A DNA stretch of 60,952 nucleotides, counting the filler, from Sphacelaria rigidula (Eukaryota), in the NCBI GenBank assembly GCA_964200075.2. It is 8 parts of 8 records of this genome, joined end to end, with 100 filler letters (N's around TTAATTAATTAA, not from the genome) between each part and the next. Parts side by side here need not be neighbours in the genome. Positions count along the whole stretch, not along the records: positions 22,897 to 30,428 come from CAXNAA020014474.1; 7 more parts are not named here. The stretch is one strand, 5' to 3'. A program made the translations under genes and the position numbers. Positions 1-60,952 of this stretch are shown here, in pieces. The notes under the pieces are model-generated. The model worked only from the letters and a program-made list of their open reading frames with translations, was not told the origin of the DNA and did not search any database. Numbering within the stretch: position 1 is the stretch's first letter; each line of letters begins with the position of its first letter.

Positions 1-5
1 AAAAT

Positions 6-43
6 ACTAAGTCAAGCAACCAATGAGTACCCCCCCCCCCCCC
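6..43 (+). mobile_element. 3' tail fragment of the poly(C)-tailed LINE
   Basis: actaagtcaagcaaccaatgagtac followed by a C-run; matches the LINE end at 32690-32738. Confidence 0.8.
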
Positions 44-91
44 TTCGTACGATGACTCGATAACATGAGCATACCTCCCCCACAAACACTC

Positions 92-1051
92 CACACCCTG
101 GACAATGCAATATGTAATCCATATTGTCCGCTCAATATGTCGACGCGTTGGGTTGTCAATATATACTGGGCGAGCAATATGATGGCACGAGAAAGGGTCA
201 AAATATATTGTGCCATCAGTATGTCAAGACTCGCGACATGCAATATATATCGACCGAACAATATACTACGACACGCGCCGCCTCAATATATATTGGCCGA
301 GTTATATGTTGGTGCGAGAAGGCACCACTACATATTTTTCGAGTACTATACTGACTATACTAGCTGCCAGACGAGGTCAATATATATTGATGATTCAATA
401 TAATCAAAACCTCAAGCTTCAATATATATATTGTCGCATCAATATGTCGTGCGTCAATTCGTCCATTATGTATTGGGCGGACAATACACGAGAGAACCGG
501 CGGTCACAGTACATGTTGGTGTAGCAATATATCTTTATTTTCAACATGTAGATTGGAAAGTGTATTGAAATTAGTATGATTGGCAGTTCTACATTCGTGG
601 CGCCATTCAAAGATGTATCACCCACCATATGCCGAAAACGCTCAATATATTCCTCCGCAAGCGTCTTCAATATATTTTGGCTGCACAATAGCTATGCGAT
701 GAGCGTGCGCAATATATATTGGAAAAACAATATGTTTGCCTGGTTTGCGTTCAATATATATTATGGTAACAATATGCTACCCATCGTTTCGACTCAATAT
801 GTATCGACACTTCAATACATACACGGCCGGCATGCACAATGTATGTTTAATGTTTTATTCTCGGAGAAAATGCATGACCAATATAAATTGTCATACATTA
901 CTTCATGATCATGACACGAGCAATATATGATGTTGCCTCAATGTCTCCGAGGACATCTCAACACAATATATATTGAAAAGACAATATTTGCGCTGGCTCC
1001 AATACAAAGTACTGGTATCATATTGGAACATATTGTATTATCTAGGGTATA
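92..1051 (+). mobile_element. Non-autonomous TIR element (hAT-like) filled with CAATATATATTG-type palindromes
   Basis: TIR CACACCCTGGACAATGCAATATG / CATATTGTATTATCTAGGGTATA; flanks AAACACTC / GAACGCTC (6 of 8 match, decayed 8-bp TSD); collinear inverted copy at 24001-24947. Confidence 0.8.
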
Positions 1052-2389
1052 GAACGCTCTCACCTGGGGGGTGTTATTTGACGTGTTGGTCGTTTGCGTG
1101 CGGACTTCACGCATGATGCTTCTGAACGCACGATGAAGATATTGTCAAAACATCAACACCCTCACCCTCACCATGTAGCTCTGCGGGATAGTAAGGAGCT
1201 CCACCGTTCGTTTCGGCAGGATGGAAAAGCGTGTGGATACCACTCCCAGCGACGGCTACTTTCCTATCTATGAAAAAACCATGGGCCCAACCTTCAGACG
1301 AGCCCTCAATACCTTTGAGGCCCTTAGGGCTGAAAGTGCTTCTACTGAACCAAAATTGAAATAGTGTCCTGTCCCATCCTGTCCTATCCGTCCAGGTCTC
1401 GCTACGAAACTCTGAACCACGCATTTTTTTTTCCCGAATGGATTCGAAGCCGCGCTGCGCGAAAAAACCGTCCCATCGCTCTTTTAATATCAATCGAGAC
1501 GCCCTCAACAAGTTTCAGCTTCATTGGTGCCCATGGCGTTGCGTTTCACTATAGTTTCAACACGCACACGAGTACACCCCATTTCAACCCCTTTTGACCA
1601 GAGCGAGTCTTGATCGAACTTCTTAGACTTGAGTGTCGCAACTCTAAACGAGGAACTTTTGGAGGTTGGAGGCATCAAACGCAGCAACCGGCTCTCCGAA
1701 TCACTTGAAACATGCCCAAGAAGGTTCAGCTTCATTGCTGCTGTCTTCTTTGTCTTCGCTTGGGCGTGCCGACGCCGTCCGTGGCTGAGGTGGAAGGGGG
1801 GTGTCAAAGTACGTGATCGATTCCCCGGTTTCCTTCACCCGTGAAGCTTTACGTGGGGATAGAGGAGACCACGAACCGTGATCAACTTCCCGGTTCACGA
1901 CCTCGTGAAGCTTTGCAAAGGAATAGAGGAGAGAGCAACCACCAACTGACCAGGAAATCGATGCCAACATATATTAAGGTGAGTCCTCCGGTAAGACGGT
2001 GTAGATGTACAGACATTGTCGACAACGCCGCTGCCGAATCCGAGCTTTTTGGGGTGCAGAGTATGTGTACTCGTACCGTTGTACTTTCTGTAGTGTACAG
2101 GAACCTGATGTGGGGTACCACGGTACGACGCAACGCTTGAAAGATGATTCACTGCCTGCCTGTTCTTTGGCTTTATTGTGACAAGCACTTCTGCAGAAAA
2201 GGATCCTCTGTGTACAGAACAATTCCAACAAATCTGTGAAATCATGACACATTCAGGCGTACACGCAAACATGAGTTCCCCCATTTTGGCACAAATCACG
2301 GTCCCGCCAGATTCGGGATTGGCTGCGATAGAAGTTGGTCTGACGCCTCAGATGTAGAAAAAGTGGACTCCCGGATAAATGGAACGACG

Positions 2390-2745
2390 CGGGATAGGTC
2401 ACAAGAGAAGGTGTGGGTGGCTTTTTATTTTCCCTTATATTGGTAAATATACTTTTTTCGCACAGAGGAAGGCTAACACCGGAGTTTTTTTGTCAAATTT
2501 CTTTTCAGCACTCCACCTTCTTTCTGTGGTGCTTGCCTTTCTTTTTACTGAGAGAAGGGTTCAACGGTCCCTCCCCTCGTCGACCGTGAGGTCAAACTTT
2601 GTGTACGCACGACATGGTCGCTCTACACTCCAGCCGGTCGCCCCGGTGGCTCAGTTAGTAACCTCGACACCTTCTGACGGTTGGGTCGTGGGTTCGAATC
2701 TCAGAACGATCTGGGATTTTTTCTTATGCCGAACAGTGCCGTGAC
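2390..2745. mobile_element. tRNA-derived SINE copy with the head inverted relative to the body
   Basis: Head on + (about 2636-2720: A-box TGGCTCAGTTAG, B-box GGTTCGAATC); body 2390-2622 is collinear with the body of the minus-strand copy at 3031-3388. Confidence 0.7.
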
Positions 2746-3030
2746 GTCTATACAGCAAAAAAATCACTGTGTTTGACTTACTCCCCCATAGAAAATCGTG
2801 AATAGTTGTAAAAAATAGAAACTCTCTCACATTCACCAGCTAAGAGGCTTGTACTGCTCGAAAATGACATTCAACGTGGTGGGCGATTCGAAAATCATCC
2901 ATCTGTAGGATGCAGCAGCAGAGACTCTCCATGGGGAGCGGAGGATGGGAACAAGTAAGTCAAGACTGGCAGTACCCGGGGACAAGGGCGCAAAATTCTT
3001 CACGTCCGGACTGAAAAACACGCCTGATGT

Positions 3031-3388
3031 GTGTCTTGTGTTGTGTTGTCGTCCCATCTATTTTGGGCGCCAGTCTACACCTTTCGGTGAATGTGGGCGC
3101 ACCAACCGGGGTCACACAGGAAGAAGGTCAACACAGCAGCTTTTTCTTTTTTATTTATTTTTAGTACCCCACCTTCCTTGTGCGGTGCTTGCCTTCTTTT
3201 TTTTTCGCGAGAGGGTTTTACCAATCCCTTTCCCTCATCGGCCGTTCAGTCGAATTTTGTGTACCCACGACATGGTCGCTCTCCAATGCTGGGCGTTGTG
3301 TGAGAAAAATCCCAGATCGCTCAGAGAATTGAAGCCAAGACCCAACCCTCAGGATGTTTCGAGGTTACCCACTGAGCCACCGGGGCGA
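3031..3388 (-). mobile_element. tRNA-derived SINE (near full length)
   Basis: Minus strand starts GTCGCCCCGGTGGCTCAGTGGGTAACC (A-box), then a decayed B-box, the shared body, and an ACAAC-like tail. Confidence 0.75.
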
Positions 3389-3521
3389 CGAGCTTTGCGT
3401 ATATTTAAGCAGGTTACCATTTGTTGATATTTTTCAGGATGAGGTATACATCTGCTGCATCACTTCGAGGTGTATAGAAGTCAGCATCAGCAGTCTTCAG
3501 AATTCGTAGTTGTTGTGCAGT

Positions 3522-3778
3522 TGAGGGATGCTATGGTAGGGGTACACAAATATCTTCTGAGGTCAAATTTGTTAGGAGCCCTTTATCTCATCCAAAACAC
3601 GACTTATGAAAATAGCGAGACACGCTAGGATGACTATTCCAATGTGCTGGGGATATCCCGAGTTAATCTGCAAACGGGAATGCCCTGGCCCATATTCTTG
3701 TGCGTCTAGAATCGTGAGGAGCCTCTGAACCAGACAAAATTTCGCGAAAAAAGTGCACCCCTACCGTAGCATTGCTCA
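3522..3778. mobile_element. MITE / fold-back element
   Basis: 26-bp imperfect IR TGAGGGATGCTATGGTAGGGGTACAC / GTGCACCCCTACCGTAGCATTGCTCA. Confidence 0.65.
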
Positions 3779-4092
3779 GTTTTTGAGTTTTCTCGAGTGC
3801 TATTCTTCATTACTACCTGAAAGTGCTAGCACCGGTAGATTTAGGGGGAAACCGTAGGCCGTTCAAACTGCGGTGCCCAAGTTGGTGTTTTTCGGGCGAT
3901 ACGGACTAGATACCCCGTTTATCAGGAGAGTGTGTTTTACTGACCGTTTTTGGTCCAATAAAAACAGTTTTCCAGCTCTTCCGCAACGAAACGGTGAATA
4001 TTCAGATAAATGAATACGTATACAATTCTTCACAATAACGATCGAGATCGTCTTTCCCTTCTATACTGCACAGAGTCCTCCTACGATAGGGG

Positions 4093-4195
4093 ACTACGAT
4101 AGGGGGGGGGGGTATTTTGGGCCATTTGTTGCTCGAAATTCCGAGTCAGATCGTCGTTGAAAGCAGCAACGGTTTTTCGAACAAGCTTGTTGTGG
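4093..4195. repeat. Dispersed repeat (second copy at about 45364-45465)
   Basis: ctacgatagggg...ggtattttgggcca...cgaaattcc...tcgtcg...cagcaac is shared between two scaffolds. Confidence 0.7.
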
Positions 4196-4754
4196 ATCCC
4201 TGACAGTGAATATGCAAATCTGCACCTGTCATAGCGTTGTCATAGGGTTTTCCCCAGGGTTGAATTTGCAGTCCTGTGTAGGCTTGTCGGCAAACTGCTG
4301 TACATATCCCGCATACTGCACCGTTATCAGCGTATGGGATCGGACACGCAACAAAATTTGTCGAAAGTGATTCATCCTTTTGTCCCCCAGTCCATGTATA
4401 ATGCATGGGCTAAAGGTTGAATAACTCTCACCAGCTTTCGCTGAATAGAGATCCCACACACTGGTCACGTGTGTATGTCCACACGCCTGTGCTTCAAGCG
4501 AACCAGGCGTGGTAAGATGCCAGGTGAACGGTGTATACCTCGCCTATGAATCCCCATAGTTCACAAAAAACCCGTGTTCCAGTGTTTACCAACACGAACC
4601 ATGTTTAGAAAAAGTCACTTAACCAATCGAACCTCTATTGGGACCCCAGCAATTTCGTATATTAGTAAATATAGACCATCACCCGGAGATATGAGTATAT
4701 ATCACCGACCGCCCGTTCACAAATTGAGCATCAATGCACACCCCACAACAGTGT

Positions 4755-4890
4755 TATTCCCAGTTACCACCACAACCCTGCAGCAAAGAGTACGGGTTGG
4801 GCACAGGGATATAGACACCTACACACTGCCGTGGGTGGGTGTGATGTATTTCTTGTTGGTGGAAACTTGAGCATCTTCTTTCATGGTCGC
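4755..4890 (+). repeat. Dispersed repeat (second copy at about 18865-18990)
   Basis: caaccctgcagca..gagtacg.gttg.gc.cagggata is shared between two scaffolds. Confidence 0.6.
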
Positions 4891-5503
4891 GGCATCAAAC
4901 GGAATAGTGTTGGCCATAGTGGTCGTCCACATGCATGTCTCTACTGTACAAGTCGAGTACTAGAGCGAAACGACAACAGGATTTCGATCATACAGGTTAC
5001 GAGGTTTTGCTAGCTCATGCAAACATCACTTAATTTTACTATTATATATGGTCAAACATTTCACCATTCCATTTGGCACAGTTCGATTTTACTATCATGT
5101 CAACCTTCTAGCATCTGCTCGCTGCTGGAATCAAACATCTTACTGTCTCATCGTTACTCTTGAAACAATCGTAAGCTCACAGCATGTGGATAAGTCCAAC
5201 ATAGAAATGACACAGGACGAACGTCACGATATGCTTGGTCACAGATCAAGGCCGATTTCTTTTCTCTTTCTCTCATTGGTGGCGTCGAGACTTCGCACTT
5301 CCGAGAAGGAGTGGACACCAGGGTGCACCCGATTGGGTCGGTCCTCGGAAAGAACCGGATCCAACCAGATGTAAAGAGGCATGTTTATGTATTCCGTCTC
5401 TCGACGGATTTACATAACGCCTCACCCCTGACTGCGGTACTAGCCAGTCCCGCAATCAGCCCTCCGGGCGCGTAAGTCGTTTTGAATCGACGGCCCATCA
5501 TCG

Positions 5504-6573
5504 TACTACCCTTATCCACCACGCCACTCCGCGATCCGTAACAGCTCACCCGGGGAAAACATGAGCGGATGAGCTACCCCCGGTAGCTCACCCCAGGGAC
5601 ACATGGTCGTGGCTCACTCACGTCATATGCCTAGGTCGCCGCTGGCCAACCCCGCGTCGCTTATGATGTAACATTCTTGTTCGAACGGATAGCGCCACAT
5701 ATCATTATATTGTAATGTTTTGCCTCACTCTTTGCGACAGGAAGAAAGTGAGCCAACACATATCCTCGTTCGCTTGGTCGGATGGTTAAAAAAGTATTAG
5801 TATTCAGTGTCTACGATGATCGACCGATCCATTGCTTTTGATCGGTTGGCCGCGAGAGTACGAGTCCATCTGGTCATGCATACGCTTTTCAAGTGAAATC
5901 GGAGGCGATTCAATAGATGCCTTCTGCTCGCCGTCGAGGGTTTAGCCCTTTGACCGCGAGGTTTGGCGATCTGATAAATCAGCATAATTCACTTTTTTTT
6001 CGGGTGTGAATGATGCCATTTGGAGACCTTTTACCCTCGCGATTAAAGGGATAAGCAATCGTGGCTCTCATAGCTCTCATAGCTCATCCAGGGCAAATAT
6101 GTGTAGCTCATGCATCTCTCATAGCTCATCCGGGGCAAACAGGCGTAGCTCATGCATCTCTCAAAGCTCATCTAGGGCAAACATGCGAAGCTCATACAGA
6201 TCCCATAGCACCCAGGGTTAAGATGAGTTCATGGGCTACGGGTTGGTAGCTCATCCAGGGGGGAAATTCGTAGCTTATGCATCTATCTAGCTCACCCAGG
6301 ACGAATCTGAGCTGATGAGCTACGGGTCGGTACCTCATCTATCGCAAACGTGCGTAGCTCACGCAGCTCTCACAGCTCACCCAGGAAGAATATGAGCTGA
6401 TGAGCTACGGGTTGGTAGCTCACGTACGGTAAACATGCGTAGCTCATACAGCTCTCATAGCCCACCCCAGGAAAAAAATGCGTAGTAGCTCATGTAGCTC
6501 TCATAGCTCACTAGGGAGTTGCGCTCGAAAAGAGCTAGCTCGAGCTGTAGGGAGCTGATCTGTCCGACGTGTG
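5504..6573. mobile_element. Partial hAT-like element with a GTAGCTCA/AGCTCACCCAGG subterminal array
   Basis: Dense degenerate AGCT-motif array (5540-5610, 6060-6550); right end GTCCGACGTGTG closely matches the terminus of the TSD-flanked element at 49041-50497; left TIR not found. Confidence 0.55.
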
Positions 6574-6990
6574 AAATTGAGGGTGGAGCTTTTCATTGAG
6601 GATGAGAACCCGGAGGATTATAATCTTGGTACCGACACCAAATCCTCGAAATATGGTTCCATTCCTTCACCGATTGGTAGCTGTTAAAAAGTACTACACG
6701 TCACTCAAATTTGGATTCAGATGAACGAAATGTTGGGGTCTTAGATGATGAAACAATATCGAGGAATTTAGGTCATGATCCGATCGGATCGCCGAAATCC
6801 CCTGAAATTATTTTTGCACCTAAGACCCCAACATTTCGGTCATCAAAATCCAACTTTGTAGGGCGTCTAGCACTTGTTAATAGCTACCGGTATGTGAAGG
6901 AATAGAATCATAATTCGAAGATTTGGTGTGGATACTACGAAGATTTCATTCCTCCGGGTTCTCATCCTAAATCAAAAGCTCCCTCAATTT
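6574..6990. repeat. ~420-bp imperfect palindrome (fold-back element)
   Basis: Arms pair along the whole length around the perfect centre GATCCGATCGGATC (6777-6790); an arm fragment recurs at 7504-7532. Confidence 0.85.
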
Positions 6991-7532
6991 CGATGATGGG
7001 CTGTTTTTAGCCCGAAAATGGTGCTTCCGTACAAACCCTCTAGGGGAAGGGAAGTCGGGAGATCCGGCAAAATAGTTTGAGGGAGATTGGGGGCATCAGG
7101 TCATCCATATGAAGGTCATCCCTCATGACGTTAGGTCAGGAGAAACACTGTTTTGGAGTTGAAACTCATGTATGTGTTCAACCCCATTTGTCATAAGTCT
7201 CTGTATGGAGGGACGTTGCAATTCGGAATTGTTTGACGACCACCCACCAATGACTCTCAACCGGAAAAATGGTGCGGAGTGCAACTCCAGAGCGGGACCC
7301 CACCAGATAGTGCTATTTGTCTGGCCGGTTGTTCCTTCGAGATTCATGCATGTGGCGTGAACGCGGAGTGCATATGTGATGGTTGGGGTGATCATGGGCA
7401 CACGACTTTAGAGGGAAATGTTCTCCAATTTTATTGTTCTGCATAGTCCGCTCATACCAGGCAAGTCTGTTTAGAACAGCCGATCATCTATGTTGAGGAT
7501 GGTGCTTTTCATTGAGGATGAGAACCCGGAGG

Positions 7533-7632
7533 NNNNNNNNNNNNNNNNNNNNNNNNNNNNNNNNNNNNNNNNNNNNTTAATTAATTAANNNNNNNNNNNN
7601 NNNNNNNNNNNNNNNNNNNNNNNNNNNNNNNN
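7533..7632. other. Artificial scaffold linker (44 N + TTAATTAATTAA + 44 N)
   Basis: Six-frame stop linker; identical 100-bp structure recurs 7 times. Confidence 0.99.
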
Positions 7633-8959
7633 TAGGCTCCTCTCTGTTGGGTGATGCAAAGTGTCCGAGACGTGTGTTGGCGATTTTCCCTGTTTGGGGG
7701 TCAAAAAGTGGCTCAAACGCCATAAAAGTGAACAATCCGTGGGCCAAAAATCTGTGTGCCATAGCATCCGGCCTAGTGACAAACAAAACAAGAGTCCTGT
7801 AAAAATGATTTTTTCATCCTTCTTCGTCATTTTACGTCCCAAAAGAAGAGCTATTTGGAGTTTGACACCTTGGAATGACTTGCTCTACTCGTTGAGACGG
7901 TTCCATGACATCTTCGCGTTTCCCGGTGGCCGCGTTCCGTTTTGGCAATTTTTTTCTTGTTCCAAGAACGGTCAAGGCCAGAGAAGAACGTGAGTTGTTT
8001 CCAGGTGTCATTATCTTTGACCTCTCGACGTGCAAGATACCTTCCTCGTGATCGCTGATACCCGGAACGTGGGAGCCGTTTCGTAACTAGTCGCTCTGTG
8101 TCATCCAAATCATGTACACAATCTTGTTCAGCCTCTACCTGTAGAGCCCCGGCGACACAGATGATGATATGTCCGATGTGTGAATGTTTCACTGCCTGCG
8201 AAACCACGACCTTGAAACCCGGAGATCCAGTCAATCCGAACGTAAAATCAAAATCCGCCGCGAAGATTGCATACACAACGTAGCCGCACTTTGTTTTTAT
8301 GCTTGGTTCACGACTACCTTTACGCTCCAGGATACGTTTGTTGCGTCAGCCTCGGACAACAACACGCGTTTTTCAGGGAACGTTTTCGTAGTCTCAGGGT
8401 TTTGTTCTGGCAGGTATCGAAGTGCTTTCCCGAGAGACACCTGGCCCTCGGTGTTGGTCTCACTATACCTCCCCCCCCCCGCGCCCTCATTTTTTCTGGC
8501 GGGGTCTCCGGGTCAATTGGGAAGTCACGAGTGAAGCATTTTTCTCTCGCCACCACGGCGCCCAGCGGTGTGAGCCTCAGCTTATCAACTTATTTCCCTG
8601 CCGATCGCTGCATCACTGGGCGACTATTCCTCCTCACGTTCTAATCGCTCATTTTCCCCCAGGCGTGCGGGGGATGGTCTTGACTGAGGTCTATCGATGA
8701 TGCCATGAGAGTACCATCGAAAACTGTCGCGACGTGTCCAAGATCCCCCTTGTGTAGACACATATGTGGACACATGAGTGCGGTGCAAGTTGTGTCCGTG
8801 TCCGTGAAGACTAGTGCTGTTATTTCGACGTCCTGGGGCGGGGCCGTCAGTTCATGAGCCTCATTTCCACGGTGTTTTGCTAGTTGTGATTTTGAGGTAT
8901 GTCTGTCGGCGTATGCGAGGGAGCCCCCAACAGGAGACGATGCACTCATCGGCCCGTCG

Positions 8960-9520
8960 TTCTCTTCGTCACGCCGCGATCTGTTGGTGCTACTGCTTGT
9001 CGGAGTGTCGGAGTGTCGGTGACAAGCGAAACGGGTGGGCTGTCCTGAGATTGGCGACCAGGAATTCCAGGGGTTGGTGTGCGATACTCGCTGTCGCTCA
9101 ATGTTTGTATGCTTTTCGACGGGAACTTTCCATGGGTATGAGGAACCTCTAGTTTTGTCCCACGATGGGTCTGCGCAGTACCAGTACAGATGCGATCGAT
9201 TTCCACCCTGCAGCGAATCTGAGCTTCAACCGTACGAGGGATCTTTCTCGATTTTCCGACAACGCTGTCCACCTGTCCCACATGAAAGCCTCTTCTCGGC
9301 TTTCCTGTCCAGCAAGTGCCCGTGCAGTACGAAAGCATCCGGTATCGTCGATTTTTCGACACGTGCGATGCGAGAGTTAGTCCCCGGTCTTTTGACCCGA
9401 TAAGGGGCCTCTACAGTGTCGGAGTTGTCCTCGATATTCCTGTCTCTCTGGTGATGTACTATACACAGTACACGAGTTTGGCCTTTATTTTCGACGACAC
9501 CGTTGACCTGTGCGATACGA
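8960..9520 (-). pseudogene. Highly decayed Ty3/Gypsy RT to RNase H linker remnant
   Basis: Frameshifted fragments (HH..NIEDNSDTVEA..P; PTPGIP..SPPVSLVTDT) resemble the GH.IS..GI.PDP.KVEA and P.L..PD...F.L.TDAS order; read by eye only. Confidence 0.3.
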
Positions 9521-11039
9521 GAGACAGTCCTCGATCTCCCACTCATCGAGCTCTGTGCGAGACGGGCATTCACCCTCGAGTTTCGGTCCCTCCAAAGTCT
9601 GTGCTTGATGCTGACTATGGAGTGCATCGTGAAGGGTTATGTGGTGGCTACCGCATGCGCTATGACGTCGTTGCTTAGCTAGTGTACCTTCGAGCGTGTT
9701 GTGATGGGACGATGGGAGGTGTGAGGTGGACGGATTTCATGTTGCGCCTGTAACATTTCGGAACTGTACTACGTACGATTCATGTTGCCCGACCGCGGCC
9801 ACGGCCATGGAACCGCCAGCGTCATCGGTAGAACACCATCAACCTATCCATGTCCCACCATAAATTCAGCCAGGGATGCCCACCGACTCTGACACCGCGT
9901 GGTAGGTATCTCCTCATTTTACCGAGTTGAAATATAAAATGGCATGGTGGCACGGGATTGCGTTATGGCTCAACCTCTGAGATGTGGATACCTCAGATAG
10001 ACGTCGACATTTCGGTTCTACATCTGGGATATCATATTCATTTTTGTTTTCGTCACACTCCCATGTCATCTTCTTCCTCGGGGCGATTTTCGTGATATCA
10101 AGGGTCAGCTCTTCTGTCCCCGTGACACGCCTCGTGTTTTTGTTCGCGGATTGGATCAATCAGCACGCCTGCACCGCGTCAAGTCTCGCCAAACAAACGC
10201 AGCCAGATTATTTTTTTCTATCCACGTATATGTCCTCACGCTCAACGGCGGAAATCGGATAGATAGTTCGAAGCAGAAACCCAAACGCCTGTGGCTGGAA
10301 TCGAACCTGCATTCTCGCCACCCTTGAGGTGTTGGTTGGACCATTAAACAGACCGCCGGGGTGGGGTGCTGGGATATATATATATATATATATATAATAT
10401 ATTCATCTGGGATATCAATCTGGGAGAAAACATCCGTCTAGGATACGGACATCTCAGGAGGACATGAATACCCCAGATGGATGTCCCAGATGTGTTCGAC
10501 ATCCCAGGTTGATGAAATATGCACGATAATGCAAGGCTCCTAGGACGCGTGATCTTCTACTCTGCTCCGACTTTCCTTAGCGTCGCACTTGGTCGATACA
10601 TCGACACCGTATCTACATCACAGTACATGGTTAGGTTGTCTATTCGCCATACATCCTACAATCCACGCCGTTGACCATCCATTATACTTGCTTGTCTCTC
10701 ACATAGGGCGCACGATGCCACCATGCGGTAGAGCCATTGTCGGTGTCCTCACCACCAGCATGGTTGCGTGGGTCCTGTGCTGGGGTGGGACGAGAGGGAC
10801 GCGCTTGCACGACCAAGACGTATCAAGATATGGATCGCACCACAGTCATGAGGCGATCGTCGAAATCTCTTTGGCGGAGTTACCTTGCAAGGGGTGTGGT
10901 CACCAAGGCAGTAACTCAGGGCGACGGACTCAGGAGGAGCCACACGAGGACCACCGCGTAGCTGGTATGAGCTCGAGGATCAGGGGGGGTCTTTGTATGA
11001 CGTAAGAGTACTCCTAGGTGTAGTTACGGTGGTCGTATT

Positions 11040-11212
11040 TGCAGTAGCAGTAGGAGCAGCAGCAGCAGCAGTAGCAGCAGTAGAGTGGTAGCCTAGTAGT
11101 AGTAGTAGTAGTGTTGGTAGTAGTAGTAGTAGTGTTGGTAGTAGTAGTAGTAGTGTTGGTAGTAGTAGCAGTAGTGTTCGGTAGTGTTAGTAGTAGCTAC
11201 AATAGTAGCAGC
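11040..11212. repeat. (GTA)n/(GCA)n microsatellite
   Basis: Direct reading. Confidence 0.95.
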
Positions 11213-11753
11213 AGGAAGAACACTTTTATTTGTTGTAGTTTGCAGATAGATAGAGTCATCTCGTGAGTCGGAAAGTGTCGCGGTGGGCGTCAAACGCAAC
11301 CTTTGCAAGTAGCCTCCGAACAGTTGAAGGCTTGGGTAGGAGTTAAGGTTAGTTGTTAGCTCAGGTATTGTTGCGTACGTTCAGCAAACGCACGATGTTT
11401 TCATGTTCTTACAAGGGAAGCAGATATCCATTGATATACCCCCACTATTGCTGGTGCTCTATACACTCTTCCCTGCGTAACATCATGCAGGTGCTGTCGA
11501 TATCCAGCGGGCAGTAATGCCTTGCGATGCTCTGGTGGAGGCACAACATGCTGCGAAGATTCGTTTCGTCATCAGTTCCGACGAGGTCAAGTAGCGGATC
11601 AATCAATATACTTTAACCCAGTATCCATTGCCGAAGGTAATGCCCATCACCCTCTGCTGAAATATTTTGGTCTGGAAATCACGTTTTCGGCTGTCTCTGG
11701 AAGTGACAATACCAGAAATGAACGCAACTCATTGGAGGCTATAATCGAAATAT

Positions 11754-11964
11754 AAGATAATCAGCATGCCTCGGGCCGAACAGTGTTGGCAGGATGCAGC
11801 TCACCCTTTATGCGACCCGCCGAGCACATCACGGGGGTTCGCACTTGGTGATTGATCGCGAGCCAAGTTCGACGAAAACCCGGCGTGCTCCATCCCTGCT
11901 TTGTCGGGCTGCGAGGTCAATGGTCTTATGACTATGGCATGCAAGATCATGAGTACACTCCCCT
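11754..11964 (+). mobile_element. 5'-truncated copy of the ~500-nt C-tailed partner element
   Basis: Matches the 3' 210 nt of 30644-31140; ends gagtacactcccct. Confidence 0.85.
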
Positions 11965-14900
11965 CTAAAGCCCATGTAACTGGCGTCTAACCGGGCGGGT
12001 CCTGCGTGGTTAAGGGAGGTGTTCCAATGCAATGCCAGACACGCGATACACATTGTCATGATTGACAGCGCATGATGAAATATTCGCCCACGGGTATCTG
12101 GTCAACACTGGATGGCTCCATCTTACACCGAATGGCTCCATCTTCATGGTCATTACCTTGTCTTTGAAAGTCGAATGCCACGGTGTACCATGCCACCCCG
12201 TGCCCCGAAAGTCGCACACCTTGCAGTTACGTGTTTTCCCTTTGAACACATTTCAGGCAGAGTCCAACATATGGATCCGCAAGTCCCTGACAGCACTCAC
12301 TTTCACCCAAACCATGGCCACTGCCCTATCGTGTCTATTTCACAAGGGTTGCGGCGTGATGGGATTCGGTGTGCGTTGTACAGACGGTTGGGTGGTATTG
12401 TAGAGGCCAAATGAAAATCGGTATGTTGTCAAAGTCCTTCTAGATACCACTTCATGTTCGTCACCTCGCGATACCGTTGGTGGCTATGTGTTCTTGAAGC
12501 GCCAGTTCACAAGGCTCATCGGTCATCCACTACACGTTGCACCTTACCAACCTACTTGTCCTCCTCGTCACACATTTCGTGGCTTGTTTTACCCTTTCAT
12601 TGTATGGACCTGTACCAGATGGTGACGGCCGAGCAAACGCGGTATAAAACCGTCAGCGGGAGTGCGTTTTCGGATGGAATAGATCGCAAGGTGCGCATCA
12701 TGATTAGAGCTATGATACGTGGATGAGGTATCAAGCTCTCATCGTATGGTCTCCATTGATTTCGACATTTGCTCACTTCTGTCTTGTGTGAGTGTGTAGG
12801 TAAACAACATGGTCGAATAGTGTCGGTGCGTGTGCTCGTCGCCAATTTACGGCTCTCTAGTGTGCAGCATAGACTATACTTGAGGTCATCTGCGGCAAGC
12901 AGCCGATTCCATGCGAATCAGATGTTGAGCACGTTTTACGATCACCAACAGCAAAAACATGGCTAGCACCCATGAGGGATACAGAACGGCCTGATATTTC
13001 TTTATTTTTTCGGGTAGCGCCGTCATTCCTGACATCTACTGTCTTTTCTGACAATCACTTCAATAGTTGCAAAATATAGGTACTGCGTCGATACCTGGGA
13101 GAGGACAGACCACTAGAGGACGTGGCGTTTCACGTCCTTCTGCTCCGTGTTTCATGTGTCTTGAGTGGGTGAGATACGCCGTTTTGGAAGCCTTTGTGCC
13201 AATCGCACGTATCGACCATATGTAGGATGGTGCTTCAGATGTACGGACCTGAGAGCCGGAAGGAATCGGACTGGGTGAGGTTGTAGGTTTGGGACATGAA
13301 GGTTTGGGACATGGAGGTTTGAAGGTTTAGGCCCAGATACCGACGTCGGCCTACTTTCCACTGGTACCCATGTCTTGCACCAATATCTAAACGGTTGTTA
13401 AAACCACACCAACGACCACAAACAAAAATCCCACTTCCGGACTGAGTCGGTCACCAAACGGTGGATCGTTGGAGTCGCTTCTTCTTGTCCGTGTTCCTGT
13501 CTACTACGTCATCCTCAGCAGCAGCAACCGCCAGAGAGGATATATATGGTGTAATTGTTTCGTCGTGCGCACAATTCATGATCCATTCGTTTCGGCGCGA
13601 TGGTGTTGACTAAACTCGGCGTTTGACTGCATAATGGCAATTAAGTGGAGCACACCATATACGACCGCGGTTGCAATACTCCATTTTGATTCTATGCGCT
13701 TTGGGTTCTACGCCAACTGTGATTTTTTATTTCGATGAAGGGTACTCGTCGCAACCTCGTGGCCATGTGTCAACAAAAATATGCATTTATAGCAATAGTT
13801 CGGCCATCCTTTAGCTCGTAGGGAGCAAGATCTTCCCAAACTGGCCCCTGTGCTCTGAACGCCCAGGTGTGGGTAGGGAATGTTGTTGCTCATGCCCAGG
13901 GCGGCCAGGAAATTGCTCACCGGTCTGTAAGCATGGTGTGGGGCGACACTTGCAATGCCGAGGTAAGTATTCTAAGTAGGGAGCATCTGCGCTCGGCGCG
14001 CGTACGGGTCAGCAGCTTGATTTTGAGTTTTGAGCACATGTTCGGCAGAGAGTTGTCGCAGGAAATCCTCTCGCTGGAAATACAAGGTTTCACCGAGGCG
14101 GACGGTGATAGAGAAGGGGTTAGGGAAAGAAGAGACTCCATCGATTTTGAGGATGCTTGATGCACCACTGTCGTAGCAAATTCGCACCGCGCTATAAGTG
14201 GGGAAGGGTACTGGATACATTCCACAACAAAACGCACGCTCTTGACCATCTCCATGCGGTTTCAGCATGTTGCCGACTACCATTTCTGTGATGTGTGCTG
14301 AACCTGCTGTCGTTGCTAACGTTGCTACATGTTCGTCCGTCTAGACGTTTTCGCTTAAGATGATTACGGAGTGCGAGAGTGGTACGACCTCAATCTCCAA
14401 GACCGTTTCGTGCGTGTCACAGTCATCAGCGGAGTTCTGCTGGATCGAGGTGAGCTGAGTGGTGAGCGAGAACATTCATACACAATCTACAATGAACGAC
14501 AGCGTGGATCGAGCATTGAACCACTTTCCATTCATTTCGTGTTTTTCTTTGCCAAGGTCCAACATGGAGTGTCTTATGCAATATGCTGCCTATACGCCGC
14601 CGTAATGCCAGCGTAAATTTCCCTCAAGCACGAGTGACGATATATGAGAGCTACTATCCATTTCCAGTGGGTGCATACCCGCTGTCTTTGGAAGAGGTCG
14701 GGTGAAACCTTACCACGCACGGTGCTCGTGACCAATCACCGCATCACTCGTGTCTGCTGCCTAAAATGACCAACATGTGTATTAACCATACAGGCCTCGG
14801 CGAAATGCAATCGTGGTTTAATCAATTTCCGACCGCAAAGACTGCGCGCCACCACCAGTACGGCAGCAGCTGGTGACTACAGCACGCAGGCAGCTCGCTC

Positions 14901-15081
14901 CCGTACCTCACGTCGTTCCAAAGGACGAGAATTGCAGTCGTCTCTCACCGAGGTAAATGCTGTACTGTACCTCTGTCCTAGGTCGCTGTTTGTAGGGATA
15001 CTATAGTCCTAGGTCGATGTTTCGCCATGTGACTGTAACAGTGTGCTTTCCTTTAATTTTTGTCCGCAAGTTTAGAGGGTA

Positions 15082-15164
15082 GGGGGGCGTACTCATTTAT
15101 TGCTTGCCTTAGTCGTTTGACCATTGACCACGCTTCCCTTTCGAGACGGAGCACCGTTCCTACT
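15082..15164 (-). mobile_element. 3' tail of the poly(C)-tailed LINE
   Basis: Reverse complement matches 32642-32725. Confidence 0.9.
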
Positions 15165-15264
15165 NNNNNNNNNNNNNNNNNNNNNNNNNNNNNNNNNNNN
15201 NNNNNNNNTTAATTAATTAANNNNNNNNNNNNNNNNNNNNNNNNNNNNNNNNNNNNNNNNNNNN
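15165..15264. other. Artificial scaffold linker
   Basis: Same 100-bp N/TTAATTAATTAA/N structure. Confidence 0.99.
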
Positions 15265-17306
15265 CTACAAAGCCGTGATAGAGCACGCCGAGCTTTCGTC
15301 GGACCAAGCCAAGGCGCGCGCGGGGGGGGGGGGGTAGACTAGGATTCACACCTCCCCTCAAGGTGCCATGAAAGCTACAGAGTAACTGGTATTTGCGAAC
15401 CAAGAGGAAGTGATACATGGAAGTAGGCAACTGGCAGACACGCAGCAGTTGCCGTGGTGATTGATCGAAAAACACACACGAGCCTTCATCACCTTCTGTG
15501 GGAATACATCAAGGGTCGGACAAATAATGATTCGTCTCAAAACTACTTGGTTTTGAGTCGACTCGTGACGAATCAATCCCTCGGACTTATTTCAGCGTTG
15601 CGAGCCAGGTACACGCAGCCCAGTCACGTGGAATGGCGCAAACGCTGCGTGGATACCCCTTGGACCAGCGATCAACTCTGTACTCCCTTTTGGGCAATCA
15701 GGCCGAAGAAATCATGAATTTGGTGATTTTGAGTCGTGATGATTTGTCCTAACCGTGGAATACATAGAAATCATGACAAAATAAAAAACAAAAGATAATG
15801 ACCGTCCCTTTTCATGGCGTAGGACATATCAACTGCATTTGTCGTATGTGCACGTTGTAGTGGAGGGTGGTCATTTCTTCCGAGAAAAGAAGAAGAAGCA
15901 CGTACTGACTGTACTCAGTGATTTCACGATATTGTACTGTCTGGATTATACTGTAACGTGAATTCTTGTGAATCTTCCATAGCTACCTACGCAACCGCGA
16001 CCGCCGTTTGATAAATATTAACGTTGCTGGAAATACCTACTGCTCCCACGGGAGCTACGCCTCGGTCGAGCTATGGGTTTTGCTGGGTCGGAGCAAGGCA
16101 GCCTATGTTAAACTATCTTGGGAACCGTTAGCACCCTAGAACGGGGTGTTGGCTCTGCGTCAGCGCGGTGATTGGGTCCTTGCGGTGCTGTGGCTTGCTT
16201 TCATACTCGGCGATTTTCGCAATTTGACCCTGAGACAAATACCATGTGGAAAATTGAGGCCAGCGTTTATGGAAACGACACGCACAGCGAGAGGCGAGAG
16301 TGGGGTTTGGATCCCTGTCTGCAAAGTCAATTCTCACTGTGCCGTGGGTCCTTCGGGATAAACAACGGCACATAATAGCCTGATGCCCCGTGTTGCGCCC
16401 GGGCAGCTTATCGGTATTTCAAAAAGAGTAGCCGAGAAACACAAAAGCTCCGGGCCTAGCCCAAGTAGGCCGCTACTGTGCATGCACACAAGGCTTGTTT
16501 TGGTCGAAATCCGCTCCGTATGTCATCCAGGAGCTACGGAACTTAGCGTCGGCGCTACTTAGTATTAGCGTCTTTGGGCTGTCGGGTTTCCGCCTGTAAA
16601 ATCCATACCCTGGACAATAGAATACACATTCAAAAAGTGTGCTGCGTACAGTATCGACTACTGCGCCTATTGCAATAGACAATGGATTCTATACTGTACG
16701 CAGTACGTTTTTTTACAGTGGAATAGTTTGTCCAGGATGTGGTAAAATCACAAAAAAAAAGTACCGCAATGAGTGAGCCGTACTATCTGTTACGGTGCTG
16801 CCCTTTGGGTTCATAATGCGCACGTAAAAACATCAGGCGACGTCAGGTTGGCTTCTTCGAGGGCTGGAGTCAAGGGGCGTGCCGCCAGTGGTGATGAACG
16901 CACAAAGCCCGGCACTGTACAACATTCACCCCCACTTCGCTCTCAATGCCTGTGTGTTTGTGTGTGTTCTACGCTTACTGTGGAGCAGGAGGTCCGTGCT
17001 CAAAATATATTGTTTTGAATCAAAGCCAACAGATTTGGCTTTGACAAAAGAGCGACGCAACCAAGAGTTATGGGGGAAGTACTTTTGGACCACACTTACG
17101 ATACAAAAAATTATGTTACTCTGGGGAATTCTCGCCATTTTTTTTTGTGGCGAGCAAAACTATATACACTTTTGAAGTCTGCATTTTGGATCCACAACGT
17201 GGCATTACAAAAAAATCATGAACGGAAGTGAGGGATTTTTATTGAAGCGTTATTGTTCACCGCACAAGTAGTCTTATCTGCTCCAAGCAGGTTCATATGT
17301 GACTGC

Positions 17307-18356
17307 AAGGGCTTGTCACGGGACGAAAATCACACGGTATGACAGACGGGACGGGATATCCCGTCTCGCCCCAACACATTCGCCAATCGCCCCATCCCGT
17401 CCGTCTATTTTGGGGCCAAATGAGATATCCCGTCTGTCGCATCCCGAATCTCACGGCATGCCTTATCATATTGTACGGGACGTCCTGTTTTATGGTACGA
17501 AATTTCGAAGGGATATTGAAGAGCTTGAATACTTGCGAGATTGAATGAACATATGTTGAGGTTTCTGAGATGCAGAATCTGTAGGAAGTGTACAGAGAAA
17601 CACGAAACACAAGCAGCAGCTGGGCATTACAGTATAGTCATGACAGTGGTACACGAATTCTCTCGAGCGTCCGCACTAGTACACAGGAGACTACAGAGTT
17701 TTCGCCCAACCAGGAATTCCAACCAGATTTTGTAGGGTTGATGGAGCTTGCTACCTTCAGGAGCCGAGCGAGTACCGATGGCACCCGGTCGGCTAGTGGT
17801 AGCAACCGTTATCATTACAATCAACGACGTTACGGAAGTGAAGTACCTGCCGGAGAGTTTATGAGTACAAAACCCGTGCATCCATATGAGGAAGACTTTT
17901 TCAAGCCCCATACCCAACGCAGATGAGCATACTTTGCATAGTTCCGTCTGCGACTGCATGTATGTTGCTAGCTTATTTGATTCTTGAAATGGTCATTGCC
18001 ATGTCTCTGGTCGCTCTTGTCTAGGGCGCGACGCAAGTGTAATTGGCGATTATCCCACGTGGAAACCGGTGAAAGATCGTTCGTGAGGGTCAACAATCGG
18101 CCCTGCAAAATTTGTGGTTGCACGGTGCTCCTGTGGGCTCGGTTATCCACATATTCCCGTGAAGACGAGAAGCATTTTTCACGAGACGATACCCGTTCGC
18201 GCCGTGGCTTTCGGTCCCTGCCACGACGGGAATCTCATGAGACAAGATTTATTCGTCGCATGAGGTTCGGGACGGGTCGGGATATATCCCGTTCGTCCGA
18301 TCCGTCGTTTTTTTCAATGGTTGCTATCCCGTCCCGTCTTCCCGTGACAAGCCCCG
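17307..18356. mobile_element. hAT-like non-autonomous element with CGGGAC/GTCCCG subterminal repeats
   Basis: TIR GGGCTTGTCACGGGA / TCCCGTGACAAGCCC; no TSD recovered. Confidence 0.7.
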
Positions 18357-18462
18357 GTATTTCGAGATTTCAATACCTACCGTAGCCGCCTGATCAGGTA
18401 TTTTTAAAACCCATAACTACGATACCCACACATACCACGGTATTGGATACCCCGGTAAATGC
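18357..18462. repeat. Fragment of a GGTAT/ATACC-rich MITE-like repeat (longer copy at about 20555-20755)
   Basis: ggtatttcgagat...cctaccgta...ataccacggtat...ataccccggtaaatg is shared between the two sites. Confidence 0.7.
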
Positions 18463-19145
18463 CAGACGCGATGCACTCCCCACGGTGCAACAGCTAGTGC
18501 CAACTTACGCAAAGGCCAGAAGTTGTCGGAGCAGGTACATCTTGTTTTCACAAGTAATATATACCCAGACCCCCCCTGATTCTCGTGTTTGGATCAATTT
18601 GAATGAATTTATTACTATGCAGTCTGAAGTGCGGTCGATTTTTTTCTCTCGATCTGATAGGTTCACCGCATTCCTGTTCATAGAAGGCTTCAACTCAAAT
18701 TTGTAAGTAGTGGCGCATGAAGAAAAACTACAAAAACAGTAAGCTGAGCTTCTCCGATCGAAACAGGCGGTCGAAAGGCACGCAGCGGCACTTGACTCCT
18801 ATTTTACAGACCACCACGCCAGATAACAGCCGTTCACAGAACCATGCTGACTCCATCCAACTCATTCTCAGCTACCGCCGCAACCCTGCAGCATCGAGTA
18901 CGAGTTGAGCGCAGGGATAGATACACTGCACTATTTGGGTATGCTTTGTTTATTTTTGTCGGCGAGAACTTCCGCACCTTTTTTCATGCTAGGATCAGCG
19001 ACGAAGCTGCGTGGTATGTTGGGCAACCGAGTTGCGTACACGCTCATGGACAGTGCAAACAGTACAAGGCTGCACGTCGTTGAAGCCCTGGGCTGTCTGC
19101 ACTGCACGTTGCCCCCTTCTCTTTAAAATCTTACTGTACGAAACA

Positions 19146-19177
<32 letters not shown>

Positions 19178-19265
19178 CTCGAAACACACTGCTTGCAAGC
19201 AGTGCAGACAGTACAGACTGTCTGTACTGTACAGGCTGGGCCGCCCAAGATGCGAACAGGATTGT

Positions 19266-19555
19266 TGACACGCGAGTCGTGAGCTCAATTTTGAGTCGTT
19301 TTTGGTGTAATTTTGACACGAGGTAAAAGACGTACATGCAAAGACCCGCAAAACCTCCCCGTTTTCATTTTTCCTCTTCGTGAGTTGTTGGCAACGGAAA
19401 ATTTCAGCACAGTTTTTTTCGAAACAAATTTGCCAATAAATAACGAAGAAAAAAGGGGGGGAGGGGGGATTTTGGGGATCTTTGCATGTACGCCCTGTAC
19501 ATTATTTCAGAATTCCATCACAAACGACTGAAAATTGAGCTCAAGACTCGCGTCA
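19266..19555. mobile_element. Fold-back MITE with ~95-bp arms; a related copy follows at about 19612-19850
   Basis: TGACACGCGAGTC.TGAGCTCAATTTT...CGTACATGCAAAGA / TCTTTGCATGTACG...AAAATTGAGCTCAAGACTCGCGTCA; second IR 19646-19686 / 19770-19810. Confidence 0.8.
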
Positions 19556-22500
19556 TTCTGTGGTATACCGGTTCCTACAGTATATGGAGATGGACCAGCC
19601 ACGAAGAATTCGAACGCGATCATGCTGTTTAATTTCAATTTGTTTTCGATGATATTTTGACACGATGTACAGGACGTATGTGCGAAGACTACTTTTGAAC
19701 CCCCCCTGTTTTGAAATGTTTCATCGCCAATAACGCATGGAGAAAAAAAACGGGAGGAACGAAGGGGTGTTCGCACATACGTCCTGTACATCATACCAAA
19801 ATTTCATCGACAACGACTAAAAATTGAGCTCGGGAATTGGGTCATTCTCTCGAAATCCGGTTTCTATGTGGATATGGAACCTCAGCCGGAAGTTCGCTTT
19901 GACTTTTCTTCTACTTTCGGCTCGGAGGTCTTCACAAACTGCTCGTTGGTTCGCACACTACTACCAGACATCTTGGTGCGCTGCGGGCCTCGTCTGCATG
20001 CCATCTTGGAATCTGAGCCTAGTGCGACATGTTGTACGATCGCAGCTTGTGCTGCAACACGCGGCACAACCGACTGTAACCGAAAAACCTATTTCAGCCG
20101 CTTTTTTGGGCTGATTCCGCCGCATATGGTACCCTCAACTCTTTACACTTTCGCACTTGACTACAGTTTGGTATTTCGTTTGATGAGACCTTGTCGGATC
20201 GCAGTGCTACACGGATTTGAAGACGCGCGCTGATGTGCCGATTACCACGATGTGTCATAAGCAGGCACAACTCGCGATACATCGTTAGTTAGAATGGGCT
20301 GAAGGAAAGTGAGCTTCTTAGGCGGCCCAGCGTGTACACGAATGACCATGTACCGTTTCACGAATTTCACTGTCTTTTTTCGATCGAGAGCTTGAAATTT
20401 TCTTGGACCCAACTCGACGAAAATGAGCGATTTTCGCTCAAATCATTTCACCGCCCCATTTTTTCGATCGAAAAAAAAAGCGTCAAGGCACGCCCTGAAA
20501 TGCTTCTCCGCACTGCTGGATGTCAGTTCTGAAATCGGTGTAGAGGGTAAGGCAGATACCCGGTACTGGTACTTGGGACATCTCATACCCTACCGATACC
20601 GATCTAATCGGGTATTTTCACATGTTATACCTACGACACCACGGTATTTCGAGATACCAGCGCCTACCGTATCCCCTTCATCAGGTATTTTCAAAAGCCA
20701 TACCTACGATACCCACGCATACCACGGTATGCGATACCCCGGTAAATGTCCGGGGTACGCTCGGTGCGGTACCTCACCTACGGTTCCCGTGAAATATTGT
20801 CATGATCTATCCCTGTTGGCTGTGTTGCCACACCTGTTCCCGAAGTGCTCGGGACAGACCACTCCCGTTCGGTCAACCCACCTTCTCATCCCAGTCTCGC
20901 CCTCTATTCATAGTAAGACCTGACCAACTCATAGCCACGAGACGTATCACTATCGCACGAACGGCCACAACCCTGGGTACCGTGGGCTGTGCCCGATACC
21001 TGTGGGTCCTCTTACCCACGAATAGAGTCAACCCGCATACAGTCGTACGGTACTCCCCGGTGCTGTGCGAGGACAGCTTGGGTAAATGAACAAGGTATGG
21101 GTATTTAGGCTCTTTCGCTTCCCCCAGTAATGACGGCACCAGAGAGAAGACGCAACTATTGCAAGTGACGCTTCTCGAGATGACACGAAGTCGCTTGAAC
21201 AGTCAAAGTGCCGCAAACCCAAAACGAAATTACCACAAGCTGTTATCCTCACAACAGGCAGCTCCACAATATCGTTGCATGTTCGGTGTGCGGTACATGG
21301 TCAAGCTGTGCCGGCTTGCGTTCATGTCAGAGAAGTTTCTCACTCAATGATGCACCGTGAAGCGGACAATACACACAAACTCCGTACCTGCGCTTCGTGT
21401 TATCCCCCCTGCGATCGCCGAAGCGCGCCCCCCGCCCACGCCAGGCGCAATGAATCCCAGTGCTCCGCCACATGAGCATGACAGCAGTACCGATACGGCT
21501 GCGGCTCCAAACCCTTTGCCCTCCATCATACACGTGAACCCCGACAGTGCACTTGATCGTTTTCCCTACTGCCTGCCTCTTGAAATACTGAGAAGGGTAC
21601 CAGTAACAAAGCACAGTACAATGGAAATGTATATTATCACTTCCTGCTGGGGCTGGGTGAGAGCTGTCTCAAACTACAGTACAGTACTCTGCAGCTTCCC
21701 GATGATCAAGGTGTTGGGATGTCTTGACCTAAAATAACATGACATGATGCACCGCGGTACAATCACAAATGACATATTCCTGCGTGGCATTTTATGTATG
21801 TTGTACGAATCACTACCGTTCCCGTCGGTCATATCCACAGAGGGGCGCAGATATGGGGCAGCTGCAAACCTGGGCGGTTGCACCTCATGGTCTGGTGAAT
21901 GTGACTACGGGGATAATTTGCGTGCTACATTGACTTGAGCCCTATACATTGACTTGAGCCCTATGTAGTATGTGAAGCAGTCAAGACTTGAAAAAATCGG
22001 GGCTGTTGGTTGTTTCCGCTAGGCAGCACGCGACCGCGTGATTCCTGGCGGAGCAGCACACTACACTCGGGGGGCTCTCATAGTATGTAAGGGGAGGGAA
22101 TCGTATGCTCCCCATCTACAATCGCAAAGCACTTTGGTATCTTGCCAAACTTGTACACGACGACCCTTGTAACATAATCGCTTGCATCCGATAAATCTAT
22201 ACCCAACATTGACCGCGCAAAGTGGCATGGCGAAGCGGGAGGCGGGTACTACGAGCCAGCGAGACATGCTGGTAACCGCCCTGAGAGTCGCATGGGCCTG
22301 TAACTCCGAGCGCCACCGGTGAGATGAGGGAGAAAAAGGCGGCCGCCAAAGACGGAGTGCAAAAAAGTCGTGTACTTCACCATGCCGGACAAAAGGGGCT
22401 CAAAAGATTTGTGGTAGAATGGGTGTTCGAGCACTTTCGGTATTACGAAAACTTCCACCACTCATTGAGCTGTTACTGTATAGCGACATGTGTTAAGATC

Positions 22501-22796
22501 GATCGCCATTTGGGCATGTGTGGAGAGATTTCCTTTTATGACGTGTAACCTAGTGAACGGCTGTTACAGGGGTAAGTTCGCAGGAGCCCCGAAACTTTCA
22601 TATCTGTACAGCCGGATCTGGGACCCCAAGGTAACAGGGATTTCCCCAGCGAACTGCTGGCTATCTCTGGGGATCACTCTTGACCAAGACTCTCAGACTT
22701 CGTCATCGGGCTAACTCGCTCGCGCTCGTCGAGCTTTCCCGAGTGATCCACTTTGCCTCAACCCCACGACTTACGGTCAATCCTTGACTACATAAC

Positions 22797-22896
22797 NNNN
22801 NNNNNNNNNNNNNNNNNNNNNNNNNNNNNNNNNNNNNNNNTTAATTAATTAANNNNNNNNNNNNNNNNNNNNNNNNNNNNNNNNNNNNNNNNNNNN
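22797..22896. other. Artificial scaffold linker
   Basis: Same structure. Confidence 0.99.
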
Positions 22897-23287
22897 AGCT
22901 TTCGGCCCGAGGCCTACTGATTATCTTGCATTTGGATGACAGCCTACAATGAGTTGCTTTATTCTGTGGTATCGAAACTTCCAGAGACAGCCATGGCTTT
23001 TACACTGCCTCATGGGTGTCTAACCGACAGGCAGTGGGGGGGGAATAGCTGCTAATACTTGGTAAGTCATCTTATTCATGAACCCAAGATTGAGTTACAC
23101 CGCAGTAAGTTGAATACTCCGGACGTATTCGATCATAGTGTCATTTTTGTTTTGTTGGTTCAGTGATTGATTGACGGTGGTTTGTGGTTGGTTTTGCTTC
23201 TCTTCTCGGGCACTAGCGAAGCATAACATGCCCAGGTACTCATCTGTGAAGTGAAAGGAAGATATCTATATATCTATATATATTTAT

Positions 23288-23650
23288 TACACCCTGGACA
23301 ATACAATATGTTTCCAATATATATTTGTCGATCAAATTGGGATTTTGCGATATATTGCCGGTGTAATATGTATTGGTACCCTTAGACTGCACACGTATTG
23401 TGCGCCCAATATATATTGATGTCGTGGGACTGCATGCATATTGCCCGACCAATATATATATATATATATATTGGTACTATTGGGTTGAATACATATTGTC
23501 CCATCAATATATATTGGAGCAGCGTGGGCGACAGCATATTACACCACCAATATATATTAGGGTCGCTTTGATGAGAACATACTGACCGGTCAATATATAT
23601 TGGGTCTGCGTGGGTGACAACGCATTGGCCGGTCAATATATAATAGATAT
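23288..23650 (+). mobile_element. Partial relative of the CAATATATATTG element
   Basis: Same terminus TACACCCTGGACAATACAATATG and same core palindrome, but different intervening sequence. Confidence 0.7.
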
Positions 23651-24000
23651 TATAAGTATTGTGTACGCTCTAGGAGAGATCCAGACGCGATGGATGCCGG
23701 AGCCCGTGCAGATTGGGAAAAGTTTTAAAGGGAGCCACAGAAGTTCGCGTGCATTACTCCGGAAAGTTGTCGAATGCGTTTGATATATATATATATATAT
23801 GTATACTGGTTAGAAAATATGGTGACAGAAAAGGCGACCCGGTATATATGCCTCCTGATACCTATCTGGCTACCGGTGCGAGGCCGCCCATCCCCTTTCC
23901 AGCATGTAGTATAAATATCTTGGCTGAACATCACGACGACAGGAAACGCGGGTCGATACGCGCCTTTCGGTACCCCTGTGGTCACCGGGGCTGTGTTGCT

Positions 24001-24947
24001 TATACCCTGGACAATACAATATGTTCCAATATGATGCCAATACTTTGTATTGGAGCCAGCGCAAATATCTTCCTTTCAATATATATTGTGTTGAGATGTC
24101 CGCGGAGATATTGAAGCAACGACATATATTGCTCGTGTCATGATCATGAAGTAATGTATGCCAATATATATTGGACATGCAGTTGCTCCGAGAATAAAAC
24201 ATTCAACGTATATTGTGCATGCCAGCCGTGTATATATTGAAGTGTCAATATATATCGAGTCTAGGCGATGCGTAGCATATTTTTTACCATGATATATATT
24301 GAACGCAAACCATGCAGAAGTATTGTTTTTCCAATATATATTGGGCACGCTGATCGGATAGCTATTGTTCAGCCAATATATATTGAACACGCTTGCGGAG
24401 GAATACATTGAGCATTTTCGGCATGTAAAATACGTCTTTGAATGGCGCCCGCGAACAAAGAACTGCGCACCATACTAATTCCAATACACTTTCCAATCTA
24501 TGTCGAAAATCAATATATTTTGCTACACCAACATGTATTGTGACCGTCGGTTCCCTCGTGTAGTATCCGCCCAACATATATTGGACGCATTGACGCACGA
24601 CATATTGGGGCGGCAATATATATTGGCGCTTTAGGTGTCGAGTATATTGAATCGTCAATATATATTGACCTCGGGTGGCAGCAAAGGTATTACTCGACAA
24701 ATATATATTGGTGCCTTCTCGCACCAACATAATATTACTCGGCCAATATATATTGAGGTGGCGCGTGTCGTGATATAGTGTTCGGTCGATATATATTGCA
24801 TGTCGCGAGCCTTGATATATTGATGGCACGATATATATTGACCCTCTCTCTTGTCATCATATTGCTCGCCCAATATATATTGACCACCCGACGCGTCGAT
24901 ATATTGAGCGGGCAATATATATTACATTTTGTATCGTCCAGGGTGTG
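24001..24947 (-). mobile_element. Second full copy of the CAATATATATTG TIR element
   Basis: Collinear reverse complement of 92-1051; both TIRs present. Confidence 0.85.
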
Positions 24948-25443
24948 ATATATATATACAAGGGGTTCGGCGGCTTCCGCCGCCACGCTCAATGAGATCG
25001 ATAGCCAAGGTACATGAGGACCGGTCATCATTGCTCGCAGTAGATGACGGAACAGATCAGAGCTTCAAGTGCAGTATATTGCGCTGTGTGCGTGTGGAGA
25101 CCCGTGTCCCGGGGGCAGGATATGAAGAAGAGGCTTGATGATGTTTTGACGATTTTACCGGTACGGTAGAACGGGCAAAATACTACCTCCACCGTCGAAG
25201 AACAGATACGAAGACACTCATTTACGTTTTCCACCCACAGCAACGGATAGGAACTCGATACCCGGGGACACAAAGACTTGCGACGGACACACACGAGTGT
25301 TCGCAACCATGCGTCCAGTACATTTGCACCGCAGAAACACCCATTGTACGGAACACGGTCCAGAAACAGCAACTGAAAAGGCATAAAATATTCATTCCCC
25401 CTCCTTCGTGGGCAACAACGAAGCAGGCAATACCCGCAGTGTA

Positions 25444-26241
25444 CTCCCTCTGGGCGGACTTATAAGCAAGGTTCGGACCAAAAGCGGTCTAACTCGGGCA
25501 TATGAAGGTCTTTTTCCGAACCGTTTCTGTTGTTTTTGGACCACCGCTGCGGAACGCACAGAACCGCTGTCTTTGAGAGGCCGCACCGAAAAAGTTCATC
25601 ACACACCCCAGCAGAAGTTGCTCGAAATCACCACCCCAACGTTTGGACCACCGCCCAAAAAAAGCCTTCGCATCTACTGGTGAGACATGTCTGCTGCTGA
25701 CAACGCCTCTCAGGGGCAAAAACGCAAGATTTTGGGTGATCTAGAGAGAGAAGAAGTCATTCGGTACCTGTTGACGCGCAGCGTCGATGGGGTGCTGAAG
25801 CGTGGTCTACGGTGCCCCAAACCGGGGATGATAATGAACTATCCCCCGCTTTTCGAGAGGGGACTCTTTATTTTTTTGCATCAAATGTCGTGCCCCATTC
25901 ATACGGGATATTCCGGGTTGTGAAACCTGTGACGGGGCTTGTTTATATGTCGCTGGGTACAAAAAAGCTGGATCTCCACCGAAGTGACTGACCAGGGGAT
26001 TTTTACGCACAATCTCCCCCCCCCCCCAACCTCATCTACTAGACTAACTGAGGCAAGCAACAAATGAGTACCCCCCCCCCTCCCCCAACCTCATCGATTT
26101 TTTTCCAATGTGGTACCTGATCATGTACAAACGTTGTCCGATGGTCCACAGTGCCCAGACGACCCGTTTGCGGCCATATCATACCAACCTTGCTTCTATT
26201 CCGTTTTTCCGAACCTCGCTTATGAACCCACCCAGAGGGAG
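25444..26241 (+). mobile_element. Internally deleted Tc1/mariner (Stowaway/DD39D-like) element
   Basis: TA|CTCCCTCTGGG...CCCAGAGGGAG|TA with ~34-bp TIRs; 25687-25805 encodes KRKILGDLEREEVIRYLLTRSVDGVLKRG, resembling the N-terminus of plant-type mariner transposases. Confidence 0.8.
26037..26081 (+). mobile_element. Very short 5'-truncated LINE tail insertion with TSD
   Basis: Flanked by CCCCCAACCTCATC at 26023-26036 and 26082-26095. Confidence 0.8.
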
Positions 26242-26964
26242 TAGTGGATATATAAGAGAAACGGAAGAAGTAAGGCAACAATCGACCAATAGTAGCGACC
26301 GATATCCCCCGAAACACGGACAACCCCGCATTCAACATTACAGACATGACCCATTGTACGAAACGGGCTCCAGAAATAGCAGGACAGTTGAGTACACGAC
26401 AACCGCAACGCGGCGCTTCTCCGGCTTCGCTGCCACGATCAGTAGATCGACCAGGATCGACAGCCAAGGTACATGAGCAACGGTGATAGCTGTGTGCGTT
26501 GTGTAAGCTCATGGACTGAGCACGGGGGAACATTTGTCGTGTCGACTGAGTGTTTCATGAGCATGGTGCCGCTTCGATTGTTCTGTTTTCAGCCCGAAGA
26601 GCGACATGGATTATGAGTATGTACGAAGGCTCAAGACAAGGCATCACAATCAAAAGTGAACCTGAGGAACTGACCGCCCCCACAAACCAAGAGCCCATAT
26701 AGTGGCAAGGAATTTGACCATTTGACCGCCATGATGAGTTATCTCTTGTTAAATTGGCATCAGTTTCTTGGACTTCACAAGGTACAGCGTGGTCCAGATG
26801 ACCTACCCTACTGGTCAAAGGATTAAGCCTTTTGCGACGGGATCCCCAGAAACATGTGATATGCACGCAGGGGCCTTTGTATGAATCGACATCATTTTTA
26901 ATCGTTTCCAACTAAAAATATTACCGATAGATGGAAACGCCCCTGCGTGCAAATCGCATGTTTC

Positions 26965-27562
26965 TGGGATTCCGTGTAACACAGAAGGGAGGTCAACACA
27001 GGAAATTCTATGGTGGTCACCTTACTTTTCATCGCGAGAGGGGTTCAGCGGTCCCTTTCGCTCGTCGACCGTGAAACCGAATTCTGAGAATAGAAGATAC
27101 GATTGAGAGTGAAAAGCGGTCAATTAGTCAATGAATCGTTTCAGTTCCGAAATGCCTCTCCACGAGGCTCAAGATGCTCTCTGTACTGTAGGAGCTTGCC
27201 ACTGAGACCCTTGATACCCCTGAGCAAGGAGGTGACTCTAAATTTCCGAGAACTATCTGTCAACCACCGAGTGGTGAAGTCTACTGTGAGCAAGATATCG
27301 ACGTGTAGCTGTATGCACACGTCAGTGCTAGAGGCGAAGAAAAGTATGCACGGAATGAAAAACTGGCTTTGTTGAATCGAATAGTCAAAGCCACTCTCAA
27401 CCAGCGCTCTACTCTCAATCTCACGAAAACATTGTAGTCGCTGTCCACTGTTGAACATGGTGTGAGATAAAATTCCAGATTGTGTGACTGCACTGAGGTT
27501 CGAACCGACGACCCAACCGCCATAAGGTTTGGAGGGCACCAACTGAGCCACCAGAGCGACCG
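26965..27562 (-). mobile_element. tRNA-derived SINE interrupted by a MITE
   Basis: Head at about 27465-27562 (minus: GGTGGCTCAGTTGG, GGTTCGAACC); body at 26965-27084 and 27418-27465. Confidence 0.75.
27085..27417. mobile_element. ~330-bp MITE nested in the SINE
   Basis: TIR TGAGAATAGA...TTGAGAGTG / CACTCTCAA...TCTACTCTCA; SINE sequence resumes on both sides. Confidence 0.65.
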
Positions 27563-27771
27563 TCTGCCGACAAAAATATGAACAATAGAAGCCGCCTCAT
27601 GACGAAAAAACGCGTGTATGGCAGAGCAGAAGCAGCAGCAACAACAACAGCAGTCCAGAGACAGAAAAAGGGAAGTACAGTCGAGACGATTCGACATGCG
27701 GGCACGATCACAACATGCTTTCCGTGTGCGCCGAGATTGGACGGAAAGTCGTTCCGCACAACCTATCCAAC

Positions 27772-27988
27772 TAGAGGTATACATCTCAAACTCGGCTCCC
27801 GGTGTCCTGGTTCATTCGCTGGCTCTGAGTTGTGTACTATTTTTTCAAGTGAAAGTGATCGCGATTCATAGGAGGATCTGACCTGGCGGTCAAAGGGTCA
27901 CATCATCTGATGAATCGGCATCACTTTCACCTCAAAAAATGGAACAAAACAAACCAGGATACCGGGAGCCGAGTTTGAGATATCTCTA
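27772..27988. repeat. ~217-bp hairpin / fold-back MITE
   Basis: ATCTCAAACTCGGCTCCCGGT.TCCTGGTT pairs with AACCAGGATACCGGGAGCCGAGTTTGAGAT; inner arms also pair. Confidence 0.8.
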
Positions 27989-28274
27989 CTGAGCATGATT
28001 CTGATTCAATTTTCAAGTGACCTGTATACGGCAAGAGGTGGCATCTCCGACGGTCAAAGGATCACAAAGAGACCGTGTTTCTCTAAAAGCAAGTGAAAAA
28101 GTGCACCTGTCTCAGAGCCCCTGGGAACGATTCTGACAGTCCTGTGTGCGGTGTGACATGGACGCACGGAGGGTCTAGCGCCATGGCGAGGAAATAAGGC
28201 GGAAAACACCATGCGGAGCACTGCCGTGGAAGCGATGCTCCCGAAACCTCCTAAAAGGAAATAATGCAATGCTG

Positions 28275-28500
28275 CTTTGTCAGAGCTTGAGAGAACGAAA
28301 TGACCCCGTTTCGCCGTAATATAAAATCAAGTAAGAGCAACTGCTCGCCTCTCTGAGCTTCTGAGAACGACCGAATGACACCGTTTCGCCGTACTCTAAA
28401 ATCGAGTGTGAGCAAATGCTGGCCTATCAGAGCTCCTGGAAACGACGGAATGACTCCGTTTGGCCGTACTATAAAATCAAGTGAAAAAAGTGCACCTGCA
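28275..28500. repeat. 75-bp tandem minisatellite (3 units, plus a relic at about 28070-28130)
   Basis: TGAC.CCGTTT at 28301, 28376 and 28451. Confidence 0.85.
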
Positions 28501-29360
28501 TCCAAGGCTCTTCAACGTCGAAGAAGATTACATGTATTACTTGTATAGGCTGGTTCGGGTTGAAAACCCAAAATTGTGTCCCTGGCAAATGACTTCCGCG
28601 ATACGCACCCAATAGTCGAATACATGGTGTCATACTAACCGCAATGAACAGAAGAAAAGGGTGACATACCCAGATCTTTGTTTAAGGCTCTAGCGGTGGC
28701 GCTATGGACAAAAATATCTCTCGATCGATCAGCACCTTTCAAATTGTTCCGGAAATGAAAACACGACTCCCAAGCCCAATTTCCACCGAATATCCCCATG
28801 CTTCAAATCGTAGTAACCGTCATCACCTCGGGAATTGAACGGGAGAAACAGATTTGAAAACGGTTCCAACGGGGTCGAGTTTTTCCCGAAACCGTAATGT
28901 TTCTGTGATGTGGAGTTTTGGCGTCGTCTGATTTCCACTCGTGATACGTACGAAAGACCCACGGAGTCTCGTGACGATTTCCCTCTATCTGTTGTAGAAA
29001 AGCTCAGATCATCCTCGAACTTCGCAGTTCCGTAGGTATTGATGCTCCAAATGGAAAAATTGTATTCTTGACAATATTTCGATGTTCCTCCGTTCTATAC
29101 CGGCTTCCGGGGGCCCCAGAAGAAAGACCCCCCAGAACCCGGCACAGAATGCCTCAACCCCCAAAAGTCTGACGTCTTAGGGTTAGGTGGTATCCCAAGG
29201 AACATGTGTACGAATTTTCGTTGCTCAACTCGAAAAACTGAATCGGCTGAGTCTTGTACCGTAAAAACAACCATCAAAAAGGGCGATTCTATCCTTTAAT
29301 CAAGTAATTAGGGGGGCCGGCAGTCTTTTTTATGCTTCAGCGCACGTTTTCGAATTTCCT

Positions 29361-29626
29361 CACGTCGTTTTTTCGAGTTAGACCACGAATTTTTGCACAC
29401 ATGTTTTCGAAGGCATTATCTAAAACTCGAAGGACGGTTTTTTATTTTGTCGTTCGTTGATCAGTTATCCAGGGTCGCGGTTGACCAAGTTGACCGGGGG
29501 GGGTGCAAATCCCGGCTATCTCGACCCCTAAATTAAGAAATTAAAAAGTCCATTCCTCGAGTTTTAGATAATGCCTTTGAGAATATGTGTGCAAAATTTC
29601 GTGGTCTAACTCGAAAAAACGACGTG
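29361..29626. repeat. Inverted repeat with ~74-bp arms (MITE-like)
   Basis: CACGTCGTTTTTTCGAGTTAGACCACGAA... / ...TTCGTGGTCTAACTCGAAAAAACGACGTG. Confidence 0.85.
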
Positions 29627-29880
29627 CAGAATCGCCGGGGACAAAATCTTGGGCTTTTAACCTGAACCCGCCTGTATGTATGCCATAGTATCGAAAGAGC
29701 AGACAACAGCTTGCTAGAAGTAGTGGTATCAGCGAATCAAAAGCACGTGATTTTCCCGAGGGCCAACAACAAACTAAATAATTGCGGCCCGAAAACGCGA
29801 ACCTCGACACACACGCATTTTCTCAGGTGCAAATTGTCGGACTCCTCTCAATCGTGCCATAATACACCGGAAAAAACCAG

Positions 29881-30033
29881 GTGCTCCTCGAACCTGGGAT
29901 GAAAACGCCGTGGTCTCGGTACGGCATCGGACAGTGGGTACAATTTGATATGGACACAGCCGCTGGTCCTCCTACTATCGAGGCAATTGAGATTACGTTC
30001 TACAAAGGCGACACGCGTGTGCAGAAGTTCGAG
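29881..30033 (+). CDS. Internal exon encoding part of an F5/8 type C (CBM32-like) carbohydrate-binding module
   Basis: cag| ... |gtgcgt, 153 nt, phase 0-0; VLLEPGMKTPWSRYGIGQWVQFDM...IEITFYKGDTRVQKFE fits the TRWS.G.GQW.Q.DLG...I.FYKGD.R...F pattern. Confidence 0.7.
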
Positions 30034-30264
30034 GTGCGTGCATGTTTGTGTGTATCACGTGTGTGACTGTTGGATGCCTGGAACTATGCTGATTGGCTGA
30101 GTCATTAATAGACTGATTGCCTCACGTTAACTGATCCCCTACGAATCCAGCCGCGGTCACGAGATCTGGTGTTGTCGAAGAGACCTGTTATTACTTGATC
30201 ACGATAAAAAACTATCACGAAAGATTCAACAAATTCGCCATAGTTTTCATCGGCATTATCGACA

Positions 30265-30428
30265 TCATCAGTAGCGTCGTCATCATCACCATCACCATGA
30301 TTATCATTGTCATTATCGTCGTGATCGTCATCATTGTCATCATTGTCATCAACATTTTGAGTAGCAGCAGCAGCAGTAGCATCGCTATCACCACCACCAC
30401 CACCATCACCATCACCATAACTATCACC
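30265..30428. repeat. Degenerate (ATC/ACC)n microsatellite
   Basis: Direct reading. Confidence 0.9.
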
Positions 30429-30528
30429 NNNNNNNNNNNNNNNNNNNNNNNNNNNNNNNNNNNNNNNNNNNNTTAATTAATTAANNNNNNNNNNNNNNNN
30501 NNNNNNNNNNNNNNNNNNNNNNNNNNNN
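30429..30528. other. Artificial scaffold linker
   Basis: Same structure. Confidence 0.99.
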
Positions 30529-30625
30529 GGGGGGGGGGGGGGGGGGGGGCGGGGGGGGGCGACTCATTTGTTGCTCGCCTTCGTCGTTTGACCGTTGACC
30601 ACGCATCCCTTTCGAGACGGAGCAC
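30529..30625 (-). mobile_element. 3' tail of the poly(C)-tailed LINE
   Basis: G-run followed by the reverse complement of the 70-nt tail. Confidence 0.9.
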
Positions 30626-30643
30626 AGCACAGCACACCCCAGA

Positions 30644-31140
30644 TGGGGTTGGCGTCGGTTGGCGATGACGCTATAAATCACGCCAATCACTGCGTGAGGC
30701 AACCAGGTTACCGATTTGTTTTGGGCGCTTGCGTTTTTTTTGCGGTAACCATTATGGTGGTCAAGCTAGATCATGTTGTGCGGCGTGGGAGAACCTCAAC
30801 TCCGCACAAAGGGGATGATCGCACTACGTGGTGTTTATATGGTGAGACACCCATGAGGCAGTGTATAAGCCGTTGCCGTCTCTGGAATTGACAACACCTG
30901 AAAATGAAGCAACCCATCGTAGGCTGTCATCCACATGCAAGAAAATCAGTAAGCTTCGGGCCGAACAATCTTAGCAAGATGCAGGCACCCTTCATGCGAC
31001 TCGTCGAACACACCACGGCGCTTGGTGATTGAGTGCGAGCCTGGTCCGGCGAAAACCCGGCGTGCTCCGTCCCGGCTTTGTAGGGATGCGAGGTCAATGG
31101 TCAGATGACTATGGCATGCATGATCATGAGTACACCCCCC
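30644..31140 (+). mobile_element. Apparently full-length ~500-nt non-coding C-tailed element (SINE-like partner)
   Basis: Multi-copy across scaffolds; starts GGGGTTGGCGTCGG, ends GAGTACACCCCCCC; 3' 80 nt homologous to the LINE tail. Confidence 0.85.
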
Positions 31141-31213
31141 ATCCGCCTCGAAGGATGCATTGTCAATAGTCAAATGGCTATGGCAGGCAATAAATGAGAA
31201 CGCCCCCTCCCCC

Positions 31214-32738
31214 GTGGTGAGTTATCACCCACTCTGTTCAAGGAACATATTAATCACCTGGTCATAGCGATAGAAGCACCAAAGCAAAGATTTGAGGCGA
31301 GAGAAGACACGGCATCAGGATTGATGTTCGCGGATGATTTCGCGGGGATATCGGAAACACCAGAACGATCGCAGAAGAAAATAGAGAAGGCGCTAGAATA
31401 CACTAGGAGATGAAAAGTGACAGCGAACGTGAATGATTGCGCGGTAGTTGTATGCAACGAAGATAAGAAAAATCCGATAGAGTTCAAATGGAAGTGGGGA
31501 AAAGAGGAATTGCCGATCGTATACCAGTATACGTACCTTGGCGTAGACATGTCAGAAAGTTGTTATCGGGATGCACACATGAATGAAATAATCGAAAACG
31601 TTAAGGCACAGATAGGCAAGATGGACGTGACGCTAAGAGACTCGCACCTAGATACTACGAATAAGAGCTAAACTCTAATGAATGTGATTGTACCGAAGCT
31701 GGAATATGCGGGAGAAACATGGGAGAAGAACACGAAGCTGATGAAGAAGTTGGAAACAGTACAGATGACAGCAGCTAAGAAAGTACTTGGATGCTCGAAA
31801 ACGATGACTAATTATACAGCATTGAGAACAGAATTGGGAATTTATCCACTTCAAACAACCAGAGACACGAGAAAATTGAACTGGCAACATGATGTAAGAG
31901 ACATATCGAAAAACATATGACCAGCCATAGTTGAAGGGGCTGTATGAAAGAAAGTAACGAAATGACAGGCTGGAATAAGGTGGGATAGCGTAGTCAAGAA
32001 AGTATGGAAGGAGGTAGGAGGAAACCTAGAAGACCAGATACCGTCCAAAGGTGAATGCGGGGGGTACAACACTCAAGTACGAGACATGATGGAAATAAGG
32101 TAAAGAGAAAGACTACGGTGAAAGGTAGACGAGGCAGAACACCGGAAGATATACGGCGAGTTGAGAGAGGGGATAGGTATGGAACCATATCTGCATGGCC
32201 CAATAGACTCGGCGAAAAAAATGAAAATGCGATTTCGGGTGTGGGACCTGGACCTGCCAGAAAGGAGAAACATATATGCCAGAAGTCGAGTGGGGGAGGA
32301 ATTATATGCACAGAATTGCCCATGTGGCAAAGCAACAGAGAGTAGAACTCATATGGTGGCAAAATGTGACCTACACAAGGAAGAATGGGACTTGCTAGAG
32401 GGAGGAAAATGGGAAGTAAACGAAGGTCGCATATCAAAAAGGGAAATGTGGAAAGTGGACGAAGATGGTATGAAACCGTTTGGTGGGTTAGACAAAAGCG
32501 AGATAACGATCGCTGCACTAGGAGACAGGTGATGGCCACAGACGGCGAATCATGAAAGGGATAAGATACGTGAACATTTTTGTGCAGTGTATGGAAAAAA
32601 CAGAATAAGCGCCCAAAGTGGTGGAAGTGTCTCTTTTTGGAGTAGGAATGGTGCTCCGTCTCGAAAGGGATGCATGGTCAATGGTCAAACGGCAAAGACA
32701 AGCAACAAATGAGTATGCCCCCCCCCCCCCCCCCCCCC
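31214..32738 (+). pseudogene. 5'-truncated, disabled non-LTR retrotransposon (LINE): RT, C-terminal CCHC, 3' tail and poly(C)
   Basis: LSPTLF, GLMFADDF, YTYLGV, CPCGKATESRTHMVAKC; several stops and frameshifts; ends gtgctccgtctcgaaaggg...gagtatg followed by a C-run. Confidence 0.93.
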
Positions 32739-33017
32739 AAACCCATCTGGCATTAATCCAAACAACACATCTTGAAAACCCCACAAANNNNNNNNNNTTG
32801 GGGGGGGAATGGGGCTCCGCCTCGAAAGGGGTGCAGGGGAAAAGGTCAAACGGCAAAAAAAAACAAAAAATGAGTTTGCCCCCCCCCCCCCCCCAGCTAT
32901 GGCATGCATGATCATGAGTACACACCAGCCTTGGTGAGACACCCATAAGGCAGTGTGGAACCCGAGGCTGTCTCTGTCCAGAAAGTGAGTATTCTGGAGA
33001 TTCCTATTATTGAACTC

Positions 33018-34960
33018 ATGGAAAATCTCAAAGCGTCTGAAGAGCGTCAAGAGAGAAACGATGCTCTACTTCGCGAGTTGTTGAGTGCTTGCAAAGACGC
33101 CTAGCGCCGCGGGCAAGAGGCCCCTGCTGGCGCAGACGAGAATGAGGCAGGCGGTGTCGAGGCTGCCGCCGCCAGCAGTCGATTGGAGACCGTTGCTCGA
33201 CAAAGAGGAGTCCCACACAGCAGTGTCTTTCCCGCTTCTGACGTGGTATTTGTAAGAAGAGGTGGACTATCATATGATAGCAGTAATCATATGGCTGGCG
33301 AGTCGGGGAATTTAGTTGTTCATGATTTTACGATGTCGCCGTGTGATGTATGCCATGTAAAGTCGGGGGTCCCCAAATTCGACGGCTCCGATCGTTCATT
33401 TTCCCTCTTAACATTCAAGTTTGAGGAGTTCACCAGGCGAGTCGGGTGTTTATTTGTCTTCCAAAGCGCAATCAATGATATAGTGTTAGGAGCTCCCGTT
33501 TTTCACGGCCATTTTCTTGTCAATACGTCAGGTATTCCTGTATCGGAGGTCAAGATGAACGTTTTGGCGTGGACGTGTTTGGATGAGAATGTCTCGAAGA
33601 CTGACATTCTGACAAAGATCTTTCGACTGCAATCCCCTGGTGCTGGTTGGAAGTTCCTTGTGGACTGGTACTTGATCAAGTCGATCAGTGTGACAGAGGA
33701 ATAGACGGAGAAAATTCAGAACATTACCATGCATAAGGGTGAAGAGCGAAGGAGGTACTCCGCCCGGGTAGATGAAATTTCTAGCGTTTTGGACTCTTTT
33801 GGAGAATTGAAGTCTGCGAATGAGAGTGTCCGCAGAATCGTGAGAGGCCTGTCTGACGATTATTCTTTACAATGCAGAACTTTCATGTTGAAAGAATCCC
33901 GCCAGCGTGTGGAGAGCATTTCAAGGCAGAGATACCTTGACATCCCAAAAACAGAGAAGGCCGGTCAGACTCTATTACCTAGTGTTACGTCTCATGTAAA
34001 CGACAGCAGTAGAACAGGAATATTTTGGGATGGTCAAGCTCGTGGAAGGAAGGGAGGAGCTCGTGGCGGTGGCCGCGGTGGCAGCGGCCAAGGTATTGAT
34101 ATTGATGGTAACGACAACAATAGCAGCAATGCTGGAGGAAACAACAGCGGTAGCCGTCACCTGTACACTCCCTCTTCAACTCCAAGGGAAGACCTCCGAG
34201 GAAAATGAACAAGGTGCAAGATGCCCGGGCATTACTCGGCGGACTGTCGTGCGCAAGTTATCCCCTCCCCGAGTCAGATGCCTTCTACTACAGATGGCAA
34301 CGGTGAGAGAGTTCCTTGTGTCGCTCTTGATCCGGTTAGTGCCTGCAGTGCCGAGGATAGTCAAGAGTTTCGATCTGAAAGCTGTGAGTTGGAAAAATGG
34401 CGTGCGGATAGTGCTGCGACTTTTCTCACGACCGGTTCAAATGAATTGATGTGTGATACTTATCCATCCCATGATAAGGTTATGAATGGAAATACGACCT
34501 TACTTCATGTTGAGCGCGTTGGTACGGTAACTATTGCTTTTCCGAGTGATACAGGAGATGTGGCATTGAGGCTTGAAGAAGTCGCTGATGGACCGGAGTT
34601 GAAATTCAACTTGTTCTCTTTGGTTGTTGCTCACCAAAACAAATTACACTTCAAGCCAGAGGAAGATGAGATCACACTCAGTGTTCTCGACGGCAGACTC
34701 AAGTTTGCGTTCAATGGCTCGTCCTTCTGTAAGCTTGGCTACCGGATAGACTGCAATGACGTCATTTCCCCCTCAAACGTTTTGCCCACGACGGAAATAC
34801 AGGTGAAGCCTTTTCCTGATGAGGCGCCTACTACTGCTGACCCAGTTCTTGCCCCCGGTGATTGCGTATCACCCACGCGTATTGATGTTTAATGATTTTC
34901 ACCGTTTGTATGGGCATTAAAACGAATTTATTTCGAACGAAACAGCGAAAGCACTTGTTG
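33018..34960 (+). pseudogene. Ty1/Copia gag-protease-(pre-integrase) remnant
   Basis: Gag (PKFDG, AWTCL, IVRGLSDDY), GR-rich linker, decayed zinc knuckle RCKMPGHYSADC, protease WRADSAAT and LKFNLFSL; frameshifted IDVNDFH..YGH; cut off by a C-tailed element. Confidence 0.85.
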
Positions 34961-34962
34961 TA

Positions 34963-35231
34963 AAGTAGCGATACCAGAAAATAAAGCAACTCATTGTTGG
35001 CTGTCAACCAAATGCAAGGTGATCAGTACGCTTCGGGCCGAACAATCATAGCAGGATGCAGCTGACCCTTCATGCGATTCGCCGAACACATCACGGCGCT
35101 TCGCGCTTGGTGATTGGTTGCGAATCTGCTCCGGCGAAAACCTGGCGTGCTCCGTCTCGGCTTGTAGGAATACCAGGTCAATGTTCTTATGACTACGGCA
35201 TGTACTGTCATGCGTACACCCCCCCTCTCCC
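34963..35231 (+). mobile_element. 5'-truncated C-tailed partner element
   Basis: Matches the 3' half of 30644-31140. Confidence 0.85.
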
Positions 35232-35242
35232 GCCCCTTTCAA

Positions 35243-35747
35243 GGATTGGCGTCGGTCGGAAACGACGCTGTGAAATACGCCACTCACCGCGTAAGCTAGG
35301 CAGCCACGTTACCGTGGGCTGTTTCGCTGGCGTTTTTTTGGCGGTAACCATGAATGGTAGTCGAGCTAGATCACATTGTGCGGGATTGCAGAACCCGAAC
35401 TCCGCGCAAAGGGGATGATCATGCTTCGTAGTGTTTATGTGATGAGATGCATGAGGCAGTGTAAAGGCCGTGACTGTCCCTGAAAGTGGCTATACCAGAA
35501 AATGAAGAAACTCAGTGTAGGCTGCCATTCATATGCAAGATAATCAGTACGCTTCGGGCGGAACAATCATAGCAGGATGCAGCCGACCCTTCATGCGACT
35601 CGCCAAAGATATCACAGCGCTTCGCGCCTGATGATCGATTGCGAGCGTGGTCCGGCGAAAACCCGGTGTGCTCCGTCCCGGCTTCGCAGGGATGCGAGGT
35701 CAACGGTCTTATGACTACGGCATGCAGTGTCATGCGTACACCCCTCC
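35243..35747 (+). mobile_element. Full-length C-tailed partner element, directly after the previous copy's C tail
   Basis: Collinear with 30644-31140 from GGATTGGCGTCGG to GCGTACACCCC. Confidence 0.85.
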
Positions 35748-35772
35748 TATTGCCACTGCCAGGTGAACATCA

Positions 35773-36158
35773 CATTCGTGAGGTGGGGAATATGTTTTCA
35801 AATGGCAGAGTTTTCCCGCAGTTTTACAGGCTATGGCAACCGATTGAGAGCTTTCACAGTGAAAGTTAAAAGGCTACCTTCGAAATGCGATCAGGTTGAT
35901 TATTGGTGGTTGGAATCTGGCATTTCTTACTTGTCAGCAATTCATAAGGTGAAAGCTTGCATCTTGGTGTCGGCTGCTCGCCTCATATCTGGGTAATGAC
36001 CTGCGCAATTTTTGCTATTGCTGTTCTTCTTGATCGCACGCGGTAGACGGCCATTACAGTTCCGCTGTGAACGTTCTTCAATCGGTCGTTATCCCCTCTA
36101 AAATTGCGGAAAAAATGCTGGTCCTTCACTTGAAAGTGTATACTCCATCTCACGAATA
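35773..36158. repeat. Old fold-back element with ~105-bp diverged arms
   Basis: ATTCGTGAG.TGG.G.ATA...CCGCA.TTTTA...ACCGATTGA pairs with 36048-36158. Confidence 0.65.
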
Positions 36159-37789
36159 TTCTGTTTCTCGCCATCAAGGCATGCCTAGGACAGATCTACC
36201 GTGGTCAATTTATCAAAACAATGGAGAAAAACGACAAAAAAAGCGCCGTTTGGCGGGTTCTTATAGGAGACGATCACTTGCGTCTCTCACAATCGTTTTG
36301 GAATGTATTCTCTCTACAGCAACCTCTTATGAGTCCTATCAAGAACATTATTTGTCCATATCGAAACCCAGATCTTCACACAGGTGAAAAAATGCGGTGG
36401 ATTTGGGAGCGATCGTTGGTCTAGCATCTATCTCTGTACTGCTATAGACCAGACACAATACGGCAACACAACACCTACCCCCAGCGCCCCGAAAAAACAC
36501 GCACAGATATCCACCACTCACCGCATAAGCTCTAGTGCTAGCTAGCCCTTGGCCATCTACAGACGGCAGTCTTTGACGGAATTCCGTTTTATATTGGAGA
36601 ATAACGGCCGCGTGCATCTCAAATTACAACCGGAAACGTGCCATTGCTGCCCCCTTGTGCGCGTGCGCCGTGCGCGCGTCTCACAAATCATTGTTCCTCG
36701 TTGAATTCAAAACGGTTTTGAGCAAGACCACGCATAACGTGCTCAGATGATGAGCAGATAGCGACGGCTCGAGCTGCTGGGTTTGGTTTGCGGGGGTAAT
36801 GAGTTCTTCACTTTCAGCTCTGATCGTGTTGGGTTGTGCATCAAGCCTTGCATGTTCTCCTGCCAAACTGACACTAATGTTCCTTTTAGGGCTGAAAACA
36901 AAGTCGTTTCTTGCAAAAGCGATGCGAGGAGGTAAGAGTCATTTCTCTCCCTGAAATCGCTTTTGTTACTCGATTTTGGGCCACTTTGTTTTTTGGGGTT
37001 CTGTTTTTTTTGGGGGGGGGTAATATGCAGCGACCAATCACAGGTTCTTTCATCAAAAACCAATTTATATAAAACGGTTAATCGTCTACGATAAGAAGCT
37101 GTCTTAAAGAGTTCCGAAATACTGTTCTCTAGGGCTGGGTACCGGTACACCCAGCCAATATATTACATACTGGCTGCGTCAGTAGCCAGTATACTGGATC
37201 CCGCCACTACCTTGGTTGAGTCCGCGGCGAAGCCCCGTCGGAGGCGCATGTTCTCGCGATTTGGCTCGACTAGAGCAAACATATGCGATTCGACTTAACT
37301 TGCAACTCAATTAGTTTGGTTTCCATTGAATGATGAGGCGTTAGTGTGGGACGTGCGGGGTTAAGAATGTACTGGCAGTACTGACTCCTTTTTTTCCAGT
37401 ACCGGTACACCGCTTGTGCCAGTAGTTCTGCCAGTGTGTGTTCTGGTCCAGTCCCCAACCCCAGGTTTTTCACGGTCCAGGATCAGGATGCAAGAAAAGA
37501 AGAAGGCGGTAACACACACGTTGGATGCTGACAAAAAGTTTAGGTTGAACTTCTGAGTATCGGAACCCTGTTTTGGGATCCTCATCCTGAAGTCTGAAGT
37601 GTCCTTCAGTGTTCAGGATAGCGTTGACGATGATGAAGCGCACCCGCCACCACAGCCACAGCTAGTTCACAATCAACACACCCATAACACGCAATGTGGG
37701 ACATCCATCACAACTGCCATCCTTAGCCATAATAAACCAGTCATTAATAGCAAGTTTTCGAGGTTCTGTTCTGTAGGGTACAGGTGCGC

Positions 37790-37970
37790 TCGGCAGGGTT
37801 TGAGCTTCGCTAGTGAACGAATTCATGAAGTACTGGGAAGAGGGAATGACCGCCATGATGGGCATGTTGTATTATTGGAGCTGGGAAATAGAGTCACACC
37901 CAAGAGATAGAGAGAAGCAGTAGTAGTAGAGCTCTACACTTTTTCAAGAAAAGAGACAAGAATGACCCGA
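37790..37970 (+). pseudogene. LINE RT N-terminal fragment
   Basis: VNEFMKYWEEGMTAMMGMLYYWSW...P..*REAVVV..FKKRDKNDP fits the start of a non-LTR RT domain (..E..KY.......L.N.I.....P..W....V..LFKKGD..DP). Confidence 0.6.
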
Positions 37971-38059
37971 CACTTTCTAATATACCCCCCCCCCCCCCCC
38001 CCCCCCCCCCGACCCCACACCGCCACCCCCCGTACGGATGGGAGCAGGAGCGGTTGTGG

Positions 38060-38159
38060 NNNNNNNNNNNNNNNNNNNNNNNNNNNNNNNNNNNNNNNNN
38101 NNNTTAATTAATTAANNNNNNNNNNNNNNNNNNNNNNNNNNNNNNNNNNNNNNNNNNNN
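38060..38159. other. Artificial scaffold linker
   Basis: Same structure. Confidence 0.99.
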
Positions 38160-38338
38160 CCCTGCTCCGTCTCGAAAGGGATGCGTGGTCAATGGTCAAA
38201 CGACTAAGGCAAGCAACAAATGAGTACGCCCCCCCCACCCTTCGCGGTGCTCCGTCTCGAAAGGGATGCGTGGTCAATGGTCAAACGACTAAGGCAAGCA
38301 ACAAATGAGTACCCCACCCCCCCACCCCCCCCCACCCT
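38160..38338 (+). mobile_element. Two head-to-tail LINE 3' tails, each with a C-run
   Basis: Near-identical 70-nt tails at 38163-38236 and 38245-38338. Confidence 0.9.
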
Positions 38339-38387
38339 CCTCAGCCTGGTCCGGCAGAACTCCGGCGTGCTCCGTCCCGGCTTTGTA

Positions 38388-38920
38388 GGGGCGGATTTCC
38401 TATGGAGTTGGGGTGGGTCCTGCTGAAAATCACGCCACTTAGTACCTAAGCTAGGCAACCAGGTTACCGATTTGTTTCGCGCGCTTGCGTTTTCTTTGCG
38501 GTAACCATGATGGTAGTCGAGCTGAATCATATTGTGCGGGGTGGGAAAATCCCATCTCTGCGTAAATGAAATGATCGTAATACGTAGTGTTTCAACGGTG
38601 AGATACTCATGAGGCAGTGGATAAGCCGTGGCTCTTTCTCGAAGTGGCAATACCAGAAAACGAAGCAACTCATTGGAGTCTGTCATCCAAATGCAAGGTA
38701 ATCAGTACGCTTGGGGCCGAACACTCTTAGCAGGGCACAGCTCACCCTTCATGCGACCCGCCGAACACACCACGGCGCTTCGCGCTTGATGATTGATTNN
38801 NNNNNNNNTGATTGCGAGCCTGGTCCGGCGAAAAACCGGCGTGCTCCGTTCCGGCTTTGTGGAGATGCGAGGTCAATGATCATATGACTATGGTATGCAA
38901 GATCATGAGTACACCCCCCC
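38388..38920 (+). mobile_element. C-tailed partner element (variant 5' end; contains a 10-N gap)
   Basis: Collinear with 30644-31140; ends GAGTACACCCCCCC. Confidence 0.85.
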
Positions 38921-39381
38921 TTTCGTCGAGCTTTGTTGAGTGAGTGTTTTCGTTCATTTACCCTAGGTACGTCTATCTCATCACGACACCCGCATTCGTA
39001 GCAGATTATTCAATGTGCTGTATTTTTTTTTTTATGTTCCTGTTTTTTTTCTATTCTTTTTTTTTTTTCCTTAGAGCGTGTTTCAATTTCGTTTTGTTGG
39101 GTACGTACGTCTATCATGAGACCACGCCTGGACCCCTGGGGGGTCAGTTCAAGTGCAACAATCAATCAATCAATCAATCAATCAATATAATCAATATACC
39201 AACCAACCAAGACACGGCGCCTCACAACATCACAAGTCTCTGACCCTCGCCTTGAACCTAGGATACCTTAACCCTTCGCGGTGACCCCAACCTCTAACCC
39301 TGAGTACATGAGCGACGACGTGTCGATCGAGGAGGTTAACGCTGGGAATCGTCGAGCTTCCGACTTGGGGCTCGTTCTTAC

Positions 39382-39570
39382 CTGTCTCCGTCTTTGAAGT
39401 GGATCGCCAGCGCCAGAAGTCCGCCTCCGCTAACCATCTTAACCCGGTTCATCCTAAAGTATTTCGGGCAGATATCTTTGTCTATGAGAGCCAGGATGAT
39501 GCACAGGTAGGCGTGGAGCAGGTCCGGAGGGAGGGAACCACTTTGCGCATTGGCCTTCACGTTTCGCCAT
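39382..39570 (-). CDS. Exon 4 of 4 visible; unidentified protein with an ARM-repeat-like segment
   Basis: cag| ... |gtaaga, phase 2-2; WRNVKANAQ...NRVKMVSGGGLLALAIHFKDGD; splices in frame to 40904-41116. Confidence 0.7.
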
Positions 39571-40455
39571 CTGGAACGTAGGGCGGAACCCTGTTGTTTT
39601 TGGGATGCGAGCCGTAACGAAAAACAAAATGTGAGAGGCTGCCTGGGTCGGCGGTTATTGGTCGCGGGGATGAGATGCGTCCCTCCACCTTTTGTCGCCA
39701 CCTAGAAGTTGTTGTTGACTCCAGAAACGTTTTCGCCTGGTCACCCGTCACCACCTTCGTGTTGGTTCTCCCGGATGTGCTATTCGCCGTGCCCTAGTGG
39801 CTGATTCGTTACGCTCTACGTGCGGTGCTCGGATTTTTTCCAGTGTATTGGAAAACAAAGTCACCAATGAAAGCAAATGCTGGCGTGAAAGACCGAACAT
39901 TTTGCATTCTGCACAGAGACGGGGGCTGAGATGAACCTCGCCAGATGGCGGCAACATCTTGTGATATGTGGTGCTTTCGAGTGCCAGGAATGGATTCCTG
40001 TAAAGAGATCGGGGTGTACACTTGTTGACCTGAGGTCCGAAGCCTAGTCAAGCCATTGCGTAGCTTGAAGAAAGCCTGAAAAAATCTATTACCTGCAAAT
40101 GACTTGGCCGCTATCGCTTTAGAGTCCAAATCTAGTAGCACGCTCGAAACGACATAGCTTTCCGAACAACGTACCGTGCGATCTGGCGTTCCCACAGCGG
40201 CGTTTGAGCTCAGGGTACGGGACAGCGGTGGAAATTAGCAGAAACAAGCGTTTGCCAGTATGAAGACATTCGACGTCTGTCCACCTCACCTGCATTAAGA
40301 GGGTCATGCGCTTGTGTGTAGATATGGCGTGCGGCAGTTTGCGGTAGCTTTCCAACAGCTTCGGCATCGTGTACCTGCGTGTCATTGCAAATTTATTGAA
40401 CACAGCTTCCCACGGAGAGGGAGGATATCGCTCAAGTACACTCCCCCTGCTTTTC

Positions 40456-40692
40456 GAAACGGTGCTCCGTCTCGAAAGGGATGCGTGGTCAATGGTCAAA
40501 CAACTAAGGCAAGCAGCTGTTGAGTAACACCCCCCCCCCCCACCATCTCAACAAACAAAAACAACACCAAAATCGTAGAACACAAGCAGCGTACTTANNN
40601 NNNNNNNCTTTTGAAACCGGGGCCCGGCTCGAAAGGGGTGCGGGGTCCAATGTCCAAAACCTAAAGCCACCCGGCGGTTGGTTCCCCCCCCC
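40456..40692 (+). mobile_element. LINE tail insertion in an intron with 13-bp TSD (duplicated across a 10-N gap by assembly)
   Basis: CCCCCTGCTTTTC at 40443-40455 and 40693-40705. Confidence 0.75.
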
Positions 40693-40903
40693 CCCCCTGC
40701 TTTTCAACTACAGAACGTGCTCCCAAATTTTGTCGAACCCTTGATGACTTGTGACTAGAGCAATTACAACTCGCGCTCATCGACTACAAAGCACCTAGAT
40801 GCCTACTCAAATATCATATATAACAATATCAGTCTTCTTGAAACAAGAACAACGGGCAGTGGATCTTGTGGAAGCAGGCCATAATTTTCCCACGACCTCC
40901 TAC

Positions 40904-41116
40904 CGGAACCCTATGACGCGAACGGCCGTGTCCATTTTGAAAACCATCAGTCGCAACACGCGCGCCATGACGTTCAGCTGCGTCATCGAGTCCGCCAGGC
41001 ACGGGGCTAGAATGCCCAGCAGAATGTCAAGTTTGAAAACGCGGCCCTCCAAGCGGCCTTTTATCATGCTGGGCAGACCATCGTTCACCACCGCCTCAAG
41101 GTTACGCTCCATCCAC
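40904..41116 (-). CDS. Exon 3 of 4 visible; same gene
   Basis: cag| ... |gtagga, 213 nt, phase 2-2, open frame WMERNLEAVV...VRVIGF. Confidence 0.7.
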
Positions 41117-41991
41117 CTGAGTAGAGAATGTACAAGTTCAGTAAGAAGCTCGGTTTATTTCGTAGACGATTGACGCGGGCTAAGGCAGGGTGGTGAAGGA
41201 GGATAACTTAATACCAAACATGTCAGCAATGAGTGGTACGATACAACGCACAATTACGCACGATATCGTGTGTCGTACAAGATAGTAATTGTTTTGTCCA
41301 AACCCGTCTTTTCAGGCGAGTGTGTTCAAGCAACCGTCACTTATCGGTTGACGGTCCTTCCAGGGCAAAGCCGGTTTTGCTACGATAGTTGAGTCTCATC
41401 CTCGGTCAGTGCCACTGGAGCCATGTTCCAAGCGAGGGGAAGAGTGTACCTACGAAGAGGACGTGCAGTTTTGTCCTGGGTGGACCAGAGAGATACGCAA
41501 ATGTGGCGATACGGAGCAGTATTGGCAACTACAACTGCCCGCTACTTCACGCAAGGGTGCTATTCATCCTGCCGCCATACATACGAAAAATACAGAGGCA
41601 TCTCGACGGACTCTGACGGGCTGGTATCCCGTCATCGAACGATATGTGGGGTTCCTACTGGTGGCGGTCGTTGACTGCGGTGAACAGTGCCGTTGAGCAC
41701 CATTGGCACGACCCTGCGCTACACAAAAATCCAAAAAAAACTCACCATGGATGACTTAGCCTCCGAAACATTGTTTTTTGATAATCAGGGTAACCAGCCA
41801 ATATGATCGACCAATCCAAACGTGGGAACCATGACGTTCGGTGACGTCGCGCTTGGACTCACAACTTCGCTTCTTTTAAGTTAGGCGTAAAACGTCACCC
41901 TCACCCAGCACCGAACAAAAGTACCTAGAACGACGCCAAACATTGAATTCTTCATGCGCCCACAATGGAGCTACTCACGAGCTCCGCATAC

Positions 41992-42217
41992 CTATTTGCT
42001 GTCGGATAAGTGTCGATGAGCTTAACTAGCATTCCCGCAGAGAGGATTCGTCGACGCCGGTCCTCCGAAGCGTAGCACTCTTCCAGTAGAGTCTGGCAAC
42101 TAACTCCCAGCTGGTCGAGAGTCCAATTCGAAGCGTCGAAATCCTCTACAGCGTTTTTGATGTCCGCGTCTTCCATCATCCCTAAGCTATTGGAAGGTTC
42201 ACCGGGGGCCTCTGCGC
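41992..42217 (-). CDS. Exon 2 of 4 visible; same gene
   Basis: tag| ... |gtatgc, phase 1-2, AEAPGEPSNSLGMMEDADIK...LIDTYPTAN. Confidence 0.7.
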
Positions 42218-42563
42218 CTAAAGTGCAGCGAGCGTAAAGGGGCAAGCAACAATAATTTGTAATAAACGATACGTGACTTACACAACACACGGTTCCTTCT
42301 GTGCTAAAGGGCAGAAGAACTCCTGATGACAAACGAGGCATGACAACTGTTCGTAGTACGGATGCGTACCAGCAGGTAGATTGTCGCTGAGAAAAGTTGG
42401 CATCAATCGTAGCTCGGACCCATCGTGGGGGTGGACGTACATTGTGATCACCGTGTGGCACTCTGTTTTGATGGTTATTCAATCGGTTTGTTGAGCGCTT
42501 GGATTCATCCTAACAAGGCTAGTGCAAGATGTCAGTGGCAATTACCATTCATGAAGTCCTCAC

Positions 42564-42689
42564 CGCTCGGGTGTGTCCCTGACGGGCTGGGATGATATGT
42601 CTTGGCCTCAGAGTCATCTTTGATCTCGTCATCGCTAGCTTCTGAAAGATCATCGCTACCAAGCGAGTGCTCCTCCTCCTCCTCTATGG
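42564..42689 (-). CDS. Exon 1 of 4 visible; acidic low-complexity segment
   Basis: cag| ... |gtgagg, phase 1-1, IEEEEHSLGSDDLSEASDDEIKDDSE; in frame with the next exon. Confidence 0.55.
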
Positions 42690-43649
42690 CTGTGCCAGCA
42701 AAACCTCCACTCGTGAATCATGGGGTACACGCACGTCGACATTCGAGGACGGATGATATATTTCAGACGAGAAGAGCACGCTAAGGCGGTAAATTTCAGA
42801 TTGCGATTGGCGGTTTTGAACCGAATGCCGTGTTGCGCCGTACCCAGAGTTCAGTTTCTGACCAAACCTCTGTCGTGGTGGCAGGGGACACCCGATCAAG
42901 GGAAAGGAGCCCGCATTTCAACCGCCGTACCGGTGGACCAGAATCGCTGATTGTTTCGCGCGCTCGATATTCACATCGCACACCCAACATGAGCGCGAGT
43001 TGAGAATATCATGATTCGAACATCTTCGCAATCACTTGCTGTCCATTGTATATAGTGAATCTACTGCAAGGGTCTAGTCGACAAGCCACATGCTGTACGA
43101 AACACCTTTATGCGCTCCTGCCTTGGCTGCGGATGTGCGTTGCCCGCCCAACAGCCGCATATTTTCCCGCCCCATGCTCGCCACGTGATCGGCTACAGGG
43201 TTCATCTCGCCCGCCACGCTGCGCTCGTCGATGCCCAATGCTTTCATGTTGTCCGCATAATCTATAACCATCCGCCCCTGCTGGCCTACCCTCTCCGCAG
43301 TGTCCCCGATGGACACTTCCCATGGTTCCGGTGGACCGCCCTAGGGGGTCAAGAGGTGGGGGATTCGTATCACGTTTATTCCCTGGTTTCGTCCAAGCCC
43401 AATGACTTCTTTGAAAGATGGACAGCACTGCTCTAGTGATTGACAATTACCGATAGCCCCCGTTGTACTGTGTTGTACTGTGTATTCGTTTCGCCAATTT
43501 GGCGACAGGAACCGGAGAAAGAGATGTGCGGTACAGCAGGCTACGATTAGGGTTATTTCTGGCTTCCACTTTTCGTGTACAATTCTGTGCAAATCGAGGG
43601 CTTAGAGTTGTCGATATTCTTACCCGTCTTCTCCCTTCGGGTGAAAATA

Positions 43650-44400
43650 GTCCTGTCCATCAGGAGGCCGTCCAAGCTATTCCTATAGTAAATAAAACGC
43701 AGCGATGACCCCAACACGTACTGCACACTCATCACCACCAAATACAGAGCTATGGCATGCCTTGCGACATTCCTGGGATTATTAGACCAAAACTCCCACG
43801 CATCCAAACTACAGATTTCGTCGTGGGTGAGCCTGTATACATTGTACACGTACGTGCTTGTTTATAAACAAATTGTTTCCGTGGGTGTCGGAATGGGTTT
43901 TAGGTAGCCTTTCGTGCATACGCGATGTGTCCGGTACGCATTCCCCCCCCGTGTACGAGACATGCCATGTAGTCGTCCTGAGTACCACACCGAACATCTC
44001 GCCAGTCGAGAAAATCGTGGTCGTGTTGGGCCGTGCGTTTCGGGAGCTTACAGTCATACTGCTCAAAAATGTTGACACTGTTCATTGGACGGTTAGATTG
44101 TATGGATAGCACGAACAAGTACCTTGCCACCATTGCCGTGCGTTCGGGCTATGGTATTGGCAGTCCGCTACATTGATAGTGATGGAGCATGCCATGGCTG
44201 TCACGCTGGTGAGCGAGGTGTGCTGTGCACCGCGCGCTTGACACATGGGTCCCTATCTGATCTACCATCTCCCAGACCGTAGCATTAGCCGGTTTGTAAT
44301 CTGCACGCGGCCGCTGGAATATTTTACTGCTTGATGCGAATTTACTTTGGTTTCCATTCCTATATGATAACTCGTATCTTCCCGAAACCAAGTGGCTCCC
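43650..44400 (-). pseudogene. Heavily decayed Helitron Rep (HUH) remnant
   Basis: Ordered fragments FGK..II...KPK*, YQCSGLP, RCGT....ACLVHG, WSNNP, LRFIYYRNSLD resemble GKPDLF.T.NP.W, FQKRGLPH, PCG....PCM..G, WVVPYNP, LYKYIYKG.D. Confidence 0.4.
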
Positions 44401-45690
44401 ACAAAGAGCCCGCGGACCAACCCTTAACGAAGCATAATCACAAACGTGGAATTGTCGGGCGATTCACAGATTCGAGTACTTCGCGCAACACATCTATCAT
44501 GACATGGAATCGAAAAAACGTTACAAAACAGGGGTTTGCATATAGTTGTTTTCCAATCTTCAAACTTGAGGTAGAGGCGCTTCCTAAGCACGAACAATAA
44601 ATTTAAATAGAGAGCAATCTAGAGAGCACACCGTAGCACAGTCACTGTTTCTTCAGCGTTCCCCTCGCCCCCTTTGTTCAGAGAGTGTTACCGTTATGTT
44701 CACAGTGGAATCGTCAAATTTCGTCATCACGGCTGGATTCCTCGGAGGTCGGTCAATGCGCGACAATCGATTGATCAATTAAATGGAGAGGAAGAAAGTC
44801 TAAGGTCTGAACGACAGCAACTGTGGATGCATAAGAAGACGGGATTTCTTCAGTCCCCATCGTTAGCCGCAGCGGACGAGGCAAAATGACCGTCGGGCGG
44901 AATAAACACCGTGGACCACGAAGGCAGGCTAGCCGCTGATGGCTCGAGGGTGCATGGGCTATCGACTTGCGTCCGTCCATCAACAATATGGCCAAAGGTA
45001 CAGCCAAGCCTCTCTTCCGCAAGAAAAGCAGTGAGATAAACGTTGACGTTGTGGCTGCCACTTGCTCCTTTATATCGATGCACGTGTGCAGATGGTGGGG
45101 CTACGCTGGCTGAGGCCAAACCTGTTGAAACCTGACTTTCAAGCGCTCCGGCATTAAGTAGGGCATGGTTGCACGCTCCCTTTCATGGTTGCACTTTTCG
45201 TGAATCCGAACGGTCTGCACCCTCAAACTAAAATCGGCCGCGGATTCGAGTGGATGCTTAACTCTCGTGAAACCCTCCCCTGCCATCCCCGGGTCAGAGG
45301 TCTCACTATTTGCAGACGCCCGTGGTTGCGGGAGGAGAACAAAAAAAGCATTTACCTAGTCATCCTACGATAGGGAGGGGGGTATTTTGGGCCACTTCTT
45401 GCACGAAATTCCATGTCAAATCGTCGTAAAAAACAGCAACAGTTATTCGAACGAGCTTGTTATAGATAAATAACGCTCATTCATACTGCTTGACACAGGT
45501 TTGAACAAAATACAAGCGCACCGCGAGTATGACGGGTAGTCTGACACATTTATGAGCCTCTTTTTTCGTGCAACTGAATACCCCCCCCCCCTCCCCCTGT
45601 CGGTCCCCCCCTCACCTCTAGACTCTTGGGTTGGCGTCGAGTGGCAACGGCGCTGTAAAACAAGCCATCAAAACCTAGACAAATGTACAG

Positions 45691-45790
45691 NNNNNNNNNN
45701 NNNNNNNNNNNNNNNNNNNNNNNNNNNNNNNNNNTTAATTAATTAANNNNNNNNNNNNNNNNNNNNNNNNNNNNNNNNNNNNNNNNNNNN
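45691..45790. other. Artificial scaffold linker
   Basis: Same structure. Confidence 0.99.
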
Positions 45791-45852
45791 ATGTATGTAT
45801 GTATGTATGTATGTATGTATGTATGTATGTATGTATGTATGTATGTATGTAT
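45791..45852. repeat. (ATGT)n microsatellite
   Basis: Direct reading. Confidence 0.97.
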
Positions 45853-46679
45853 GGCTGACCAATTGTGGCCCAACGCCTGTATACATCTAGGCAAGGCATG
45901 TAACCATCAAGTGTGTAACATGTGCTCTACACCCATGTAACGGGGTAACCGTCGATTGCCGTAATCTTTTCGGGACCGGACTCCTCACAATGGTATATTT
46001 TTGGCACTTTCCCGCACTTTCCCCCCCCAATAATCGTGTATTAGTGACAGGTGTCTATTAGTTTTGTTCTCAAGTCAGTATGATGCTGCTAATTCACACA
46101 TGTTTGTCAATTGGCACCATTTTGACTTGAAAACAGAACGAATGGACACTTACCACTAACGTACGATTGTGGGGGGGAAAAGGGTCCCAAAAGGGCTAAT
46201 TTTATTATTCCGATATTATATCCGGCCGACCGGTTTTGGCTGGCGCCCGATGTACGATCGTGTGATTGACTTTGATCGCACACGACCTGACTCGCTACGT
46301 GTCCGGTTGTAGTCGTGACATATGGACGTACCCAACGTGAATACACACACATATATGCATGTATGCATCCTCACATGAAAAGTGTAGGATGAGCGCACCC
46401 ACGGGATCGGAAACAAACGTTCAACTTGAAGTGATACACATGATATCGGCATAATGACATCTTCACATGTCATCCAGCGCTAAAGAACAGAGGTTCTGTC
46501 TGTGTGAGCTATTTGCTCTGCTCGTCAGTTTGGAAACCCTTCCCAAGTGCGGGTGTGTTCCGCTGGTGAAATGGATAACACCTTGTTTTCAGTGTGTTGC
46601 TCGGAGTGATTCATGCATTCAGTGTCTACTGTATTTCTATGTACCGCAAGAAAGTACTGAAACGAGTGATTAAACGTAA

Positions 46680-46930
46680 CTGAATAAAGAATGAATAAAC
46701 GAAAAAAACGAATGAATGAAGGAGTGAATGAATAGATGAAGAGGTGAATAGATGAGTTAATGAATGACTGAATGCATGCATGAAAAACGAAAAAACGAAT
46801 AAGCGAGTAAGCAACTTGATAGATAAATAGGTGAGTAGGTGAGTAGGTGAGTAGGTGAATATATGAATGAATAAATAGATGAAGAGGGGAATGAATGAAT
46901 GAACGAACGAACGAATAAATGAACGAATGG
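46680..46930. repeat. Degenerate (GAAT)n microsatellite
   Basis: Direct reading. Confidence 0.85.
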
Positions 46931-47393
46931 AATCTGTTTCAGTTTTACTTTGTCGCAAGAGGGTGTACATGAGGGCAAATCATCATCACGAGATCATCGT
47001 GTTCGAGAACGGTTCCAAATTGAGAACAAAAATACCCTCAGTTCAAAGAAGTCCAACGGCAGGTTGTACCCCACCTCCAGCGCATCAGGGAGTCGAGTTA
47101 AGCTGAAACTAGAGCCCGGAAGGTTCGTGCGACGTGATTCAATCGTGCACACACAAGATGCTGACTAAAGGCAGGGCCGTGTAGGTGAACGACGGTGTAT
47201 CTGCGATGTGAACCCGCTGTTCGCTTGCTTGCTTGCTTCGTCGTGTCAGCCGATCTTTCCCTTCTCTTTTTCCGGGTTCCGACGCAAAACTTCAAACGGG
47301 CCAACAAGCAGAATAGTACACGCGCAAAGCATACCCGCAGTGGCATGTTCATCATCCTCCATACGTCTGATTCTTCCACACTCACCTAGGTCT

Positions 47394-47539
47394 GTGTGTG
47401 CTCATCATCCTGCATGCCGCAGTCATTAAGACCATTGACCTCGCATTCCGGCAAGAAACCGGCGTGCTCCATCTCGACCTTGTAGGGATGCGAGGCCAAC
47501 GGTCTTATGAATACGGCATGCAAGATCATGAGTACACAC
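47394..47539. mobile_element. Head-to-head pair of partner-element 3' ends forming a hairpin
   Basis: Left ~55 nt is the reverse complement of the tail; right ~85 nt is the sense tail. Confidence 0.75.
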
Positions 47540-49040
47540 TGACCTGCATGCATACAGAAACACAAAACACATGGCACAGCGGCGCATCCTAACACATACA
47601 GTACACACGCACAAAAGCAAGGATTACAGAGCAGTCGTTGAGCTACCGTGCCGTCCACAAACAAAACGGTGTCGTCGGGCAGCAATGGCATGCAGTAGCG
47701 CTGTGGGTGCATGCCATTCCGTTTTTTCTGTTTTGCAAGCAGTCTACCTCATCGAAGCGAATTGTTTTTTGTGTTGGTTATCACCTACGCATCTCTGCCC
47801 ACGTGAAAAACAACAGTGTGCCTAGAACTCGCGGGGAACCTAGTACACCGTACCCTGCGCTAGGCACTGACTACAGTACTCAACAAGATCATCACGTGCT
47901 GCAAACGTTGATGGACTGAAACATGTGCTCTTGGTGTTAGCAAACGTCAACCCCGAACTCAAGATTTTGGAGCTATTTTCATGGGCTGCTAGGACTGCAC
48001 GTTGTCGTCACAACTAGGATTTTCGCTTACGGGAGAGTTTCGGGAGAAATTTGGCTATTTCCGGCCGTTTTGCGGCACCCTACGCGTCCAAGTTGAGCCA
48101 TGGTTTCACTACAGAAAATGGGGGAAAGAAAGCTCGCTTCAAAAAAGCGGAAACAGCCCGAATTTGGACGGTGGAGTTCTCGCCCTGTGTTTGCGACACT
48201 CTTACGCAGGAAGAGGAGAAATACAGGTTTACACATAACGCAAGTCATTGGTCAAATCAAGCCATCTCTGTTAGAAAAACGTATACGCATGAATTTGCAG
48301 TTTTGTTTGGTGGTTGTCAGCACAACGGCACGACGGTACGACCAGCGAAACTATCAACAACAAAAAACAAAACAGGATAGTCCCGAACGCGAACAGTCAG
48401 TCTTAATCCCTGACTTATTCAATCTCTCCGTGATTCAGAACATGGGTGCGACTGATGGCATGACAAGGATGGCCGATTACAACGCACGCTGCTGCCAAAT
48501 ATACCTATGACTGCACATCATGAAACACACCCCGCAAAGCAGGACTGTACACCACGGGTGAAGAATGCTGCCTGCGACAGAAGAATTGAACCGCTAGGAC
48601 TTCAAACGCGAGGAAGGAAGGAGTGTTGCGTATGACCGATCCCAAAACACTCCACGGAAATCATACAGTACAGAAACCTCGGCGCTTGCGGTGCGTATAT
48701 CTGGAGAAGTTAGGAGTAACTCACAAGTTAGGGCGCTTGTGGTGCATGTTACTTTTCACTTGGATGATCGCTCGAAACGACGATATCCTTGGTTAAAATA
48801 TTGCGCGAGCCAGCGTTACATATTCTTGTGGTGCTTCTCGCGTAGACAGATATTCGTGAGTATCTGCGTGACCTGGGGTTAGGACAAACCCGCAGTGCCT
48901 GCCTACTAGATGATGGCACGATGAAAAACAAGACAGGGTCAGAAAAAGACATAATAATTCAACCACGTTCCCCCCATTTTTTTGCAAGGCAAGAACAAAT
49001 GACGGAAATTGCAGGGAAGCACTCACACATACAAAACCAC

Positions 49041-50497
49041 TACACGTCGGACGAGTCATTACTGGTCGAAAGAAGTGCGCTCGTGGATGACTTTTAAAAA
49101 CACAACGAGCAATGACTCATGTGCTCGAGTCATCACTTCTTTTTACAACGAGCAATGACTCGTGGACTCGAGTGATTACTTCTATCTACAACGAGCAATG
49201 ACTTGAGTGGTCGCCCGGTTATTTTTTTTTCCACAACGAGCAGTGACTCGGATGTTCGCCCTATTAATTTTTTCCACAACGAGCAATGACTCGAGTGCTC
49301 GCCCTATTATTTTCTTCCACAACGAGTAATGACTCGAGTGCTCGCCCTATTAACCCTCTTGGGACTGACCCCCGACTAACACGGGGCTGACCATATGTTG
49401 CTGAAATAATGAATAACAAGTCAAGGAGCGACGTGCTCAATCACGGCGAGGCGAAATTTTATCGACCAGACCCGAACGACCAGCGCGGGGACTGTTGCCG
49501 AGTGTGATGTCACTGCAAAGATCGTGTGGGGGGTCTATCCCTGGCCCAGATAAGCCTTCCCAGGTTTTCAAAGCCAGGATGATCAGAGCATGGCTCATCG
49601 TACTACTTGCATTCAGTATAGCGTTCCCGGGATTTCCCGGGAGTTTTGGGGGTCGCTAGCATGTACTAAACCGTAGTAATTACACTAACACAGGGTGGAG
49701 TGGGAAAAACCGGGAAGGAGTGTACATACGACAATGTGGGCATTTTCATGAGGCACTGAACACAGGTGGGCCATGAAAAGACAGAAGGAGCTACCGTCAT
49801 GAATTCTGCTCATCCCTTTGTCGATGACTTGCAGAACAGTGTGAACATGTATGTAGTTGGCAGGGATGAACAAGCTCTGTATAGGCAGCCGATCTCCGTC
49901 GCTGAGAACTGCCCAGAACGTGCAACGGGGTATGCAGCGGCAGTTGTTGCTGCACTCGGAGAGGCGTACTGCACTGTACTGTACTGTATATATGTGCGCC
50001 ACAACGCCCATACCCGTCGAAGAGAATTCGTCGCATGCAACAAAGAGGGAAATGGCGGGCCACCCCGACCACGGAGGGCTGTGTGGCAAGGTGTTGGGGA
50101 CAATAATATCATACAAAGCCACAAGTGGGGGGCGGTCCGCCGGTCGCCGCATCATGTTGAAAGCTCTCTACGGCGACACATACTGCTTGCTACATCAGAT
50201 GTACATCACCTAATGCGCACCCTGCACCTGAAAATAGATTGGGTAAAACTTTCGGTCTCCCTCATAATCCTGCGGTTACACACGCAGGTTTTCAACAACA
50301 TGCCACTGTTTCGTGCAGACGCCAAACACGTCATTCCTAACCAGCCTCATAAGTCGTTTTGGAGACCCGGTCCCAAAGTGGTTAATTTTTTCCACAACGA
50401 GCAATGACTCGAGTGCTCACCCTATTAATTTTACGGCCAACGAGCAGCTCAAAGAGTGCGAGTGCCACGAGTCACACTCGTGCTCGTCTGACGTGTG
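49041..50497. mobile_element. hAT-type non-autonomous element with a 43-45-bp tandem array
   Basis: TIR TACACGTCGGACGAG / CTCGTCTGACGTGTG; perfect 8-bp TSD AAAACCAC (49033-49040, 50498-50505); ACAACGAGCAATGACT units at 49102, 49145, 49188, 49233, 49276, 49319 and 50393. Confidence 0.88.
49354..50381. mobile_element. piggyBac-like non-autonomous element nested in the hAT array
   Basis: TTAA|CCCTCTTGGGACTG ... CGGTCCCAAAGTGG|TTAA; the host array resumes in register after it. Confidence 0.8.
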
Positions 50498-50700
50498 AAA
50501 ACCACACAAATGCGGGAACGTACACAAACGATCACAAAGAGTCACGGGAACATAAACACGACCATAGAGTGGGAAAGGATATATATTCGCATATGTACGG
50601 AGTATATCACTAGCCTCACTTCCAAAGATACATCAAACCCTGCAACTGTCCCGTCGCAAAAAATCTATAAGACCGACAATCACCAACATCTCATCATTAC

Positions 50701-50793
50701 CTGCCAGTACTTGATTATCCCATTATGATCTCCCGAGATGAGCGTGTTGCCCGAATTGCTCCACGCCATGGAACGCACAGCGCTCTCGTGGGC
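50701..50793 (-). CDS. WDR33: WDR33/Pfs2 (pre-mRNA 3'-end processing WD40 protein), downstream exon
   Basis: aag|AHESAVRSMAWSNSGNTLISGDHNGIIKYWQ|gtaatg; phase 0-0, continues directly from 52949-53098. Confidence 0.9.
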
Positions 50794-51344
50794 CTTTCCG
50801 AGGAGGGACGTTGGCAGGCAGTAGGGAAGGGAAAGGGAGGATAAGGGTCAACACGGTGTGGTATAAAGCGATACCACTAGAGGAACGATGTGCACACCGC
50901 AAAACAGGTTTTGAGGCACGGGTAGATTCTATTGATGAACCGAATACGCGCGTTTTCTTGTTCAGGGGGATTGACTCCTTTCAGCGCCGACGCGTCCCCG
51001 TGGTGAAACGCCCCGACTGTCACCATAAGGGTGACGAAAAGGTGTGTCCGATTCCTGTCACATGTGTTGCGTTTTCTCTTCCAAGTACCTGATTTCCACC
51101 GTCGAAAGCGGGTGTACATGAGTGGACGAAAACGAGTCGACTGAGTTTGTTTGACAAGGGCTGACGGGGTGCGGGGAGTATTGATAGTCATGACCCAATC
51201 CACGAGCCCAAAATGCGAGGCATGTACGGGGGAAAGTTGGTCCGATCCCTTGAGACTAGTAGACCATTAGACAACGGACTCGTCTCGAGGAAGGGGAGGA
51301 GTTCAAATTGTGACAAAGCAACCACTCCCCCCCTTCCCCGCGTG

Positions 51345-51815
51345 CTTTTTATGGGATAAACATGATGGTGGTCAAGCTAGAACATATTGTGCGGGGTGGA
51401 GAACCCCAACTCGGCGCAAAGGGAATGATCGTACTACGTAGTGTTTAGATGATGAGACACCCATGAGGCAGTGTGTAACCCGTGGCTTATCCCTGGAAGT
51501 AGCGATACCACAAAATGCAGGAACGGGTTGTAGGCTGTCATCAATTTGCAACAATAATCAGCACGCTTCAGGCCGAACAATCTCGGCAGGATTCAGTTCA
51601 CCCCCTCGTGCGACTCGCCGAACACATCACGGCGCTTCGCGATTGGTGATTGATTGGGAGCCTGGTCCGGCGCAAAACCCGAAGTGCTGCGTCCCGGCTT
51701 TGTAGGGATGCGAGGTCAATGGTGCGCTGGCATCCAACATTTACAAGTACAGCCCCCTCGCGCGTGGTCAATCGTCAAACGGCCAAGGGAAGCAACAAAT
51801 GAGTACCCCCCCCCC
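51345..51815 (+). mobile_element. C-tailed partner element fragment plus a short LINE tail, in the WDR33 intron
   Basis: 51345-51723 matches the partner element; 51760-51815 matches the LINE tail followed by a C-run. Confidence 0.8.
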
Positions 51816-52948
51816 CGCGCGCGCGCGCCGTCGTGGGATTACTCCTGACACGCCCCGAAATCACTTCTACCACCGTCCGTGTTTAAACCCGCCATGAACA
51901 GCACTGCAGCTGCATCCAAACGCGCTGTACCGTACTGCACTGTACTTTACAATAGCAACGCACTCCCGTGTTTTTGTTCCGAATGGTCGGTGTCACCTCG
52001 CCGTGCAAAACTTGACCACCTACCCGCTAGCTCGCAATTGTTCCGGGGTCATTTAGAAGTAGAGTGTACCTTTTTCGACAGAGGGATGTATGATCCCACG
52101 GACAGTACACATTGCCCACTCTTTGGCAAGTAAACACCAACACGTTGAGATACTTTGCGCTCAGATCGGTGGGACAGGGTGATTGGGGCAGGTTCTCGAG
52201 GTGCAAATCGTTGGTGCGGATCGCAGGTAGACTTGGAGCTCTGATATGTTTCTTCGACCGGCCGTTGTGTTTCCGCTGGGTTCCGTCGTTACATTTTGAA
52301 ATGGCAAAAACAAAAAAGGTTTTTCGATACCCGACTGAGCATGGTTTTCGGATGGTGCCTCTGGCCGGCGTGCGCTGTGACTAGGGAAGGTATGATGGAA
52401 TTCCGACGGCCTCCATGAGGGACTGGGGGGTGACTAGGAAAGAAATTATTTCAAACTATATACGTGGCTGCTTCCTGTGTACGTTTAGCTTTTCAAGCCC
52501 AAGCAGGCAGGGTACAGCGGCGGATGAGAAGAGAATCCTCTTTCGTCTTCCGGCCTTTCGAGGCAAAAACATTTATTTTTCTTCTTGCAGCGGTGTTGCA
52601 AGTGTCCCTGGTTGTAGTACCTGAAGAATTCCGAGTGAAAATGGTAATTTGAGGGAGTTCTGCCATGCCTTGCAAGTTCCGGATATTTGGTAGGAAAATC
52701 GTACCGTTTTGAGGCAAATTCGCCAAAGGCGTACCTTTTCTAGTTATGAACAAAGGCCTGAAAAAAAGCATACTCACGAGAACACCCCTCCCAAGAAAGA
52801 AAAAAAAAAGTTGAATACAGCCTACATTGATATAGGACACACAGTAGTACAGTCATTCCAACCAAAACAAGAACAAGAATACTTTTCGTACTCGTAGCGA
52901 AACTGGAACAACTGCATCCCCCTTGTAACCTCCCGCGTCGTGGGTCAC

Positions 52949-53098
52949 CTGCAGGATCGTGACGAAATTAAATGCTCCGTCTTTCCACAACGTGAACTCC
53001 CCGCCGGAATTGCCCGTGATGCAACGCGTGACGCCCTCGGGGGCCCAGGCGAGGCAGAACACCGGACAGCGTTGCTTGTTCGTCGACGTTTTTACCCA
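52949..53098 (-). CDS. WDR33: WDR33/Pfs2, upstream exon (first WD40 blade)
   Basis: cag|WVKTSTNKQRCPVFCLAWAPEGVTRCITGNSGGEFTLWKDGAFNFVTILQ|gtgacc; fits the STNK.RCP....W.PEG.R..TG..SGEFTLW....FNF.TILQAH signature. Confidence 0.92.
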
Positions 53099-53217
53099 CT
53101 GGACAGATGTATTTTCCCGCGTCAAATATTGAAGCAAGAGAGGGAGTCGGGGGATATCGGATCAAGGGGGGGGCGGACGGGCGGGCGTTCCTTCGTTGTT
53201 TAGCCTTTCATTTTGGT

Positions 53218-53256
<39 letters not shown>

Positions 53257-53321
53257 ATTAACATACAAACCAGAAAACAAAAACCATTTACCTTTCTCCC
53301 CCAAAAAACCAAAAACGAAAA

Positions 53322-53421
53322 NNNNNNNNNNNNNNNNNNNNNNNNNNNNNNNNNNNNNNNNNNNNTTAATTAATTAANNNNNNNNNNNNNNNNNNNNNNN
53401 NNNNNNNNNNNNNNNNNNNNN
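53322..53421. other. Artificial scaffold linker
   Basis: Same structure. Confidence 0.99.
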
Positions 53422-54889
53422 GCACTGTTTTAGGCTTGAGCCTCATCTCAAAGGTAAACCTCAATTCGCACAATTTGCTGTTTGATCTACACCTGGTCAG
53501 CCATAACATCATCGCTGTACCGTACCAGCAATAATCGTGTTCTAGACATTCTCTATATTATCCCGGTAGTTTTATTGCAGAACAACCCACAATGATCAGT
53601 ATGTACTTTGTTTCCGGGGTTGCATTTTTATTGTGGCCATGAGGATTTGTGGAATGCGCATGCAGTAAAGCTTCCATTTCTATTTCGATCTTGTTTGCTT
53701 TTCTTTCATTTTACATCCTCATATTGTCTGCATCTCCGGGTGTCGCGTCTACCACAACTGTCTTTTGAGCCCCTCGATTGTATTTTGAGTGCTGGATAAT
53801 TTTGCGCTGCACTATTTTTCATTTCATGTTCTGGTAATTTTGTATTGTGTTTGGCGCTCGCGATGTTTTTCTTTGATCGTGCGGGTGAAGGCTATCTGCA
53901 GGGCCTTGTCTGTTGCGCTGCCTGTACTCATCATGCTTGAGCAGGATTCCGCTGGTAATCGTTTCATCTATCTGGTTCGCAAGGCCGAAACGCCGAATTT
54001 ACCGCCCGCCACACGACATTTCGATCTGCGTCACGTGGTATAAAACCGAGCCATATTTTCATGTACCCCAAGACATCCAACGTATACTAACCACGCCCTC
54101 TATTACTTCCGCCCTTGTTTCACCCACACTCTTGTCCTGGGGGGGTCGCATCCCGCTGAGGGAGCCGGCGCTAAACGTCATTGCGTTGGGGGGGACACGC
54201 AGGAAACACCGAACGGTTTGCCAATGACGGTATGTTCCCGCGTGGAGTGTATGCAATTTGGTTTGGTTTAACTAATCCCGGGTACCTTTTTATGGAGTGT
54301 CCGCAATTTGGTTTGGGTTAGCTAATCCCGGGTACCTTTTCATAGCATTTTGGTAGCAGGGTCATTACCTTGGTGCCACCAAATAGGATCCCCATTTTAT
54401 CCCACACTGGTAATCGATTGTATGGTTTGCTATTCACCAGGTTGACTTCTTGACGCATTCTGTACCGTAGTTGGATACTACCTTGTTCCTTCGCGGTACC
54501 GTAGTTGAATAATACATTGTTCAGTTGCTTCAAACTTGGTTCTCGATATTATGCGCCACTCAACTTCCCGTGGATTGCCTTGTCATTACTTATTCAGTAC
54601 GCAGACATATGTAGTTTCCCTATTTTGCCTTTTTGCCCTTCATGCCCAGCCTACCATGTAAGTTGACTGCACGTCTATATATTTTTCTGACGGTCCTTAC
54701 AGGCCCTACATATAGTTTTCAGACACTCATGTCGCTGACATGGTCGCTGGACCCCCTTGGGGGGGGCGAAGCACGAGTTCAATATTTTTTGCGGGTTGTT
54801 GTCTCGCGTGCACACCCTTTGCCACAAAACAACGCGGTTTCCCACCATGAGCACGCTGTATGATCAGAAAAGAAATGCACAAGCTTCTT

Positions 54890-55195
54890 GACCGAGGTGT
54901 TGCTCACCCAACGTTCCCCGGCAAAGTTTGTCGACTACACGATTTTGTGTTCAGTAAAATTGGCCAAGTTCGCCAAATATATCTTTACTGCAGGGTCTCA
55001 CAGGTTCCTTAGCCTGTTGATCGATAATACCGGCATGCAACCAGCCCCCTCCAAATGCAACGCAATTACTCAGACGCCACGCCCATACAATCGAAAAACT
55101 ACGTTCGTTTCTAAAACCACCAGGTACCTTGGACAGTTTCTCCAGGAGCGTAGCATTCTTGTCGCCCTGCTGACCGATATTCTGAATAAGTAGGA
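54890..55195 (+). pseudogene. Ty3/Gypsy RT C-terminal remnant
   Basis: KFAKYIF....RFLSLLIDNTGMQPAPSKCNAI..TPRP...TRYLGQF....SILVALLTDILNK. Confidence 0.6.
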
Positions 55196-57904
55196 AAGCC
55201 AACAATATTGCTGCACGATGTAGGTAAACGCGCGCTCTCCTTATGCTGTCAAACTCTTGTGCCGTATAACTGCAGCAAGACTTCACCACCACAATCCGGT
55301 CGTCTCATGGTGGCTCAGCTAGGATATGGCTTACGAACTAGACTCTCGCACAATGAGCATCAATGTACAACTCATGCGTGCGAGGGCATGTTTCTTGTCA
55401 TTTCTGTGCTTTGTCTCGGTATATTTAGTACAACGTACCTCATTCTTTAATTTTTTACTCAGCATGCCTTGCCTATCCTATTTTACTGTTTTCATCTTCA
55501 CTATTTTTATTGCATCCAATTATTCTTTTCTTTGCTGCCATTTGCACCGTTTCCGCATCAAAGTATTCTCTCAGCTGCGGCCAGCTACACTGTTTCCGGT
55601 TGTTTCATCATTTTCACCCCTTGCTTTGCCATGTCTCACGCTTGTAGCAGGTCATCGAAGAATACCTCGGGTAGAGAGGGTGATACCGTACATCCTGGTG
55701 CGACTCCTTCAAAAATATCAAAATATTTCGATATTTCCCTGTCTAGCACCGTCGCACTTTCGGCACATTTCTTTCGTCTTAATCGTCCACATTTTCCCTT
55801 TGATCATAGTTCCTCATATATTTTCCCATAATCCATTGCTCTATTCTGCGTCATAACCCTTTTGCACCTGTATCACCCCACAGTTTCTTCGACCCCGCCA
55901 TCGCACTCGAAGCACCCCGCTTCCCCACGTAGTGATGCCTTGAAGCTTCTGCCACAGGGGTTACCTCCTGGAAAGGCTACATCAGTGCCGAGTTGAAGCA
56001 TCACGTGTATGATTATGGGAATTTCTTTCGGCGAGTACGATACGAAGATGGAAACTGGAAACAGCCATCTCGCTTGGAAGTTTAGCGCCCCAAGCTGAAA
56101 CGGAGGAGCCAAAGAATACACTTCAGCCATGGACGTGTACGAATGGCTGTTGTGTGATGGTGTACACGATATCATCGCGAGAGGAATACGGTAGTGAAAC
56201 AAGAGAATATGTAACTACATATTGCTGCTACCGTACGCTTCAGGCATGAAGTTCGAGTGTTCCTTGTATTTTTCTTGTGCCGCTGTGTTATCGATTGCTT
56301 CCCATTTGATGATATACGGGCACATGTGTGAGCCAAGGCGCGTAGGCTCTATTTCCAGTAGGATAGGTATCGGTAGTTACAGAAGAGCACCCCTCAAAAG
56401 CTGCACTCCTGTAAATATTGATCAGTTCGCGGAAAGGTTGTTTTTAACGAGGTGTAAGCCCTGCACTACCCTAGAACCCAGTCTAACTGATCCAGGGTGT
56501 CGACGCGCGATCACGCTAACTAGCCGATCGTTCTCCAGTCTAACTGAGATCTCGGGAAAACGACAGCGACCGTACTTGTCTGCCGTTTCTGTCGTTGGAA
56601 AGGGCGTTATAGATTTTTTCCCTTTCCTAACGGATGGAGTTTTCCCCTGCTTATCAGGGTTTACCCATTCATTAGATCTGCAACGAGTTTCCCCCTGTAC
56701 TGTAATTCAGCAGGTTTTTCTCGTTTTACTTTCAGGCGTATGATGCACAGGCTTTGTTTTTGTTCTGGCCTTTCCAGCCCACCAATAAAAATGTGTGAAG
56801 CCATATAAATATGGCTAGGGGGATGTTACAGATTTATTGGTCATGTTCCAGTCGAATGGGTTCCATTTGTCATACTTTGTCATGCTTGGTACCTGATGGT
56901 TCATACTACATTGTTTTATTGGATTGACTTGGCGGCCCCCTTGGGCCACAGCGGTTTTGGACCATGCATCTCAACTAGCAAAGCACAAGTTAGCCTGTAC
57001 GCCAATAATACAAGAGCATCTACGCCATCAGGGACTACTATCTCAGAGGATTCTCTGGTCTTCACAAAATGTAAGCCTGACCTTCATGCAACACATGTTG
57101 TGCTGCAGCCTGCACGGCTCATGACACGCCACCTGACCACTGGTGCGGTGGCTGACTCGCACTCGATAATATCGAACTCAATGGTTTCGATACTCAAGAC
57201 TGTGTTTGGGCCTGCTAGCCCCGGTGCCCACTGAACTGGCATCTTCCTACCCCGGTGGTAAGTATCGTACCATGACAAATCTGTCGCGTTTCCACAAAAC
57301 AATGAACCACATGAGACCGTTTCATAAGTATCCTTTTCACGGAGAGTACCTCTTTTGTGCTGATTTATAGCCTACCTGTGTGAATGACGTTTCAGGTAGG
57401 ATACTGCTACAGTAGGCTTGTTGCCATGATTTGTCAATGAAAGATACTCTAGCAGAGTATTTAGGCCACGTAAGCTACAGAATATCTTGTGTGCAACTTT
57501 GCGGTCAATCTTAGCTAGCAAGGCTACCGCGTCTGCAATACCGAGGTTGAACTGAATGATACGATTAGACCTTACGTACGTGTCGAGTGTTGGATTCTCC
57601 TTCCAGGTTTGGGCATGGGTGTGATCGGTGGTTCCTATCGCCCTTGCAATCACTCTTCCAAGCTTACCAAGCTTACCCAGCCCTTCGTCATTTCCTCAGC
57701 ACTCTGCTTGCAAAAGAGGCTGCCTTGATTTTGTTCGGCCGAATTGAAGAGCCCCAAACACCACTTTCGTCTTAGGACTTTCTGTCTGCTGCAGAAGCAA
57801 GTGGTTTGACTACCGCTGTGCAACCTCTGCTAAACTACTGTCTCTGCGACGGTAGTCGGTCTGTTTCGAGAACAGTACCAAACGCCACGAGCCACCAAGT
57901 ATTT

Positions 57905-58832
57905 CCAACACCTCCTCCTTTCGATTACTGGTATATATCTTTCTTCTTTCTGTCAGGTCCAGGTCCCCCACCCGAAATCGCAGTTTCATATGTTTCGCAG
58001 CGACCATGGGGCCATGCAGATATGCTTTCATTTTGACCCCTTCTCTCGACCACCCGTATATCTGCAGGTGTTTATCCTCGCCCACCTTACGTCTGAGCGC
58101 TCCTTTCCCCCTTATTTCTATCATGTCTCGTACGTTTGCCTTGTGCCCCGCGTCTTCACCTATGGATAGTATTTCGTCTTGGTTTCCTCCTATCTCCTTC
58201 CACACTTTCTCGACTTCTCCATCCCCCACCTTATGGCATGCCCTCTCGTACTTTTCTTCCGTACAGCCCTATCAACTATAGCTGGCAGTCTCTTTTTCTG
58301 CGTGTTCTTCAAGCTATATTGTCATCTCAATATCCTCACGTCTCTTTTTGTTTTAAGTGGGTGTAATGCGTGAGAGGATCGCGTGCTGAGAGGACCGCGC
58401 CGTAGTTCAAACCACCGCAGGATCGATGTTTTTCAAAACCAATCGGGCCAGTCCCTGCAGGTACCACGCCCCTGACCATAACCCCAACATTAACCCTAAC
58501 CCTAACCATGGGGATGTTCAAATTCCGATGCGGTCCTCTCAACACGCGGTCCTCTCACGCATTACAGTGGGTACATTCTCAGCTCTGCTCTCAGTGCCGC
58601 ATTTCTCGTCGGTTTCGAGCATCCAAGCATCTTCTGAGCTGCTGCCATCTGTACTGTTTCCAACCTCTCCACCAACTTCACGCTTCCCGCCCATACGTCT
58701 CCTGCATATTCCAGCTTTGGTATGATCAAGTTCATCAGGATGCATCTCTTAATCCTAGTGTCTAGGTGCGAATCTCTGAGGACCACGTCCAACCTGCCTA
58801 CCTGTGCCTTACCCTTTTCTATGAGGGTCATG
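57905..58832 (-). pseudogene. Second disabled copy of the same LINE (RT C-terminal part)
   Basis: LRDSHLDTRIK, PKLEYAG, LETVQMAAA, YLHGP, KLRFRVGDLDL are homologous to 31600-32280; interrupted by a MITE. Confidence 0.9.
58362..58566. mobile_element. TG..CA MITE (Ginger-like) with 5-bp TSD and CCCTAA repeats
   Basis: 24-bp TIR TGTAATGCGTGAGAGGA.CGCGTG; TSD GTGGG; inserted in the LINE ORF. Confidence 0.9.
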
Positions 58833-58844
58833 CTACTTCCAAGT

Positions 58845-60030
58845 AGCGACTTGGACATAACTTATGTCCAAGTCGCGACTCGGACATAGCTCATCATGTC
58901 ATCCACCGGCGATTTGAATACCCATCCGCGCTCGTCCCATGTTTCTTGTTTCGACACCACAGCACCTGCAATACACTCACACAGTCCTTGGCCATCGGTC
59001 AAGCCATCACACGGTGCCAGCGGCCTCGTAGCGAGAGAGAAGCGCGCCTATTGTACAGTGCCAAAACCTACCGCCGCCCGACTGGAGGTGGACATAAGCT
59101 ATGTCCAAGTCGAGACTCGGACATAGCTCATGTCCACCACCGGCCATTTGAAAACCTATCCGCGCACATCCCATATTTTTTGTGTCGACACCACAGCACC
59201 TGCAGTACACTCACACAGTCTGTGGCCATCGTTCAAGCCATCGCACGGCGCCAACGGCCTCGTAGAGAGAGAGAAACGCGCCTGCTGCACAGTGCCGGAG
59301 AATATCACCACCCGACTGGAGGTAGACATGAGCTACTATTGTAATGCGTGAGAGGACCGCGTGCTTAGAGGACCGCGCCGTAGTTCAAAACACCTCAGGA
59401 TTGATGTTTTTCAAAACCAATCAGGCCAGTCCCTGCAGGTACCACGCCCCTGACCATAACCCCAACACTAACCCTAACCCTAACCCTCACCATGGGGATG
59501 TTCAAATTCCGATGCGGTCCTCGAAGCACGCGGTCCTCTCACGCATTACAACTATGTCCAAGTCGCGACTCGAAAACATTTATGTCCATCACCAGCGATT
59601 GGAATACCTGTAATACCTGTCCGCGCTCGTCCCATGTGCCTTGTATCGACACCACAGCACCTGCAATACATTCACACAGTCCGTGGCCATCGTTCAAGCC
59701 ATCACATGGTGTCAACGGTCTCGTAGCGAGAGAGAAACGCGCCTGCTGCACAGTGCCAAAAATTACCGCCGCCCGACTGGAGGTGGACATAAGCTACTTT
59801 GTCCGAGTCGAGACTCGGACATAGCTCATGTCCACCACCGCCGATTGAGATACCTGTTGTTCGCGCCCGTCCCATGTGCCTTGTATCAACACCACAGCAC
59901 CTGCAATACACTCACACAGTCGGTGGCCATCGTTCAAGCCATCGCACGGTGCAAACGACGTCGTAGCGAGCGAGAAACGCGCCTGCAGCACAGTGCAGAA
60001 GAATACCGTCACCCGACTGGAGGTGGACAA
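58845..60030. repeat. Tandem array of four ~235-245-bp units
   Basis: CGACTGGAGGT.GACA recurs at about 59080, 59315, 59775 and 60015; unit 3 is interrupted by a MITE. Confidence 0.9.
59340..59550. mobile_element. Second copy of the TG..CA MITE
   Basis: Same TIRs; TSD ACTAT (59335-59339, 59551-59555). Confidence 0.9.
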
Positions 60031-60952
60031 GGTTGAATTACTTGCTCGGCGAGGGTCTATGTTTGAGAAAGATCGTGGGACCTCTGTCGTTGTGTTGATT
60101 CCCCGGTTGAAAGAAGTATAGTATACTCTCCACGTAAAACGTAAAAACCCACTTGTGCACTACCCAAAAGGGGAGGGTTCAGTCATGCAAAAATCGCTAA
60201 TGCAAAAATAATACGTCATAGCTTCATTCCTTGGCCACGCGATGAGGCGTGTGCCCCCAGCAGATACTTACTGCAACCGCCATATCGGGTATACCTTGAA
60301 TAACAGAACTGTATCTCTTATTTGCCCTTCCCCCGTATGTCATGATCTTAGCACAATATCTACTTCCGTTGCATCCAGGCATGTTTACATGTATATATCC
60401 ATGGGTGTGAGTATATTCGACTAGTCCTCCTACTCACGGCTCAACTCAACTCAGTTCTCAAGTCTCAAACCCTAGTAGACGTATTCTCATCCGAATGTAC
60501 GAGGATGTTCCATCCCGAAAACGAAAATATTCAATCCTACATTACCAAGCACAAAACAAATCGTCCCAGCCGTGTGCAGACATACTACGGTAACGTCATC
60601 TACTCAGCAAACTGAAAGTCCTTCCTTTACTCCTCTTCCTCAATACTTGATAACATATTCATGCTCATGATATATCCCGTCACGCCTTTAAGTACTGGAA
60701 GAGAATTTGGATTCAAAATTCAAATTATCACAAACCAAAATGTCAAAAATCATACAGATATATTCAATAAAATAGTAAAATACATCAACCAAACGCAAAG
60801 TCGAAAAACAGCCCTGTTTCCCGATGTTTTCCACGGCAAGTTTCGTGACGATCGAAGTCCAACACTAAAGCCATTGAAAAAATATGGGCAATGGCGTAGA
60901 AAAGGTATACCTTCTCGTTTTTTGCCTAGGAAAGGTACGAAAAATGGCCAGA

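Follow-up and report, generated by a model that had tools for sequence, protein, structure and literature searches.

C-tailed LINE fragments and their target-site duplications at C-runs in a brown algal genome

In a stretch of DNA from Sphacelaria rigidula, short fragments with a run of C's at their end are bordered on both sides by the same few nucleotides, and these repeats begin inside a C-run. This raises the question whether the repeats are target-site duplications (TSDs) of a retrotransposon, and whether their position points to an endonuclease with a specificity for G/C-runs, as had been proposed in a preliminary description of this DNA. The repeats are best explained as TSDs from target-primed reverse transcription of a brown-algal RTE-X-type LINE and of a non-autonomous element of ~500 nt mobilised by this LINE, a reading to which we assign a probability of about 0.8.

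A C-tailed LINE and its non-autonomous partner

The window, meaning the whole stretch of 60,952 bases that was analysed, consists of eight slices of ~7.53 kb each, which are separate loci; the sample is thus one 61-kb window in 8 slices. The slices are joined by linkers:

7533-7632, 15165-15264, 22797-22896, 30429-30528, 38060-38159, 45691-45790 and 53322-53421: linker N44-TTAATTAATTAA-N44, seven identical copies

Several slice borders cut LINE or partner copies or their C/G runs, and three further runs of 10 N's (32788, 38799 and 40598) look like scaffold gaps. The DNA of the window is rich in repeats, and its C/G homopolymers are far above expectation, CCCCCCCC being found at 146 positions versus 1.8 expected. 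Runs of at least 10 nt comprise 15 of C/G versus three of A/T, and the longest C-run is C35. Arrays of 42-43-nt units with the palindrome CAATATATATTG lie at 90-1050 and 23300-24950 and are mutually inverted (87-90% complementary, arms of 124-284 nt). More tandem repeats were seen at 49090-49400 (43-nt units), 58860-60040 (234-240-nt units) and 6050-6510 (42-nt units), together with an array of 8-nt units similar to TGAATGAA at 46700-46935.

The inserted pieces derive from the 3' terminus of a single repeat family, for which a 16-mer gave 9 matches versus 0.47 expected. Among 290 stop-to-stop ORFs of at least 75 aa, Pfam identified one domain, a copia-type Pol_BBD (34209-34889), and no RT domain was matched in these ORFs; the RT piece of the LINE was located by frame reading and tblastn. 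It lies in the longest copy:

31213-32738 (+): longest LINE copy, with the second half of RT, a CCHC motif, the ORF end and a C21 tail

Positions 31213-32625 match full-length proteins of 1360 and 1328 aa with a single ORF (best match E 4e-168, 60% identity; second E 2e-142). In these full-length relatives, P0001 and P0002, an APE-like endonuclease is followed by a reverse transcriptase within one ORF (Exo_endo_phos at 170-392 and 142-383, RVT_1 at 740-989 and 710-959, respectively), while the window itself carries, by tblastn, equivalents of aa 880-1360 alone. All relatives with names come from Ectocarpus sp. CCAP 1310/34. Their C-terminus, …NGAPSRKG.V.NGQMT.ASNK (…KASNK), is encoded by the window as the same peptide, and the DNA at the LINE end reads …AAC AAA TGA GTA (C)n. 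The ORF stop lies 3 nt ahead of the tail and is followed by GTA and the C-run, so the LINE is practically without a 3' UTR. The fragments are between 34 nt and 1.5 kb long, and each of them terminates in …GAGTA(C)n (tblastn, blastn and alignment), i.e., they combine variable 5' truncation with a common 3' end. The identity of the element and its C tail are thereby observed directly.

A second family (family B, the non-autonomous partner) was traced over ~500-520 nt and has no similarity to the LINE protein. Its last ~59 nt are common with the 3' end of the LINE (family A) at 81-83% identity, its copies end in 4-7 C's, and their 5' ends coincide near TTGGCGTCGG. The window gave 0 matches in Rfam and tRNA scans, and no source for the 5' head of the partner emerged from them. 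The copies are:

30646-31140 (+): family-B copy with a short C6 tail
11690-11963, 35243-35744, 38411-38919, 51340-51757, 22901-23030 (-), 15265-15321 (-) and 45630-45690: other family-B copies

Between LINE families with an overall identity of only 47%, the last ~20 codons are conserved, and the partner has them as well; for this reason, a recognition site within the coding end of the LINE is suggested. A conserved 3' RNA structure was not supported by a single-sequence z-score of -1.09 and a consensus of 13 copies (-2.93 kcal/mol, double change in 1 of 11 pairs).

At 47396-47537, two partner 3' ends are inverted and meet near 47447-47449, with no C-run at the junction, an arrangement that resembles twin priming. 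At 32932-35227, a partner copy is split between consensus ~325 and ~337 by ~2 kb. The insert contains a gag-like (copia-like) ORF at 33105-34889 with two in-frame stops and the Pol_BBD domain; neither flanking LTRs nor a protein match were found for this ORF. Gag-only non-autonomous copia families are listed for the Ectocarpus transposable element library (PMC12477816).

Target-site duplications around the fragments

The loci at which short direct repeats surround LINE fragments or adjoin a C tail are the following:

26016-26027 (+): pre-existing target run of C12, its last 5 C's within the maximal left TSD
26023-26036 (+): left TSD copy CCCCCAACCTCATC
26037-26081 (+): extreme 5'-truncated LINE copy, 34 nt of ORF end (…AACAAATGA stop, GTA), C10 and one T
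26082-26095 (+): right TSD copy
38160-38241 (+): older LINE 3' fragment with C8 tail, cut at a slice border
38242-38338 (+): second, tandem LINE fragment (38242-38311), impure tail CCCCACCCCCCCACCCCCCCCC and right TSD (38326-38338)
40443-40455 (+): left TSD copy CCCCCTGCTTTTC
40456-40541 (+): 5'-truncated LINE copy, 74 nt with C12 tail
40542-40683 (+): assembly artefact, with unreliable post-homopolymer sequence, 10-N gap (40598-40607) and error-ridden second reading
40684-40705 (+): C14 tail read from the other contig and right TSD copy (40693-40705)
4081-4112 (-): 12-nt tandem duplication CCCCTATCGTAG, copies 1 nt (T) apart, directly past a C11 tail
31109-31135 (+): left copy of a 27-nt exact repeat, right copy at 32897-32923, enclosing the composite 31136-32896
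51758-51816 (+): LINE 3' fragment with C11, 4 nt past the C5 tail of a family-B copy

Three of these pairs had been named in the preliminary description, and all of them are present. The 14-nt pair (26023-26036 = 26082-26095) and the 13-nt pair (40443-40455 = 40693-40705) are exact, and the tail fragment of ~45 nt described between the former resolves into 34 nt of the element (26037-26070) followed by C10 and T (26071-26081). The third pair, placed approximately at 38232 and 38330, was found as the 9 nt CCCCACCCT (38233-38241 = 38330-38338), and its maximal exact repeat comprises 13 nt (38229-38241 = 38326-38338). Each of the three pairs encloses a 5'-truncated 3' fragment of one LINE family with a C tail. 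As had been proposed, the pairs are TSDs, and the left copy begins inside a C-run that was already present on the strand of the tail. At 38 kb, the following copy used the tail of the older fragment (38160-38241) with its ACCCT as target, and this stretch (38229-38241) is its left TSD.

Left flanks were searched copy by copy for the longest terminal stretch that is found again past the 3' end. Such flank repeats reached at least 13 nt in 4 of 17 copy models, while none of 216 mismatched pairs of left and right flanks exceeded 10 nt. A scan for exact direct repeats (at least 11 nt, within 300 nt) yielded 129 pairs, mostly satellites, four of which, read in the same direction as an adjacent C tail, start with CCCC; none does so in the reverse direction. 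This unbiased scan also revealed a fourth C-initial duplication of 12 nt (4081-4105). The C-initial TSDs (14, 13, 13 and 12 nt, all exact) each start with 4-8 C's, and four of the five confident TSDs begin with the tail base on the tail strand. Flanking TSDs, as for LINEs of the APE type, are therefore present in these 4 of 17 copy models with at least 13 nt and in the further 12-nt case, and it is confirmed that the short repeats are real TSDs of C-tailed LINE copies beyond chance. A first TSD scanner had found the 40.5-kb case alone because the tails are interrupted. No paralogous empty sites were found within the window for the flanks of the copies at 26037 and 40456. In 13 of the 17 copy models, a flank repeat above the control length is absent; these are mostly family-B copies that are ~80% alike and are presumably too old for a convincing TSD.

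The 12-nt duplication on the minus strand adjoins a C11 tail that belongs to a related 3' end. It has the appearance of a TSD whose insert was aborted or comprised the tail alone, and it may also be an ordinary slippage duplication. The fragment at 51758-51816 has, by direct sequence reading, an imperfect TSD candidate, CCCCC(T/G)CGCGCG, with 11 of 12 positions matching. The 27-nt TSD (31109-31135 = 32897-32923) starts with CTATGG and not with C's, and it shows two extra bases (AG) past the tail. Inside it lies a composite: a 67-nt LINE fragment (31146-31212) with a C5-T-C5 tail is directly adjoined by the 5' end of the 1.5-kb copy with its C21 tail.

The interval between 40443 and 40693 (~240 nt) is not all insert, as it holds a 10-N gap and a second reading of the same copy; the true insert at 40.5 kb is ~86 nt (element and C tail). 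The sequence after the gap (40608-40683) aligned to the copy before it with a score of 37.5, whereas the best of 300 shuffles reached 17.5, and at the other such gap (32788) the corresponding stretch (32798-32878) scored 51 with a shuffle maximum of 17. The post-gap duplicates at both gaps (40598 and 32788) share private variants of the copy before the gap. The sequence right after the first-read C-run was not recovered as a true flank (scores of 9.0 and 8.5 versus shuffle means of 7.9 and 7.6). Base errors in the duplicates around the gaps (32739-32894 and 40542-40697) lean towards G/C and are accompanied by indels, and the error-ridden duplicates probably arose by homopolymer slippage at contig ends. 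For the 40.5-kb TSD, the flank repeat itself remains valid, although its two copies lie in two contigs joined by scaffolding.

Irregular C-rich sequence was also seen near other slice ends. At 37810-38031, an internal RT fragment (equivalents of aa ~693-745) runs into C26 and a further C-rich stretch. The C-rich part measures 59 nt and replaces 57 nt of coding sequence, which may continue afterwards at an RMG match. A tail-only insertion accompanied by a deletion could account for this, as could a base-calling artefact close to the end of the slice. At 53140-53321 (-), a T-rich degraded LINE 3' end precedes the C35 run, and another partial 3' end follows it and passes into a CCCGCCCGTCCG-C8 stretch at the slice end; this sequence is probably of low quality.

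Preference for C-runs and its possible origin

The targeting of C-runs that had been proposed from the repeats was assessed at 19 5' junctions of both families, placed by alignment and by eye and therefore neither independent nor blind. A same-strand run of at least five C's ending no more than 20 nt upstream was present at 13 of these 19 junctions (background 2.0%), and a corresponding run of at least five G's at none (0 of 19; background 2.0%), so that a strong association with C-runs, specific to one strand, is supported. For the 13 of 19, the binomial P is 2.6e-18, a value that refers to hand-placed and non-independent junctions. The other six junctions have no run of at least five C's within 20 nt.

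Tails of older copies make up at least 8 of the 13 target runs; seven were recognised from their position and one from its similarity (score reached in 6 of 500 shuffles). For the target runs at 26016 and 40443, similarity to old tails was not significant (the score was reached in 243-325 and 151-164 of 500 shuffles, respectively). The C-run pattern is largely a re-use of older tails, and since older tails serve again as targets, head-to-tail arrays are found (38160-38390, 31109-32738, 34973-35744 and 51340-51816). A single event, or the retrotransposition of a composite, may lie behind some tandem arrangements. Because the 27-nt TSD lacks a C start and is followed by two extra bases, insertion is also possible away from C-runs. 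The families are accordingly not strictly site-specific, as copies do not all lie in one target repeat: six of the 19 junctions and the 27-nt TSD are outside C-runs. A preference for C-runs in tail orientation, with a stagger of 12-14 nt, is well supported.

The second nick had been predicted to fall about 13-14 nt from the first, and the maximal TSD lengths of 14, 13, 13 and 12 nt, which are strikingly uniform, agree with this. As the tail and the C's of the right TSD run into one another, the lengths can only be given as limits (9-14, 8-13, 5-13 and 8-12 nt), and in two cases an interruption of the tail bounds the C part of the TSD (T at 26081, A at 38324). Such lengths would fit if the first nick falls within the run or at its edge and the second follows at a distance of 12-14 nt. 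In the 26016 case, seven C's are unduplicated, so the nick need not sit at the run edge. On the other hand, the C part of the TSD is inseparable from the tail. The first nick might thus be at the 3' edge of the run and give a primer that is not G-ended. A single T stands between the C tail and the final 4-5 C's at four places (26081, 31206, 45592 and 4093(-)). It is not predicted by simple annealing; a C>T substitution, an impure RNA tail or a base added without template where primer and tail meet could explain it.

The following course of events would account for this footprint. In the RNA of the element, the ORF stop codon would be followed by GTA and a terminal stretch of C's, and its preferred target would be a C-run on the strand due to carry the sense strand of the element, often the tail of an older copy. 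The APE endonuclease would nick the opposite strand within or at the edge of the G-run, and the freed G-ended 3'-OH could pair with the C tail and prime cDNA synthesis. The second strand would be cut ~12-14 nt downstream, and fill-in would duplicate both the C's and 8-9 nt of unique sequence. The C tail would not stem from ordinary polyadenylation and would instead be copied from the C-run of the donor, with slippage and the C's of the target perhaps adding to its length. The repeats and the strand-specific association with C-runs are direct observations, from which we infer the position of the first nick inside the run, the G:C priming and, further, whether the endonuclease or the annealing of primer to template is the seat of the preference.

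On the latter point, the preference might arise from priming: nicks would be unselective, and only G-ended 3' ends would anneal to the C tail and be extended. For L1 priming, complementarity between primer and tail matters besides the preference of the endonuclease. Selection at priming predicts the same footprint of C-runs and TSDs, and the 27-nt TSD without a C-run and with two extra bases shows that nicking and insertion are possible away from C-runs. The sequence holds no evidence against it, the footprint being the same as that expected from a specific endonuclease, and we consider its chance to be slightly short of even. In the earlier proposal, the endonuclease itself would be specific for G-runs, like the L1 endonuclease with TTTT/AA. 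Strand-specific enrichment at C-runs and four C-initial TSDs with a uniform 12-14 nt are in line with this, while one TSD outside a C-run and six of 19 junctions without a run argue against it, and the proposal appears rather doubtful. Annealing is rated somewhat likelier than endonuclease specificity because insertion outside C-runs occurs.

If a G-run-specific nickase with a fixed stagger of 12-14 nt were combined with a templated C tail, a self-reinforcing cycle of homing to tails could result, which we regard as a tentative idea. The C's of the target would then join the element's own tail and lengthen C-runs (up to C35 here), longer C-runs would become new preferred targets and give rise to tandem arrays, and the 12-nt 'empty' duplication at 4081-4105 would be the footprint of two nicks without cDNA synthesis.

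Head-to-tail arrays might alternatively be single events in which the RT leaves one RNA and continues on the C tail of a second one, and the upstream C-run would then not be a target. The composite at 31136-32896, in which a 67-nt fragment with its tail and a 1.5-kb copy with its tail lie within one 27-nt TSD, is compatible with such a switch, as is the curators' remark in the supplement of PMC12477816 that the partner 'can be present in tandem'. Nevertheless, the tandem unit 38242-38333 has a 13-nt TSD of its own and the C-runs at 26016 and 40443 have no recognisable element sequence ahead of them, which makes switching improbable as the explanation of the arrays. That repeats and C-runs are sequencing or assembly artefacts is very improbable: two 10-N gaps do adjoin C-runs with an error-ridden duplicate each (40608-40683 and 32798-32878) and several slice ends fall within C/G runs, but the cases at 26023, 38229 and 4081 lie in uninterrupted sequence with unique flanks, and the same type of tail and TSD is described in an independent curated library (PMC12477816).

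Significance and comparison with known systems

L1 has a natural counterpart in a LINE whose tail is a homopolymer of C. As the tail would not come from polyadenylation, templating, slippage and primer pairing are needed to explain tail and target choice, and such a LINE could help to distinguish, in target-primed reverse transcription, the specificity of the endonuclease from the annealing of primer to tail. It also accounts for features of brown algal genomes such as thousands of C/G homopolymers, tandem arrays of LINE and partner, and assembly breaks at runs.

Human and other mammalian L1 elements insert at TTTT/AA nicks, where a T-run primes on the poly(A) tail. As in L1, the TSDs of the LINE described here have the base of the tail at their start and are in the range of 10-20 nt, element and run share one orientation, and tails of older copies serve again as targets. 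Unlike L1, the tail consists of C instead of A, there is essentially no 3' UTR (stop, 3 nt, tail), and the LINE has a single ORF and would belong to an RTE-related clade. Microsatellite-targeting LINEs of the R1 clade insert into a simple repeat that matches their own terminus and are strictly site-specific. The match between target repeat and element terminus is also found here, whereas six of 19 junctions and one of five confident TSDs are away from C-runs.

The closest known elements are those of the Ectocarpus library (PMC12477816), which contains RTE-X LINEs and the non-autonomous RTEX-N1_Ec32 of ~600 bp (published length 607) with more than 6000 copies and a 3' end conserved with RTEX-1/2. 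In its Suppl. 3, RTEX-1_Ec32 is annotated as 'single EN-RT ORF; (C)n 3'' with a 'C-rich' TSD, RTEX-2_Ec32 as '(C)n termini/TSD', and RTEX-N1_Ec32 as '60 bp 3' end 83% RTEX-1_Ec32/RTEX-2_Ec32' and 'can be present in tandem', again with a 'C-rich' TSD. The window LINE is like RTEX-1/2_Ec32, as annotated there, in its single EN-RT ORF (here from full-length relatives), its (C)n 3' terminus and its C-rich TSD. Likewise, the partner and RTEX-N1_Ec32 both share ~60 bp of the LINE 3' end at ~83% and occur in tandem copies; the partner was traced over ~500-520 nt compared with the published 607. With a (C)n 3' terminus, a C-rich TSD and a partner sharing 59 nt at 81-83% all found in the window, its two families fit RTEX-1/2_Ec32 and RTEX-N1_Ec32, matched by their description in the library, from which the name RTE-X is also taken (PMC12477816).

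Other Ectocarpus LINEs in the table of the same library carry (CAA)n tails (RTE-1/2_Ec32) or (CA)n tails (CRE-1_Ec32), with no TSD entry in that table (PMC12477816). The element described here resembles these entries in having no poly(A) and a short repeat tail directly past the ORF end, and differs from them in that its tail repeat is mononucleotide. Result listings of literature searches contained no report on C-tailed LINEs beyond PMC12477816, and its main text does not treat targeting ('C-rich' has 0 occurrences there). The C tail and the C-rich TSDs are thus already known from the entries for Ectocarpus RTE-X elements (PMC12477816), and the mechanism by which this pattern might arise is put forward here as a proposal.

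Follow-up and report, generated by a model that had tools for sequence, protein, structure and literature searches.

Features of the LINE copy and its protein relatives

The locus at positions 31214-32738 carries what its sequence indicates to be a dead, 5'-truncated non-LTR retrotransposon (LINE) of a brown-algal family, APE-type by its full-length relatives. The preliminary description had presented it as an element encoding a reverse transcriptase (RT) and a CCHC motif and ending in a run of Cs, and this was borne out: after TGA and GTATG, the sequence reads C21 at 32718-32738. The features of this copy, referred to below as the main copy, are as follows.

31214-32712 (+): remnant of the LINE open reading frame (ORF), 5'-truncated and decayed, matching residues ~880-1360 of the protein P0001
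31327-31338 (+): FADD motif of the RT, in the translation of the frame starting at 31216
32317-32367 (+): CCHC motif CPCGKATESRTHMVAKC, in translation, separated from FADD by a long spacer
32710-32712 (+): TGA stop, in the context ...AACAAA TGA GTATG and then C21
32713-32717 (+): GTATG (5 nt), the entire 3'UTR
32718-32738 (+): poly(C) tail, C21, after which the unrelated flank AAACCCATCTGG begins

The main copy shares 60% identity with P0001 (1360 residues) over residues 880-1360, and contains 7 in-frame stops in the frame of 31216, which corresponds to the C-terminal half of the RT. The RVT_1 match in this truncated copy is weak (E 0.025, below the cut-off). In the relatives P0001 and P0002, RVT_1 is matched with E-values of 1e-30 and 2e-32, and Exo_endo_phos (PF03372) with 3e-12 and 8e-15, respectively; in P0001 the APE-type endonuclease and RVT_1 lie within one ORF. 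The APE endonuclease, N-terminal to the RT, was seen in the relatives only: the main copy starts at residue ~880 and is without this domain because it is 5'-truncated. Contigs encoding P0001-like proteins measure 4.1-5.9 kb, in agreement with a full-length size of about 4.4-4.9 kb for the element and one ORF of ~1330-1360 aa, predicted to comprise an N-terminal region, the APE endonuclease, the RT and a C-terminal CCHC motif.

All named protein matches are from the brown alga Ectocarpus. In a PDB sequence search, the best match was human L1 ORF2p (the solved ORF2p structures, E 6.6e-21), with an R2 protein nearly level (E 8.8e-20), and 'APE + RT LINE' is the finest assignment reached with Pfam, the PDB sequence search and the ESM Atlas. 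A metagenome scan returned 80 loci, of which 79 are distant LINEs (at most 39% identity); the one close locus, L001, is 91% identical to P0001 residues 115-996 and does not extend to the 3' end. Viral contigs were scanned twice for further copies and none was found.

The C-termini of P0001, P0002 and P0003 read ...NGQMT(K/T)ASNK and fall at the same point as the TGA of the main copy; in the closest relatives the ORF ends in ...VNGQMTKASNK stop, at the matching position. The 3'UTR is GTA or GTACG in other LINE copies. The ORF thus stops just 3-5 nt short of the 3' end, and the last ~70 nt of the element are therefore coding sequence. The ending V[NYD]G plus 2-10 residues before a stop was found in 17 of 121 relatives, all of them within the closest 28, and in 1.5% of control windows. 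In the more distant relatives P0007-P0015, P0022, P0026 and P0045, the ORF closes with ...GCVVNG...AMAA stop. Such a conserved coding end fits a 3' end that may be selected at the nucleic-acid level as well.

Poly(C) ends across the window

The window, that is, the whole stretch of DNA analysed (60,952 bases), consists of eight ~7.53-kb scaffolds joined by seven N44-TTAATTAATTAA-N44 linkers.

7533-7632, 15165-15264, 22797-22896, 30429-30528, 38060-38159, 45691-45790 and 53322-53421: linkers, at a constant spacing of 7,631-7,632 bases

The pieces are unplaced scaffolds that were size-sorted and then concatenated, not contiguous DNA. Since they are separate scaffolds, the repeat copies they carry are independent loci, and distances and neighbourhoods across linkers are meaningless. 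The DNA is eukaryotic, with interspersed repeats throughout; no tRNA genes (ARAGORN) and no Rfam families at gathering score were found in the whole window.

Several further repeats were noted in passing. At 33105-34892 (+), DNA of single-copy depth carries a fragment of an LTR (copia-like) retrotransposon: its one frame, interrupted by two stops, reads as gag/pol-like and matches Pol_BBD (PF22936, E 3.4e-07). Degenerate telomere-like CCCTAA repeats occur at 58470-58566 and 59454-59550, within the region 58362-60036. They are embedded in repeats ~980 nt apart (58362-58566 and 59340-59550, 88-95% identical) and accompanied by units of ~208 nt at 58894-60036. A fragment of the same LINE family on the minus strand, 57912-58825, adjoins these CCCTAA-bearing repeats and is disrupted by them. 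Three tandem arrays are unrelated to the LINE, with an 8-nt unit (TGAATGAA-like, 46705-46935), a 43-nt unit (49090-49395 and 50382-50444) and another 43-nt unit (23388-23646).

The LINE family (family A) is represented in the window by copies ranging from 34 nt to 1.5 kb, which differ in the extent of 5' truncation and have the 3' end in common. Its short copies are given below together with a copy of a second, non-autonomous family (family B).

1-43 (+): tail copy, end CAATGAGTA + C14, cut by the window start
15083-15164 (-): tail copy, end AATAAATGAGTACG + C6, cut by a scaffold end
26016-26095 (+): LINE tail copy of 34 nt (26037-26070) with tail C10T (26071-26081)
30529-30632 (-): tail-only LINE copy of ~70 nt, tail C9GC21, which runs into a scaffold end
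30636-31140 (+): family B, non-autonomous, ~500 nt, ends in C6; last ~75 nt in common with the LINE
31143-31213 (+): LINE tail of a second subfamily, 60 nt, 5'-truncated (...GCIVNSQMAMAGNK stop), tail C5TC5, inserted behind the family-B tail
38161-38338 (+): two tandem tail copies, the second at 38242-38324 with tail C4AC7A
40448-40541 (+): diverged tail copy of ~80 nt, end GTTGAGTAACA + C12, inserted directly after ...GTACACTCCCCC
51753-51823 (+): tail copy of 41 nt (51765-51805) + C run, behind a family-B-like ...AAGTACAG C5 end

The pattern AAATGAGNNNNCCCCC, with at most one mismatch, has 11 matches in the window compared to 0.33 expected, and none of 100 shuffles reached 11. Other tails of the family had been described as ending like the main copy, and every one of those named is among these 11 matches except that at 40530, which is the diverged copy ending in GTTGAGTAACA + C12. 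A second scan was independent of the Cs: its query was the 17-mer tail end GCAAGCAACAAATGAGT, which holds no part of the C run, with up to 4 mismatches. All 11 of its matches have 8-11 C within the next 12 nt, compared to a background of 0.86% (0.0086) of random window 12-mers that hold at least 8 C. An A-rich 3' end is a usual, though not a defining, trait of LINEs; in this family, an A run follows none of the 11 tail ends and a C run follows all 11. The tails read C14, C6, C10, C9GC21, C5TC5, C21, C8, C4AC7A, C12 and C11, a spread from C6 to C21, or to >30 with interrupted runs included. The poly(C) end is thus real, element-borne and family-wide. As a rough control, among 80 distant metagenome LINE loci, many of them truncated, a C run of at least 7 near the end of the longest ORF was found in 1, and an A run of at least 8 in 8.

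The preliminary description had further stated that neither AATAAA nor an A-tail is present. The second part stands, and A tails are likewise absent from the least-diverged copies, where they would have spoken against a C-tailed family. The first part does not, as two copies (15091-15107 on the minus strand, and 31183-31199) carry AATAAATGAG, in which a C-to-T change creates AATAAA across the last codons. Both copies still end in Cs, and the hexamer is therefore probably incidental.

Three tails, at 32798-32894, 40608-40697 and about 53218-53321, were set aside as not being clean copies, since they lie in error-ridden sequence beside gaps. They comprise C16 at 32879, C14 at 40684 and C35 at 53218 (minus), and are near-duplicates of LINE tails, with runs of G, A or T substituted in, next to scaffold ends or gaps of 10 N. 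Their appearance is that of low-quality read ends past a homopolymer which the assembler retained.

Homopolymers of at least 10 nt in the 61-kb window number 15 for C/G vs 3 for A/T. Nine of the 15 C/G runs are attached to a family-A tail end and 6 are without a recognised tail, and the scaffold breaks fall at C/G runs. Further C runs of at least 10 nt, after ...TA or ...CT, were observed at 8471, 15322 (minus), 26016 and 45581. In 37807-38010 (+), a short piece of RT (P0001 residues 693-735) precedes, by ~50 nt, ...CTAATATA + C26, the long C run at 37985; the arrangement could represent a copy with an internal deletion, or else the tail of a different family. A repeat ending in ...AAATGGCCCAAAATA/GCAACAAATGGCCCAAAATA with C11 or C6TC3, at 4102-4197 (-) and 45373-45467 (-), with the C run at 4102-4112 and at 45373, respectively, was considered as a free tail and rejected because both copies continue alike (TATCGTAGG...) past the C run. 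The C run in the GCAACAAATGGCCCAAAATA repeat appears to be either internal or the mark of a shared insertion site.

Shared 3' ends and insertion next to C runs

Family B and the LINE have a common end, GTGCTCCGTC...GGTCAATGGTCA...ATGAGTACA (also written GTGCTCCGTC...GGGATGCG.GGTCAATGGTC...ATGAGTACA). In an alignment of 7 family-B ends and 7 LINE ends, the mean column identity was 73% over ~75 nt. Family B is very abundant and gave no protein match. With regard to the criteria for a SINE, it has the 3' end in common with a partner LINE, and a pol III head is lacking: no tRNA, 5S or 7SL head was found, with no Rfam match at E up to 1 (30560-31215) and no tRNA by ARAGORN.

The common end was also inspected for RNA structure. 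The folds of seven 3' ends did not surpass those of shuffled sequences (z from -1.9 to +1.2), and no conserved structure was supported. The recurring candidate hairpin UGGUC-N4-GACUA is 86% paired, shows no compensatory change and was equalled in 500 of 500 shuffles. A closing helix GUGCUC/GAGUAC is not claimed, as it was judged by eye, the loop region having been misaligned by MAFFT between LINE and family-B sequences.

In the window, family-B tails are short or decayed, with at least 8 C in the next 12 nt for 3 of 9 matches. Contigs from four public runs (at most 3 samples, 2 studies) were aligned to 30529-38059, with the family-A C runs at 30529-30565, 32709-32787 and 37974-38059 omitted; the independent confirmation obtained therefore applies to family B only. 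After 31140, the end of the family-B C6, numerous contigs depart from the reference (455 for X1, 449 for X3 and 544 for X4), and their consensus shows 15-22 further Cs and then mutually unlike flanks. Since these C15-C22 tails occur in contigs of other runs, the family-B C tail is genome-wide and no assembly artefact. None of the contigs listed bridges 32665 to 32935. Joints from 31140 to 31038 were found in 24-42 contigs per run, and joints from 31140 to 32652 in 12-22 per run; these show that truncated copies lie directly behind tails genome-wide.

The same arrangement is seen in the window. All 6 visible 5' junctions of family A lie 0-9 nt after a run of at least 5 C, and 5 of these 6 runs are the tails of older copies. 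At the main copy the stack consists of family B with C6, then the 60-nt tail of the other subfamily with C5TC5, then the 1.5-kb copy with C21. The main copy shows no duplication beyond Cs, and clear target-site duplications are limited to three short copies.

The clearest case is at 26016-26095, where the order is C12-AACCTCATC, the 34-nt LINE end, C10T, and CCCCC-AACCTCATC. A perfect 14-nt duplication, CCCCCAACCTCATC, is present at 26023-26036 and 26082-26095 and starts with Cs. The target of the insertion (26037-26081) was an older C12 run, and the empty site can be rebuilt as C12-AACCTCATC. Comparison of the filled with the reconstructed empty site indicates that ~10 extra Cs were brought by the insert. 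The preliminary description had named a C run fully present at the empty site, with no Cs added, as an outcome that would count against it, and this is not what was found. At the second locus, the copy at 38242-38324 is flanked by C8ACCCT (38229-38241) and C9ACCCT (38325-38338), so that the second copy must have entered the tail of the first. At the third, the copy at 51753-51823 is flanked by CCCCCTCGCGCG and CCCCCGCGCGCG, which are 11/12 identical (51753-51764 and 51812-51823). The duplications at these three loci are 12-14 nt long, with a C run at the 5' end.

In target-primed reverse transcription (TPRT), the position of the bottom-strand nick is given by the left edge of the duplication, whose bases correspond to the 3' end of the primer. 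L1 duplications start with A, in keeping with a T-ended primer that pairs with poly(A). The duplications described here start with C, and the primer would therefore end in G, with the bottom-strand nick inside a G run. The three duplications thereby support the earlier proposal of a C-tail/G-primer version of TPRT.

Proposed mechanism, alternatives and comparison with known elements

We hypothesize, with a rough probability of 0.68, that this family, which has a (C)n end instead of poly(A), integrates by TPRT from a G-run primer annealed to the C tail. The endonuclease would cut the bottom strand within a stretch of Gs (Cs on the sense strand of the element), and the G-ended 3'-OH would pair with the 3'-terminal C tract of the RNA and so prime cDNA synthesis. 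A variable annealing register, or slippage, could then give tails of 6 to >30 C, and a second nick 5-9 nt past the C run would give duplications starting with Cs. The last ~70 nt of the LINE would double as coding sequence and as the RNA end recognised by the RT, and the ~500-nt family B would borrow the LINE machinery by having its last ~75 nt and its tail in common with the LINE. Because old tails are C runs, new copies would stack behind old ones.

Alternatively, the Cs might arise during integration instead of being copied from the RNA, through untemplated addition of Gs by the RT to the nicked end before the RNA is engaged, or through its repeated slippage on the one or few Cs after ...GAGTA(C). 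The wide variation in tail length (C6 to C21, >30 with interruptions) and the odd bases at the boundary between tail and duplication, as in C10-T-C5 (26071-26086) and C4-A-C7-A (38312-38324), are in line with this explanation. However, insertion beside pre-existing C runs in 6/6 cases and duplications that start with C are predicted by annealing and are not needed by untemplated addition, and the source copies bear C runs that read-through transcription would put into the RNA. We therefore consider it unlikely that the Cs arise in this way.

Another explanation is that the element has no tail of its own and is a site-specific LINE inserting just upstream of existing (C)n microsatellites. A C run is found beside every visible 5' junction, and APE-type LINEs that insert into microsatellites are known, as set out in the available text of a review (PMC3812793). 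But at 26016-26095 the filled site has gained a C10T that separates the insert from the downstream copy of the duplication, and extra Cs are likewise present at 38312-38324. Moreover, since 5 of the 6 target C runs are the tails of older copies, the runs stem from elements originally. A tailless element thus appears quite improbable. That the C runs are sequencing or assembly artefacts, such as homopolymer errors at read ends beside gaps, is hardly credible: the three tails in error-ridden sequence by 10-N gaps or scaffold ends, and the breaking of scaffolds at C/G runs, are what one would expect of artefacts, but the clean copies sit in scaffold interiors with unique flanks and duplications, and in four other public runs the family-B end is followed by the C run in hundreds of contigs.

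The proposed priming of a C tail by a G-ended nick might extend beyond the copies in the window. At somewhat under even odds, a whole brown-algal LINE clade, together with its non-autonomous riders, would have swapped the A tail and T primer for a C tail and G primer, with an endonuclease that nicks G runs and an RT that recognises a still-coding 3' end (...GCVVNG... stop, a 3-5-nt UTR, Cn).

To our knowledge, the complementarity between primer and tail, which is central to the start of reverse transcription in LINEs, has so far been investigated nearly exclusively for A tails. A natural family with C tails and C-starting duplications would offer an independent test of it, and biochemists would gain an RT/endonuclease pair whose tail and nick preferences differ. 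It would also explain the abundance of C/G homopolymers and the assembly breaks at them (15 vs 3 A/T in 61 kb). If the clade-wide swap is real, the tail base would be free to co-evolve with the nick-site preference, and the elements would be the main source of the C/G mononucleotide runs of this genome and also of the copy clusters at old tails. Long G/C runs can form unusual DNA structures, so that replication and genome stability may be affected by tails present in the thousands. If the transcripts are not polyadenylated, RNA methods based on oligo-dT would miss them, and repeat annotation that seeks poly(A) would misplace the ends of the elements. No description of a poly(C)-tailed LINE was found in the literature accessible to our search, a weak blank given that the bracketed term 'poly(C)' is unsearchable, and there is about one chance in three that the C tail is already recorded in a repeat-library entry or a supplement.

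In their available text, the Ectocarpus genome papers mention LINEs as a class only, with nothing on their 3' ends (PMC3145265; bioRxiv 10.1101/307165). The Ectocarpus LINEs belong to the same host group and provide the sole named protein relatives of the element described here.

L1-type LINEs have a poly(A) tail, nick at TTTT/AA and anneal a T primer in TPRT. The algal LINE resembles L1 in the combination of APE, RT and C-terminal CCHC (in its relatives) and in its frequent 5' truncation. It also resembles L1 in that the target-site duplication starts with the homopolymer base of the tail, which points to annealing between primer and tail. It differs in that its tail is C and not A, no polyadenylation signal is used and the 3'UTR is 3-5 nt long, and the algal relatives have a single ORF, compared to the ORF1 plus ORF2 of the L1 clade.

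'Stringent' LINE/SINE pairs such as the eel UnaL2/UnaSINE1 have a short-repeat tail, (TGTAA)n in this case and (TAA)n in the Drosophila I factor, that is thought to be renewed by slippage, with reverse transcription starting inside the RNA and not on poly(A). As in UnaL2/UnaSINE1, the non-autonomous algal partner carries the 3' end of the LINE, and the algal elements would likewise renew a short-repeat tail by slippage and not begin on poly(A). Unlike in UnaL2 and the I factor, the algal tail is mononucleotide C, no 3' stem-loop is supported, and the shared 3' end is coding in the LINE.

Elements of the Waldo, Mino, Kibi, Koshi and Dong type fall in the clades R1, Tx1 and R4. The available text of the 2013 review describes them as microsatellite-targeting APE-type LINEs, with the targets ACAY for Waldo, AC for Mino, TC for Kibi, TTC for Koshi and TAA for Dong (PMC3812793). 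The algal LINE likewise inserts within a defined simple repeat, as seen from the 6/6 junctions after C runs, and its new copies build up in or behind such repeats, a likeness of behaviour only. However, the targets of those elements are di- to tetranucleotide repeats, with no C/G homopolymer among them in the available text of PMC3812793, whereas the targets of the algal LINE are mostly the older tails of its own families.
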